In this document: positions 1-15,748 of the stretch, piece by piece
Numbering within the stretch: the first letter of the stretch is position 1
Layout: every line of letters starts with the position of its first letter
Source: a virus
Lineage: Duplodnaviria; Heunggongvirae; Uroviricota; Caudoviricetes
Strand: one strand, 5' to 3'
Length of the DNA stretch: 15,748 bases
Virus record (IMG/VR): IMGVR_UViG_2651869748_000011
Notes under the pieces: generated by a model
What the model was told of the DNA's origin: nothing
Databases searched by the model: none
What the model saw: only the letters and a program-made list of their open reading frames with translations
Made by a program: the position numbers and the translations under genes

Positions 1-246
1 TCAGTATTTCCCCGATACCTTGTGTGCAAATTGCATCAGATAGTTGATAGCCTTTTGTTTGTCGTTCTGGCTGAGTTCGTGCTTACCACAGAATACAGCC
101 ATTCCGAATCCGGCTTGTGATTGCGCCATCCCCATAGCAGCCATCACATCAGTACCGGAAAGAGAGTCAGAAGCCGTAGCCCGTGGTGAGTCGCTCATCA
201 TCGGGCTTTTTGGCGAATGAAATTTAGCTACGCTTTCGAGTCTCAT
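1..246 (-). CDS. Q: Late antiterminator Q, N-terminal fragment only (81 codons, then in-frame TGA at 1-3); likely inactivated
   Basis: The translation [44 protein letters not shown]...[10 protein letters not shown] matches my memory of the lambda Q N-terminus. Lambda Q is about 207 aa. The ATGA overlap with the upstream phosphatase stop matches lambda. The stop codon sits at the window edge. Confidence 0.8.
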
Positions 247-908
247 GCGCCTTCTCCCTGTACCTGAATCAATGTGAGGTTTCCGCAGAACACTGCGCCG
301 GTATCGATATACATCTGGTTGGCAAACTTGAGTGGTTTCACTGCTGGCGTATGACCAAAGATGAACGTGTCCGCACCTTTGATTTCTTTCACGATCCCGT
401 CTTGTGAGTTGCTGATTCGTTCGCGGTTCCAGATTACCTGCTGATGATCAACTGGTTTTCCAAACTCGTATTCGTCACAAGGATAATCGGCGTGGCAGAT
501 GACATATTTTTTATCTTTGCTCACCAGTTCGATGATTAACGGAAGTTCATCTGCTTTATGGGCAAGAGCTTTAGCCAGAATTTCTTTGTCGTAATCGAGA
601 TTAAAGAACCATCCACCGCCATTAAGCAGCCAGTGATTAACGTTTCCACGCTCTGATAAGCCATCAATCATCATTTGCTCATGGTTTCCACGTACAGCTC
701 TGAACCAGGGGAATGTGATTAATTCCAGGCATTCGACGTTCTCTGCACCACGATCAACCAAATCGCCCACCGAGATAAGCAGGTCTTTTTTGTTGTCGAA
801 TCCAATCGTATCCAGTTTGTTCATCAGGTTCGTGTAGCATCCGTGCAGATCGCCAACTACCCAAATATTTCGGTATTTGCTGCCATCAATTTTTTCGTAA
901 TAGCGCAT
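243..908 (-). CDS. ninI: Ser/Thr protein phosphatase (lambda PPase, NinI)
   Basis: From the internal Met, the sequence [25 protein letters not shown]...GDLVDRG...GNHE...GHTP carries the calcineurin-like metallophosphatase motifs (GDxHG, GDxVDRG, GNHE). It is near-identical to lambda phosphatase (221 aa). The ORF-track start at 983 is an upstream extension. Confidence 0.95.
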
Positions 909-1092
909 CTCTTTCACTCCATCCGCGATGAACCATAAGAACATCGTTGACGATGGCGTGCATTTTCCCGTCTTTATCATCAACGTATTTTCTGACCGTA
1001 CCGCGACTACATTTCAGTCTGCGTGCTACTTCTGTCTGGTTTCCGTATGCTTCAACGAGCATGTCTGGAATGGTTTTTACTGAGAACGTCAT
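886..1092 (-). CDS. ninH: NinH protein
   Basis: The 68-aa translation [37 protein letters not shown]... matches lambda NinH, which has an HTH-like segment. It sits between ninG and the phosphatase, as in lambda. Confidence 0.9.
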
Positions 1093-1700
1093 GCGGCCTC
1101 ACTTCTGCTATTTCGCAGGTCTTTGAGTTTCTGTTGGTACTCTGCCTTGATCGCCTTGCACTCTTCGACAGTCCAGCGATGGCGGCTATGGTTTGATTCG
1201 ATTTCGTCTACTGCTTCCTGCCCGATGCGGTTAATCAGTTCGACGCGATACGGAACGAGATTTCCGCTTTTGTGCTGGTTGCACACCACGCATTGCTTGT
1301 GAATATTGCGTTCATCAAATCGGAGTTGAGGTGCCGCAGCAGTTGTCCGGTAATGTCCGGCATCCCACTGAGCAGACGTGAGCGTTCCGCACGAGATACA
1401 TGGTAAGTCGCGGTCTCTTTCTCTGATGAAGGCGTTTACAGCTTGTTGGGCTTGTTTAATCCAGTAACTGCGGGGCTTTAAGGCGAGTTTTCGAATCTTC
1501 AGTTTATCTTTCTGTTTCTGCTCCTCTCGTCGTCGTTTCTTCTCTGCTGCTTTTTCCGCTTTTTCGCGTTCTTTGCTTCGTCGTTCCAGTGCTATCTTTG
1601 TTCCACACTCTGGAGAGCACCACCACTGATTAGCGAATGCAGGGTGAAACCATTCCCGACATTCTTCGTTTTTACATCGTCTTCGCGCTTGTTTAGCCAT
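1089..1700 (-). CDS. ninG: NinG / Rap recombination endonuclease
   Basis: The 203-aa translation [33 protein letters not shown]...[11 protein letters not shown]... is near-identical to lambda NinG (Rap). Its start overlaps the upstream stop (TAATG). Confidence 0.95.
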
Positions 1701-1969
1701 TATGGTTCGCTCCAGTAATTCTCAATTGCAGCAGCCATTCTCTGCATCCACTCTGCCAGCTTTAACGCGGCTTCTCTTTCAGAACCACATTTAGGGAAAT
1801 CCTTCATTTCCATGCTGGCCTTATATGTTCTGAATGCCAGGTCTCCGGTAATAACCAGCTCCTGATCAAGCACCGAGCGTTTATTCCGGTGTTGAACGTA
1901 ATAGACAGATTCAGTCCGCATTTCTTCTCTGTCTTTTTTGAAGGAAATAAGCTCAGAGAAATCACTCAT
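1700..1969 (-). CDS. Hypothetical nin-region protein (89 aa), not present in lambda
   Basis: This is an intact ORF. It is translationally coupled on both sides: its ATG overlaps the ninF stop, and its stop overlaps the ninG ATG. I recognise no family. Confidence 0.6.
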
Positions 1970-2138
1970 CGTCTTCTTCCTCGTACATTGAGCTATTCGG
2001 ATCGCTCATCAGTTCTGCGCAGCAGTGCTCACACACATGAACTTCCAGCACATGCAGCTTCTGACCGCAGTTAGCGCACGTTAAAGCCCGCTCGACGCTT
2101 TCTTTCTGGTATTGAAGAGATTGGGATGGGCTAAGCAT
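1962..2138 (-). CDS. ninF: NinF-like small zinc-ribbon protein (58 aa); below the ORF-track size cut-off
   Basis: Manual translation of the minus strand gives [58 protein letters not shown]. From ESVERALTCANCGQKLHVLEVHVCEHCCAELMSDPNSSM onward it matches lambda NinF, with CxxC...CxxC. Its start overlaps the upstream stop. Confidence 0.8.
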   Translation of the reverse strand: MLSPSQSLQYQKESVERALTCANCGQKLHVLEVHVCEHCCAELMSDPNSSMYEEEDDE

Positions 2139-2490
2139 TATTGGCGTCCTGCATCATGAGAAAGACAATCATGGCGGCGCGGAGGGAATTTTCATGTATA
2201 GCTAGCTTAGATTTACAGTCGGCCACACCACGTGCACCCCACTCGTCTTCATCGAGATTGATGATGCTAATCCTGTACTTCTCAATAATCGGCCATGAGG
2301 CGCTAGGATCATTGCAGTAGTCAGGCAAAGGGTTTAATGGCTCAAAAGTTGTATCAGCATTTCCGTAATACCATTTGTTGGTGTTATTCCCTGATGTTTC
2401 CGGTTTACATGCCCAAAGGCCTTTAAAAATTATGTCTCCTACCATTCTGTTAATTTCAAAATCACTTAACTGTGAATAATCCATTGTCAT
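2131..2490 (-). CDS. NinX-like phage protein (DUF2591-type), nin-region accessory gene
   Basis: The translation [18 protein letters not shown]...[29 protein letters not shown] resembles NinX/DUF2591 proteins of P22-like and lambdoid phages, from memory. The ATG at 2490 forms an ATGA overlap with the ninE stop. An alternative ATG lies at 2484. Confidence 0.6.
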
Positions 2491-2663
2491 TTCCTCGCAC
2501 GATGTCTTAGCCACCGGATATCCCACAGGTGAGCCGTGTAATTGAAGGTTTTTACGTCAGATTCTTTTGGGATTGGCTTGCGTTTATTTCTGGAGCGTTT
2601 CGTTGGAAGGTATTTGCAGTTTTCGCAGATGATGTCGGTGATACTTCGTCGCTGTCGTCTCAT
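2487..2663 (-). CDS. ninE: NinE protein
   Basis: The internal start gives [58 protein letters not shown] (58 aa), matching lambda NinE. It has an ATGA overlap with the methyltransferase stop. Confidence 0.85.
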
Positions 2664-3187
2664 GCCGCCCTCCTGACGCCCTGCCCGATCGCCATCAATG
2701 CCGCTTTGGATACGGTAGTAAACATCCGTCGAGGACTGATGAACGGTCGCCAAATCAGCAGCATGGAACCTTTGCTGTTTCCCTTCTTCTCCAGCCCTGT
2801 CGATGGTTCGATAAAATTAATCCGTCCATCAGTGATAATACGAACTTCGTCAACACTCTCCAGAGCCTTGCTGAACCATCCGACAGACATATCCTCTGGC
2901 ACAAGCATCACTACCGTCTGTCGCTGTTGTATGCACTGCTCAGCGGCTTTTTCCACCCACGGCCTGATATTGCTGTACGGTGGGTTATTCCAGATTGCAC
3001 CGTGGCTTACCCACTCAGAATTGAGCGCGTCGTCGGCCTCAGTTAACCAGTGAGCGCACAGAGCATTTTTGTCGCTCGCTGCCGAATCCAGCCAGAATCC
3101 AAACTCAATATCCAGTGCATCAAAAAGCCAAAGCGGCGTTTGCCAGCAGTCCTTGTCGTGTGCTGGCGTATTTGATTTGATAGTCAT
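2660..3187 (-). CDS. Phage DNA N6-adenine methyltransferase (Dam-like, phage N-6-MTase family)
   Basis: The translation [37 protein letters not shown]...NPPY contains the DPPY/NPPY catalytic motif and the CWQTP motif typical of the phage Dam family. It has an ATGA overlap with the ninB stop and occupies the lambda ninC/D position. Confidence 0.85.
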
Positions 3188-3624
3188 GCAGCCCGATCTC
3201 CCCATCTCGCTTTCCACTCCAGAGCCAGTCTCGCTTCGTCTGACCACTTAACGCCACGCTCTGTACCGAATGCCTGTATAAGCTCTAATAGCTCCGCAAA
3301 TTCGCCTACACGCATCCTGCTGGTTGACTGGCCTATTACCACAAAGCCATTCCCGGCAAGGTTAGGAACAACATCCTGCTGCTTTAATGCTGCGGTAAAC
3401 ACACACTTCCAGCTTTCTGCATCCAGCCAGCGACCATGCCATTCAACCTGACGAGAGACGTCACCTAAGCAGGCCCATAGCTTCCTATTTTGGTCTAAGC
3501 TGCGGTTGCGTTCCTGAATGGTTACTACGATTGGTTTGGTTGGGTCTGGAAGGATTTGCTGTACTGCGTGAATAGCGTTTTGCTGATGTGCTGGAGATCG
3601 AATTTCAAAGGTTAGTTTTTTCAT
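3184..3624 (-). CDS. ninB: NinB (Orf) recombination mediator
   Basis: From the internal Met, MKKLTFEIRSPAHQQNAIHAVQQILPDPTKPIVVTIQERNRSLDQNRKLWA... (146 aa) matches lambda NinB. Confidence 0.95.
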   Translation of the reverse strand: MKKLTFEIRSPAHQQNAIHAVQQILPDPTKPIVVTIQERNRSLDQNRKLWACLGDVSRQVEWHGRWLDAESWKCVFTAALKQQDVVPNLAGNGFVVIGQSTSRMRVGEFAELLELIQAFGTERGVKWSDEARLALEWKARWGDRAA

Positions 3625-3640
3625 GACTTCCCTCTCCCCC

Positions 3641-3672
3641 AAATAAAAAGGCCTGCGATTACCAGCAGGCCT
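3641..3672 (-). terminator. Intrinsic terminator tR2 between ren and ninB
   Basis: The minus strand reads AGGCCTGCtggtaatcGCAGGCCT followed by TTTTTATTT, an 8-bp GC-rich stem plus a U-tract. It has the same sequence and position as lambda tR2. Confidence 0.8.
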
Positions 3673-3697
3673 GTTATTAGCTCAGTAATGTAGATGG

Positions 3698-3988
3698 TCA
3701 TCTTTTAACTCCATATACCGCCAATACCCGTTTCATCGCGGCACTCTGGCGACACTCCTTAAAAATCAGGTTCGTGCTCATCTTTCCTTCCCGTTCTTCC
3801 CTGGTAGCAAACCGGTAATACACCGTTCGCCAGACCTTACCTTCGATAACCAGAAGACCTGCCCGTGCCATTTTAGCCGCGGCCTGATTTATGCTGGTTA
3901 CTGTTGCGCCTGTTAGCGCGGCAACGTCCGGCGCACAGAAGCTATTATGCGTCCCCAGGTAATGAATAATTGCCTCTTTGCCCGTCAT
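3698..3988 (-). CDS. ren: Ren protein (Rex exclusion escape)
   Basis: The 96-aa translation MTGKEAIIHYLGTHNSFCAPDVAALTGATVTSINQAAAKMARAGLLVIEGK... matches lambda Ren. It has an ATGA overlap with the P stop. Confidence 0.95.
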   Translation of the reverse strand: MTGKEAIIHYLGTHNSFCAPDVAALTGATVTSINQAAAKMARAGLLVIEGKVWRTVYYRFATREEREGKMSTNLIFKECRQSAAMKRVLAVYGVKR

Positions 3989-4686
3989 ACACTTGCTCCT
4001 TTCAGTCCGAACTTAGCTTTAATTTCTGCGATCTTCGCCAGAGCCTGTGCACGATTTAGAGGTCTACCGCCCATAACAGGAAGTTGTTTTACTGGTTCAG
4101 GTATCGTCTCACCACGGTTAATTCGCGCTGTCATACAGGTCAGTTCATCGGCAGCCTTGCGCCGTAATTCCGCATCAGTAAGCGCATTGGCCCGCATGTT
4201 CTGATACAGGTTGGTAACCAGCCAGTAGTGCGCGTTTGATTTCCACGGATAAGACTCCGCATCCGGATACAGGCCTCGCTTCCGGCAATACTCGTAAACC
4301 ATATCAACCAGCTCGCTGACGTTTGGCAGTCCGGCGATAACGGATGCTTCTTCCCGGCACCATGCAACAAACTGCCCGGGTGATGGCAGAAATGGTCGAT
4401 TCTGCCGACGGGCTACGCGCATTCCTGCGTTAACCTGTTCCATCGTGGTGATCCCGTTTTCCCGAAAAGCCAGAACCCACTGGCGACGGATTTCGTTCAC
4501 TTCGTTCTGGTCACGGTTAGCCAGGCTCGCCGGGAAAGTTGCCAGTAACTGGCTGAACACACCGTTGATGATCTGCGCTACCTGCTGTACCTGCGGCTTT
4601 TCGTCGTACTGTTCCGGCATGTTGTTGGCGATCCGACGCATCTGCTCACGGTCAAAGTTAACCATCTGTGCGGCGATGTTTTTCAT
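3985..4686 (-). CDS. P: Replication protein P (DnaB helicase loader)
   Basis: The 233-aa translation MKNIAAQMVNFDREQMRRIANNMPEQYDEKPQVQQVAQIINGVF... matches lambda P. Confidence 0.97.
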   Translation of the reverse strand: MKNIAAQMVNFDREQMRRIANNMPEQYDEKPQVQQVAQIINGVFSQLLATFPASLANRDQNEVNEIRRQWVLAFRENGITTMEQVNAGMRVARRQNRPFLPSPGQFVAWCREEASVIAGLPNVSELVDMVYEYCRKRGLYPDAESYPWKSNAHYWLVTNLYQNMRANALTDAELRRKAADELTCMTARINRGETIPEPVKQLPVMGGRPLNRAQALAKIAEIKAKFGLKGASV

Positions 4687-5582
4687 AGATCCACCCCGTA
4701 AATCCAGTCTGTGTTTGTCAGGTCGAGTTTTGGTTTGCTGGCTGTCACGACTGCCTGTTGCTTGTTACGGTTGATTTCGAGCTGGGTCCACTTGTCGCGG
4801 AGTTTGGCCGGACTAAGCACGTTACCGGACCAGAAGTTGTCCTGGCATGCCCAGCGGAACAGCACGCACATGTCGCGGTGGTTACGTCCGTCACGTTCAC
4901 GCATCAGGCGGATATCGTTAGCCCACCCTGCAAAATTCGGTTTTCTGGCTGATGGCGCGATGGTCTTCACCATGTCAAACATCCACTCTGCGGCGGTCAG
5001 GTCTTCTGCTGTCCCCCACTTGCTGCCGCTCTGAATTGCAGCATCCGGTTTCACCACAGAAAGATCGTTTTCTGGCTGGTCAGAGGATTCGCCAGAATTC
5101 TCTGACGAATAATCTTTTCTTTTTTCTTTTGTAATAGTGTCTTTTGTGTCCCTCTGTTTTGAGGGATAGCAATCCCCCAATTTGAGGGATGTTTTATCCC
5201 TCGTTTTAGGGGATTTTCCCTCGTTTTGAGGGATACACCATTCTGAGATGTTTTTATTTGGTCCAAACATGCCGCCTTGCTGCTTGATAATATTCATTCT
5301 GACGAGTTCTAACTTGGCTTCATTGCACCGTTTGACGGGTAACTTTGTAATCTCGCTAAGTTGAGAATCGGTGACTCTGTCCATTGGTTTATTCCACCCA
5401 TAGGTTTTACGCAGAATGGCAAGCAGCACTTTAAACTGTCGCTTGGTCAGATCTGCGCCCGAATAAGCCTCAAGCAGCATATTTGATAGTCTGGCGTAAC
5501 CATCATCGAGATCTGCCACATTACGCTCCTGTCCGGCAAAGTTACCTCTGCCGAAGTTGAGTATTTTTGCTGTATTTGTCAT
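4683..5582 (-). CDS. O: Replication initiator O
   Basis: The 299-aa translation MTNTAKILNFGRGNFAGQERNVADLDDGYARLSNMLLEAYSGADLTKRQFKVLLAILRKTYGWNKPMDR... matches lambda O. The gene contains the ori iterons. Confidence 0.97.
   Translation of the reverse strand: MTNTAKILNFGRGNFAGQERNVADLDDGYARLSNMLLEAYSGADLTKRQFKVLLAILRKTYGWNKPMDRVTDSQLSEITKLPVKRCNEAKLELVRMNIIKQQGGMFGPNKNISEWCIPQNEGKSPKTRDKTSLKLGDCYPSKQRDTKDTITKEKRKDYSSENSGESSDQPENDLSVVKPDAAIQSGSKWGTAEDLTAAEWMFDMVKTIAPSARKPNFAGWANDIRLMRERDGRNHRDMCVLFRWACQDNFWSGNVLSPAKLRDKWTQLEINRNKQQAVVTASKPKLDLTNTDWIYGVDL
5105..5234. repeat. Lambda-type replication origin inside O: four O-binding iterons (5149-5233) plus an adjacent AT-rich unwinding region (5105-5147)
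   Basis: Four internally palindromic repeats of about 18 bp are present: tccctctgttttgaggga, atcccccaatttgagggat, atccctcgttttaggggat and tccctcgttttgaggga. They are flanked by aataatcttttcttttttcttttgtaatagtgtctttt. Confidence 0.9.
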
Positions 5583-5592
5583 AATGACTCCT

Positions 5593-5669
5593 GTTGATAG
5601 ATCCAGTAATGACCTCAGAACTCCATCTGGATTTGTTCAGAACGCTCGGTTGCCGCCGGGCGTTTTTTA
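5593..5669 (+). ncRNA. oop: oop antisense RNA (overlaps the 3' end of cII)
   Basis: The sequence GTTGATAGATCCAGTAATGACCTCAGAACTCCATCTGGATTTGTTCAGAACGCTCGGTTGCCGCCGGGCGTTTTTTA matches the 77-nt lambda oop RNA with its terminator hairpin. The upstream Po elements are TTGCTG..CATAAT. Confidence 0.85.
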
Positions 5670-5908
5670 TTGGTGAGAATCGCAGCAACTTGTCGCGCCA
5701 ATCGAGCCATGTCGTCGTCAACGACCCCCCATTCAAGAACAGCAAGCAGCATTGAGAACTTTGGAATCCAGTCCCTCTTCCACCTGCTGATCTGCGACTT
5801 ATCAACGCCCACAGCTTCCGCTGTCTTCTCAGTTCCAAGCATTGCGATTTTGTTAAGCAACGCACTCTCGATTCGTAGAGCCTCGTTGCGTTTGTTTGCA
5901 CGAACCAT
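5615..5908 (-). CDS. cII: Transcriptional activator cII
   Basis: From the internal Met, MVRANKRNEALRIESALLNKIAMLGTEKTAEAVGVDKSQISRWKRDWIPKFSMLLAVLEWGVVDDDMARLARQVAAILTNKKRPAATERSEQIQMEF (97 aa) matches lambda cII. The ORF-track start at 5968 is an extension. Confidence 0.97.
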   Translation of the reverse strand: MVRANKRNEALRIESALLNKIAMLGTEKTAEAVGVDKSQISRWKRDWIPKFSMLLAVLEWGVVDDDMARLARQVAAILTNKKRPAATERSEQIQMEF

Positions 5909-5918
5909 ATGTAAGTAT
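5886..5918 (+). promoter_or_regulatory. PRE promoter with cII-binding TTGC-N6-TTGC repeat
   Basis: The sequence ttgcgtttgtttgc at 5886-5899 is followed by a -10-like aagtat. The arrangement and location over the cII start match lambda PRE. Confidence 0.7.
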
Positions 5919-5987
5919 TTCCTTAGATAACAATTGATTGAATGTATGCAAATAAATGCATACACCATAGGTGTGGTTTAATTTGAT

Positions 5988-6019
5988 GCCCTTTTTCAGG
6001 GCTGGGATGTGTAAGAGCG
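5988..6019 (-). promoter_or_regulatory. nutR (boxA CGCTCTTA plus boxB hairpin); the tR1 region follows downstream
   Basis: The minus strand reads CGCTCTTACACATCCCAGCCCTGAAAAAGGGC. boxB is GCCCTGAAAAAGGGC at 5988-6002 and boxA is at 6012-6019. The site lies between cro and cII as in lambda. Confidence 0.85.
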
Positions 6020-6027
6020 GGAATATC

Positions 6028-7383
<1,356 letters not shown>

Positions 7384-7433
7384 TCCCCACCTCAATCTCG
7401 ATAACCAAAAAACAAACTATTTTCCGTTTAAAA

Positions 7434-7507
7434 ACAATGGAGTTTGTTTTTCATGCCCCTTTTTTACAATATTTCTTGTTTACAACATACAATCTTTCTT
7501 GTAATTT
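7434..7507 (+). promoter_or_regulatory. 434 left operator (three ACAA-N6-TTGT sites at 7434-7447, 7466-7479 and 7489-7502) and the PL promoter
   Basis: The sites are acaatggagtttgt, acaatatttcttgt and acaatctttcttgt. A sigma70 promoter overlaps them: TTTACA (7479-7484), a 17-nt spacer, then TAATTT (7502-7507), reading towards N. Confidence 0.8.
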
Positions 7508-7547
7508 TAAGCCATCAGCAGGACGCACTGACCACCATTGAAGGTGA

Positions 7548-7578
7548 TGCTCTTAAAAATTAAGCCCTGAAGAAGGGC
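7548..7578 (+). promoter_or_regulatory. nutL (boxA-like TGCTCTTAA plus boxB GCCCTGAAGAAGGGC)
   Basis: The sequence tgctcttaaaaattaaGCCCTGAAGAAGGGC is as in lambda nutL, with one mismatch in boxA. It lies between PL and N. Confidence 0.85.
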
Positions 7579-7736
7579 AGCATTCAAAGCAGAAGGCTTT
7601 GGGGTGTGTGATACGAAACGAAGCATTGGCCGGAAGTGCGAATCCGGATTAGCTGCAAATGAGCCAATCGTGGGGTGTTTTCGTTCAGGACTACGACTCA
7701 CACACACCACCAAAGCTAACTGACAAGAGAATCCAG

Positions 7737-8060
7737 ATGGATGCACAAACACGCCGCCGCGAACGTCGCGCAGAGAAACAGGCTCAATGGAAAGTAGCAA
7801 ATCCCCTGTTGGTTGGGGTAAGCGCAAAACCAGTTAACCGCCCTATTCTCTCGCTGAATCGCAAACCGAAATCACGAGTAGAAAGCGCACTGAATCCGAT
7901 AGACCTTACAGTGCTGGCTGAATACCACGAACAGATTGAAAGCAACCTGCAACGTATTGAGCGCAAGAATCAGCGCACATGGTACAGCAAGCCTGGCGAA
8001 CGCGGCATAACATGCAGTGGACGCCAGAAAATTAAGGGAAAATCGATTCCTCTTACCTAG
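7737..8060 (+). CDS. N: Antitermination protein N
   Basis: From the internal Met, MDAQTRRRERRAEKQAQWKVANPLLVGVSAKPVNRPILSLNRKPKSRVESALNPIDLTVLAEYHEQIESNLQRIERKNQRTWYSKPGERGITCSGRQKIKGKSIPLT (107 aa) has the arginine-rich motif. It is about 97% identical to lambda N, from memory. Confidence 0.95.
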   Translation: MDAQTRRRERRAEKQAQWKVANPLLVGVSAKPVNRPILSLNRKPKSRVESALNPIDLTVLAEYHEQIESNLQRIERKNQRTWYSKPGERGITCSGRQKIKGKSIPLT

Positions 8061-8615
8061 TTACTTAGATATTGGCCTTGGCTTTATCTCAATATTATAT
8101 GGATCATAGCTGGCAACTAATTCAGTCCAGTAAATATCCTCAATAGGGAATAATATATGCTTCCCGTTCCATCGGGAAAAAGTTTTGTTCAACACACCAA
8201 GCTCAATCAACTCACTAATGTATGGGAATTGTTTTGATGTAACCACATACTTCCTGCCTTCATTAAGGGCTGCGCACAAAACCATAGATTGCTCTTCTGT
8301 AAGGTTTTGAATTACCGATCGCACTTTATCGTTTTGCATCTTAATGCGTTTTCTTAGCTTAAATCGCTTATATTTGGCGCTGGCAATAGCTGATAATCGA
8401 TGCACATTAATTGCTAGCGAAAATGCAAGAGCAAAGACGAAAACATGCCACACATGAGGAATACCGATTCTCTCATTAACATATTCAGGCCAGTTATCTG
8501 GGCTTAAAAGCAGAAGTCCAACCCAGATAACGATCATATACATGGTTCTCTCCAGAGGTTCATTACTGAACACTCGTCCGAGAATAACGAGTGGATCCAT
8601 TTCTATACTCATCAA
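8061..8615 (-). CDS. sieB: Superinfection exclusion protein B (SieB), membrane protein
   Basis: The 184-aa ORF runs antisense to the PL operon between N and ral, as lambda sieB does. It has two hydrophobic helices (MYMIVIWVGLLLLS, VWHVFVFALAFSLAINV). The sequence matches my memory of lambda SieB. The true start may be the second Met (8612). Confidence 0.75.
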   Translation of the reverse strand: MMSIEMDPLVILGRVFSNEPLERTMYMIVIWVGLLLLSPDNWPEYVNERIGIPHVWHVFVFALAFSLAINVHRLSAIASAKYKRFKLRKRIKMQNDKVRSVIQNLTEEQSMVLCAALNEGRKYVVTSKQFPYISELIELGVLNKTFSRWNGKHILFPIEDIYWTELVASYDPYNIEIKPRPISK

Positions 8616-8739
8616 ACTGTAGGGGTTGTAATAGTTTATCCGATTTCTCGCTGTAGGGGTACACGAGAACCACCGAGCCTGATGTGGTTAAAAGACAGGC
8701 ACAATCTTTACTACCGCAATCCACTATTTAAGGTGATAT

Positions 8740-8826
8740 ATGGAAGAAGAATTTGAAGAGTTCGAAGAGCATCCGCAGGATGTAATGGAACAGTACCAGG
8801 ACTATCCGTATGACTACGACTATTGA
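8740..8826 (+). CDS. Small acidic protein (28 aa), lambda orf28-like
   Basis: Manual translation gives MEEEFEEFEEHPQDVMEQYQDYPYDYDY*, preceded by AAGGTGA. It overlaps the ral start. It is too short for the ORF track. Confidence 0.5.
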   Translation: MEEEFEEFEEHPQDVMEQYQDYPYDYDY

Positions 8827-8989
8827 TAAGAATCAATGGTGTGGACAATTCAAGCGATGCAATGGATGCAAGCTGCAATCGGAATGCATGGTTAAGCCTG
8901 AAGAAATGTTTCCTGTAATAGAAGATGGGAAATATGTCGATAAATGGGCAATACGAACGACGGCAATGATTGCCAGAGAACTTGGTTAA
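8810..8989 (+). CDS. ral: Ral (restriction alleviation), shortened by a premature TAA (59 aa versus 66 aa)
   Basis: Manual translation gives MTTTIDKNQWCGQFKRCNGCKLQSECMVKPEEMFPVIEDGKYVDKWAIRTTAMIARELG*. After the TAA the same frame continues QNNKAA*, which is the lambda Ral C-terminus. Confidence 0.8.
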   Translation: MTTTIDKNQWCGQFKRCNGCKLQSECMVKPEEMFPVIEDGKYVDKWAIRTTAMIARELG

Positions 8990-9109
8990 CAGAACAACAA
9001 AGCTGCCTGATAGTGGCCTTTATTTTTGGCATAAATAACAGAATAAACACTGCACTGAACCGCCCCGGGAATCCTGGAGACTAAACTCCCTGAGAAAGAG
9101 GTAAACAGG

Positions 9110-9436
9110 ATGACTAAAAATACTCGTTTTTCCCCTGAAGTCCGTCAACGGGCAGCCCGTATGGTTCTGGAAAGTCAGGGCGAATATGACTCACAATGGG
9201 CGACAATTTGTTCCATTGCTCCAAAGATTGGCTGTACGCCGGAGACTCTGCGTGTCTGGGTTCGCCAGCATGAGCGGGATACCGGGGGCGGTGATGGAGG
9301 GCTCACCACCGCTGAACGTCAGCGTCTGAAAGAGCTGGAGCGTGAAAATCGTGAACTGCGCCGCAGTAACGATATCCTTCGCCAGGCTTCCGCTTATTTT
9401 GCGAAGGCGGAGTTCGACCGCCTCTGGAAAAAATAA
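9110..9436 (+). CDS. IS629-like transposase OrfA (HTH, leucine-zipper region)
   Basis: The 108-aa translation is [57 protein letters not shown]...[34 protein letters not shown]. It ends in TGG AAA AAA TAA; the A6 run is the candidate -1 frameshift site. Confidence 0.95.
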
Positions 9437-10323
9437 TGCCGCTGCTGGATAAGCTGCGTGAGCAGTACGGGGTCGGACCGCTATGCAGCGAACTGCATAT
9501 TGCCCCGTCAACGTATTACCACTGTCAGCAACAGCGACATCATCCGGATAAACGCAGTGCCCGTGCGCAGCGCGATGACTGGCTGAAGAAAGAGATACAG
9601 CGCGTATACGATGAAAATCACAAGGTATACGGTGTGCGTAAAGTCTGGCGTCAGTTGTTACGGGAAGGAATCAGAGTGGCCAGATGCACTGTGGCACGTC
9701 TCATGGCGGTTATGGGACTTGCCGGTGTTCTCCGGGGTAAAAAGGTCCGCACTACCGTCAGCCGGAAAGCCGTTGCCGCATGCGACCGCGTAAACCGTCA
9801 GTTCGTGGCAGAACGTCCAGACCAGTTGTGGGTGGCTGATTTTACCTGGGTAAGCACATGGCAGGGCTTCGTTTATGTGGCGTTCATCATTGATGTGTTC
9901 GCCGGATACATCGTGGGATGGCAGGTCTCATCATCCATGGAAACAACATTCGTGCTGGATGCACTGGAGCAGGCGTTGTGGGCCCGTCGGCCGTCCGGCA
10001 CAATCCATCACAGTGATAAAGGTTCTCAGTATGTATCGCTGGCCTACACGCAGCGGCTTAAGGAAGCCGGATTACTGGCATCAACAGGGAGTACTGGCGA
10101 CTCGTATGACAACGCGATGGCGGAGAGCATCAATGGTCTTTACAAAGCGGAGGTAATACACCGTAAGAGCTGGAAAAACCGTGCAGAAGTGGAACTGGCC
10201 ACACTCACGTGGGTGGACTGGTATAACAATCGACGATTGCTGGAAAGGCTGGGCCATACTCCCCCGGCAGAAGCAGAAAAAGCTTATTATGCTTCCATCG
10301 GAAACGATGATCTGGCAGCCTGA
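9436..10323 (+). CDS. IS629-like transposase OrfB (DDE / rve catalytic domain)
   Basis: The 295-aa ORF is in the -1 frame relative to orfA (TAATG overlap). DDE-type motifs are present: WVADFTWV, HHSDKGSQY and DNAMAESINGLYK. Confidence 0.95.
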   Translation: MPLLDKLREQYGVGPLCSELHIAPSTYYHCQQQRHHPDKRSARAQRDDWLKKEIQRVYDENHKVYGVRKVWRQLLREGIRVARCTVARLMAVMGLAGVLRGKKVRTTVSRKAVAACDRVNRQFVAERPDQLWVADFTWVSTWQGFVYVAFIIDVFAGYIVGWQVSSSMETTFVLDALEQALWARRPSGTIHHSDKGSQYVSLAYTQRLKEAGLLASTGSTGDSYDNAMAESINGLYKAEVIHRKSWKNRAEVELATLTWVDWYNNRRLLERLGHTPPAEAEKAYYASIGNDDLAA

Positions 10324-10365
10324 GTTCACAGATAAAACACTCTCCAGGAAACCCGGGGCGGTTCA

Positions 10366-10554
10366 CTGCGTGTGTGGGTTCGTCAGCATGAGCGGGATAC
10401 CGGGAGTGGTGATGGTGGACTCACCACCGCTGAACGTCAGCGTCTGAAAGAGCTGGAACGTGAAAATCGTGAACTGCGCCGCAGTAACGATATCCTTCGC
10501 CAGGCTTCCGCTTATTTTGCGAAGGCGGAGTTCGACCGCCTCTGGAAAAAATAA
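10366..10554 (+). pseudogene. Truncated orfA remnant of the second IS629-like copy
   Basis: The in-frame remnant [62 protein letters not shown] corresponds to residues 47-108 of OrfA. The native start, RBS and HTH are absent. Confidence 0.8.
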
Positions 10555-11441
10555 TGCCGCTGCTGGATAAGCTGCGTGAGCAGTACGGGGTCGGACCGGT
10601 ATGCAGTGAACTGCATATTGCCCCGTCAACGTATTACCACTGTCAGCAACAGCGACATCATCCTGATAAACGCAGTGCCCGTGCTCAGCGCGATGACTGG
10701 CTGAAGAGAGAGATACAGCGCGTATACGATGAAAATCACAAGGTATACGGTGTGCGTAAAGTCTGGCGCCAGTTGTTACGCGAAGGTATCAGGGTGGCCA
10801 GATGTACAGTGGCGCGCCTCATGGCGGTTATGGGACTTGCCGGTGTTCTCCGGGGTAAAAAGGTCCGTACTACCGTCAGCCGGAAAGCCGTTTCCGCAGG
10901 CGACCGCGTAAACCGTCAGTTCGTGGCAGAACGTCCTGACCAGCTGTGGGTGGCTGATTTTACTTACGTCAGCACATGGCAGGGCTTCGTCTATGTGGCG
11001 TTCATCATTGATGTGTTTGCCGGATGTATCGTGGGGTGGCGAGTCTCATCGTCTATGGAAACGACATTCGTGCTGGATGCACTGGAGCAGGCGTTGTGGG
11101 CCCGTCGGCCGTCCGGCACAGTCCATCACAGTGATAAAGGTTCTCAGTATGTATCACTGGCCTATACGGAGCGACTAAAAGAAGCAAAACTGCTGGCATC
11201 AACAGGGAGTACAGGTGACTCGTATGACAACGCGATGGCGGAGAGCATCAATGGTCTTTACAAAGCGGAGGTAATACACCGTAAGAGCTGGAAAAACCGT
11301 GCAGAAGTGGAACTGGCCACACTCACGTGGGTGGACTGGTATAACAATCGACGATTGCTGGGAAGGCTGGGTCATATCCCTCCGGCAGAAGCAGAAAAAG
11401 CTTATTATGCTTCCATCAGAAACGATGATCTGGCAGCCTGA
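10554..11441 (+). CDS. IS629-like transposase OrfB (second copy, intact ORF)
   Basis: The 295-aa ORF is about 96% identical to 9436-10323 and keeps the DDE motifs. It probably cannot be made as an OrfAB fusion because orfA is truncated. Confidence 0.85.
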   Translation: MPLLDKLREQYGVGPVCSELHIAPSTYYHCQQQRHHPDKRSARAQRDDWLKREIQRVYDENHKVYGVRKVWRQLLREGIRVARCTVARLMAVMGLAGVLRGKKVRTTVSRKAVSAGDRVNRQFVAERPDQLWVADFTYVSTWQGFVYVAFIIDVFAGCIVGWRVSSSMETTFVLDALEQALWARRPSGTVHHSDKGSQYVSLAYTERLKEAKLLASTGSTGDSYDNAMAESINGLYKAEVIHRKSWKNRAEVELATLTWVDWYNNRRLLGRLGHIPPAEAEKAYYASIRNDDLAA

Positions 11442-11713
11442 GTTCACAGATAAAACACTCTCCAGGAAAACCGGGGCGGTTCAAATAACATTGTGCGTAC
11501 TCCTCTTGAGAAGGTGAGAACTATCGGTATCGCAGACACAGTTATGCCTACGGGTCTCCCCGCATCGGTCATTCTCAAAAGGTTTAAAATAGGGTTAGGT
11601 TTGATCACTCTGAACGATCAATCGAAGACATTACGATTGGAACAAACGATCAATAGGTATGTGGTTATTTGCTAAGCTGCGACAACCTTTACAAAGACAC
11701 TCAGGAATGTTTC

Positions 11714-12022
11714 ATGCCCAAATTAGCTATTAGCTTATTACTTTACTTGGCCTGCTTTTATGCAGTTGGATATGGCGCTGGATATATAACAGGTGGAATA
11801 ACTTGGCACACACTGTATATGCTTGAACGTATAATTACCGTAGCCCTACTTGCATTCATTCCAGTGTTTATCTTTGCGGCTTTATTAAATGCATCCAAAA
11901 GACAAGGAATAATAAAATCACTTTCTGTCTCAGCGATTAATTTAATCCCTTCGGCTATCGCATTACTTATAGGATTTACTGACGCAGTGACCAGAAAGTT
12001 TCTTACTTATTTTCTCGGTTAA
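11714..12022 (+). CDS. Small integral membrane protein (102 aa, about 3-4 TM helices), unknown function
   Basis: The translation is MPKLAISLLLYLACFYAVGYGAGYITGGITWHTLYMLERIITVALLAFIPVFIFAALLNASKRQGIIKSLSVSAINLIPSAIALLIGF... The RBS AGGAA lies 7 nt upstream. The gene is AT-rich relative to its neighbours. It is convergent with the minus-strand operon and overlaps it by 20 nt. Confidence 0.6.
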   Translation: MPKLAISLLLYLACFYAVGYGAGYITGGITWHTLYMLERIITVALLAFIPVFIFAALLNASKRQGIIKSLSVSAINLIPSAIALLIGFTDAVTRKFLTYFLG

Positions 12023-12194
12023 CTGACATATTGCGAATGACCAACTGTTCTATTAGCTCATTACGAGAATAAAATGGTCGGTCATTCGTAGCCGCTTTAT
12101 CCACGCCAAGCATCGACAATAGAATAGAAGTGGGAAGCCCCCGGTAACGCAGGGTCAAACGGCCTTCGGGAGTGCGTGGGTCAATCATAGCCAT
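12003..12194 (-). CDS. Hypothetical small protein (63 aa) downstream of the KilA-N gene
   Basis: The translation is MAMIDPRTPEGRLTLRYRGLPTSILLSMLGVDKAATNDRPFYSRNELIEQLVIRNMSVNRENK. GGAG lies 9 nt upstream of the ATG at 12194. The ORF-track start at 12209 is a GTG inside the KilA-N gene. The helix-extended-helix-like segment is only a guess. Confidence 0.45.
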   Translation of the reverse strand: MAMIDPRTPEGRLTLRYRGLPTSILLSMLGVDKAATNDRPFYSRNELIEQLVIRNMSVNRENK

Positions 12195-12196
12195 TG

Positions 12197-12682
12197 TTAA
12201 AGTCTCCACTCACAGCGACCGACACGTAGCTCCTCAAACTCCTCTTTCGAGACGAGTTGTCCAGCCCTGTAGTGCGATACCGTGTGCTTCTTAATGAATG
12301 CCTTAGAGTCCGGCGTGATGTCGTCCGAAGATGCTACAGCGGCCTGTACGCTGGCACTGGAGGTCATAGACACAAAGGCATCCGCTACAGCTATTCCGTA
12401 CTCAAAGTCCAGCCACTCGCCAAACTTGACGGCGGACGTGGGGTCAGCAAGCCATGACGTACCGAGGCGACCCATATCAACTTTCTTTATGCGGCGGTTT
12501 TTCTGCCCCATAAGATAGCGCCCGACTTTGGTCTGAGCGAAACGCTTAACCATTGTCTTCTCGGTGTCTTCTACCTTACCAATCTGAATACCGACCCGGC
12601 GAATTTCATCCAATCGGAACAATCCGTCTTGACTGGTGAGGTCCTGACCGAAGATATGGATAGTGTATTCTTGTTGAGACAT
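12197..12682 (-). CDS. KilA-N domain-containing protein (161 aa)
   Basis: The RBS is AAGGAG, 9 nt upstream. The segment ...RLGTSWLADPTSAVKFGEWLDFEYGIAV... matches the conserved GTW(v/l)hp..a..fa.WlsPef core of the KilA-N (PF04383-like) DNA-binding domain, from memory. Confidence 0.65.
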   Translation of the reverse strand: MSQQEYTIHIFGQDLTSQDGLFRLDEIRRVGIQIGKVEDTEKTMVKRFAQTKVGRYLMGQKNRRIKKVDMGRLGTSWLADPTSAVKFGEWLDFEYGIAVADAFVSMTSSASVQAAVASSDDITPDSKAFIKKHTVSHYRAGQLVSKEEFEELRVGRCEWRL

Positions 12683-12905
12683 ATCGTTGTACTCCTTTTA
12701 TCTGCATCCTGAAGCCGCATCCTGCCGCCTACTCAAAGCCCCCAACGATAGGGAGACGGCAGGCAACAAGACGCAGATAGAATGACTTTGAGATTTGATG
12801 ATTAGTGTCGGCGGTGGCACTTATTTAAAACGAAAGGACAACAGCATATTTCCGCATGACTTGACGCATCAAGGCCAGAGGCAGAAATAAGTATTTGCTC
12901 GGTGT

Positions 12906-12928
12906 CGTTCCTAAGGTGATAGTTTAGT
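12906..12928 (-). promoter_or_regulatory. Second, degenerate T7-family phage-RNAP promoter-like sequence (predicted +1 G at 12911)
   Basis: The minus strand reads ACTAAACTATCACCTTAGGAACG. Positions -17..-5 are identical to the element at 13470-13458. The sequence differs from it at -4, -3, +3, +5 and +6. It lies between the 60-aa ORF stop and the KilA-N leader. Confidence 0.4.
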
Positions 12929-13110
12929 CAAACAGTAATGAACTTCGGAGAACTTGACTCGAAAGTGTTCAGGACTTCCAGTGAGACCCGAAGTATGGAG
13001 ATCATATTATAGCGACCATAGTTTACTTCGGACTGACAGGACTGGAGGCTGGACTTAAAGTTCTTCTTATTGGAATTGTGATAACACAATCCATAACAAG
13101 ATAAACTCAT
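12928..13110 (-). CDS. Hypothetical small protein (60 aa)
   Basis: The ATG at 13110 is preceded by TGAGGAGACC. The translation is MSLSCYGLCYHNSNKKNFKSSLQSCQSEVNYGRYNMISILRVSLEVLNTFESSSPKFITV. The stop TGA overlaps the -17 end of the second promoter-like element. I recognise no family, so coding status is uncertain. Confidence 0.35.
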   Translation of the reverse strand: MSLSCYGLCYHNSNKKNFKSSLQSCQSEVNYGRYNMISILRVSLEVLNTFESSSPKFITV

Positions 13111-13447
13111 GGTCTCCTCAAGCCTGCTGGTCAAGACTCAAAGCTCCAACCTCAGACACCACCACTGGTCTAACCTCTTTGAGTTTCCGCCTGTCCACAA
13201 ATGGATGGCAGACCTCAGCAATGATGTCTTGGTTCTTCAGTTATCCGCGCAGCGATTATCACAGAGCCAACTTAAAGTCGGATGTGGTCTTCTGCTCCCC
13301 GCCTGTCAAAAGGGAAGATAACCTACGTTAAAAGAGAATGGTCTCAGGCCAAGGTGATTTAACACTAGGCGTCTGCGGATGGTTTCCAATCGGTCCGCTA
13401 CCGGAAGCCTGAGACTATATGAATGTGTGGGTCGGTGACTTAGGGCC

Positions 13448-13470
13448 TCTCCCTATAGTGATAGTTTAGT
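13448..13470 (-). promoter_or_regulatory. T7-family single-subunit RNAP promoter-like sequence, K1F-type specificity block (predicted +1 G at 13453)
   Basis: The minus strand reads ACTAAACTATCACTATAGGGAGA. Positions -8..+6 (TCACTATAGGGAGA) are identical to the T7 consensus TAATACGACTCACTATAGGGAGA. Positions -12..-8 (ACTAT) match the K1F-type promoter, as I recall it. The element is intergenic, 18 nt after the DUF4145 stop. Confidence 0.65.
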
Positions 13471-13488
13471 CCCCCTTCCCCGTCAGCC

Positions 13489-14148
13489 CTACTCGTTAGC
13501 GGCCTGTTGCTGTTCCCTCGCTTTCCGGTCCCGGTCTTCAATGCCCTTAAGCGCCCGTTCCGGCATACTGTTAAACATGGCTTCGACTTCTTTCGGTCGA
13601 GTAATCTGCTCAGTGACAATAATGTTCAGCAGCTTAAAGAGACCATGCGCCAACTGAGGGTCGTCATCAATGTTAATTTCACCCGGATGTACCGCCTGAT
13701 TGCCAACAATACGACAGATGTCAGCAGCTCGCTGGACCAGTGGAGACAGCCCTTTAGCTACAAGGGACTTAATGTCCGTGTCGATATGCTTCCCCGGCTC
13801 ACCGAGATGGACCATCAGCTTTTGAAGACTTAAGCGCAGGAGTGCGGCAGCGCCCTTAGGTGACAGATTAATGATGCTTCTGGCTTCCATGTAGTCGGAC
13901 TTACAGTCTTCTGGCATGTCAGGATTAGGCAGCTCAACACTACCAGCCGCAGGAATCATCATATTGCCTTTATACCAATAAGCATTTTCATAGCAATGTT
14001 GACAATATGATAAGTGGAAATCAGTTTCCATATAAGTAGAATGAGGCGCAACTCCCACCATTGACCGCCAGCTTTGCTTGGAATAAACACCACAGTGCGG
14101 GCAATTAAAAGCTTTACCATCAAACACCGCCGGATAATACTCAGCCAT
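13489..14148 (-). CDS. Zinc-ribbon plus DUF4145 domain protein (219 aa), candidate phage-defence/abortive-infection cargo
   Basis: The N-terminus has CPHCG...CQHC (a zinc ribbon). The C-terminal segment [18 protein letters not shown]...[31 protein letters not shown] fits the DUF4145 signature (L..I..L...g.l....lR..GN.aaH), from memory. The start ATG overlaps the integrase stop (ATGGCTGA). Confidence 0.7.
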
Positions 14149-15748
14149 TTACTCCAGTCTCCTTATAAACATCAGCCATCACATTAACCAATCTATCTAC
14201 CTCGACTTCTTTCGCATACCTGTCATAGGTAATCGACCCTGAGCTATGACCCATAATCGCCTGAGCATACGCTAACCCGACCCCATGTTGTTTTAACTGG
14301 GTCGCCACTGTATGTCTGAATGAGTGGAACGCTAAGCCGCTACGGTCAGCGAGGACTTTAGGTAGCAACGTTCTGTTAAACCATTTGCTCACCTGCTCAC
14401 CGTAGCCGTTCTTCATCAGCTTGAGGCCATCGAATACCATAGCATTATCACCCTTAGCCTTTCTACGGTCTTCCACGAGTGACATAAAGTCAGCCAATAA
14501 AAAACCATAAGCACCATCTACCAACGGGACACAGCGGTCACTATGGGCGTTCTTGATGCTCTTACCCGGTAGGCTGCTATCGTCTTCGTTGATATGGATA
14601 TACACGGTCCCGGCCTCAGTGGTCCTGACGTCTTTGACCTGAAGCTGAGCCACCTCATTAAGTCTTGCTCCAGTGATTGCCGCCAGAGCAGTGACGTAAT
14701 AGTGGTAGGGCTTACCTGAGGTCTTCTGAGAGTACGCTTTAGCGGCGACCAGTAGTTGCCCTACCTGCTCAGGACTGAACGCATCACGAGCGTCGGAGGC
14801 TTTACGCTGCGGGACTTTCAGCTCAAGACCTTCGGTCAGGTTCTTAGCTATCAAGTCGTTGCGTACCGCCCACTTAAACACAGCAGCCATCTTGATAAGA
14901 TATTTATTGTTGATGGTAACGACATCCAAACAGTCAGTCTTAGACTCCCGGTTCAGCAGGTCAGACAGCGGCATAGACTTAAAGCGTTGCTTGCGGTTCT
15001 TCGGTATCTGCTGGAGGACTTCACGGACCCTGAGCATATCTGAACGGGTCGCCTTGCTGACATCCTGAATATCCAGATAGTCGAATATCTCGATTAACGT
15101 AGAGTGAGACGCTCGGTTCTCGCTTAGGGTCGCTGGCTTCCAGTTCTGAGCGTTCTCCTGCTCGTACTGCTCAATGAGAGACGCGAGGGTCAGTGCTTTA
15201 GGCTCGGGGACTTCAGGCTCTGCCAATACAGATAGGGAGACGGACGGTCTTAGACTGCCAGTCTCAGGCTCAAGGTAAGACAACAGGCCAGAGGTATCGC
15301 CTTTGAGTCTATCCTGACACGCTTTAAGCACACCGATAACGTCATTGATATAGCGATGCTGGTCTACAGTCAGATGCTCAGTCGCTACAGCTTCCCGAAG
15401 GTTGGACTTGATGTCATCGTACTGGTCAACGTAGAGCTGGTAGGACTCAGGGTCGTTCAGGTCATCGCGGCTGACACTAAGTTCCCACTCGACAATGGTC
15501 TTCAGGTGTTCCCGTAGCTCCTCATAAGAGGCGTTAGGGTTGTCTGCGTGGATTGCTTTAAGTGCTGACTTGATGTGCCGTGAGTGAGCCATAGCGGTAC
15601 GTCTATCCTTGGTCCGTAAAGATACTGACGCTAGTTTATAACGGTTGTGAGAAGGAAGCGAAGCGGTCAGGCGACTAGTGGTCTTCATCCTAAGACGGAT
15701 GTAAAAGACACCGTTACGCTGATAAAGGTAGGTTCTTGAATTGAGCAT
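14141..15748 (-). CDS. Tyrosine recombinase / integrase with a long N-terminal extension (535 aa); the ATG is at the window edge
   Basis: The C-terminal catalytic motifs are present: [13 protein letters not shown] (Arg I), [13 protein letters not shown] (H-x-x-R) and [15 protein letters not shown] (His, Tyr nucleophile). The start codon occupies the last three bases of the window, so the true N-terminus could lie further upstream. Confidence 0.9.

Follow-up and report, generated by a model that had tools for sequence, protein, structure and literature searches.

A Complete and a 5′-Truncated IS629 Copy in Tandem at the Apparent Join of a Lambdoid Prophage and a glyU Island in Escherichia coli

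Results and Discussion

Two IS629 Isoforms Joined Head to Tail

The window analyzed here (the whole stretch of 15,748 nt, equivalent to nt 76–15823 of the E. coli draft WGS contig JHSG01000002.1) carries, between a lambdoid prophage early region and a tRNA-associated island, a head-to-tail tandem in which the right tip of a complete IS629 abuts an internal position of a second, diverged and 5′-truncated IS629. The tandem is an ordinary mobile-element scar of a common E. coli insertion sequence, and the apparent prophage-to-tRNA-island fusion that it bridges is not securely established. The reading that we favor, while granting it somewhat less than an even chance, is that an IS3-family transposase made the tandem and that its flanks were exchanged among IS629 copies by homologous recombination. 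The tandem comprises the following features:

9056–10365, + strand: copy 1, complete IS629/IS1203-type element of the IS3 family, isoform A, 1310 bp
9056–9080: left inverted repeat (IRL) of copy 1
9110–9436, + strand: orfA of copy 1, intact
9391–9507: frameshift pseudoknot of copy 1 (Rfam RF01497, ALIL)
9436–10323, + strand: orfB of copy 1, intact
10341–10365: right inverted repeat (IRR) of copy 1
10365–10366: junction of the terminal A of the copy 1 IRR with nt 193 of copy 2 (...GGTTCA/CTGCGTG)
10366–11483, + strand: copy 2, nt 193–1310 of a second isoform, B, 1118 bp
10372–10554, + strand: remnant ORF of copy 2
10509–10625: pseudoknot of copy 2 (Rfam RF01497)
10554–11441, + strand: orfB of copy 2, intact
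11459–11483: IRR of copy 2

Copy 1 has a length within the 1.2–1.55 kb of IS3-family elements, TG...CA ends (TGAACCGCC...GGCGGTTCA, with inverted repeats of 25–29 nt that are 88–90% complementary), two overlapping ORFs and a frameshift signal, and the corresponding genes of the source contig encode the family's domains (HTH, PF01527, in orfA; rve, PF00665, in orfB). It resembles IS629/IS1203/IS3411 in its 1310 bp, its TG...CA termini with inverted repeats of ~25 nt, its orfA (HTH_Tnp_1) and orfB (rve) in the 0 and −1 frames, and its slippery run and ALIL pseudoknot; unlike those elements, neither copy in the window has a 3–4 bp target duplication, and in copy 2 the IRL and nt 1–192 are missing. 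Homologues are labeled "IS3-like element IS1203 family transposase" in RefSeq, and IS629/IS1203/IS3411 form part of the IS51 subgroup of the IS3 family. The protein collection contains the exact OrfB of copy 1 in 68 blocks, with many different surroundings, and an identical copy 1 occurs in the sister contig JHSY01000129.

A preliminary description of this DNA had called copy 1 complete, at 1310 bp from 9056 to 10365, which is correct to the base, and had copy 2 starting without spacer at its own nt 193 and running to an intact IRR at 11483, which is borne out by a gap-free alignment to nt 193–1310 of copy 1 (60 mismatches in 1118 positions, 94.6% identity). Its view of the pair as two isoforms rather than a recent duplication likewise stands: 13 of the 295 OrfB residues differ between the copies (33 synonymous and 13 nonsynonymous codon differences), and differences diagnostic of A and B span nt 201 to nt 1297, so that no crossover lies within copy 1. 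Three isolated A-type bases in copy 2 (10739, 10740, and 10745) form a small patch. The IS3-type frameshift pseudoknot is kept in both copies (119 and 121 bits); the first 46 codons of orfA are missing from copy 2. Copy 1 is probably still mobile and copy 2 is immobile by itself, because the latter has neither a left end nor the DNA-binding N-terminus of OrfA. The exact OrfB of copy 2 occurs in only two contigs of the collection, and once in the source assembly as indexed. Copy 2 differs by 3 nt from an IS in strain Res13-Lact-PEA14-20 (L001), which lies 584 bp deeper in the island as a simple insertion with the target-site duplication (TSD) CAA.

The Prophage and Island Flanks

The DNA on either side of the tandem is laid out as follows:

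1–9055, mixed strands: lambdoid prophage early region (Pfam on source contig genes and identity to prophages)
− strand, in order: ninI, ninH, ninG, ninF, ninX, dam, ninB, ren-like, P, O, cII, cro
after cro: cI, a 134-aa ORF and N (+ strand); sieB (− strand); ral (+ strand)
8810–8989, + strand: ral (PF11058, Ral), the phage gene nearest the IS
9053–9055: left flank CAC (empty site in relatives, L140: ...AACACTGCAC/TGTGTATTC)
11484–15748: proximal glyU (tRNA-Gly) island, about 4.3–4.4 kb, 100% identical to NZ_CP062871 and NZ_CM172811
11484–11491, − strand: first 8 nt only of a gene for 163 aa
13489–14148, − strand: DUF4145 gene
14141–15748, − strand: integrase

The source contig begins within the prophage, 75 nt to the left of the window, and up to position 9057 the prophage region is 97–98.5% identical to prophages of complete genomes, NS-NP030 being an intact relative. 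The left flank had been described as the lambda PL operon just past ral, and the Ral domain, N and SieB agree: the cI-(rex-like)-N-sieB-ral part of a lambdoid PL operon is present up to ral, copy 1 begins 66 nt past it, and a terminator-like hairpin lies between the two at 9002–9017. Intact phages invariably have DUF2528-cIII-kil-gam-bet-exo after ral, and the cIII-kil-gam-bet-exo-xis-int part found in relatives is absent from the window. The right flank, described as an integrase island, indeed adjoins tRNA-Gly glyU; the integrase lies 135 nt from the tRNA gene in L001 and L002, and, as in a tRNA-associated island, 6.36 kb of L002 are enclosed by a 17-bp sequence (TGGAGCGGGCGAAGGGA) repeated from the 3′ end of the tRNA. 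The window holds the proximal part only of this ~6.4-kb island, small ORFs included, and the empty site for this flank reads ...TTTTGGTCA/AATAAC. The proposed loss of genes holds against intact relatives, amounting to DUF2528-cIII-kil-gam-bet-exo...xis-int on the phage side and to ~2 kb of the distal part on the island side.

The comparison with related genomes suggested in the preliminary description yielded intact relatives of both prophage and island, but those of the prophage reside at att-lambda rather than glyU: phages with an identical SieB and early region are located beside ybhC. We take att-lambda and glyU to be ~2.2 Mb apart (K-12 map), with the direction of PL at att-lambda presumably opposite to the orientation of the island part of the window (K-12 gene orientations); one contiguous deletion is therefore implausible, and we consider it unlikely. 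None of the 10 contexts examined has a prophage to the left of the island integrase.

The Junction and Its Occurrence in Sister Assemblies

At the junction, ...GGCGGTTCA runs with no spacer into CTGCGTGTG. The outer flanks (...CTGCAC on the left, AATAAC on the right) form no direct repeat, and with CAC set against AAT there is therefore no target duplication, as had been noted; copy 1 taken alone, with flanks CAC and CTG, has none either. Related simple insertions do carry the 3–4 bp duplication of the IS3 family (CAA, ATT, and GCG). The structure also departs from a tandem dimer, (IS)2, in that copy 2 begins at nt 193 with no IRL; from a nested insertion, in that phage DNA rather than IS629 nt 1–195 lies to the left of copy 1; and from a composite transposon, in that no TSD surrounds the whole unit in the window or in sister contigs. 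The pattern GAGACTCTG/TGAACCG, which would join the 5′ part of copy 2 to an IRL, is absent from all loci fetched, and the search for that missing part and for reciprocal junctions (island-distal/IRL, IRR/CAC-phage, and copy 2 nt 1–195/IRL) returned none in the sequences reached. The whole arrangement, the phage/IRL junction and the IRR/island junction are found in 0 of 5,426 complete E. coli genomes, and the accession is not mentioned in the literature searched.

Two other draft assemblies, independent of the source (L173 and L182), carry the identical IRR/nt 193 junction with copies that are identical or nearly so; the junction is therefore real, being neither chance nor a one-off assembly error. 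The three sister strains have the assembly accessions GCA_001265875.1, GCA_001265755.1 and GCA_001266215.1. Its surroundings vary: the left flank in L173 is an IS911 near RND efflux genes and the right flank in L182 is a P22-like gene 4; the triplet beside the outer IRL is CAC or TAC and that beside the outer IRR is AAT or GGG, with no TSD. The segment from phage through copy 1 to the junction has the same sequence in two assemblies, and the segment from the junction through copy 2 to the island is also found in two. Copy 1 of L173 is of B type over nt 1–246 and switches to A type between nt 246 and 285, and at the end of L178, a related contig, stands an "IS" that mixes A- and B-type sequence and has the appearance of a collapsed repeat. 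Of the proposal that the tandem joins two unrelated mobile elements, the tandem is thus reproduced, but sister assemblies tie it to other flanks, a sign either that IS629 copies have recombined with one another or that the assembler made different choices. Exchange of flanks between several IS629 copies, or the path chosen by the assembler, accounts for the data better than a single deletion does. The prophage-island contig calls for caution and is unfit as evidence of prophage decay because sister assemblies resolve the paths through these 1.1–1.3 kb repeats differently; without long reads, such a contig gives no basis for claims of decay or of large rearrangement.

Origin of the Tandem

We attribute the join to a transposase because the exact IS tip is used and shares no homology with its target, features on which homologous recombination and replication slippage were rejected as its maker. 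Strand transfer of the right end of copy 1 into the orfA region of copy 2, by an IS3-family transposase, joined its terminal base to nt 193 of a 5.4%-diverged IS629 already resident in the glyU island. Copy 2 may be the same insertion as that of Res13-Lact-PEA14-20 (CAA duplication, 584 bp further left), and its right junction, IRR/AATAAC with a TCA overlap, could have arisen by a deletion next to the IS end or by a hop over a short distance. The missing TSD and the juxtaposition of prophage and island would stem from flank exchange among the IS629 copies of the lineage (after ral, in the island, in the P22-like gene 4, and in IS911), with homologous recombination producing an inversion or translocation and not one contiguous IS-adjacent deletion. 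Against this stand the absence of any reciprocal junction from the sequences reached, the unbalanced replichores that an att-lambda/glyU inversion would produce, and the chance that the differing flanks in three sister assemblies are assembler artefacts, given the apparently collapsed repeat at the end of L178.

A possible, if doubtful, alternative is a chimeric contig, in which the IRR/nt 193 tandem is real but the phage flank, the island flank or both were attached to it by the assembler through identical 1.1–1.3 kb IS629 repeats, prophage and island lying apart in the cell. Such a reading is consistent with a draft source contig that begins inside the prophage, with one tandem having three flank combinations in three sister assemblies, with the B-to-A switch at nt 246–285 in L173, the mosaic, collapsed IS of L178 and the 3-base A-type patch in copy 2, and with expected chromosomal positions 2.2 Mb apart on the K-12 map; it is countered by the identity of the phage/copy 1/junction segment in two assemblies, the recurrence of junction/copy 2/island in two, the presence of both majority links on the source contig, and the single exact copy 2 OrfB indexed in the source assembly. 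The history originally proposed, spelled out here as entry of copy 1 at nt 193 of copy 2 (CTG duplicated) and one contiguous deletion from the left end of copy 1 that removed copy 2 nt 1–195, the distal island, the DNA in between and the phage genes from DUF2528 and cIII to attP, fares poorly, and we regard it as improbable. Nested IS629-in-IS629 insertions do exist in EC-107 (nt 100) and 2013C-3250 (nt 267), where, as in the window, an IS629 right end abuts the orfA-region interior of another in the same orientation; those cases, however, retain both halves with 3-bp TSDs (ATT and GCG) and have copies 100% identical, whereas the window lacks the 5′ half and its copies differ by 5.4%. The 5′ half of copy 2 did not turn up in any sequence reached, and nested insertion is therefore only one possible origin. 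The order ral, IS, island would suit a prophage immediately left of the island whose int faces it, and adjacent deletions by IS3-family elements are known (see also bioRxiv 10.1101/2023.06.07.543989), but the prophage relatives at att-lambda, the 0 of 10 integrase contexts and the other left and right flanks in sister assemblies all speak against it. A variant in which nested insertion was followed by recombination between 5′ repeats was set aside as unlikely given the 5.4% divergence, the non-IS left flank and the B-type tract of L173, which extends to nt 246, beyond nt 195.

A one-step, end-initiated event, to which we assign a low probability, would begin with copy 1 already in place after ral and with the two copies lying as direct repeats on one molecule. 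The right end of copy 1 would have attacked copy 2 at nt 193 itself, or would first have joined the IRL of copy 2 to form an (IS)2 dimer, the reactive junction of which went on to attack ~190 bp away; the interval between the copies would have been deleted. Tandem (IS)2 dimers of the IS3-family type with a reactive IRR-IRL junction are known for IS911, IS2 and IS30; they are likewise head to tail and are a plausible precursor attacking nearby DNA, but the abutted IRR-(2–3 bp)-IRL is absent from the window and no promoter is predicted at the IRR/193 junction. The exact IRR tip at the junction, the recurrence of junctions 72–195 nt from the IRL, the existence of mirror structures ([1–1142][IS] and [1–1187][IS]) and a pO157 variant tandem that formed in situ, keeping the resident right flank and losing only "TG" and resident nt 1–178, all favor a single step, as does a published "sloppy attack" model: bioRxiv 10.1101/2023.06.07.543989, which summarizes Kusumoto et al. 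2011 on IS629-associated deletions and IEE-enhanced excision, gives "sloppy" strand transfer of one end to non-end DNA as the proposed source of the deletions. The window resembles the deletions described there in its end joined to non-end DNA, its lack of a TSD and its lost adjacent DNA, and differs in having its target within another IS629. A prophage at att-lambda would again pose the geometry problem of a contiguous deletion, and the mirror-type junctions, verified and unverified, are scattered rather than clustered. Movement of the 2428-bp unit from copy 1 IRL to copy 2 IRR as a composite transposon, or a partial tandem duplication by slippage or unequal crossing-over, is scarcely credible: functional outer ends (IRL and IRR) and different flanks in sister assemblies accord with it, but the absence of a TSD in any flank combination (CAC/TAC left, AAT/GGG right) and the divergence of the copies effectively refute it, slippage and unequal crossing-over being excluded by the 5.4% divergence and by a join at the exact IS tip without homology.

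Recurrent IS629 Tandems and a Candidate Self-Target

The architecture of a complete IS629 followed by nt X–1310 of another recurs, with X = 193 (PEC148 and pO145), 195, 179 (two contexts), 180, 155, 72, and 392; the isoforms are locus-specific and the paired copies 93–100% identical. Seven of these tandems (pO145-12581, PEC148, EC07 p1, pSRCC 1675, which is the pO157 variant, KE51, NCTC11151, and 042 pAA) share the architecture, orientation and lack of a TSD seen in the window, with junctions at nt 193 (two contexts), 195, 179 (two contexts), 155, and 72, but comprise other isoform pairs and have other flanks; in the pO157 variant the right flank of the resident is retained as it was, and no more than 2 nt are missing from the left flank. 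IS629 right ends are thus joined in the same orientation to other IS629 copies at nt 179–195 in several unrelated plasmids and chromosomes, so that the place of the junction in the window hardly looks arbitrary, and in position-unbiased surveys five of the 10 events among the matches listed fall within nt 178–208 (binomial P ~9e-5), a statistic that rests on few events, on independence judged by isoforms only and on the best 60 rows of each survey.

We tentatively suggest, as a doubtful but possible reading, that IS629 has a preferred self-target, its right end being directed to nt ~179–195 in orfA, in the same orientation, of another or the same IS629. An incoming end might synapse with the resident left end and capture target DNA about one loop-length away. 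Such a route was not found in the searchable IS629 literature, and Rump et al. (2011) reported no IS629 hot spot. Among ~120 IS629 right ends sampled from viral contigs, the single nested insertion is inverted and lies at nt 731; no right end in the sample is joined to nt 193. If the suggestion is true, the product is a stable "one-and-a-bit" tandem whose second copy is permanently disarmed, a form of IS-against-IS inactivation and a predictable seed of rearrangement. Tandems of IS629 with an IS629 lacking ~180–195 nt in EHEC, EAEC and other E. coli hint at a non-random IS3-family end reaction that, once confirmed, would aid the reading of IS scars and of IS-driven structural variation in pathogenic E. 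coli.

Several candidates were discarded. A symmetric dimer-junction model was dropped: two mirror junctions were verified (Y = 1142 and 1187), but the others, estimated from the survey and unverified, are scattered with no clear cluster. Many two-piece survey matches proved to be lone IS copies that had lost internal sequence (Sakai Sp4, EcPF5, Shigella pINV, the 86-bp deletion of O55:H7, and others) and were left out of the tandem list after the loci were fetched. The 60-aa remnant ORF did not serve as a marker of truncated copies: most of its matches are full-length elements in which orfA is disrupted. Scanning IS629 with its own inverted repeats gave no significant internal match, as a pseudo-end would, near nt 193 (best 17/30, at 211–240). 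The only feature near nt 193 is a second GGAGACT at nt 186.

Structure of the IS629 Pair

The IS629 pair is an ordinary IS scar of a kind already known, in which a complete element abuts a 5'-truncated one of a different isoform:

9056-10365: copy 1, complete IS629, A isoform
9110-9436: orfA of copy 1, intact
9436-10323: orfB of copy 1, intact
10366-11483: copy 2, IS629 nt 193-1310, B isoform

Copy 1 (1310 bp) starts with TGAACCGCCCCGGG, ends with CCCGGGGCGGTTCA, has terminal inverted repeats of 25-29 nt and looks fully functional. It joins copy 2 without a spacer (…GGTTCA|CTGCGTG…), and a gap-free alignment matches copy 2 to nt 193-1310 of copy 1, with 60 mismatches in 1118 positions (94.6% identity). 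Between the two OrfB proteins, 13 of 295 residues are different; of the codon differences, 33 are synonymous and 13 non-synonymous. The IS3-type frameshift pseudoknot is retained in each copy (Rfam RF01497; 119 and 121 bits). The complete first copy, the spacer-free truncated second copy and the extent of OrfB divergence are exactly as the preliminary description had them, and the outer flanks (CAC on the left, AAT on the right) are, as it held, not a target-site duplication.

With no left inverted repeat (IRL) and without orfA codons 1-46, which make up the HTH region, copy 2 is immobile on its own. The 2.4-kb unit could in principle move through the IRL of copy 1 and the right inverted repeat (IRR) of copy 2; the duplication expected from such a transposition is absent in every flank pair (the window and the sister draft contigs L173 and L182). 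Only 2 contigs of the public collection contain an OrfB identical to that of copy 2, one of them the source contig JHSG01000002.1 (GCA_001265875.1), in which the window occupies nt 76-15823.

Prophage and Island Flanks

The source contig (427 kb) begins inside a prophage, 75 nt left of the window. Left of the IS pair, Pfam hits outline a lambdoid early region (ninI to ninB, P, O, cII, cro, cI, N, sieB, ral), in which the ral product matches Ral PF11058 and the ral stop codon lies 66 nt from copy 1. The empty site of copy 1 in an intact relative reads …AACACTGCAC|TGTGTATTC…, and in intact relatives ral is followed by a DUF2528 gene, cIII, kil, gam, bet, exo and, further on, xis and int. A terminator-like hairpin with a T run (9002-9027) lies directly 3' of ral, about 30 nt before the insertion point. 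The O-like replication gene contains a side-by-side pair of 20-nt repeats (TTATCCCTCGTTTTAGGGGA and TTTTCCCTCGTTTTGAGGGA; 5194-5233) that resemble lambda-type origin iterons.

The right flank is the integrase-proximal portion of a small island. Its 4265 nt are 100% identical to E. coli Res13-Lact-PEA14-20 and FCI1, in which 135 nt separate the integrase from tRNA-Gly (glyU), and actS and xdhABC come next. The FCI1 island spans 6.36 kb between copies of a 17-bp tRNA 3'-end repeat, TGGAGCGGGCGAAGGGA (nt 7024-7040 and 13400-13416 of the FCI1 locus, L002); its distal 1.96 kb is missing from the window. Pfam hits, intact relatives and these two genomes together bear out the earlier placement of the left flank in the PL operon just after ral and of the right flank in an integrase island. 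Besides the integrase and a DUF4145 protein, the FCI1 island encodes several proteins that are uncharacterised, among them one of 327 aa with homologues in Shigella, Citrobacter and Rouxiella. A 20-mer, CCTAAGGTGATAGTTTAGTC, occurs in three copies (75-100% identical; 12910-12929, 13452-13471 and 13854-13873) in and around the non-coding stretch from a 161-aa ORF to the DUF4145 gene of the glyU island, one copy being inside that gene.

At the right end of copy 2, a 163-aa island gene is interrupted behind base 8. The empty site reads …TTTTGGTCA|AATAAC…, so the three terminal IS bases (TCA) are also those of the target. The same island in Res13-Lact-PEA14-20 contains a complete IS629, oriented like copy 2 and lying 584 bp more distant from the integrase; it is a simple insertion flanked by a CAA duplication, and the sequence to its left is collinear with FCI1. 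Copy 2 departs from this element at three clustered positions only (nt 566, 567 and 572), and because the isoform is so rare we infer that the two are most simply the same element. The three A-type bases within the otherwise B-type copy 2 (window 10739, 10740 and 10745) occur neither in the sister assemblies nor in the Res13-Lact-PEA14-20 locus (L001) and represent either a gene-conversion patch or a consensus error. The right junction of copy 2 may have arisen by an end-adjacent 584-bp deletion or by a short local hop; the shared isoform and the TCA overlap at IRR|AATAAC (11459-11491 against L001 7104-9008) suggest the deletion, with removal of the 163-aa gene.

Sister Assemblies and the History of the Flanks

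Two sister draft assemblies were found by exact-sequence look-up of the island integrase and the phage SieB. In L173 (JHSA01000001.1), the IRR|CTGCGTGTGTGGG junction, copy 2 and the island are those of the window, and to the left of copy 1 lies an IS911 adjoining RND efflux genes and an integrase fragment. This copy 1 is a hybrid: as far as nt 246, 16 of 16 diagnostic positions are B-type (copy-2-like), and those from nt 285 are almost all A-type, with just four B-type exceptions. L182 (JHSY01000129.1) agrees with the window in the phage flank (2 mismatches in 8995 nt), in copy 1, which is identical, and in the junction; to the right of its copy 2 come a truncated P22-like gene 4, gp10, gp7 and an injection protein. 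The internal IRR|nt 193 junction is seen in three assemblies, the phage|copy 1 junction again in L182 and the copy 2|island junction again in L173; being reproduced across the window and its sisters, the internal IS629-IS629 junction is real.

No flank pair (left CAC or TAC; right AAT or GGG) shows a target duplication. Either several IS629 copies of the lineage swapped flanks through homologous recombination, or the assemblers followed different paths across repeats of 1.1-1.3 kb. A further, related contig, L178 (JZXL01000002.1), ends in an "IS629" (its first 1310 nt in window orientation) that mixes A and B bases and looks like a typical collapsed repeat, a consensus of both copies; this patchwork is a warning on short-read assemblies of this lineage, and the discordant sister assemblies give substance to the earlier caveat about misassembly.

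The preliminary description proposed that copy 1 inserted into copy 2 and that an IS-mediated adjacent deletion or inversion followed. This interpretation is partly supported: its account of which parts of prophage and island are missing is correct, but a single adjacent deletion is improbable given the relatives at att-lambda and the contexts of the island integrase. All prophages found to combine an identical SieB and early region with an intact PL operon sit at att-lambda, where the lambda-type int adjoins ybhC (pectinesterase), and a prophage lies left of the island in none of 10 distinct contexts of the island integrase. On the K-12 map, att-lambda lies at ~0.8 Mb and glyU at ~3.0 Mb; the N-to-int direction at att-lambda points to lower coordinates, and the island part of the window runs toward higher ones. 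If the source prophage is at att-lambda, the window represents an inversion, a translocation or a chimeric joint rather than the joint of a deletion. Copies 1 and 2 continue to differ as far as nt 1297, so any recombination that introduced the phage flank must have involved two A-type copies, an exchange that would be traceless.

Recurrence and Origin of the Junction

A 140-nt probe spanning the junction gave contiguous matches in unrelated replicons, whose loci were then fetched.

Loci with a complete IS629 joined to IS629 nt X-1310 (X, first retained nt of the truncated second element)
pO145-12581: X = 193
PEC148 prophage: X = 193
EC07 plasmid: X = 195
pO157 variant: X = 179
KE51 chromosome: X = 179
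NCTC11151: X = 155
042 pAA: X = 72
pEco118UIb: X = 392
elppa5: X = 180 (inferred from alignment spans only)

Paired copies are 93-100% identical within a pair and isoforms vary between loci, which argues for independent events. Two surveys built to detect any X from 1 to about 575 gave at least 10 events (verified or span-inferred, best 60 matches per survey), 5 of 10 at 178-208 (binomial P ~9e-5, a statistic on few events among the matches listed, their independence judged from sequence alone). Mirror structures also exist ([1-1142][IS] and [1-1187][IS]), the remaining mirror positions being scattered (survey estimates, unconfirmed at locus level). Among ~120 IS629 right ends sampled from viral contigs, one case is nested and none is at nt 193; the structure is thus uncommon overall. 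No convincing pseudo-end turned up around nt 193, the one feature there being a second GGAGACT (nt 186). Rump et al. (2011) describe no insertion hot spot for IS629. The recurrent junction at nt 179-195 is a modestly interesting by-product.

The exact right tip of copy 1 forms the join, which shows no homology to the target and is hence a transposase strand-transfer product. It may have originated in a normal insertion whose left half was lost afterwards, or in an end-initiated event, direct or via an IRR-IRL dimer junction; the flanks would later have been reshuffled among IS629 copies. True nested IS629 insertions, in which both halves are kept and 3-bp duplications are present, are found at nt 100 and nt 267. 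A "sloppy strand transfer" idea has been put forward for IS629-associated deletions (review preprint, bioRxiv 10.1101/2023.06.07.543989). Standard pO157 has a single IS629 in the same place as the tandem of the pO157 variant, which gained its second IS629 exactly at the resident copy; resident nt 179-1310 and the right flank are unchanged, and the loss comprises "TG" and resident nt 1-178 only. GTAC flanks the new copy on both sides, a 4-nt microhomology beside the IS end. In 042 pAA, the tandem lies between inverted IS1414 fragments and duplicated repA genes in a palindromic arrangement.

Follow-up and report, generated by a model that had tools for sequence, protein, structure and literature searches.

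The window, a stretch of 15,748 nucleotides, carries at positions 11484–15748 an integrase island that, judged by comparison with related loci, makes up the two thirds nearest the integrase of a ~6.4 kb Enterobacterales integrative element, broken here by IS629. About one E. coli genome in ten carries the element. An earlier note, made from the letters alone, had described a minus-strand order of integrase, Zn-ribbon/DUF4145 gene, two phage-type promoters with leaders and small ORFs, and a KilA-N gene running towards an IS629 junction; all of these features were present where it had placed them, and the three ribosome-binding sites that it quoted were found in the sequence. It offered two readings, a defence or satellite island with a payload that stays off until a K1F-like lytic phage brings in its RNAP and the stump of a temperate T7-like element, and its view that the window alone could not decide between them was correct.

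The integrase and RAZR genes

The first gene (14141–15748, minus strand) encodes a complete tyrosine integrase of 535 aa (Pfam Phage_integrase, E 8.2e-19), the start codon of which coincides with the last position of the window; the orthologue in L002, an intact comparison locus, matches the PHROG integrase family (E 1e-43). At the integrase stop, an 8-nt overlap with the second gene, ATGGCTGA, agrees with the translational coupling proposed earlier. This second gene (13489–14148, minus strand) encodes a 219-aa protein comprising a Cys4 Zn-ribbon and a DUF4145 domain (HEPN-type RNase), as recognised by PADLOC and Pfam. Residues 1–209 match positions 1–209 of 211 in the PADLOC profile PD-T7-4 (PDLC04109; E 1.7e-99), and the Pfam DUF4145 match has an E of 3.4e-13. 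Cysteines C16, C19, C49 and C52 are all present, the segment RIVGNQAVH places R146 and H154, and the residues of the window protein match the catalytic residues named in PMC13017515. The sequence-based identification of the gene as RAZR (PD-T7-4) is solid.

RAZR, the ring-activated zinc-finger RNase, has published activity against T7 and T3, reported as RNA cleavage set off by the portal, and its zinc-finger region is the reported specificity determinant (PMC13017515, Nature 2026); its published role is that of a constitutive abortive-infection sensor that recognises phage portal rings. Overlap with an integrase gene is reported to be frequent among PD-T7-4 genes (PMC9519451, Vassallo 2022). 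The window gene is a full-length member that shares the Cys4 ribbon, the DUF4145/HEPN domain with R146 and H154, and the integrase overlap, but differs from the studied allele in the zinc-finger region, where DNA identity to other RAZR alleles is 76–84%, compared with ~94% for the integrase. Judging from its sequence, the window copy can probably still defend via RAZR. The searched passages of PMC9519451 and PMC13017515 make no mention of the island, the phage promoters downstream or the capsid module. The earlier note had foreseen neither the DUF4145 gene as a known defence system nor the capsid gene described below.

Phage-type promoters and the units they precede

Promoter 1 (13446–13469, minus strand; CTAAACTATCACTATAGGGAGAGG) is a K1F-type promoter of the T7 group with a predicted +1 at the G at 13453. 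Promoters of this group have a conserved sequence from -17 to +6, in which the core is of the CACTATAGG type and positions -12 to -8 vary with the phage. Its 21-mer TAAACTATCACTATAGGGAGA (13468–13448) bears out the earlier claim of a phage-type promoter, being 21/21 identical to the K1F promoter type (0 mismatches; none expected from 200 shuffles) and the same as the K1F phi10-type promoter at L003 21006. The motif occurs in 8–10 copies per genome in K1F-like (Kayfunavirus) phages and is annotated as a promoter in phages EcoDS1, PE3-1 and Ro45lw. For promoter 2 (12905–12928, minus strand; predicted +1 near 12911), the earlier claim held for the K1F-type upstream half CTAAACTATCAC (12927–12916), a 12-mer seen in two copies against 0.06 expected, but not for the core, in which CACCTTAGG replaces CACTATAGG through 2 substitutions. 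The mutated core is also present in L001 and L004, and the unmutated promoter of L002, CTAAACTATCACTATAGGAACGACAC, differs at a single nucleotide from the one that K1F has ahead of gene 9. From their sequences, such promoters should be read by T7-family RNAPs only; a search for sigma-70-like promoters in the island gave only 2 matches versus 7.6 expected.

Conserved phage-type promoters were found on the sense strand in nine of the islands or loci examined beyond the window's lineage, and seven of the nine have them in arrays. In a count over 11 islands, CACTATAGG was present 21 times in the gene-sense orientation and 0 times antisense, with ~0.28 expected, and a single copy was counted in 157 kb of flanking DNA. 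The promoter types include K1F, T3-like, K11, vibriophage-N4, Citrobacter CR8 and the exact T7 consensus, and in most islands promoters of differing specificity stand in tandem. One island promoter reproduces, without a mismatch over 31 nt, the promoter that is annotated at gene 9 in Citrobacter phage CR8, and further variants match ICP3/N4 promoters. The position ahead of each transcription unit is kept even where island proteins are only 28% identical. Comparison with K1F terminal repeats and packaging regions revealed no island similarity, the promoters being the only match. Island sequences match T7 class III (late) promoters over the 23-bp promoter, which in T7 sits in the phage genome but here lies in an island of the bacterial chromosome. 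The T7 primary origin consists of the tandem phi1.1A/1.1B promoters followed by AT-rich DNA; tandem promoters are also the rule in the islands, and an AT-rich stretch follows them in the L019 lineage. Origin function of the island promoters is a guess from this analogy.

Promoter 1 would produce a transcript of ~540 nt (12912–13453, minus strand), predicted from an alignment of variants. This unit is nearly invariant among island variants (BLAST identity 93–98%), and its core (nt 123–328) is 72% conserved in a Citrobacter-type island, where the indels have lengths not divisible by 3. The 60-aa ORF claimed earlier is present within the unit (12928–13110), but its standing as a gene is doubtful: no more than the first ~34 codons are kept across variants, the C-terminal half being truncated or in three different frames. 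The unit, which had no Rfam match and has a fold z-score of -2.1, is probably a non-coding RNA or DNA element.

Turning to promoter 2, the hairpin leader described earlier is a long conserved stem-loop (12683–12790, minus strand) ending at the ribosome-binding site AAGGAGTACA, for which RNAalifold on 7 islands of different lineages gave 25 pairs, 6 with compensatory changes. The gene that follows (12197–12682, minus strand) encodes a 161-aa protein, which occupies the regulator slot. The earlier note had called it a KilA-N gene; the gene is there, but its product had no match in Pfam (even at E<=1), PHROG, PADLOC or NCBIfam, and BLASTP gave only a weak hit (E 0.01), across the conserved W..A..W..F region, to a true KilA-N protein, that of L010. 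The same slot in other islands holds Rha (Pfam 3.5e-18) or KilA-N (1.3e-9) proteins, and homologues of the 161-aa protein were found in Enterobacterales islands only; it may belong, as a divergent member, to the KilA-N-like DNA-binding proteins. A 63-aa ORF (12003–12194, minus strand), annotated in homologues, starts 2 nt after the stop of the 161-aa gene; its DNA is 82–98% identical in L001, L004, L005 and L009, and in L013 a 63-aa ORF likewise lies downstream of the 161-aa gene. Family searches gave no match for it, and any role in excision or regulation is guesswork. On the opposite strand, in an AT-rich stretch (33–39% GC), a 102-aa ORF (11714–12022, plus strand) encodes a predicted membrane protein and forms, together with the 161-aa and 63-aa genes, a module that moves as a whole; islands with Rha or KilA-N instead have no similar DNA or annotated gene at this position.

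The IS629 junction and intact islands

The gene start that the earlier note saw cut by IS629 was located at an ATG (11491–11489), from which 8–9 nt remain before the IS629 end at 11483. Comparison with L001, a 100% identical strain, and L002 identifies the remnant as the first 8 nt, ATGTTATT (11484–11491, minus strand), of a DUF6971 gene. Two tandem IS629/IS1203 copies (9050–11483, plus strand; left end approximate, second copy 5'-truncated), recognised from their ORFs and the IS end sequence at 11483, join the island to a lambdoid prophage, a junction that a search of 5,426 complete E. coli genomes found in none of them. The window copy has lost its DUF6971 and capsid genes and attR locally, and its promoter 2 is weakened; on this evidence it is unlikely to be mobile.

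Uninterrupted homologues, in which the earlier note had suggested looking beyond 11484, carry past the cut the DUF6971 gene, an HK97-fold major capsid gene, a terminator-like hairpin and attR, and no phage polymerase genes. The island ends ~2 kb past the window's break, at an att repeat next to ygeQ and ETT2 genes. It is a self-contained element of ~6.4 kb, with the integrase beside tRNA-Gly and a 17–22 bp att repeat at both ends; att-bounded copies measure 6371, 6420, 6375, 6396, 6351, 6535 and 6495 bp despite swapped modules. Their 6–8 genes recur in the order integrase, variable slot, KilA-N/Rha, DUF6971 and capsid gene, an order kept among islands with capsid proteins only 28–43% identical and repeated at a second insertion site, which lies within ynfE. 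Insertions were seen in at least four contexts (tRNA-Gly, ynfE and two others), and the islands are spread over many genera. One related island, L020, is an exception, being 4.35 kb long with a T7 promoter and no capsid gene. Three IMG/VR records match the island, with identifiers of isolate-genome type.

None of 14 related loci encodes an RNAP, DNAP, portal or tail protein, and no island gene was assigned to Pfam, PHROG or NCBIfam families for terminase, portal, primase or a recognisable excisionase. Among the features that mark satellites, the intact homologues possess an integrase and att sites, and their virion, replication and packaging set is incomplete, with the coat protein as the sole recognisable virion gene, which would make them dependent on a helper. 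The capsid protein has the elements of the HK97 fold (N-arm helix, E-loop hairpin, spine helix, P and A domains), shows no sequence similarity to K1F gp10, and has encapsulins as much as phage coats as its nearest structural neighbours. From its gene position and the charged helical C-terminal half of its product, we propose DUF6971 as a candidate scaffold. The parts of the literature searched contained no description of the island's promoter wiring and capsid gene.

A candidate satellite of T7-family phages

We propose that the island is a satellite-like element turned on by the infecting phage's own RNAP, with RAZR as cargo, a reading to which we assign a probability of roughly 0.55. At rest, the element sits at the 3' end of tRNA-Gly, and host RNAP would make the integrase–RAZR pair only. 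Upon infection by a cognate phage, which for the window copy would be K1F-like, the phage RNAP would transcribe two units late and at high level: unit 1, the conserved ~540-nt RNA or DNA element, and unit 2, an operon producing, via the stem-loop leader, the KilA-N/Rha-type protein, the 63-aa protein, DUF6971 and the HK97-fold capsid protein. The element would then excise itself and use its own coat protein, scaffolded by DUF6971, to assemble or alter capsids. For portal, tail, replication and packaging it would draw on the helper, which would suffer damage as a result. A size of ~6.4 kb would fit a small shell; alternatively, a T7-sized head could take about six copies.

This reading is supported by the exact K1F promoter 1, the sense-only CACTATAGG motifs, the tandem promoters of differing specificity, the constant size and recurring gene order, the RAZR identity, the few sigma-70-like matches and the terminator-like hairpin after the capsid gene. 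It is weakened by the lack of terminase, portal, primase and recognisable excisionase genes and of similarity to K1F packaging regions, by L020 without its capsid gene, and by a capsid protein unlike K1F gp10 and structurally as near to encapsulins as to phage coats. Moreover, a RAZR triggered by T7/T3 portals would harm a satellite that needs them, unless each allele spares its own helper. As for the first reading of the earlier note, silence until a T7-family RNAP arrives, the comparison supports it strongly through the conserved sense-oriented promoters and the identity of the DUF4145 gene as RAZR.

A less likely possibility is that the island serves defence only and is not transferred in phage particles, the phage promoters acting as a tripwire that over-expresses interference proteins. 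Here, a decoy capsid or encapsulin-like shell and DUF6971 would poison or sequester helper head assembly, the KilA-N/Rha protein would interfere with phage DNA or with the expression of phage genes, RAZR would form a second layer, and the integrase would give slow horizontal spread only. However, without a packaging constraint the tight size range of 6.35–6.54 kb despite swapped modules is hard to explain, the variety of insertion contexts and genera indicates frequent mobility, and a complete coat protein with a scaffold-like partner exceeds the needs of interference. There is far less to commend a decaying, ordinary integrative element expressed by host RNAP, its promoters relics or chance: the mutated promoter 2 and the IS disruption of the window copy fit such decay, but the 21 sense copies against 0 antisense, the exact or near-exact matches to promoters of different phage genera and the conserved promoter position before each unit at 28% protein identity do not. 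Finally, we reject the earlier note's second reading, the stump of a temperate T7-like prophage with its RNAP beyond the IS629 junction, since despite the integrase next to T7-type promoters and the truncation in the window, only DUF6971 and capsid genes separate the break from the att repeat in uninterrupted strains, and RNAP, DNAP, portal and tail genes were found neither in the intact islands nor in any of the 14 related loci examined.

By its sequence, the island family is probably a hitherto undescribed element, satellite or defence, of lytic T7-family phages. Capsid-forming PICIs (cf-PICIs, e.g. EcCI2) are 10–15 kb long, depend on temperate helpers for induction and have, besides the coat, genes for portal, protease, connectors and small terminase; the island differs in its 6.4 kb size, its coat protein and DUF6971 only, and its promoters of virulent T7-group phages. 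It has the HK97-fold coat but neither the full head module nor the small terminase, and we do not class it as a cf-PICI. PICMIs of Vibrio integrate next to fis and have Fis, AlpA and primase as core genes. No Pfam, PHROG or NCBIfam match to a core of this type was found in the island, which lies at tRNA-Gly or in ynfE and not next to fis, and PICMI membership is likewise rejected. PICMIs and the marine VEIMEs are minimalist satellites of ~5–7 kb with virulent helpers, packaged as concatemers in full-size heads (PMC10803314; PMC9618062). They are without capsid genes, unlike the island, and are not reported to use phage RNAP promoters. The island is likewise a very small integrative element, and six copies of 6.4 kb come to ~38.4 kb, near the 39.7 kb of K1F. 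As a candidate Enterobacterales satellite with defence cargo, the island resembles P4, which has defence hotspots and, in the P2/P4 scheme of late-gene activation, depends on helper-specific transcription factors for its late functions. P4, at 11.6 kb, has a primase-helicase, remodels capsids with Sid/Psu, and relies on host RNAP and on helper and satellite activators; in the island, by contrast, the helper's own RNAP would be the activator, acting via copied promoters.

Gene content and state of the interrupted island

The minus-strand gene order proposed in the earlier note for the island at 11484–15748 is borne out by reading of the sequence. A complete tyrosine integrase of 535 aa (14141–15748, minus strand; Pfam Phage_integrase, E 8e-19) is followed by a 219-aa gene (13489–14148, minus), the ATG of which overlaps the integrase stop (ATGGCTGA). 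Downstream on the same strand lie promoter 1 (13469–13446), which reads CTAAACTATCACTATAGGGAGAGG, a leader of ~340 nt and a 60-aa ORF with the ribosome-binding site GAGGAGACC; the motif of promoter 2, a second copy of CTAAACTATCAC (12927–12916); a leader with AAGGAGTACAACGAT at its end, preceding a 161-aa gene (12197–12682); and a 63-aa gene coupled to the latter (12003–12194). A membrane-protein ORF on the plus strand (11714–12022) lies opposite ~510 nt without a sense ORF, and the frame of the last gene start (AGAGGAGTACGCACA-ATG, minus) is broken after 8–9 nt by the IS629 terminal repeat at 11483. The GC minimum of the island, at 11584–12083 (33–39% versus ~50% elsewhere), coincides with the membrane ORF, and this AT-rich module is missing from islands having Rha or KilA-N genes.

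The DUF4145 gene of the window, which encodes the 219-aa protein, is an already known defense system, RAZR. Its alignment to PADLOC model PD-T7-4 covers essentially the full length (E 1.7e-99), and it retains all four zinc-ribbon cysteines and the catalytic residues R146 and H154. PD-T7-4 came to light when E. coli fragments were screened functionally for resistance to T7, and the same study noted that it "often overlaps an integrase gene" (PMC9519451). RAZR is described as an RNase with a zinc finger and a HEPN domain that assembles on the portal rings of phages (T7 gp8, T3 gp31), is thereby activated and causes infection to abort, with a hypervariable zinc finger as specificity determinant (PMC13017515). 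Because PD-T7-4/RAZR had previously been found and characterized, the defense-gene part of the present finding is not new. Term searches within PMC9519451 and PMC13017515 returned no mention of the surrounding island context; the analysis here places this well-studied defense gene in its real genetic setting.

Two tandem IS629/IS1203 copies (~9050–11483), the second lacking the orfA start (10372–10554 encodes only the C-terminal 60 aa), part this island from its DUF6971, capsid and attR end and join it to a lambdoid prophage early region. That region (1–9000) encodes replication proteins P and O, cII, cro and nin-region genes, with a LexA-type cI repressor at 6350–6982 (plus), the N antiterminator at 7659–8060 (plus) and SieB at 8061–8615 (minus; Pfam E 1e-29). 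Since N points toward the island, the integrase at 14141–15748 is not, given the lambda arrangement, the prophage's own. The prophage–IS–IS–island junction occurs in 0 of 5,426 complete E. coli genomes and is therefore taken to be a strain-specific rearrangement. This copy also lacks an upstream tandem promoter and has a mutated promoter 2. In this strain the element has most likely lost its mobility and persists as a remnant from which RAZR continues to be provided.

Intact islands and the coat protein gene

The island region recurs as 100% identical copies in two genomes and at full length, with 89–95% identity, in ~15 further; the window's lineage was matched in 491 of the 5,426 complete E. 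coli genomes (~9%). Three comparison loci with intact islands (L002, L004, L006) are bounded by a repeat of the tRNA-Gly 3′ end, TGGAGCGGGCGAAGGGA, and adjoin ygeQ and the ETT2 type III secretion genes. Past the point of the IS629 cut they contain just a 163-aa gene, a 324-aa gene and a terminator-like hairpin. The reading, offered in the earlier note, of a T7-like prophage stump whose RNAP lay beyond IS629 is excluded, because the intact homologs encode no RNAP, DNAP, portal, tail or terminase.

Scans of Pfam, PHROG, PADLOC and NCBIfam gave no match for the 161-, 63-, 163- or 324-aa proteins. The 163-aa protein (for example L002 19517–20008, and L017 8483–8899 in a further comparison locus) is a member of Pfam DUF6971, with a relative of known crystal structure (PDB 5EUR, "uncharacterized protein"; profile E 3.7e-32); its N-terminal half is globular and its C-terminal half helical and highly charged. 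The PGAP labels "toprim" and "peptidase M16" for this protein were reproduced by no profile and were discarded in favor of DUF6971. The 324-aa protein had no sequence-family match. A profile search collected ~60 relatives, the alignment of which gave an AlphaFold model with pLDDT 84.6 (43 with a shallow alignment), and Foldseek of this model returned 184 PDB and 185 viral matches at E ≤ 1e-3; among the matches listed, all were phage capsid/head proteins or encapsulins. By its predicted structure, the 324-aa protein is an HK97-fold coat protein. A domain typical of virion proteins, the Ig-like Big_2, is present in one distant relative (n = 1). When profiles were compared, neither the capsid protein with K1F gp10 nor DUF6971 with K1F gp9 gave a match.

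The islands share the order integrase, variable slot, DNA-binding protein, small ORF, DUF6971 and coat protein. In many islands the variable slot is occupied by RAZR and in others by uncharacterized genes, and the DNA-binding slot is of the Rha, KilA-N or 161-aa type. Islands inserted at tRNA-Gly, within ynfE and elsewhere repeat this order, with coat proteins no more than 28–43% identical, and homologs occur in Escherichia, Shigella, Citrobacter, Enterobacter, Salmonella, Yersinia, Photorhabdus, Kluyvera, Serratia and Pantoea. Att-to-att lengths are 6371, 6420, 6375, 6396, 6351, 6535 and 6495 bp, despite the exchange of modules of unequal length. A shorter island of 4.35 kb occupies the same att site in E. 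coli 58-3 (L020 6001–10371); it comprises an integrase, RAZR, an exact T7 consensus promoter, a KilA-N gene and a 157-aa gene, without DUF6971 or a capsid gene, and is either a reduced derivative or a defense-only form. Capsid-gene contigs of 6.4–7.8 kb were considered as episomes, and the two inspected are fragmented chromosomal contigs at a second insertion site; homologous contigs of 39.6–39.8 kb, considered as phage genomes or six-copy concatemers, are chromosomal in both cases inspected.

Phage-type promoters and conserved noncoding regions

The phage-type promoters that the earlier note had recognized are real matches: promoter 1 is identical to the type carried 8–10 times per genome by K1F and other Kayfunavirus phages, and in K1F its 21-mer sits ahead of the capsid gene. 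This 21-mer had no chance occurrence in 200 shuffles, and the 12-mer common to promoters 1 and 2 was seen twice against 0.06 expected. In relatives, promoter 2 (12905–12928 in the window; CTAAACTATCACTATAGGAACGACAC in L002) is one base off the K1F promoter upstream of gene 9; the core is altered to CACCTTAGG in the window, in its 100% identical strain (L001) and in L004, so promoter 2 of the window is probably weakened. A search by eye for the T7 class II pause motif ATCTGTT turned up only TATCTGCGT, in the promoter 2 leader, and the candidate was dropped.

Other island copies carry an extra promoter, differing in its specificity region, 29–31 nt ahead of promoter 1: the T3-like AAACCCTCACTATAGG in L002; AAACCCACACTATAGG, a type found 8–10 times per genome in vibriophages N4 and ICP3, in L004, L006, L007 and L011; and TAATACACCTCACTATAG in L005. 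In the ynfE-inserted lineage (L010, L012), a perfect promoter of K1F type is accompanied by a variant. A tandem 82-bp direct repeat (80% identical; L010 9604–9767, L012 10811–10974) lies directly after the integrase gene of this lineage and ahead of its first phage-type promoter. A Citrobacter-type island (L013) packs three different promoters into ~140 nt (3279–3416 and 6454–6562), duplicated around an IS66 insertion, and one of them is a 31-nt perfect copy of the Citrobacter phage CR8 promoter annotated at gene 9, a match that suggests direct capture of promoters from local phages. The tRNA-Gly island of E. coli 51008369SK1 (L019 6519–7074) places the exact T7 consensus TAATACGACTCACTATAGGGAGA between two K11-type promoters, with a fourth type in addition, followed by a strongly AT-rich stretch; 151 complete E. 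coli genomes carry this sister lineage, most of them at no less than 99% identity. Six CACTAATGGGAGAC-type sites, in pairs, occur in L017 and three CGACTATAGAGAG-type sites in L015.

Across 73 kb of island DNA, CACTATAGG occurs 21 times in gene sense and never antisense, with one occurrence in 157 kb of flanks and ~0.28 expected. On such sequence evidence, an origin by chance or as relics is not tenable, and the phage promoters are judged genuine and a trait of the whole island family. Natural E. coli chromosomes harbor exact T7, K11, T3-like and K1F-type promoters in ~490 of 5,426 complete genomes, and in the 151 of the sister lineage; the polymerase of an invader may therefore act as an infection sensor.

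The ~540 nt between promoters 1 and 2 are 93–98% identical by BLAST among variants, compared with just 76–89% for the flanking genes; their core is 72% identical in the Citrobacter-type island, where the indels are not multiples of three. Only the first ~34 codons of the 60-aa ORF are conserved, the rest lying in three different frames or being truncated. Given these non-triplet indels and the breakdown of the ORF frame, we treat the region as a functional RNA or DNA element, for which a phage-RNAP-primed origin (by analogy with the T7 origin), a packaging signal or an RNA are candidate roles. An Rfam scan of the region gave no match, and its predicted fold is only modestly better than that of shuffles (z −2.1). 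In BLAST searches of this region and of the whole island against phages, and in a word-7 comparison with K1F, the promoters were the sole matches, and nothing homologous to terminal repeats, packaging sites or an origin was found. Two copies of GACAGGCGG(G/A)A, ~110 nt apart within the most conserved core of the promoter 1 transcript (13170–13330) and both retained in the Citrobacter-type island, could be protein-binding sites. The leader ahead of the regulator gene contains a long stem-loop in seven islands, with six compensatory pairs.

Interpretation and relation to T7-group phages

Because the islands combine a constant size with a wide, multi-site distribution, we favor their spread as satellites in the particles of T7-group helper phages over a role in defense only, with a probability of roughly 0.55. 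Weighing against satellite spread, no packaging, replication or excision function is recognizable, and the IMG/VR scan yielded no virome evidence, its three matches having identifiers of the isolate-genome type. The main rival, in which the same promoter wiring serves phage poisoning alone, without satellite transfer, is to our judgment rather unlikely. A possible conflict for the satellite reading is that T7 and T3 portals trigger RAZR; this would vanish if every RAZR allele spares its own helper.

The satellite reading builds on points established here or in the literature: what RAZR is, which promoters are present and how they are distributed, the fold of the capsid protein, and a 6.4-kb unit bounded by att sites. 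The phage RNAP would transcribe the two units of the island, the island would excise, the coat protein, with DUF6971 as putative scaffold, would form or alter capsids, and the replication and packaging machinery of the helper would propagate the island. We propose, as a tentative extension, that these islands may be the first satellites to be described for virulent T7-family coliphages: elements of ~6.4 kb that copy the late promoters of their helpers, often with several specificities in tandem, in which any matching phage RNAP would switch on a minimal scaffold-plus-coat module to give satellite-sized capsids, filled and tailed by the helper machinery; cargo such as RAZR would exclude non-helper phages.

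The islands offer a direct, testable handle on the detection of virulent phages by mobile elements and point to a minimal capsid system of two genes with potential use in packaging; they also carry a warning that T7-based expression or therapeutic phages may set off hidden host elements. T7-group phages are, in textbook terms, strictly lytic, and are a mainstay of phage therapy and expression technology. The full-text literature searched describes no satellite of these phages; within it, RAZR is known, and no account of the island family, the promoter arrays or the capsid gene was found, though one may exist in subscription journals beyond its coverage. In layout, the promoters and adjoining AT-rich stretch of L019 resemble the T7 primary origin, and the stem-loop ahead of the regulator gene is similar, by analogy alone, to the processed hairpins between T7 genes.

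Follow-up and report, generated by a model that had tools for sequence, protein, structure and literature searches.

T7-like phages make their own RNA polymerase and inactivate that of the host. The late promoters of satellite P4 are activated by the Ogr of its helper, phage P2 (not to be confused with the promoter called P2 below), and PICI and PLE are other helper-induced satellites; all of these are integrative elements in which an operon is wired to a transcription component of the infecting phage and a variable slot holds defence genes, as would be the case in the island described here.

For the “integrase-only” defence islands of E. coli, a satellite nature was suspected by the authors (Hochhauser et al., 2023, PMC10121019). 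PD-T7-4, now named RAZR, is described as an abortive-infection RNase that responds to activation by T7 and T3 portal proteins (PMC13017515; Vassallo et al., 2022, PMC9519451). Engineered expression systems of the pET and orthogonal T7-K1F kind use K1F-type and T7-type promoters as orthogonal inputs (Temme et al., 2012, PMC3458549).

The locus analysed here lies in a window of 15,748 nucleotides, by which we mean the whole stretch of DNA under study, and has two phage-type promoters, P1 and P2, facing the same small operon. Given the observed identity to phage promoters, the conservation, the co-variation and the anatomy of the island, we put at roughly 0.8 the probability that P2 works as a promoter, driving the operon of the island, for the single-subunit RNA polymerase that K1F-type (Kayfunavirus) phages make. 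Taken by itself, P2 is nothing unusual within a known promoter class; what appears to be new is the presence of paired, co-varying promoters of phage type in a family of chromosomal islands.

The island in the window

The window contains, in truncated form, a 6-7 kb integrative island at tRNA-Gly, a small mobile element of the E. coli chromosome. Positions 11481-15748 recur with 100% identity in the chromosome of E. coli Res13-Lact-PEA14-20, in which the region adjoins tRNA-Gly and a remnant of the ETT2 secretion system. Read along the minus strand, the order is integrase, RAZR/PD-T7-4, P1, about 520 nt of non-coding DNA, P2, leader, a gene for a 161-aa protein, a small gene and IS3 copies. 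The features are as follows.

15748-14141, minus strand: tyrosine integrase, 535 aa (Pfam Phage_integrase, E 8e-19); the window ends at its start codon
14148-13489, minus strand: RAZR / PD-T7-4, zinc ribbon and DUF4145/HEPN RNase, anti-T7-like defence gene in the variable slot of the island
13472-13448, minus strand: P1, GGACTAAACTATCACTATAGGGAGA, consensus K1F-type promoter, class-III-like, +1 at 13453
12929-13447, minus strand: segment between P1 and P2, about 520 nt, probably non-coding, holding a 60-aa ORF (13110-12931) and two GACAGGCGG motifs
12928 (-17) to 12906 (+6), minus strand: P2, ACTAAACTATCACCTTAGGAACG, 23 bases, K1F-type promoter of the gene-4 (class II) variant, predicted +1 at 12911
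12888-12848, minus strand: conserved stem-loop near the 5' end of the predicted P2 transcript (+24 to +64), ATTTCTGCC...GCGGAAAT, from the minimum-energy fold; kept in 9 of 12 aligned islands
12779-12699, minus strand: leader hairpin of about 80 nt directly 5' of the ribosome-binding site, with 76-83% conservation across 16 islands of about 10 genera
12682-12197, minus strand: 161-aa protein, first gene 3' of P2, weakly KilA-N/APSES-like
12209-12003, minus strand: small gene, 63-68 aa, same operon, after the 161-aa gene; a hypothetical protein in all homologous records
9248-11483, strand not given: two partial tandem IS3 copies, cutting off the far end of the island

A tRNA-Gly(CCC) lies just beyond the end of the window, past the integrase. 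The gene in the variable slot overlaps the integrase gene and is a full-length PD-T7-4 (PADLOC profile, E 1.7e-99, residues 1-209 of 211 profile positions), with a match to Pfam DUF4145 at E 3.4e-13. At the other end, agreement with the intact-island record begins only at 11481; the IS3 copies form a direct repeat of 1118 nt, 95-97% identical, and cut off two core genes, of 163 and about 328 aa, which are absent from the window. Because it is truncated by IS3, the island may be decaying in this strain.

Its full extent can be seen in an intact relative from Citrobacter (locus L037), which is 6.3 kb long and bounded by a 22-nt repeat of the 3' end of tRNA-Gly, with attL at that 3' end and attR 6.3 kb away, and which holds the two further conserved genes, of 163 and about 330 aa. 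One metagenome-assembly contig of 6,289 nt (L067, from Logan) spans exactly attL to attR, so that an integrase in a discrete att-bounded element, as expected of a satellite, is seen in both L037 and L067. Nothing convincing for replication or packaging was found among the core genes in Pfam or PHROG. The 328-aa core protein gives weak hints of a head or capsid protein (model pLDDT 44.9; best Foldseek match at E 0.02); with a poor model, no Pfam match and an hhalign probability of 0.2% against K1F gp10, we retain the capsid assignment as a lead only.

The two copies and their register

The window has two exact copies, and no more, of the 14-mer GACTAAACTATCAC, at 12929-12916 and 13471-13458, each on the minus strand. 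This bears out the exact repeat reported in an earlier, sequence-only reading of this DNA, coordinates and strand included; there is no third copy in the window with up to two mismatches. The likeness extends beyond the 14-mer, with 18 of 20 bases equal between 12910-12929 and 13452-13471; the minus strand reads ...tgtttGACTAAACTATCACCTTAGGAACGACACC... at 12929-12900 and ...ggggGACTAAACTATCACTATAGGGAGAGGCC... at 13471-13443. P1 is the upstream copy, by 542 nt.

The register proposed for P2 was likewise correct in every element: -17 falls at 12928 and +1 at 12911, a GG occupies +1/+2 (12911-12910), and the ATG of the downstream gene, at 12682, is 229 nt past +1. The TGA stop of an upstream 60-aa ORF occupies 12930-12928. 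The same reading had cautioned that a repeat of this length may arise by chance; this is fair for any 14-mer repeat, and the same scan found four unrelated exact 13-mer repeats in the window, but the proper test is a comparison with phage promoters.

Correspondence to promoters of K1F-type phages

Short-word BLAST matches P2 (12929-12910, GACTAAACTATCACCTTAGG) at 20 of 20 bases to positions 10865-10884 of phage K1F, between an upstream ORF and gene 4 (primase/helicase). Its equivalent in phage EcoDS1 is CCTAAACTATCACCTTAGGGATG at 11107-11129, an annotated phage promoter, and in 18/18 related viral contigs gene 4 is preceded by the CACCTTAGG variant. These contigs, 39-40 kb in length, have one copy each of TAAACTATCACCTTAGG, placed 55-392 nt 5' of the gp4 homologue in 18/18, and they include phages in which gp4 is just 84-88% identical to that of K1F. 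Since it precedes gp4 in all 18 contigs, CCTT at -4 to -1 is to be regarded as the variant that this group of phages conserves in its gene-4 promoter (class II, DNA-metabolism). P1, for its part, is identical at 25/25 bases to the capsid-gene promoter of K1F, EcoDS1 and hundreds of related phage records, and the records of EcoDS1, CR44b and PE3-1 carry a promoter annotation there.

With a scoring matrix built from 22 promoters of K1F and EcoDS1, P1 reaches 37.0 bits and P2 31.4, within the range of the phages' own sites (30.8-38.3). An earlier matrix of 11 sites gave 8.5 bits to the next best among some 31,000 window positions, against a background of -32 +/- 9.7. That next-best score belongs to a possible third copy inside the RAZR gene, at 13872-13850; it is about what the best random site among 31,000 would score, and we counted it as chance.

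The bases of P2 at -12 to -7 are ACTATC, lying inside AACTATCAC (-13 to -5), and are the same in all strong promoters of K1F and EcoDS1. This stretch is the contact region of the polymerase specificity loop, and K1F-type promoters are orthogonal to those of T7 (PMC3458549). Since P2 is off consensus at -4/-3 and at +3 to +6, it may be weak. The variant departs from the class III consensus and precedes a DNA-metabolism gene in the phages, as a class II promoter does. In T7-like phages, class II promoters are weaker than those of class III, come into use earlier and are more sensitive to lysozyme. The suggestion that a class-II-like second phage-polymerase promoter is paired here with a class-III-like one appears sound in all the computational tests run, and on these comparisons P2 is an intact variant of the gene-4 type, not a damaged copy of P1.

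Promoter type co-varies across the island family

The window region has matches in 386 of 5,426 complete E. coli genomes, and a search with the integrase yielded 21 loci, from Citrobacter, Buttiauxella, Shimwellia, Shigella, Enterobacter, Klebsiella, Rouxiella, Pectobacterium, Proteus, Lonsdalea, Morganella, Kluyvera, Edaphovirga and Serratia. The slot after the integrase varies among islands, holding RAZR, an HNH endonuclease or other genes, and so does the gene after the leader, which is KilA-N, Rha or of the 161-aa family. Phage-type promoters stand at the same two positions in related islands of E. coli and of no fewer than 12 other genera of Enterobacterales. Most have T7-group promoters at both, in the same direction and about 460-630 nt apart where both are intact; a few loci show one promoter site or none in our scan. 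The specificity (K1F, T7, K11 or others) differs between islands and matches inside each, as in these examples.

Window, L031 and L058-L065: first position K1F type; second position K1F type
L036: first position a 26-nt match to T7 phi9; second position T7 phi1.1A-like, degenerate
L035 (E. coli) and L046 (K. pneumoniae ATCC 13883): first position K11-type and perfect T7 promoters in tandem; second position TAATTAGGTAGCAC type
L049 (Proteus): AATTAACCCACAC at both positions, the ACCCACAC type twice
L048 (Pectobacterium): AATTAACTATCACTATTGGGAGA at both positions, the TATTGGGAGA type twice
L050 (Lonsdalea): AATAACGACTCAC at both positions

Over -17 to -8, the best identity between the two positions averages 8.5 of 10 bases within islands, versus 6.3 when islands are permuted, a value that not one of 20,000 permutations attains; when eight islands, each of a different type, are taken, the true pairing alone attains the observed value among 40,320. 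A check for co-variation in homologous islands had been named in advance as informative, and it came out positive, with K1F, T7, K11, ACCCACAC and TATTGGGAGA types matched at both positions. Part of this agreement may come from duplication or gene conversion between the two positions; the Citrobacter island L037 has a 42-nt repeat, 86% identical.

At finer scale, the site of P2 is the canonical CACTATAGG in four sister E. coli islands (L061, L031, L062 and L064). Among islands that share the downstream sequence of the window, CCTT is found in the window, L058 and L060 and the canonical TATA in L061, and the CCTT variant is also present in L034, at another position. An alignment of 12 islands over 70 nt on either side shows the promoter block to be best conserved and the flanks of the junction to be mosaic; the site is split by an insertion in L041 and L042. 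Tandem stacks of three to five promoters of different specificities are present in L035/L046 and L053. The other promoter types of the islands also occur in viral contigs of about 40 kb, some of them in many copies. Three short IMG/VR contigs with a ATACCCTCAC-type promoter (L083, L086 and L087) proved not to be islands of this family.

The operon behind P2 and its proposed control

The leader from P2 to the ATG is 229 nt long. The conserved stem-loop at 12888-12848 may have a function. For the hairpin at 12779-12699, RNAalifold gives 27 pairs, with compensatory changes in 8 of the 27, and a strong ribosome-binding site, AAGGAG, is found at 12697-12692. Promoter, long irregular hairpin and strong ribosome-binding site together would recall the layout of T7 transcription units.

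The first gene had been taken as the head of a “KilA-N operon,” a label too strong as it stands. The 161-aa protein matches no family in Pfam (KilA-N included), PADLOC or PHROG and has no relative among 50,697 phage records (tblastn). It is 64% identical to the product of the second gene of the operon in island L032, and 23% identical (pairwise E 1e-4) to a Pfam-positive KilA-N protein encoded by the first gene of that operon; the label KilA-N-like is therefore plausible but weak. The small gene at 12209-12003 likewise has no family match in Pfam, PADLOC or PHROG.

No sigma-70-like promoter and no intrinsic terminator was found on the minus strand between 11400 and 14300, and the operon has no recognisable host-type promoter upstream. 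As the scan gave no terminator, transcription from the integrase-RAZR operon may also read through.

A gene behind a copy of a phage promoter would be silent until infection and then be expressed despite the shut-off of the host, because the phage both brings its polymerase and disables that of the host. We propose that, on infection by a cognate phage, which produces a polymerase of its own and turns off that of the host, the phage polymerase would start at P1 and P2 and transcribe the island operon, consisting of leader hairpin, strong ribosome-binding site, 161-aa KilA-N-like protein and small protein, to which intact islands would add the proteins of 163 and about 328 aa. As its polymerase would transcribe the operon from P1 and P2, the phage enzyme would be at once the sensor of infection and the means of expression. 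P2 may be the weaker or earlier, class-II-type input, close to the genes, and P1 the strong late-type input, which would also yield the 520-nt non-coding leader. Initiation at the two sites, their relative strengths and the role of the induced genes are what we infer from the comparisons above.

The island suggests a satellite-like element, being att-bounded, with a conserved core, a swappable defence slot and no mobility gene beyond the integrase. The induced genes could serve satellite-like mobilisation or form an abortive-defence operon, and we regard the two as equally possible. A wider proposal, to which we give somewhat less than even odds, is that the islands are an undescribed family of 6-7 kb Enterobacterales elements that act as parasites or sentinels of virulent T7-like phages. 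They would have copied the promoters of the phages that attack their hosts, often two or three specificities in tandem, and phage RNA polymerase would switch on their operon after host shut-off; the element would then be excised, replicated or packaged, perhaps in a capsid of the 328-aa protein, and deliver a swappable anti-phage gene such as RAZR.

The segment between the promoters

The DNA between P1 and P2 is 85-90% identical among K1F-type islands, and short blocks of it, such as TTTAACGTA...CAGGCGG, are also found in distant islands. The 60-aa ORF, which runs up to P2, is preceded by a good ribosome-binding site, and the position of its stop is as first described; its standing as a gene is not, and we reject it, as the frame is frameshifted, truncated or fused in the homologous islands L037, L038, L044, L041 and L031. 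With the DNA conserved and the reading frame broken, the segment is probably non-coding. It folds somewhat better than shuffled sequence (z = -2.9), and in a permissive Rfam search of 11400-14200 the sole match was to a lncRNA at E 0.9, far under the family threshold and not credible.

Conservation as nucleotides rather than as an ORF is what would be expected if P1 and P2 were mainly cis-acting signals of a satellite, at which transcription by phage polymerase primes replication of the excised island or marks it for packaging, gene expression being secondary. Such a role, compatible with the promoter-switch reading, seems to us rather unlikely, though it is the strongest of the alternatives. 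The island is discrete, att-bounded and without a replication gene of its own, and island-sized contigs (6.2-7.8 kb) are frequent in assemblies. Between the two positions, L032, L035/L046, L036 and L049 have an AT-rich block with TTAAAG-type repeats (36-41% GC), the P2 of L036 resembles T7 phi1.1A, an origin promoter, and the modelled 328-aa core protein may hint at a head or capsid function.

Against this, outside the promoters no significant similarity was found to the genome ends, concatemer junctions or origins of K1F, EcoDS1 and T7, and the capsid hints come from a model with a pLDDT of 44.9 and are met by the negative hhalign comparison with K1F gp10. The sequence-only reading had drawn an analogy to the T7 primary origin, which the window does not confirm: its promoters are 542 nt apart, versus 75 nt in T7, and there is no AT-rich block between them, GC never falling below 0.37 in 60-nt windows. 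A mimic of the phage concatemer junction or terminal repeat was also considered, the leader having TATCTG and the phage TATCTGT; the single 12-mer in common with the K1F terminal repeat is at chance level (E 7.8), and the candidate was dropped.

Other explanations for the two sites

We consider it very improbable that the second copy arose as a repeat by chance or is a duplicate of P1 that has decayed and lost its function. A window of this size does contain chance repeats of 13-14 exact bases, the consensus is not kept by P2 at -4/-3 and +3 to +6, and decay does occur in the family, where the site is split in L041 and L042 and degenerate in L036. Both “defects,” however, recreate the conserved phage gene-4 promoter exactly; the variant recurs in L058 and L060 and, elsewhere placed, in L034; the position is conserved and co-varies across genera; and the 31.4 bits of P2 (22-site matrix) stand against 8.5 for the best unrelated position of the window (11-site matrix).

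Nor is it at all likely that the sites are decoys or roadblocks, which bind phage polymerase and titrate it, or collide with phage processes, without productive expression of the island. The stacking of three to five specificities in L035/L046 and L053 and the non-consensus melting region of P2 could be read in this way, but the enzyme serves at least 11 promoters on each of many replicating phage genomes and cannot be titrated by two to five sites in the chromosome, and all sites face a conserved operon whose leader is structured and whose ribosome-binding site is strong.

An origin of the sites as relics without a present role, left by a T7-like prophage or taken up from a phage through recombination, is scarcely credible: the promoters are indeed identical to those of phages over 20-26 nt and temperate T7-like phages exist, among them LUZ100 (PMC10134795), but similarity to phages ends at the promoter edges, the tested island proteins have no tblastn match in 50,697 phage records, and specificities that match at two positions would not have persisted in relics across more than a dozen genera. 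Captured DNA was looked for by short-word BLAST, in which 13500-11481 was compared with K1F and EcoDS1, and L036 with T7; promoters alone were found.

Comparison with known systems

Perfect promoters of T7, K11 or K1F type are not expected in natural chromosomes. In the literature covered on phage-polymerase promoters in islands, satellites or defence, which took in few subscription papers, there is no description of these islands, and the keyword-searched passages of papers on RAZR, PD-T7-4 and defence islands make no mention of such promoters. If the promoter-switch reading is true, bacteria, or the mobile elements in them, have found a way to express genes once the host polymerase has been silenced by a T7-like phage, using the phage enzyme as sensor and engine. 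This would be a first handle on satellites or inducible defences directed at virulent podophages, including the K1F-type phages considered for therapy of K1 E. coli, and it would account for the “integrase-only” defence islands. The islands would also form a natural catalogue of polymerase-promoter pairs that shows which phage types prey on which host.

The nearest relative of P2 is the gene-4 promoter of K1F and EcoDS1 (Kayfunavirus, class-II-type), with which it agrees over 20 nt, including CCTT for TATA at -4 to -1 and the GG start. The phage promoter lies in a phage, whereas P2 lies in a bacterial chromosomal island; the transcribed sequence begins GGGATG in the phage and GGAACG in the island, differing from +3, and the gene downstream of P2 is unrelated to phage genes. 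The arrangement as a whole recalls the class II/III hierarchy of T7 and the tandem promoters phi1.1A/phi1.1B of its primary origin, as the island likewise has one consensus and one variant promoter, on the same strand and in the same direction. In island L036, of T7 type, the second site is phi1.1A-like; the T7 promoters are 75 nt apart, whereas those of the window are separated by 542 nt and lack an AT-rich origin block.

Compared with P4, PICI and PLE, the signal to the island would be the whole RNA polymerase of the helper, acting on copies of its own promoters, and its source would be virulent podophages of the T7-like kind; genes for replication or packaging are not recognisable in the island, the mobilisation of which is putative. 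The “integrase-only” islands (PMC10121019), and PD-T7-4 in its integrase-linked context (Vassallo et al., 2022, PMC9519451), share with our island an integrase that overlaps the defence gene and the lack of other known mobility genes; the keyword-searched passages of these papers do not mention phage-polymerase promoters, a conserved operon or a leader RNA. A functional parallel is found in pET and T7-K1F expression systems, where a silent gene behind a phage-polymerase promoter is turned on only when the polymerase is supplied, as we propose for the island; those systems are engineered, whereas the island is natural, with promoter arrays that appear matched to the phages circulating in each host genus.

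Promoters of Several Specificities

Related islands carry promoters in varied number and type, and one further, weak site lies in the window itself:

L035 (E. coli AR435), 4965-5090: promoter stack, a perfect T7 promoter and two K11-type promoters
L046 (K. pneumoniae ATCC 13883), 8245-8375: promoter stack of the same composition
L032, 7335-7353, minus strand: K1F-type promoter between integrase and variable gene
L034, 5926-5944, minus strand: K1F-type promoter in the same position, CCTT variant
L041 (E. coli ECMA0423) and L042 (Shigella flexneri SFBU1023), 8844-10118: second promoter split by an insert
Window, 13850-13872, minus strand: weak third promoter-like site, ATTAATCTGTCACCTAAGGGCGC

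The perfect 23-nt T7 promoter TAATACGACTCACTATAGGGAGA is found in natural chromosomes, placed between two K11-type promoters (AATTAGGGCACACTATAGGG...) and with a fourth promoter ~460 nt downstream; a single island here presents a stack of several promoter specificities. The islands inserted in ynfE/F (L032 and L034) have an additional K1F-type promoter, which in L034 is again the variant with CCTT for TATA, and the variable gene behind it is either that of an HNH endonuclease or one for a protein of 166 aa. This placement suggests that in these islands the cargo gene itself may be driven by the phage polymerase.

The second promoter is interrupted in L041 and L042 by an insertion of ~1.25 kb, reading ACTAAACTATCACTAT / insert / CACTATAGGGACC, with CACTAT apparently duplicated. 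The site ATTAATCTGTCACCTAAGGGCGC, within the RAZR defence gene, has 75% identity to the window's second promoter copy, and was considered as a third promoter; it is probably a chance occurrence, since its score of 8.5 bits is about that expected of the best random position.

The Island as a Unit and Its Junction with a Prophage

The left part of the window belongs to a different mobile element, and a core protein of the island is present in its relatives instead:

Window, 1-9052: early region of a lambdoid prophage, with Bet, replication O/P and a LexA-type repressor
Window, 9248-11483: two partial tandem IS3 copies, period 1118 nt, 95-97% identical
L067, 4815-5801, and L037 (intact Citrobacter island), 10766-11761: core protein of 328-331 aa, not encoded in the window

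The IS3 copies connect the prophage part to the island. Because the last two core genes of the island are absent from the window, we infer that the two mobile elements were fused in this strain by an IS3-mediated rearrangement. Elsewhere, many homologues of the island core proteins lie on assembly contigs of 6.2-7.8 kb, and the Logan contig L067 (SRR29658376_5451, 6289 nt) is an intact island running exactly from attL to attR. These contigs fit a discrete unit that may have been excised or be present in several copies; island-sized contigs could also be the product of assembly breaks at the att repeat.

For the 328-331-aa core protein, weak but one-sided hints point to a putative phage head protein: 10 of 15 family members touched PHROG 122, annotated as "head decoration", at a best E of 0.019, and the top Foldseek matches in BFVD of a poor model (pLDDT 44.9) were head or capsid proteins at E 0.02-0.1. 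Comparison with K1F gp10 by hhalign was negative.

Leader Hairpin and Repeat Arrays

Window, 12699-12779, minus strand: leader hairpin of ~80 nt
L036, 4930-5000 and 4400-4600, minus strand: short tandem arrays and AT-rich block
L035, 4630-4760: tandem array/AT-rich repeat region

The hairpin, directly 5' of the ribosome-binding site, is kept in 16 islands from ~10 genera independently of promoter type and downstream gene, with compensatory changes at 8 pairs. The exact 13-mer GATAGGGAGACGG occurs twice on the plus strand of the window, within the hairpin (12747-12759) and within the integrase gene (15231-15243), and this repeat may be chance.

The T7-type islands (L036 and L035) have short tandem arrays upstream of the first promoter, GATGACCATAGGC three times and TGTGGTCCT four times, and between the promoters an AT-rich block rich in TTAAAG/CTTAAAGAC repeats. 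Neither arrays nor block aligned significantly with T7; the TTAAAG/CTTAAAGAC repeats are reminiscent of the short CCTAAAG repeats that T7 DNA carries close to its ends, and the leader hairpin appears similar in position and shape to the RNase III sites of T7.

Follow-up and report, generated by a model that had tools for sequence, protein, structure and literature searches.

The right-hand end of the analysed stretch of viral DNA (IMGVR_UViG_2651869748_000011, 15,748 nucleotides, here called the window) carries on its minus strand a small integrative island of the tRNA-Gly type, and the element under study (13453-13111) falls in the part of this island that bears no annotation (Table 1). In complete E. 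coli genomes the same DNA adjoins a tRNA-Gly gene (glyU) between actS/xdh and the remnant of the ETT2 secretion system, and the gene order there is integrase, DUF4145 gene, some 800-1170 nucleotides without an annotated gene, and a few hypothetical genes. The limits of the island are visible in an intact relative (L020), where the 17-nucleotide repeat TCCCTTCGCCCGCTCCA occurs at 2302, at the 3′ end of the tRNA-Gly gene, and again at 8722, giving an island of 6.4 kb. In the window itself the tRNA lies outside the stretch and the far island end has been lost behind IS3 copies; the match to the intact strain ends at 11481, at the start of two such copies.

The gene directly upstream of the promoter P1 encodes RAZR. 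This HEPN RNase aborts infection upon its assembly on the portal ring of phage T7 or T3 (PMC13017515; the genomic neighbourhood of RAZR is not discussed there), and its gene often overlaps that of an integrase (PMC9519451). Intact islands end with two genes that the window has lost to IS elements, encoding a coiled-coil, scaffold-like protein of 163 amino acids and a protein of 329 amino acids. Profile searches of the latter against PDB, Pfam and PHROGs returned nothing useful. An AlphaFold model built on a deeper alignment reached a pLDDT of 81 and a pTM of 0.77 (a shallow alignment gave a pLDDT of 35) and matches only encapsulins and phage major capsid proteins (probability 1.0, E-values of 1e-8 to 1e-10), which points to a capsid-like protein with a predicted HK97 fold. 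No portal, terminase or replication protein was recognised among the genes of the 6.4-kb island by Pfam and PHROGs. We considered a capsid-forming satellite of the cfPICI kind and rejected it: of the module that such satellites encode (major capsid protein, scaffold or protease, portal, small terminase subunit and connectors) neither portal nor terminase was recognised in the 6.4 kb, and the window has lost even the capsid-like and scaffold-like genes. An apparently episomal copy of the island, a Logan contig of 6,432 nucleotides with the capsid gene, turned out to be ordinary chromosome.

Table 1. Features of the island in the window (positions counted from the first letter of the window).
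Feature	Position	Strand	Remarks
Tyrosine integrase, 535 aa	14141..15748	-	Pfam Phage_integrase, E 8e-19; adjoins tRNA-Gly in complete genomes
RAZR / PD-T7-4, zinc finger and DUF4145/HEPN RNase	13489..14148	-	PADLOC PD-T7-4, E 1.7e-99, full length; Pfam DUF4145
Promoter P1, Kayfunavirus (K1F-like) type	13450..13471	-	Predicted +1 at 13453, first G of GGGAGA
RNA domain 1, three-way junction	13335..13427	-	Helices 1-5 of model R1/alignment A4, 91-100% paired
RNA domain 2, most widely conserved core	13229..13334	-	Covariance model R3
3′ domain: long irregular hairpin (13230-13150), CUUUGAG region, AT-rich hairpin GGAUUGUG/CACAAUUCC	13045..13245	-	
Second G-rich motif GACAGGCGGAAACUCAAAG	13177..13195	-	Repeats CAGG(G)CGG of the H8 loop
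15-codon GUG uORF	13118..13165	-	AAGAGG 13179-13174; GTG 13165/13162/13159; TGA 13120-13118
60-codon ORF from 13110	12928..13110	-	No conserved gene; belongs to the non-coding RNA
Promoter P2, CACCTTAGG variant; shares the specificity class of P1	12908..12929	-	Predicted +1 at 12911
Leader 2	12683..12911	-	5′ half variable; 3′ half (~12790-12695) a second covarying structure
First gene of the putative phage-promoter-driven operon, 161 aa	12197..12682	-	No family match (Pfam, PHROGs)

The first-pass annotation of this DNA, made from the window alone, had placed a phage-type promoter in front of the region, and this is borne out. The promoter-like 22-mer GACTAAACTATCACYWTAGGRA occurs at 13471..13450 and at 12929..12908, with 0.00 occurrences expected in the window. 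The 23-mer that represents P1 (ACTAAACTATCACTATAGGGAGA) has exact matches in 17 viral contigs of 39-40 kb, genomes of Kayfunavirus (T7 group, K1F-like). Phage vB_EcoP_F has 10 sites of this kind, and the one identical to P1 immediately precedes the major head gene. By its sequence P1 is an exact copy of a Kayfunavirus late promoter, and from this identity to phage promoters we infer transcription from it. The unusual CACCTTAGG form of P2 also occurs in phage vB_EcoP_F, at 17554, while relatives of the island carry CACTATAGG at this position. Most relatives have a third promoter ~25 nucleotides upstream of P1; in most E. coli copies an extra promoter of a second type lies just upstream of P1, and it is deleted in this window. 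On the minus strand neither a sigma-70-like promoter nor an intrinsic terminator was found between 12600 and 13560. A terminator is likewise lacking between the RAZR gene and the RNA, and some host-driven read-through is therefore possible.

What stands in front of the RNA varies with the host: the promoter may be of the K1F type, the CCCTCAC type, the CCCACAC type or the ATGCGACTCAC type, or, in Klebsiella, of the T7 and K11 consensus. The K. pneumoniae island stacks a AATTAGGGCACACTATAGGGGG site, TAATACGACTCACTATAGGGAGA and AATTAGGGCACACTATAGGGAGA within 110 nucleotides, of which we take TAATACGACTCACTATAGGGAGA to be the T7 consensus and AATTAGGGCACACTATAGGGAGA a K11-type promoter, and has a fourth type after the RNA. 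In most lineages a P2 with the specificity of P1 separates the RNA from the genes.

This arrangement is that of a known kind of element, the tandem T7-like promoter island. Such islands of enterobacteria were reportedly described by Chen and Schneider in Nucleic Acids Research in 2006 and proposed to be satellites activated by a T7-like polymerase. They are said to have a tyrosine integrase upstream, at least two T7-like promoters that together span a few hundred bases, and downstream a small number of phage-related genes of unknown function; they would lack a polymerase gene, end in short direct repeats and measure 4-13 kb. Here, P1 and P2 are 542 nucleotides apart, as compared with two to three T7-group promoters within ~150-620 bases in those islands; a tyrosine-recombinase integrase lies upstream of the promoters, in the same order in all relatives; the intact L020 island, with its 17-nucleotide repeats and 6.4 kb, falls within their 17-24-base end repeats and 4-13 kb; and, as in those islands, no open reading frame of the island matches a phage RNA polymerase family (Pfam, PHROGs). 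The 2006 description reportedly dealt with promoters and open reading frames, and the covarying RNA, the identification of RAZR and the predicted HK97-fold capsid-like protein are not known to be part of it. In the literature searched, nothing apart from that paper was found on T7 satellites or on islands of this kind, nor was an experimentally characterised satellite of T7-group phages. Relative to this literature, the island class is old but neglected, and the new elements are the RNA, the combination of this RNA with promoters whose specificity can be exchanged, and the gene for the capsid-like protein.

Downstream of P1 the sequence folds into two branched domains. Domain 1 is closed by a stem of 9-10 bp, in which 13415-13407 (GUCUCAGGC) pairs with its exact complement at 13349-13341 (GCCUGAGAC). 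Enclosed in it are a small hairpin and the nested GCGGA/UCCGC hairpin (13398-13394 pairing with 13379-13375), the latter with the invariant GAUUGGAAACCA at 13391-13380. In domain 2 the order is UUAACGUA, helix H7, hairpin H8 with the loop UUUUGACAGGC, the H9/H10 hairpin, the 3′ arm of H7 and GAAGAA. Of the covariance models built, R1 covers 13427-13233 (194 positions) and R3 domain 2 alone (13334-13229, 106 positions). Model R1 recovered 46 copies, 32 of them distinct, including Shimwellia, Buttiauxella gaviniae, Proteus cibi and two divergent metagenome lineages.

Across domains 1 and 2, 32 of the 52 pairs in the R1 alignment show changes on both sides. In domain 1 such double changes affect 6/10, 2/3, 5/5, 0/3 (invariant) and 2/5 pairs of helices 1 to 5; the 9-bp stem and the nested GCGGA/UCCGC stem that had been read from the window alone correspond to helices 1 and 3, respectively, and are thereby confirmed. 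In Shimwellia and Buttiauxella the outer stem of domain 1 is rebuilt from a different sequence. Covariation, proposed earlier as the check on these stems, is strong: 96.5% of the cells in the R1 alignment are paired compared to 84.5% in shuffles, none of 500 shuffles reaches any of five measures, and pairing drops to 36-43% when the partners are slid by one to three columns. For domain 2, with 22 distinct sequences in the R3 alignment, double changes occur in 18 of 21 pairs, the covariation score is 0.599 versus 0.234, and 87.4% of cells are paired (63.6% in shuffles, 34-52% when slid). These percentages are inflated, because covariance-model alignments are fitted to the structure; the figure from a MAFFT-only alignment of 17 sequences is 25 of 116 RNAalifold pairs with compensatory changes. 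E. coli itself contains two versions of the domain 2 cassette, which differ at ~35 positions and are mutually compensatory in four helices.

The fold belongs to the transcribed strand. G-U pairs make up 13.8% of the paired cells and would be A-C mismatches on the other strand, so the fold is specific to the promoter-sense strand; on the opposite strand pairing falls to 82.7%. Selection acts on the RNA fold of the transcribed strand, and compensatory substitutions maintain this fold across at least nine genera, with support from E. coli, Citrobacter, Enterobacter, Buttiauxella, Shimwellia, Proteus, Klebsiella, Morganella and Rouxiella. Thermodynamic stability is uninformative as evidence for the fold: the minimum free energy of the 343 nucleotides is ordinary (z = -0.61, opposite strand -0.50), and the 524 nucleotides up to P2 give -3.07. 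Several unpaired elements are invariant, namely GAUUGGAAACCA, UUAAC(C)GUA, the H8 loop UUU(G)ACAGG(G)C and the copy of its motif in ACAGG(G)CGGAAACUCAAAG (13195-13177), and they would fit tertiary contacts, RNase sites or the formation of an RNA-DNA hybrid no less well than protein binding.

The region occurs in 375 of 5426 complete E. coli genomes (~7%), always on the chromosome. Relatives of the integrase are present in 21 species of Enterobacterales, nearly all with T7-group promoters of different specificity at the same place, and model R3 places domain 2 at the same position in 15-16 of these 21 integrase loci, each from a different species. Its E-values are 6.3e-17 in Proteus, 3.7e-8 in Klebsiella, 5.1e-8 in Morganella, 6.3e-8 in Enterobacteriaceae RIT691 and 5.8e-7 in Rouxiella, with marginal matches in Edaphovirga and Kluyvera. 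The presence of the RNA depends neither on RAZR nor on the capsid gene, and the RNA persists where other genes have taken the place of those downstream; the integrase and the phage promoters always accompany it.

The 3′ half of the region (13245-13045, and on to ~12930) is conserved differently. Its sequence is kept among close relatives and replaced in distant ones, and model R2, made for the 3′ domain, matches, besides close relatives, only Shimwellia and Buttiauxella. Covariation is weak here, with double changes in 9 of 62 pairs and 96.0% of cells paired versus 94.7% in shuffles. The second G-rich motif extends further, as ACAGGGCGGAAACTCAAAG or GACGGGCGGAAAC in E. coli, Citrobacter, Shimwellia, Buttiauxella, Proteus and two metagenome lineages, and as GCAGGGGCTAACTTAAAG in Klebsiella. 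It is followed in every lineage by an AT-rich stretch with an AT-rich inverted repeat; over 40-nucleotide windows just after the motif the A+T content is 70-88% in Klebsiella, Proteus and the metagenome lineages and 60-70% in E. coli. A comparable AT-rich peak is present in RIT691, though the motif was not located there.

No part of the region encodes a conserved protein. The minus strand from 13453 to 13111 (343 nucleotides) indeed has no ATG, as was pointed out at first, where 5.5 are expected from composition, and ATG and TAC are the sole trinucleotides absent; this is a property of the window and no family trait, since 17 relatives have 0-6 ATGs. The 15-codon uORF described earlier likewise exists as such, and its reading frame is not conserved: E. 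coli relatives have a 3-nucleotide indel in the GTG run and frameshifting indels of 1-2 nucleotides (GAGTCTTG / GAG-CCTG / GAG--ATG), and Shimwellia, Buttiauxella and Proteus have unrelated sequence at this place. The ATG at 13110, taken by the first-pass annotation for the next plausible start codon and hence for the boundary of the region, opens a reading frame that is broken in most relatives. Four of them have CTG, TTG, TTA or ACT in place of the ATG, premature stops occur at codon 5, 15, 25, 29, 35 or 43 in 10 of 17 sequences, the frame changes in all but one of the relatives compared, and it is annotated in none of the RefSeq relatives examined. Because neither the uORF nor this frame is conserved, 13110 is no real boundary, and since no gene starts there the untranslated region runs from 13453 to 12683, interrupted by P2. 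The extent of 13111-13453 given originally thus captures a real region without its proper limits: the structured core occupies 13427-13229, and beyond this core the RNA remains conserved as far as ~12930.

That the region might serve to make short proteins, from the GUG uORF, the 60-codon frame at 13110 or an antisense frame of 70 codons (13109-13321), is hardly credible in view of these comparisons. All three frames exist in the window, and the uORF and the ATG frame are each preceded by a purine-rich motif. Against this stand the frameshifting indels, lost start codons and premature stops in relatives, as well as antisense frames that vary from 20 to 110 amino acids and lie in different frames; moreover, the substitutions track base-pairing, not codons. 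A conserved coding frame among homologues, the finding that would have spoken for translation, did not emerge, and the covariation is strong, so the original description of an untranslated, structured transcript region right downstream of the promoter holds.

Beyond P2, leader 2 contains a structure of its own. In its 3′ half, RNAalifold on eight lineages gives 22 pairs, 11 of them with compensatory changes, and this structure stops just before the Shine-Dalgarno sequence of the first gene. The 3′ piece is common to many other E. coli islands (matches covering query 691-833). The 8-bp stem ACUUAUUU/AAAUAAGU that had been noted after P2 is present in the window and is not conserved; relatives show non-compensatory changes, or one arm is missing or replaced. 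The position of the first gene is occupied in other strains by a Rha/Ant-like protein of 242 amino acids.

Searches against known families, also suggested at the outset, found no match for the RNA. With Rfam 15 at the gathering threshold only the ALIL pseudoknots of IS3 elements pass in the window, and at E <= 10 the interval 12600-13520 yields three chance-level eukaryotic matches of 17-18 bits and nothing relevant. In a blastn search of the 851-nucleotide non-coding region against 50,697 phage records only the promoter (~35 nucleotides) matched, and one complete Kayfunavirus genome contains no copy of the RNA according to covariance models R1 and R3 and an nhmmer profile. The RNA is real, conserved and previously uncatalogued. 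An antisense regulatory RNA directed against the helper phage was considered and discarded: the four conserved motifs form best duplexes of -14.9 to -22.8 kcal/mol with the Kayfunavirus genome, within or near the range of shuffled genomes, and show no complementarity to it beyond chance.

Taken as a whole, the region is, with a probability of about 0.9, the non-coding RNA module of a small integrative island whose promoters tie it to the RNA polymerase of T7-group phages. The P1 transcript very probably comprises ~520 nucleotides without a conserved frame, of which the first ~225 fold into the two multi-helix domains, and it is probably made only upon infection by a T7-type phage. In the uninfected cell the RNA would be silent, as we read it because its strand has no sigma-70-like promoter, and an infecting phage that supplies the polymerase would cause it to be made in bulk at once. 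Since the downstream genes have their own copy of the promoter (P2) and their own structured leader, the P1 product would not be needed as their 5′ UTR, and we therefore tentatively read it as a stand-alone RNA.

How such an RNA would act can be put forward only tentatively. The reading that we lean towards, at rather less than even odds, is that of an infection-induced RNA acting by itself through a protein partner. The fold, together with the motifs that are invariant and unpaired (GAUUGGAAACCA, UUAACGUA and CAGG(G)CGG, which occurs twice), would let it bind a protein of the conflict between phage and island, either as a decoy that sequesters a phage protein or as a cofactor of an island protein. 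One candidate partner on the side of the island is the integrase, the sole protein that is always beside the RNA, and the effect may fall on the phage, as interference, or on the island, as its excision, replication or transfer. A role in cis retains some weight because no terminator was found between the RNA and P2 or the genes, and P1 transcripts probably read through.

Among the other explanations, a possible if doubtful one makes the RNA a primer or part of an R-loop origin: the P1 transcript, folded and G-rich, would form a lasting hybrid with its C-rich template and be extended by the phage DNA polymerase in the AT-rich stretch, and the island would thereby be amplified by the replisome of its helper without a replication gene of its own. 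Known cases to which this may be likened are the primary origin of T7 (phi1.1A/B and an AT-rich region), ColE1 RNA II and mitochondrial LSP/CSB priming; promoter-associated secondary origins also exist in T7. A non-coding segment flanked by tandem phage promoters, the two conserved G-rich CAGG(G)CGG blocks, the A+T content of 70-88% after motif 2 in Klebsiella, Proteus and the metagenome lineages, the lack of a recognised replication protein among the island genes and the tie of the RNA to the integrase/promoter core, rather than to the cargo, would all fit. The AT-rich segment is, however, modest in the window and the G-runs are short, and at the known origins of T7 a promoter with an AT-rich region suffices, so that no folded RNA of 200 nucleotides is required. 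The resemblance to the primary origin of T7 lies in tandem phage-polymerase promoters followed by non-coding AT-rich DNA, whereas that origin has no long conserved RNA structure and the island promoters are ~540 nucleotides apart, with a covarying fold of 225 nucleotides between them.

We consider it rather unlikely that the region is a processed leader acting in cis, that is, the 5′ part of an operon mRNA from a fast, uncoupled phage polymerase, with helices that serve as RNase III/RNase E processing and stabilising elements to tune downstream expression. Its position 5′ of the operon on the same strand without a terminator in between would agree with this, as would leader 2, which is likewise structured up to the Shine-Dalgarno sequence, and the irregular hairpin of ~26 bp in the 3′ domain is of a type that RNase III cleaves. 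Yet P2 lies between the RNA and the genes, so that most operon transcripts would be without the RNA, and the RNA is retained while the genes behind it are exchanged. Untranslated structured segments, namely RNase III sites and 5′ stem-loops, are also found in T7 mRNAs made by the phage polymerase. A T7-type RNase III site consists of one irregular hairpin, about two helical turns long and interrupted by an internal loop; the long hairpin of the 3′ domain could be of this kind, whereas domains 1 and 2 of the island RNA are branched junctions with invariant unpaired nucleotides in their loops, present across islands with different helpers. A signal at the level of DNA only (a packaging site, arm-type sites of the integrase or a double-stranded origin), to which the RNA fold would be incidental, is very improbable. 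Attachment-site arm sequences are frequently located next to integrase genes, as this region is, and the packaging signals of T7 include a promoter, but the compensatory changes keep the pairing and not the sequence, the G-U pairs make the fold specific to the promoter sense, and apart from the promoter the region resembles no phage DNA in the records searched, genome ends included.

Other mobile elements offer partial parallels to a stand-alone RNA. The CI RNA of P4 and the C4 RNA of P1/P7 are likewise leader-region RNAs, processed from leader transcripts, that a phage-dependent mobile element uses instead of a protein; they are ~70-80 nucleotides long, are made by the host polymerase in the lysogen and pair with repeated targets, whereas the island RNA is much larger and would be driven by a phage polymerase, has no match to C4 or another family in Rfam and, unlike P4 CI and C4, has no antisense target beyond chance in the Kayfunavirus genome compared. 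In size, branched fold, conserved loops and non-coding nature it resembles the pRNA of phi29, the IS110 bridge RNA, the omega RNAs of TnpB/IscB and the retron ncRNAs, and it lies next to a recombinase gene like the cofactor RNAs of mobile elements, while sequence and model similarity to Rfam families is absent.

More speculatively, and with a low probability in our own estimate, the RNA could be an essential part of uncharacterised minimal satellites of the T7-group phages, which serve as models and are strictly virulent. Each satellite would carry an integrase, stacked promoters for the helper polymerase, the RNA, a scaffold protein and a capsid protein of the HK97 fold. If this suggestion is true, the RNA is made by the helper's polymerase and does the job that falls to proteins in other satellites, be it priming replication of the island by the phage replisome, switching the integrase to excision, or assisting capsid assembly or packaging in the manner of the phi29 pRNA. 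As promoters for several phage polymerases are stacked before one RNA, it would be the first product on the arrival of any of these phages. The covariation-supported fold is a concrete handle for testing whether these elements are satellites, defence islands or both, and the RNA may reveal a new RNA-based way to exploit or block a phage. It would also add a family to the RNA databases and explain ~800 nucleotides left without annotation in hundreds of genomes, and the islands that carry it are found in many other Enterobacterales besides E. coli.

Intact relatives of this island carry a coiled-coil, scaffold-like gene that precedes a gene for an HK97-fold capsid/encapsulin-like protein. Within the 6.4 kb of the intact relative L020, neither a portal nor a terminase nor a replication gene can be recognised. 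This gene content suggests that the intact island is either a minimal satellite of T7-group phages that encodes a capsid, or else a compartment whose formation is induced by phage. The scaffold-like and the capsid-like gene are both missing from the window: the match to the intact strain stops at 11481, a few codons inside the scaffold-like gene, and two IS3-family copies, whose ALIL frameshift pseudoknots span 9391-9507 and 10509-10625, lie in place of the distal part of the island. Past these elements, in positions 1-9000 of the window, no alignment was obtained with the closest strain's 33.6-kb reference locus.

Features of the island and of an intact relative (L020)
Feature	Position	Strand	Remark
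RAZR / PD-T7-4 gene	13489-14148	-	adjoins the promoter on its upstream side
Second covarying RNA structure	about 12695-12790	-	5' UTR of the first operon gene
102-aa predicted membrane protein	11714-12019	+	within the phage-promoter-driven operon, strand opposite to it
Two neighbouring IS3-family copies	9056-11486		in place of the island's distal part
HK97-fold capsid/encapsulin-like protein	L020:7308-8297		intact relative
Coiled-coil scaffold-like protein	L020:6733-7224		intact relative

One and the same structured RNA is preceded by stacked promoters for different phage polymerases. The stack of the K. pneumoniae locus (L038:9250-9830) comprises T7-consensus, K11-type and two other promoter types, and an additional site, AAACCC[AT]CACTATAGGGG, is found in the majority of E. 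coli copies and is deleted from the window (13472-13488 in comparison with the relatives). RAZR / PD-T7-4, a characterised RNase that acts by abortive infection against T7, is encoded by a gene overlapping the integrase gene by 8 nt in the window; this gene is missing from three islands that keep the RNA (L028, L033 and L041).

The second covarying structure stops immediately 5' of the Shine-Dalgarno sequence, has compensatory changes in 11 of its 22 pairs (8 lineages) and is common to many other E. coli islands with a Rha- or KilA-N-type first gene. The opposite-strand membrane protein has no family match and is 91-99% conserved among E. coli, Shimwellia, Buttiauxella and Enterobacter islands. 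In one metagenome island, L065, a diverged second copy of domain 2 of the promoter-proximal RNA (L065:3061-3165, minus strand) lies upstream of the main one, at a distance of about 560 nt.

Follow-up and report, generated by a model that had tools for sequence, protein, structure and literature searches.

K1F-Type Phage Promoters in an Enterobacterial Integrative Island That Encodes No Phage RNA Polymerase

Introduction

Phages of the T7 family shut off the host polymerase and degrade the host DNA within minutes. How a chromosomal element could respond to such phages has been a long-standing question, and the mimicry of a phage promoter would both sense the infection and escape the shutoff at once. 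A class of enterobacterial islands that bear promoters of this kind is already known since 2006. These prophage-like islands are said to measure 4–13 kb and to carry an integrase and no RNA polymerase (RNAP) gene. Two or three T7-like promoters reportedly lie within 150–620 bases and are said to face two to five downstream genes of unknown, phage-related function. The literature searched holds no experimental follow-up of this class, which five papers cite, all in passing, and, this class aside, no satellites of T7-like phages and no T7-type promoters beside RAZR.

The locus described here lies in a stretch of 15,748 nt, which was analysed as a whole and is called the window. Its element shows every feature of the tandem T7-like promoter islands as listed above, that is, a size of 6.1–6.4 kb, an integrase, two promoters (P1 and P2) 542 nt apart, and no RNAP. 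The element or its relatives further carry RAZR/PD-T7-4 as cargo, a covarying RNA of ~520 nt, the capsid-like ORF329, and promoter pairs of two specificities at both positions, none of which is known to be part of the 2006 description. The link to RAZR/PD-T7-4, the covarying RNA, the capsid-like ORF329, the paired promoters of two specificities at both positions, and the variable cargo slot appear to be new. The islands themselves are not: the original prediction for this DNA had supposed that nothing of the sort was described for enterobacterial islands, which is wrong, as Chen & Schneider (Nucleic Acids Res 2006; 34:1133) described “tandem T7-like promoter” islands.

Organization and Boundaries of the Element

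Positions 11481–15748 of the window are 100% identical to E. coli chromosomes (including L001), in which the element adjoins tRNA-Gly (glyU) between actS/xdhA and the ETT2 cluster. Complete elements are bounded by 17-bp direct repeats (TCCCTTCGCCCGCTCCA) 6.1–6.4 kb apart, one copy of which is the 3′ end of tRNA-Gly. E. coli O103 RM8385 and FDN-11 are examples of strains whose element is intact. The repeats and the tRNA-Gly end thus define a discrete integrative element of ~6.3 kb. Its layout comprises the integrase, a cargo slot, promoters, a conserved structured RNA of ~520 nt, further promoters, and an operon ending in a putative capsid-like protein. The tRNA-Gly and attL lie just outside the window end; in L001, the integrase adjoins tRNA-Gly. 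The element is spread over several genera in near-identical copies and has no conjugation genes, and one variant has an unrelated integrase and occupies another chromosomal site. The features of the window are the following.

14141–15748, minus strand: tyrosine integrase, 535 aa (Pfam Phage_integrase, 8e-19; PHROG integrase, 3e-44)
13489–14148, minus strand: RAZR/PD-T7-4, a HEPN RNase of the DUF4145 type whose N-terminus bears a Cys4 zinc ribbon, 219 aa (PADLOC, Pfam DUF4145)
13448–13470, minus strand: P1, Kayfunavirus (K1F-type) phage RNAP promoter, predicted start G at 13453
12929–13453, minus strand: P1 transcript of ~525 nt, a conserved non-coding structured RNA or long structured leader (covariation and folding, predicted)
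12906–12928, minus strand: P2 (ACTAAACTATCACCTTAGGAACG), second K1F-type promoter, predicted start G at 12911, predicted driver of the downstream operon
12683–12911, minus strand: leader of the P2 operon, 229 nt, with a strong AAGGAG ribosome-binding site at its end
12197–12682, minus strand: ORF161, first gene after P2, replaced in many elements by a Rha/Ant-type regulator
12003–12194, minus strand: ORF63, small conserved protein annotated as hypothetical, next to ORF161 or Rha in all elements
11714–12022, plus strand: ORF102, hydrophobic protein (tblastn 91% identity; annotated in L001)
9248–11483, plus strand: two tandem IS3-family copies (Pfam rve/HTH_21; self-blast)

P2, the identity of the DUF4145 gene as RAZR/PD-T7-4, the structured RNA as the predicted immediate product of P1, and the truncation by IS3 had all been missed in the original prediction.

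The two IS3 copies (9248–10365 and 10366–11483) are arranged head-to-tail and share 94.7% identity. The window matches L001 from 11481 onward only, the element being cut short by IS3, and ORF163 and ORF329, which are present in complete elements, gave no hit in the window. The IS3 copies mark the breakpoint that removed these two genes. On their other side, window positions 1–9050 are the early region of a lambdoid prophage, with genes for a metallophosphatase, NinG, a Dam methylase, P, O, a CI-like S24 repressor, and SieB. This region is unrelated to the glyU/ETT2 context of L001 and was apparently joined to the truncated island via the IS3 copies.

No circular or permuted contigs were found. 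Contigs of ~6.2–6.8 kb contain the entire element, in the order of the integrated form, and end where the att repeats break it, and one (L122) starts inside the integrase gene yet runs into the host flank. Only two IMG/VR contigs carry the element, L009 (72.9 kb) and L120 (29.3 kb); both are far longer than the element, so that they give no sign of its packaging. Searches of the element proteins against Pfam and PHROGs recognized no replication initiator, primase, excision-directionality, or packaging gene, and the class II pause/concatemer-junction signal of T7 (ATCTGTT) is absent downstream of the promoters within elements.

A distant, GC-rich relative (L146) is organized in the same way: besides an integrase and small ORFs, it encodes a Big_2-bearing protein similar to ORF329 and a weak KilA-N protein. 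It has no T7-type cores; a repeated intergenic motif (ACGCAAAAACCCTCACT, AAAAACCCCCACTC; 2422–2470 and 3581–3650) could represent promoters for another phage polymerase.

The P1 Promoter

On the minus strand, from 13470 to 13448, P1 reads ACTAAACTATCACTATAGGGAGA. The reference promoters were taken from two Kayfunavirus genomes, K1F (DQ111067) and EcoDS1 (EU734172), rather than from a remembered consensus; EcoDS1 has 11 annotated phage promoters, and the equivalent sites of K1F were located by scan. P1 is identical to the native φ10 promoter of both phages at 23/23 positions (−17 to +6). This promoter lies at 20997–21019 in K1F and at 20819–20841 in EcoDS1 (annotated “promoter”), and in both genomes it precedes the major capsid gene 10. 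Within the window, ~4e-10 chance occurrences of a 23/23 match would be expected. The specificity block of P1 at −12 to −8 is ACTAT, which is found in 10 of the 11 annotated EcoDS1 promoters, the remaining one having GCTAT. The ACTAA at −17 to −13 is unlike the engineered PK1F and is found in native Kayfunavirus φ10; because P1 is identical to the latter, it is native sequence and no deviation. Within P1, the 14-mer TCACTATAGGGAGA occurs once in the window, where ~1e-4 exact occurrences are expected analytically, and a search allowing up to two mismatches gave one hit against 0.10 expected. The 19-mer AACTATCACTATAGGGAGA is found exactly in 21 IMG/VR stretches. Twenty of them are T7-like contigs of ~39–41 kb, and the last (L009) is another copy of the island.

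P1 begins 18 nt past the stop codon of the DUF4145 gene (13489–13491) and has the same orientation as the downstream genes. A tblastn search with K1F gp1 as the query revealed no phage RNAP gene in either the window or 46 related loci, the positive control EcoDS1 being matched at 99%. Likewise, blastn (word size 7) and protein profiles gave no similarity between the element and K1F or EcoDS1 outside the promoters, the origin, terminal repeat, and packaging region included. The φ10 promoter of these phages shares its 23-mer from −17 to +6 with P1 and precedes the leader of gene 10, to which the DNA after P1 is unrelated. Unlike φ10, P1 belongs to a mobile element of bacteria and has neither phage genes nor an RNAP-encoding phage genome around it. 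Judged from these comparisons, P1 appears to be a genuine, selectively maintained promoter for the single-subunit RNAP of K1F-like T7-family phages, by which it would be transcribed.

Most of what had originally been predicted for this site is borne out. The near-perfect K1F-type promoter claimed at 13448–13470 proves an even closer match, 23/23 to native φ10; ACTAT at −12 to −8 is the block of the K1F family in the native promoters of K1F and EcoDS1; and the rarity of the 14-mer, the 18-nt spacing, and the orientation are as described. The window encodes no single-subunit RNAP, as had been stated, and this extends to the 46 related loci. Two of the checks that had been proposed were passed: the comparison with annotated Kayfunavirus promoters gave a K1F-family consensus that does carry ACTAT, and the motif is kept in every homologous island.

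Further Promoters and Their Conservation

A Hamming scan found P2 at 12928–12906 on the minus strand, 542 nt from P1. Over 20 nt, it is identical to the K1F promoter at 10865, which lies just upstream of gene 4 (primase/helicase); the CACCTTAGG variant is an annotated EcoDS1 promoter too, at 11107. An extra promoter, P0, is present 25–31 nt upstream of P1 in 5/7 aligned E. coli islands, where it overlaps the DUF4145 stop codon. Its specificity block differs from that of P1 (AAACCCACACTATAGGGG or AAACCCTCACTATAGGGG), and it is lost in the window.

P1 and P2 are kept in all six diverged E. coli islands retrieved (81–91% DNA identity). The copies of Enterobacter, Buttiauxella, and Shimwellia have them too, and so do about 20 metagenomic ones. 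In 47 element-bearing loci (461 kb), CACTATAGG cores number 92, where about 3.5 would be expected. These 47 loci have 50 K1F-type sites, all of them invariant from −10 to +2. Their variation is limited to −17, −14, −13 (one site), −12, −11 (two sites), and +3 to +6, and the common variable positions are those which vary among the native K1F and EcoDS1 promoters. The promoters occur as close pairs 25–36 nt apart or stand 446–562 nt apart, flanking a non-coding stretch. The position of P2 is conserved, and in E. coli-type elements it can hold a T3-like ACCCTC, alone or paired with the K1F type.

A general third promoter near attR was considered and rejected, since it is present in two loci only. 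There, a weaker promoter-like site (...CACCTTAGGCTGG) is found downstream of ORF329, towards attR (L118, 6079; L135, minus strand, 435). The specificity blocks of these two sites are unlike each other, and the site would read into the integrase gene after circularization. Another candidate, an 11.9-kb viral contig with an ACCCAC-type site (L043), is not a copy of the element. Its site, TACAAACCCACACTATAGGGAGC at 6763 of the oriented sequence, lies in an IMG/VR contig resembling the lambdoid part of the window, and promoter-like sites of the T7 family may therefore occur in temperate phage DNA too.

The Specificity Block and the Bacterial Host

The recognition blocks are distributed by host. 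K1F-, T3-, and ACCCAC-types occur in E. coli and Enterobacter, K11-type and exact T7 consensus promoters in Klebsiella. The type strain K. pneumoniae ATCC 13883 (L034, 7630–8206) carries, directly after the DUF4145 gene, AATTAGGGCACACTATAGGGGGA, then TAATACGACTCACTATAGGGAGA, and then AATTAGGGCACACTATAGGGAGA. The second of these is the exact T7 class III consensus, the promoters on either side of it are K11-type, and the three lie in a stretch of ~120 nt that follows the RAZR homologue; a fourth variant, AATTAGGTAGCACTATAGGGAGA, follows ~440 nt further on. The AATTAGGGCACACTATAGGGAGA 23-mer has exact matches in T7-like contigs of ~40–41 kb, often several per genome. Copies from Buttiauxella and Shimwellia have ACCCACACTATAGG at both promoter positions, an 18-mer which occurs 6–9 times in each of two T7-like genomes. 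T7-like ACAACT and CGACT blocks are found in Edaphovirga and in an Enterobacteriaceae isolate.

That the recognition block has been exchanged while the promoters kept their place and orientation is what would be expected under selection by the local phage polymerases, and it is the strongest argument for function. Such repeated, host-matched switching argues for promoter function and is hard to reconcile with a relic.

The Predicted Structured RNA between P1 and P2

The 525-nt interval from the P1 start (13453) to P2 is present in 163 of 5,426 complete E. coli genomes and is annotated in none of them. It is absent from phage records, matches no Rfam family at E ≤ 1, and contains no conserved ORF. 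An alignment of 13 sequences from five genera, which represent only 4-5 independent lineages, gave an RNAalifold consensus of 61 pairs, 26 of them with compensatory changes. Pairing is kept in 91.5% of cells, against 24–47% when the partners are slid by 1–3 columns. The covarying pairs number 27, against 5–9 in the slid controls, and 0/500 shuffles reach the observed values, in a test whose structure was derived from the same alignment. The window copy folds at −171.2 kcal/mol, with an MFE z of −2.85. Many conserved G·U pairs are present on the P1-sense strand; as they fit this strand, they point to a fold of the RNA.

No intrinsic terminators were found between P1 and the operon, so that the transcript would be a free RNA only if it is processed and would otherwise be a long structured leader. 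Two loci (L117, 2436–2745; L040, 6621–6930) have a different segment of ~300 nt between K1F-type promoters, which replaces the ~520-nt RNA or is added to it. The inter-promoter segment seems to be an exchangeable module.

RAZR/PD-T7-4 as Cargo

The DUF4145 gene upstream of P1 gives a full-length PADLOC match to PD-T7-4 (E = 1.7e-99, residues 1–209 of 211). PD-T7-4 has been renamed RAZR, a zinc-finger/HEPN RNase which mediates abortive infection against T3 and T7 and is activated by assembly around the portal rings of both phages (PMC13017515). The residues named in that paper, C16/C19/C49/C52 (CxxC...CxxC), R146, and H154, are present in the translation of the window gene. PD-T7-4 often overlaps an integrase gene (Vassallo et al.), and neither PMC13017515 nor Vassallo et al. 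mentions promoters downstream of it.

RAZR lies upstream of P1 and is outside the control of P1. The slot that it occupies is variable and holds an unrelated 202-aa gene, or nothing, in other copies; this makes RAZR a cargo gene, the conserved core being the promoter module. The 202-aa protein (L042, 7307–7915; also in L120, L121, L125, L135, L140, and L145) has no Pfam or PADLOC match and is, by its position, a candidate anti-phage gene.

The P2 Operon and ORF329

Downstream of the promoters, complete elements carry on the same strand ORF161 or Rha, ORF63, ORF163, and ORF329. The last ~140 nt of the operon leader are 75–85% conserved in L031, L033, L034, L036, and L038 (blastn block 683–825 of the query), even in Klebsiella. 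These ~140 nt before the ORF161 or Rha start (window 12683–12825; L034, 8600–8723) show a cross-genus hairpin with apparent compensatory changes, GCCTGCCG...CGGCAGG in E. coli versus GCCTGCTGG...TCAGCAGG in Klebsiella. It is possibly a site of processing or translational control.

Two gene calls made originally do not stand. The 60-aa ORF downstream of P1 shows no conservation, and the KilA-N label of the 161-aa ORF161 was reproduced neither as a Pfam KilA-N (PF04383) match nor as a KilA-N-like fold. ORF102 converges on ORF63 and overlaps its 3′ end, so that read-through from P1 or P2 would be antisense to ORF102; this arrangement is possibly toxin/antitoxin-like or a switch. ORF102 and ORF163 look membrane-associated, and ORF163 has a weak holin-like PHROG hit (E = 0.002).

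ORF329 is the last gene of complete elements. Its family comprises 64 cluster representatives, and two of the remote ones end in Ig-like domains (Big_2, He_PIG), of a type typical of phage structural proteins. Sequence searches of the PDB with ORF161, ORF329, and the profile of the ORF329 family gave nothing significant. The ORF329 model is of low confidence (pLDDT 45), and its Foldseek matches among viral models are weak, with nothing at E ≤ 0.001; the equally poor ORF161 model, which served as internal control, gave noise only. A capsid-like (HK97-fold) nature of ORF329, suggested by this low-confidence model, is rated as moderately supported.

Proposed Mechanism and Alternative Explanations

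As the element has no polymerase of its own, its internal module would stay silent until an infecting T7-family phage makes its RNAP. T7 inhibits the host RNA polymerase, and promoters read by the phage enzyme would both sense the infection and allow the module to be expressed after the host polymerase has been shut off. P1 (start at 13453) would yield the structured RNA of ~520 nt and probably reads on into the P2 operon, because no terminator was detected. P2 (start at 12911) would drive ORF161 or Rha, ORF63, and, in complete elements, ORF163 and the HK97-fold capsid-like protein, whereas the copy truncated by IS3 in the window could express the RNA, ORF161, and ORF63 only. Most likely, the element would be a satellite-like hitcher of virulent T7-family phages, induced by promoter mimicry, which may disturb the assembly of capsids or redirect it and whose variable slot serves for anti-phage cargo (here RAZR).

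This explanation as a whole, with genuine K1F-type promoters in a mobile island without RNAP, a phage-dependent module, and a satellite-like role, is considered probable. The dependence of the core module on the RNAP of an infecting phage is its best-supported part. The infection-triggered switch originally proposed is in this respect strongly favoured by the comparative data, which point to such a dependence; the part of that proposal which took such islands for undescribed does not hold.

That the element is a satellite of T7-family phages, with the corresponding life cycle, is the leading reading, based jointly on RAZR as cargo, on the covariation in the RNA, and on the capsid-like ORF329. 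It is favoured by a discrete integrase element of ~6.3 kb that is found in several genera and combines a slot for defence cargo and a capsid-type gene with the absence of conjugation genes. Against it stand the lack of a replication or packaging gene, of any likeness to phage ends, and of a circular or packaged form, as well as the low-confidence model of ORF329. RAZR also fits awkwardly with helper dependence, as a cell that a T7-like phage infects is killed by it; a helper able to escape RAZR would remove this difficulty. The reading in its full form can be put forward tentatively: the islands would be true satellites of virulent T7-family phages, whose promoters they have copied for expression after shutoff, with their own HK97-like protein building or redirecting capsids and a new class of functional RNA of ~520 nt. 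The RNA would then prime replication, assist packaging, or act against the phage, and the block swaps would record an arms race with phage genera.

The main rival is that the element serves defence only, in which case the promoters would detect the infection and set off a module for suicide or interference, and the phage would not transfer the element. Candidates for this module are a capsid-like decoy poisoning head assembly, the Rha/Ant-type regulator, the membrane proteins, and the abundant RNA. The logic of the switch is identical to that of the satellite reading. The proven anti-T7 abortive-infection gene in the cargo slot and the membrane-associated look of ORF102 and ORF163 agree with defence, as does the search result that neither functions for replication or packaging nor any circular or packaged form turned up. 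The satellite reading is preferred for the features named above, and an exclusively defensive role is regarded as possible and on the whole doubtful.

The promoter clusters may also mimic origins. A T7 origin consists of a phage promoter and AT-rich DNA, and clusters of this type would allow the phage replisome to amplify the element, with the transcript as a primer or R-loop former. The tandem arrangement, as at the primary origin of T7, and the lack of a replication gene of its own would suit such an element, and in the Klebsiella copy markedly AT-rich DNA indeed follows a cluster of three promoters in ~120 nt. However, the DNA after P1 is not strongly AT-rich in the E. coli copies, covariation and the many G·U pairs point to selection on the fold of an RNA rather than on DNA, and the RNA segment is replaced in some elements while the promoters are kept. 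Origin mimicry, which could coexist with either a satellite or a defensive role, is accordingly judged unlikely.

Finally, although the window copy is truncated by IS3 and phage likeness is limited to the promoters, it is exceedingly improbable that the sites are a leftover scrap of phage DNA, a chance match, or a polymerase “sink” with no expressed function, given the ~4e-10 expectation for the 23/23 match, the conservation of the site while its flanks diverge, the two promoter positions kept in dozens of copies, specificity blocks that switch to match host-specific phages, and the inability of 2–4 promoters per chromosome to titrate RNAP against a replicating phage with ~10 promoters (9–11 in K1F and EcoDS1).

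If the preferred explanation of a phage-dependent, satellite-like element is true, a direct coupling to a phage RNA polymerase would be known for the first time from a satellite or an inducible defence element. RAZR, which was characterized recently, would then be seen in the mobile setting natural to it, and the large structured RNAs would gain a new member. The islands would also be of importance where T7-like phages are used to treat infections by E. coli or Klebsiella, as ATCC 13883 carries exact T7 and K11-type promoters, and they represent a natural library of orthogonal phage promoters.

Comparison with Known Satellites

Satellite-encoded homologues of capsid proteins are known from SaPIbov5 (Ccm) and from the head proteins of cf-PICI, which have no sequence similarity to the capsid-like protein of the element. 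The helpers of SaPIbov5 and cf-PICI are temperate siphoviruses, and the portal, protease, and terminase components of cf-PICI are absent from the element.

P4-like satellites resemble the element in having an integrase beside a variable slot for anti-phage cargo. They differ in their α primase, sid, psu, and delta, none of which occurs in the element, and in their helper, which is P2 for them and, putatively, a virulent T7-family phage for the element.

PICMI of Vibrionaceae (PMC10803314) are, like the element, integrase islands of ~6 kb with few genes and defence cargo, and they are satellites of virulent phages. They are activated through AlpA, possess a primase and no capsid-type gene, and are packaged as concatemers. 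The element, in which no replication gene was recognized, differs from them in its proposed mode of induction, which would proceed via promoters read by the phage RNAP.

Follow-up and report, generated by a model that had tools for sequence, protein, structure and literature searches.

What is the gene that directly follows the integrase of this mobile island, and does it act together with the phage-type promoters that lie immediately behind it? The window (the whole 15,748-nt stretch of DNA analyzed here, IMG/VR virus record IMGVR_UViG_2651869748_000011) carries on its minus strand, at positions 13489-14148, an open reading frame that begins with ATG and translates into 219 amino acids plus a stop codon. 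The initial annotation had described its product as a stand-alone zinc-ribbon/DUF4145 protein, HEPN-like and dependent on the R and H of a RIVGNQAVH motif, and had proposed that the gene, placed in the first cargo slot after an integrase, is a single-gene anti-phage factor, possibly as part of one system with the downstream promoter.

The architecture of the protein agrees with that description. Its N-terminal Cys4 zinc-ribbon sensor domain (ZFD, residues 1-65; 13954-14148, minus strand, with borders taken from PMC13017515) contains two CxxC pairs, C16-P-H-C19 and C49-Q-H-C52, whose Cys codons lie on the minus strand at 14101-14103, 14092-14094, 14002-14004 and 13993-13995. The ZFD is followed by a conserved linker (residues 66-79; 13912-13953, minus strand) and by a C-terminal DUF4145/divergent HEPN RNase domain (residues 80-219; 13492-13911, minus strand), recognized by Pfam and by its identity to the characterized RAZR-Ec protein. 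A Pfam search places DUF4145 (PF13643) at residues 88-163 (nt 13660-13887) with E=3.4e-13 and 49.9 bits, well above the curated cut-off of 23.1. The catalytic motif RIVGNQAVH occupies residues 146-154 (13687-13713, minus strand), with R146 encoded at 13711-13713 and H154 at 13687-13689.

Beyond its domains, the protein matches a known defense family over its full length. PADLOC model PDLC04109, PD-T7-4, aligns through positions 1-209 of 211 with residues 1-209 (E=1.7e-99, 329.5 bits), a full-length match too strong to be due to chance, and chain OA of PDB entry 9y9c (9y9c_OA) aligns without a gap from residue 1 to 219 on 1-219 (E=2.5e-112), with 164 of 219 residues identical (75%). We therefore regard the gene as very probably an allele of RAZR (formerly PD-T7-4), a one-protein abortive-infection system; judged by its sequence, it is an intact allele of a family that has already been characterized, and not a new gene. 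The RefSeq entry for the same protein, WP_024219477.1, annotated by PGAP as a 'DUF4145 domain-containing protein' at a 100%-identical locus (L001), can thus be given the name RAZR/PD-T7-4 and a known mechanism.

Entry 9y9c represents RAZR, the ring-activated zinc-finger RNase of Zhang et al. (Nature 2026, PMC13017515), who renamed PD-T7-4, found by Vassallo et al. 2022, and described it as a self-contained abortive-infection sensor and effector (PMC13017515). RAZR-Ec, from E. coli UMB1727, is by itself sufficient for defense, including against T7 and T3, and is triggered by the portals of T7, T3 and SECphi18 and by Gp77 of SECphi27; once activated, it forms a 24-mer around these ring-shaped phage proteins and cleaves single-stranded RNA non-specifically, which arrests translation and aborts the infection (PMC13017515). 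The ZFD sets specificity, the linker is required for function, and the DUF4145 domain is treated as a divergent HEPN RNase in which R146 and H154 are essential, as R146A and H154A abolish the defense conferred by RAZR-Ec (PMC13017515). Profile searches had previously assigned DUF4145 to the HEPN superfamily, and its zinc-ribbon fusions were listed at that time (Anantharaman et al. 2013, PMC3710099). With the phenotype of PD-T7-4, now RAZR, experimentally established and published, the earlier reading of the gene as a HEPN-like, single-gene anti-phage factor in an integrase cargo slot was right, although for a family that was already characterized.

By homology to RAZR-Ec, the window allele would rest before infection as inactive dimers and linear oligomers, made by the host RNA polymerase from the integrase transcript and/or from a promoter within the 3' end of the gene for the integrase. 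Once a phage has infected the cell, the Cys4 zinc ribbon at the N-terminus would bind a large ring-shaped phage assembly, for which the RAZR-Ec models are the dodecameric portal of T7, T3 or SECphi18 and the 24-mer ring of Gp77. Twenty-four protomers would then assemble around the ring, the curvature positioning composite HEPN active sites (R146/H154), and non-specific cutting of single-stranded RNA would stop translation, so that no phage would be released from the infected cell. We infer by analogy that the window allele is active and senses a ring-shaped phage protein.

The allele diverges most strongly from RAZR-Ec in the sensor domain. Identity to RAZR-Ec is 60% in the ZFD, 93% in the linker (13 of 14 residues) and 80% in the HEPN part, and of 55 substitutions in total, 26 fall within the 65-residue sensor domain. 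The window allele retains V21 and R184, as well as the four Cys, R146 and H154, the last six residues being invariant across nine homologues. The sole change in the linker, N70S, falls inside an AGN triplet that the RAZR authors called non-conserved (PMC13017515). All five mapped residues of the RAZR-Ec/Gp77 interface are changed, namely R29S, Y31V, R35P, T41E and E43D, and in RAZR-Ec the substitutions R29A/E and R35E also abolish portal-dependent defense (PMC13017515). Because the contact residues differ, and because R29 and R35 are also needed for portal-dependent defense, the trigger of the window allele is, on this comparison, not transferable from RAZR-Ec by homology. With all five trigger-contact residues different, its trigger and phage range probably differ from those of the two tested alleles, RAZR-Ec and RAZR-Kv.

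The dimer-dimer interface is altered as well, by D179T and D180E (13609-13614, minus strand), with V21 and R184 retained. The substitution D179A/D180A inactivates RAZR-Ec and breaks its higher-order oligomers (PMC13017515). Natural alleles carry D-D, D-E, T-E or S-E at residues 179-180 together with an invariant R184, the last three types being found in other genera, and the T/E combination of the window allele is also present in the Enterobacter and Buttiauxella gaviniae alleles. Among the nine homologues, mean pairwise identity is 42% in the ZFD and 21% in residues 26-48, as against 84% in the HEPN core, a divergence that fits the published role of the ZFD in specificity. The window allele thus offers a naturally diverged sensor surface that could be used to map how a zinc ribbon reads different phage rings.

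In general construction, the window protein and RAZR-Ec are alike: both have 219 amino acids, a Cys4 ribbon, a linker and a DUF4145/HEPN domain with R146/H154, and both genes share the 8-nt overlap with a 535-aa integrase and the type of island, the protein encoded in an O26:H11 island (L003) being identical to 9y9c and RAZR-Ec. They differ in the five Gp77-contact residues and at positions 179 and 180. A precedent for such divergence is RAZR-Kv of Klebsiella variicola (Zhang et al. 2026), a natural allele that is about as far from RAZR-Ec as the window allele (78% identity overall), diverges mostly in the ZFD, is active, and differs in phage range and in the escape mutations it tolerates; it defends against T7 (PMC13017515). 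The K. pneumoniae allele in locus L009 is 67% identical to the window protein. Other HEPN abortive-infection and defense RNases share with RAZR a helical HEPN-type domain, an R...H catalytic pair and a defense context, but their canonical motif is Rx4-6H, whereas in RAZR seven residues separate R146 from H154 (R-x7-H), and they are activated by an antitoxin, a nucleotide signal or a CRISPR complex instead of by wrapping a phage ring. DS-38, a HEPN plus Zn-finger protein of the DefensePredictor preprint, aligns with the window protein in the HEPN part only.

Immediately upstream of RAZR lies the tyrosine integrase that heads the island (535 aa; 14141-15748, minus strand; Pfam Phage_integrase E=8.2e-19, PHROG 1 E=2.9e-44), which adjoins a tRNA-Gly in L001, tRNA-Gly being the site of the island in complete genomes. 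The reported 8-nt overlap between the two genes is real: the sequence ATGGCTGA (14141-14148, minus strand) contains the integrase stop codon TGA at 14141-14143 and the RAZR start codon ATG at 14146-14148, and Shine-Dalgarno-like AAGGAG and GGAG motifs precede the RAZR start within the integrase gene. An 8-nt overlap (ATGGCTGA or ATGACTGA) is also found in E. coli, Enterobacter, Buttiauxella, Shimwellia and Edaphovirga loci; the Klebsiella integrase and RAZR genes adjoin without overlap (TAAATG), and the overlap in strain RIT691 is 17 nt long. Overlap with an integrase is typical of the PD-T7-4 family (PMC9519451). The arrangement is compatible with translational coupling to the integrase, which would seem possible but not required because published constructs work from 'native promoter' DNA, RAZR-Kv having been expressed from 200 bp of upstream DNA (PMC13017515). 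A scan of the minus strand upstream of RAZR returned no consensus sigma-70 promoter, and no terminator was found after the gene. No phage-type promoter lies upstream of RAZR either, which points to its production by the host polymerase before infection, and a host-transcribed RAZR would be well suited to guard the cell against phages that shut down transcription by the host.

Phage-type promoters do occur on the other side of the gene. P1 (ACTAAACTATCACTATAGGGAGA; 13448-13470, minus strand, +1 at 13453) matches at 23 of 23 positions the promoter annotated ahead of capsid gene 10 in the Citrobacter phage CR44b (Kayfunavirus); running from 13470 to 13448, it lies on the RAZR strand, begins 18 nt past the RAZR stop and is directed away from the gene. 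P2 (ACTAAACTATCACCTTAGGAACG; 12906-12928, minus strand, read from 12928 to 12906) lies 542 nt beyond P1 and carries a CACCTTAGG variant that it shares with the CR44b promoter at 9838-9860, and both promoters face a 161-aa ORF. The 17-mer AACTATCACTATAGGGA is present in three to four copies per genome, all on one strand, in about 20 Kayfunavirus-related viral contigs of 39-40 kb. A related 17-nt pattern, with one N and up to three mismatches allowed, matches the window twice, at P1 and at P2 (the latter with two mismatches), against 0.07 matches expected by chance. By these matches, P1 and P2 are genuine Kayfunavirus (K1F-like) promoters, of the kind read by single-subunit phage RNAPs.

The setting of these promoters becomes clearer in complete islands. 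In L001, a complete genome that is 100% identical to the island part of the window, 22-nt direct repeats at 10595-10616 and 18284-18305 bound an element of 7.7 kb, including IS3, at tRNA-Gly. Metagenome contigs (L084-L136) hold many whole elements of 6.2-6.9 kb, the island-length ones with att at both ends, in the order integrase, optional cargo, promoters, conserved genes of 63, 163 and 317 aa, a junction mimic and att. The 163- and 317-aa genes are conserved at 81-100% and the 63-aa gene at 55-95%, and this holds also for elements that lack RAZR and have an integrase of only about 31% identity.

The promoters themselves are not constant, as the specificity block behind RAZR varies with the island variant (L003, L004, L008, L009, L013, L079). 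A variant from Klebsiella and E. coli contains four promoters within 560 bp (L009 6640-7210; L079 reverse strand, 19-574 nt after RAZR). Among them are TAATACGACTCACTATAGGGAGA, which is exactly the T7 consensus, and AATTAGGGCACACTATAGGGAGA, which we take to be the K11 consensus. The Buttiauxella, Shimwellia and O26 islands carry CCCAC-type promoters.

Each complete island examined also carries, at its distal end, a 51-53-nt sequence that mimics the concatemer junction (terminal-repeat boundary) of T7-group phages; it is oriented like the promoters and precedes the distal att repeat by about 220 nt. The mimic was located at 10786-10836 in L001, 4092-4142 in L002 and 1513-1565 in L004 (all minus strand), and at 10475-10526 in L006, 10435-10486 in L008, 10383-10434 in L009 and 10464-10516 in L013. 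The island form reads AAAAATGTGAG..CATCTAATA..(26)..CCCCATAG, compared with AAAAGTTTGAG..CATCTCACAG..CCCCATAG at the junction boundary of CR44b and AAAAATCTGAG..TATCTCACAG..CCCCCATAG at that of T7. An unbiased blastn comparison of the island with the whole CR44b genome gave a single match outside the promoters (115 nt, 71%, E=4e-5), and it fell on the terminal-repeat boundary; a regular expression for the junction, written post hoc, matched once in each complete island examined, once at each T7 or Kayfunavirus junction in the collection and nowhere else in 1.63 Mb. The Klebsiella-type mimic resembles T7 and K11 and the E. coli-type mimic resembles CR44b, so that the flavor of the mimic tracks that of the promoters. 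The sequence ATCTGT, with which the T7 class II signal ATCTGTT begins, is absent between mimic and att in the seven islands inspected, and the metagenome contigs displayed no terminal overlap and no junction-att-integrase order, so no circle or concatemer was seen among them.

Given this context, the proximity of P1 to the RAZR stop codon might suggest one obligate multi-part defense system, in which RAZR would be a constitutive sensor/effector and the genes driven by the promoters its partners. Behind RAZR there are one to four phage-type promoters in 10 of 13 loci examined, including every examined locus with a full-length integrase, and both RAZR and the promoters concern T7-like phages. 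Yet RAZR-Kv protects as an ORF with 200 bp of upstream DNA only, needing nothing downstream, and RAZR-Ec alone is enough; the promoters are directed away from RAZR. The two parts also occur separately: the P1-P2 backbone is about 90% conserved in islands where an unrelated 202-aa gene fills the slot, homology with these sister islands starting exactly at the promoter, and RAZR is found without integrase or promoters at an E. coli tRNA-Thr and at Buttiauxella, Pantoea and Janthinobacterium loci. Among 5426 complete E. coli genomes, 324 contain RAZR-like genes and 162 the backbone, with both contiguous in 140. RAZR is missing from 17 of 27 metagenomic contigs that have an integrase match and the junction mimic; the 10 that contain it all do so behind an integrase of the window type, and it is absent from all 15 contigs whose integrase is more distant (about 30-50% identity). 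RAZR therefore goes with a single integrase lineage and is an accessory as far as the remainder of the element is concerned. An obligate system is thus very unlikely, and the initial annotation's suggestion of a single RAZR-promoter system is unsupported; RAZR and the promoters are modules that share a single mobile island. Less likely still, to the point of being scarcely credible, is that the ORF is not a defense gene but an accessory factor of the integrase (an excisionase, directionality factor or regulator), the gene overlap reflecting a shared function in recombination. The stop/start overlap is indeed conserved across genera, and PHROG 1305 labels relatives of the protein 'DNA binding protein', but defense and RNase activity have been published for a 75%-identical protein, sister islands with an intact integrase and a 93%-identical backbone hold the unrelated gene in the slot, and elements with another integrase family have no RAZR.

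A broader reading, which we put forward tentatively as plausible though short of probable, is that integrase and RAZR form the swappable head of Enterobacterales integrative elements of about 6.5 kb that are wired to virulent T7-like phages, the element being either a satellite of Autographiviridae or a defense island triggered by their RNAP. RAZR, transcribed by the host and made in advance, would then stand guard, the remaining genes would be switched on by the phage polymerase once host transcription is shut off, and the promoter arrays would change their specificity block with host and island variant (K1F-type, CCCAC-type, T7 consensus, K11-type). Complete islands have the integrase and att repeats bounding a small element that are expected of a satellite, and helper-derived signals in the form of Kayfunavirus-identical promoters and the junction mimic. 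They resemble PICMI of the Vibrionaceae and PLE of V. cholerae in their size of about 6.5 kb, integrase, att repeats, very small number of genes, lack of recognizable capsid genes and possession of sequences copied from a virulent phage group; unlike these, the island carries phage RNAP promoters and a T7-type junction mimic. A related but rather doubtful possibility is that the window allele is an active RAZR whose sensor is tuned away from Kayfunavirus, a cargo that attacks competing phages and spares the presumed helper of the island. Every ZFD contact residue differs from RAZR-Ec, and the O26 island L003, which encodes the RAZR-Ec protein, has K1F-type and CCCAC-type promoters only, none of the types of T7 and T3, two phages that RAZR-Ec stops; in addition, defense hotspots are common in satellites (PMC9122126). 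This idea is conjecture throughout, however, and the Klebsiella-type islands of L079 (E. coli) and L009 (K. pneumoniae) place an exact T7 consensus promoter beside RAZR, while RAZR-Kv, from K. variicola, defends against T7. If the carrier-element reading is true, the island would be the first satellite-like element tied to T7-like virulent phages, which would account for how frequently RAZR is joined to an integrase. A literature search, of incomplete coverage and hence no proof of novelty, found no islands or satellites with T7-type promoters or a junction mimic.

The window copy itself is truncated by IS3 at a break point at 11481-11486, and the distal part of the island is absent from it. 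Positions 11481-15748 equal L001 13882-18149 at 100% identity; missing from the window are the second att, the 163- and 317-aa genes and the junction mimic, and no att repeat was found in it. Two IS3-family copies (9053-11486) join the island to a lambdoid prophage (1-8600), whose genes resemble N, cI, cro, cII, O and P. As this arrangement of lambdoid prophage, IS3 and island occurs in no complete E. coli genome of the collection, it represents either an IS3-mediated rearrangement or an assembly join.

Between the two promoters, the conserved non-coding backbone of about 520 nt (12929-13447, minus strand) is never annotated in the E. coli genomes that contain it and is partly conserved in Buttiauxella and Shimwellia. 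Rfam gave no match within 11600-15748. RNAalifold predicts 22 pairs with compensatory changes, a suggestive result from only seven sequences; some of these changes fall in a predicted 5' stem-loop. The backbone could be an RNA or a replication origin, and no replication gene was recognized in the island.

The first gene downstream of P2, the 161-aa ORF (12197-12682, minus strand), lies in a variable slot, which in sister islands is filled by a Rha/Ant-type protein. It has no match in Pfam, PADLOC or PHROG, its homologues are confined to Enterobacterales, and its AlphaFold2 model (pLDDT 49) is too poor for a fold search. Over a short stretch that makes up 18% of the query, it shares 97% identity with a portion of an annotated Rha family regulator. 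The model of the conserved 317-aa core protein is likewise too poor for a fold search (pLDDT 37); its profile found nothing in the PDB, and hhalign detected no relation to the capsid protein of CR44b. The other small ORFs of the island have no match in PADLOC, Pfam, PHROGs or NCBIfam, which leaves the idea that the island is a defense hotspot unconfirmed by annotation.

The unrelated 202-aa protein that takes the place of RAZR in sister islands is encoded at 7920-8528 in L002 and 5671-6279 in L004 (both minus strand). It has no PADLOC match, but contains an RDAIAH motif with the canonical HEPN Rx4H spacing and a sub-threshold similarity to HEPN_RiboL-PSP (E=0.021), and may be a second HEPN-type defense gene in the RAZR slot.
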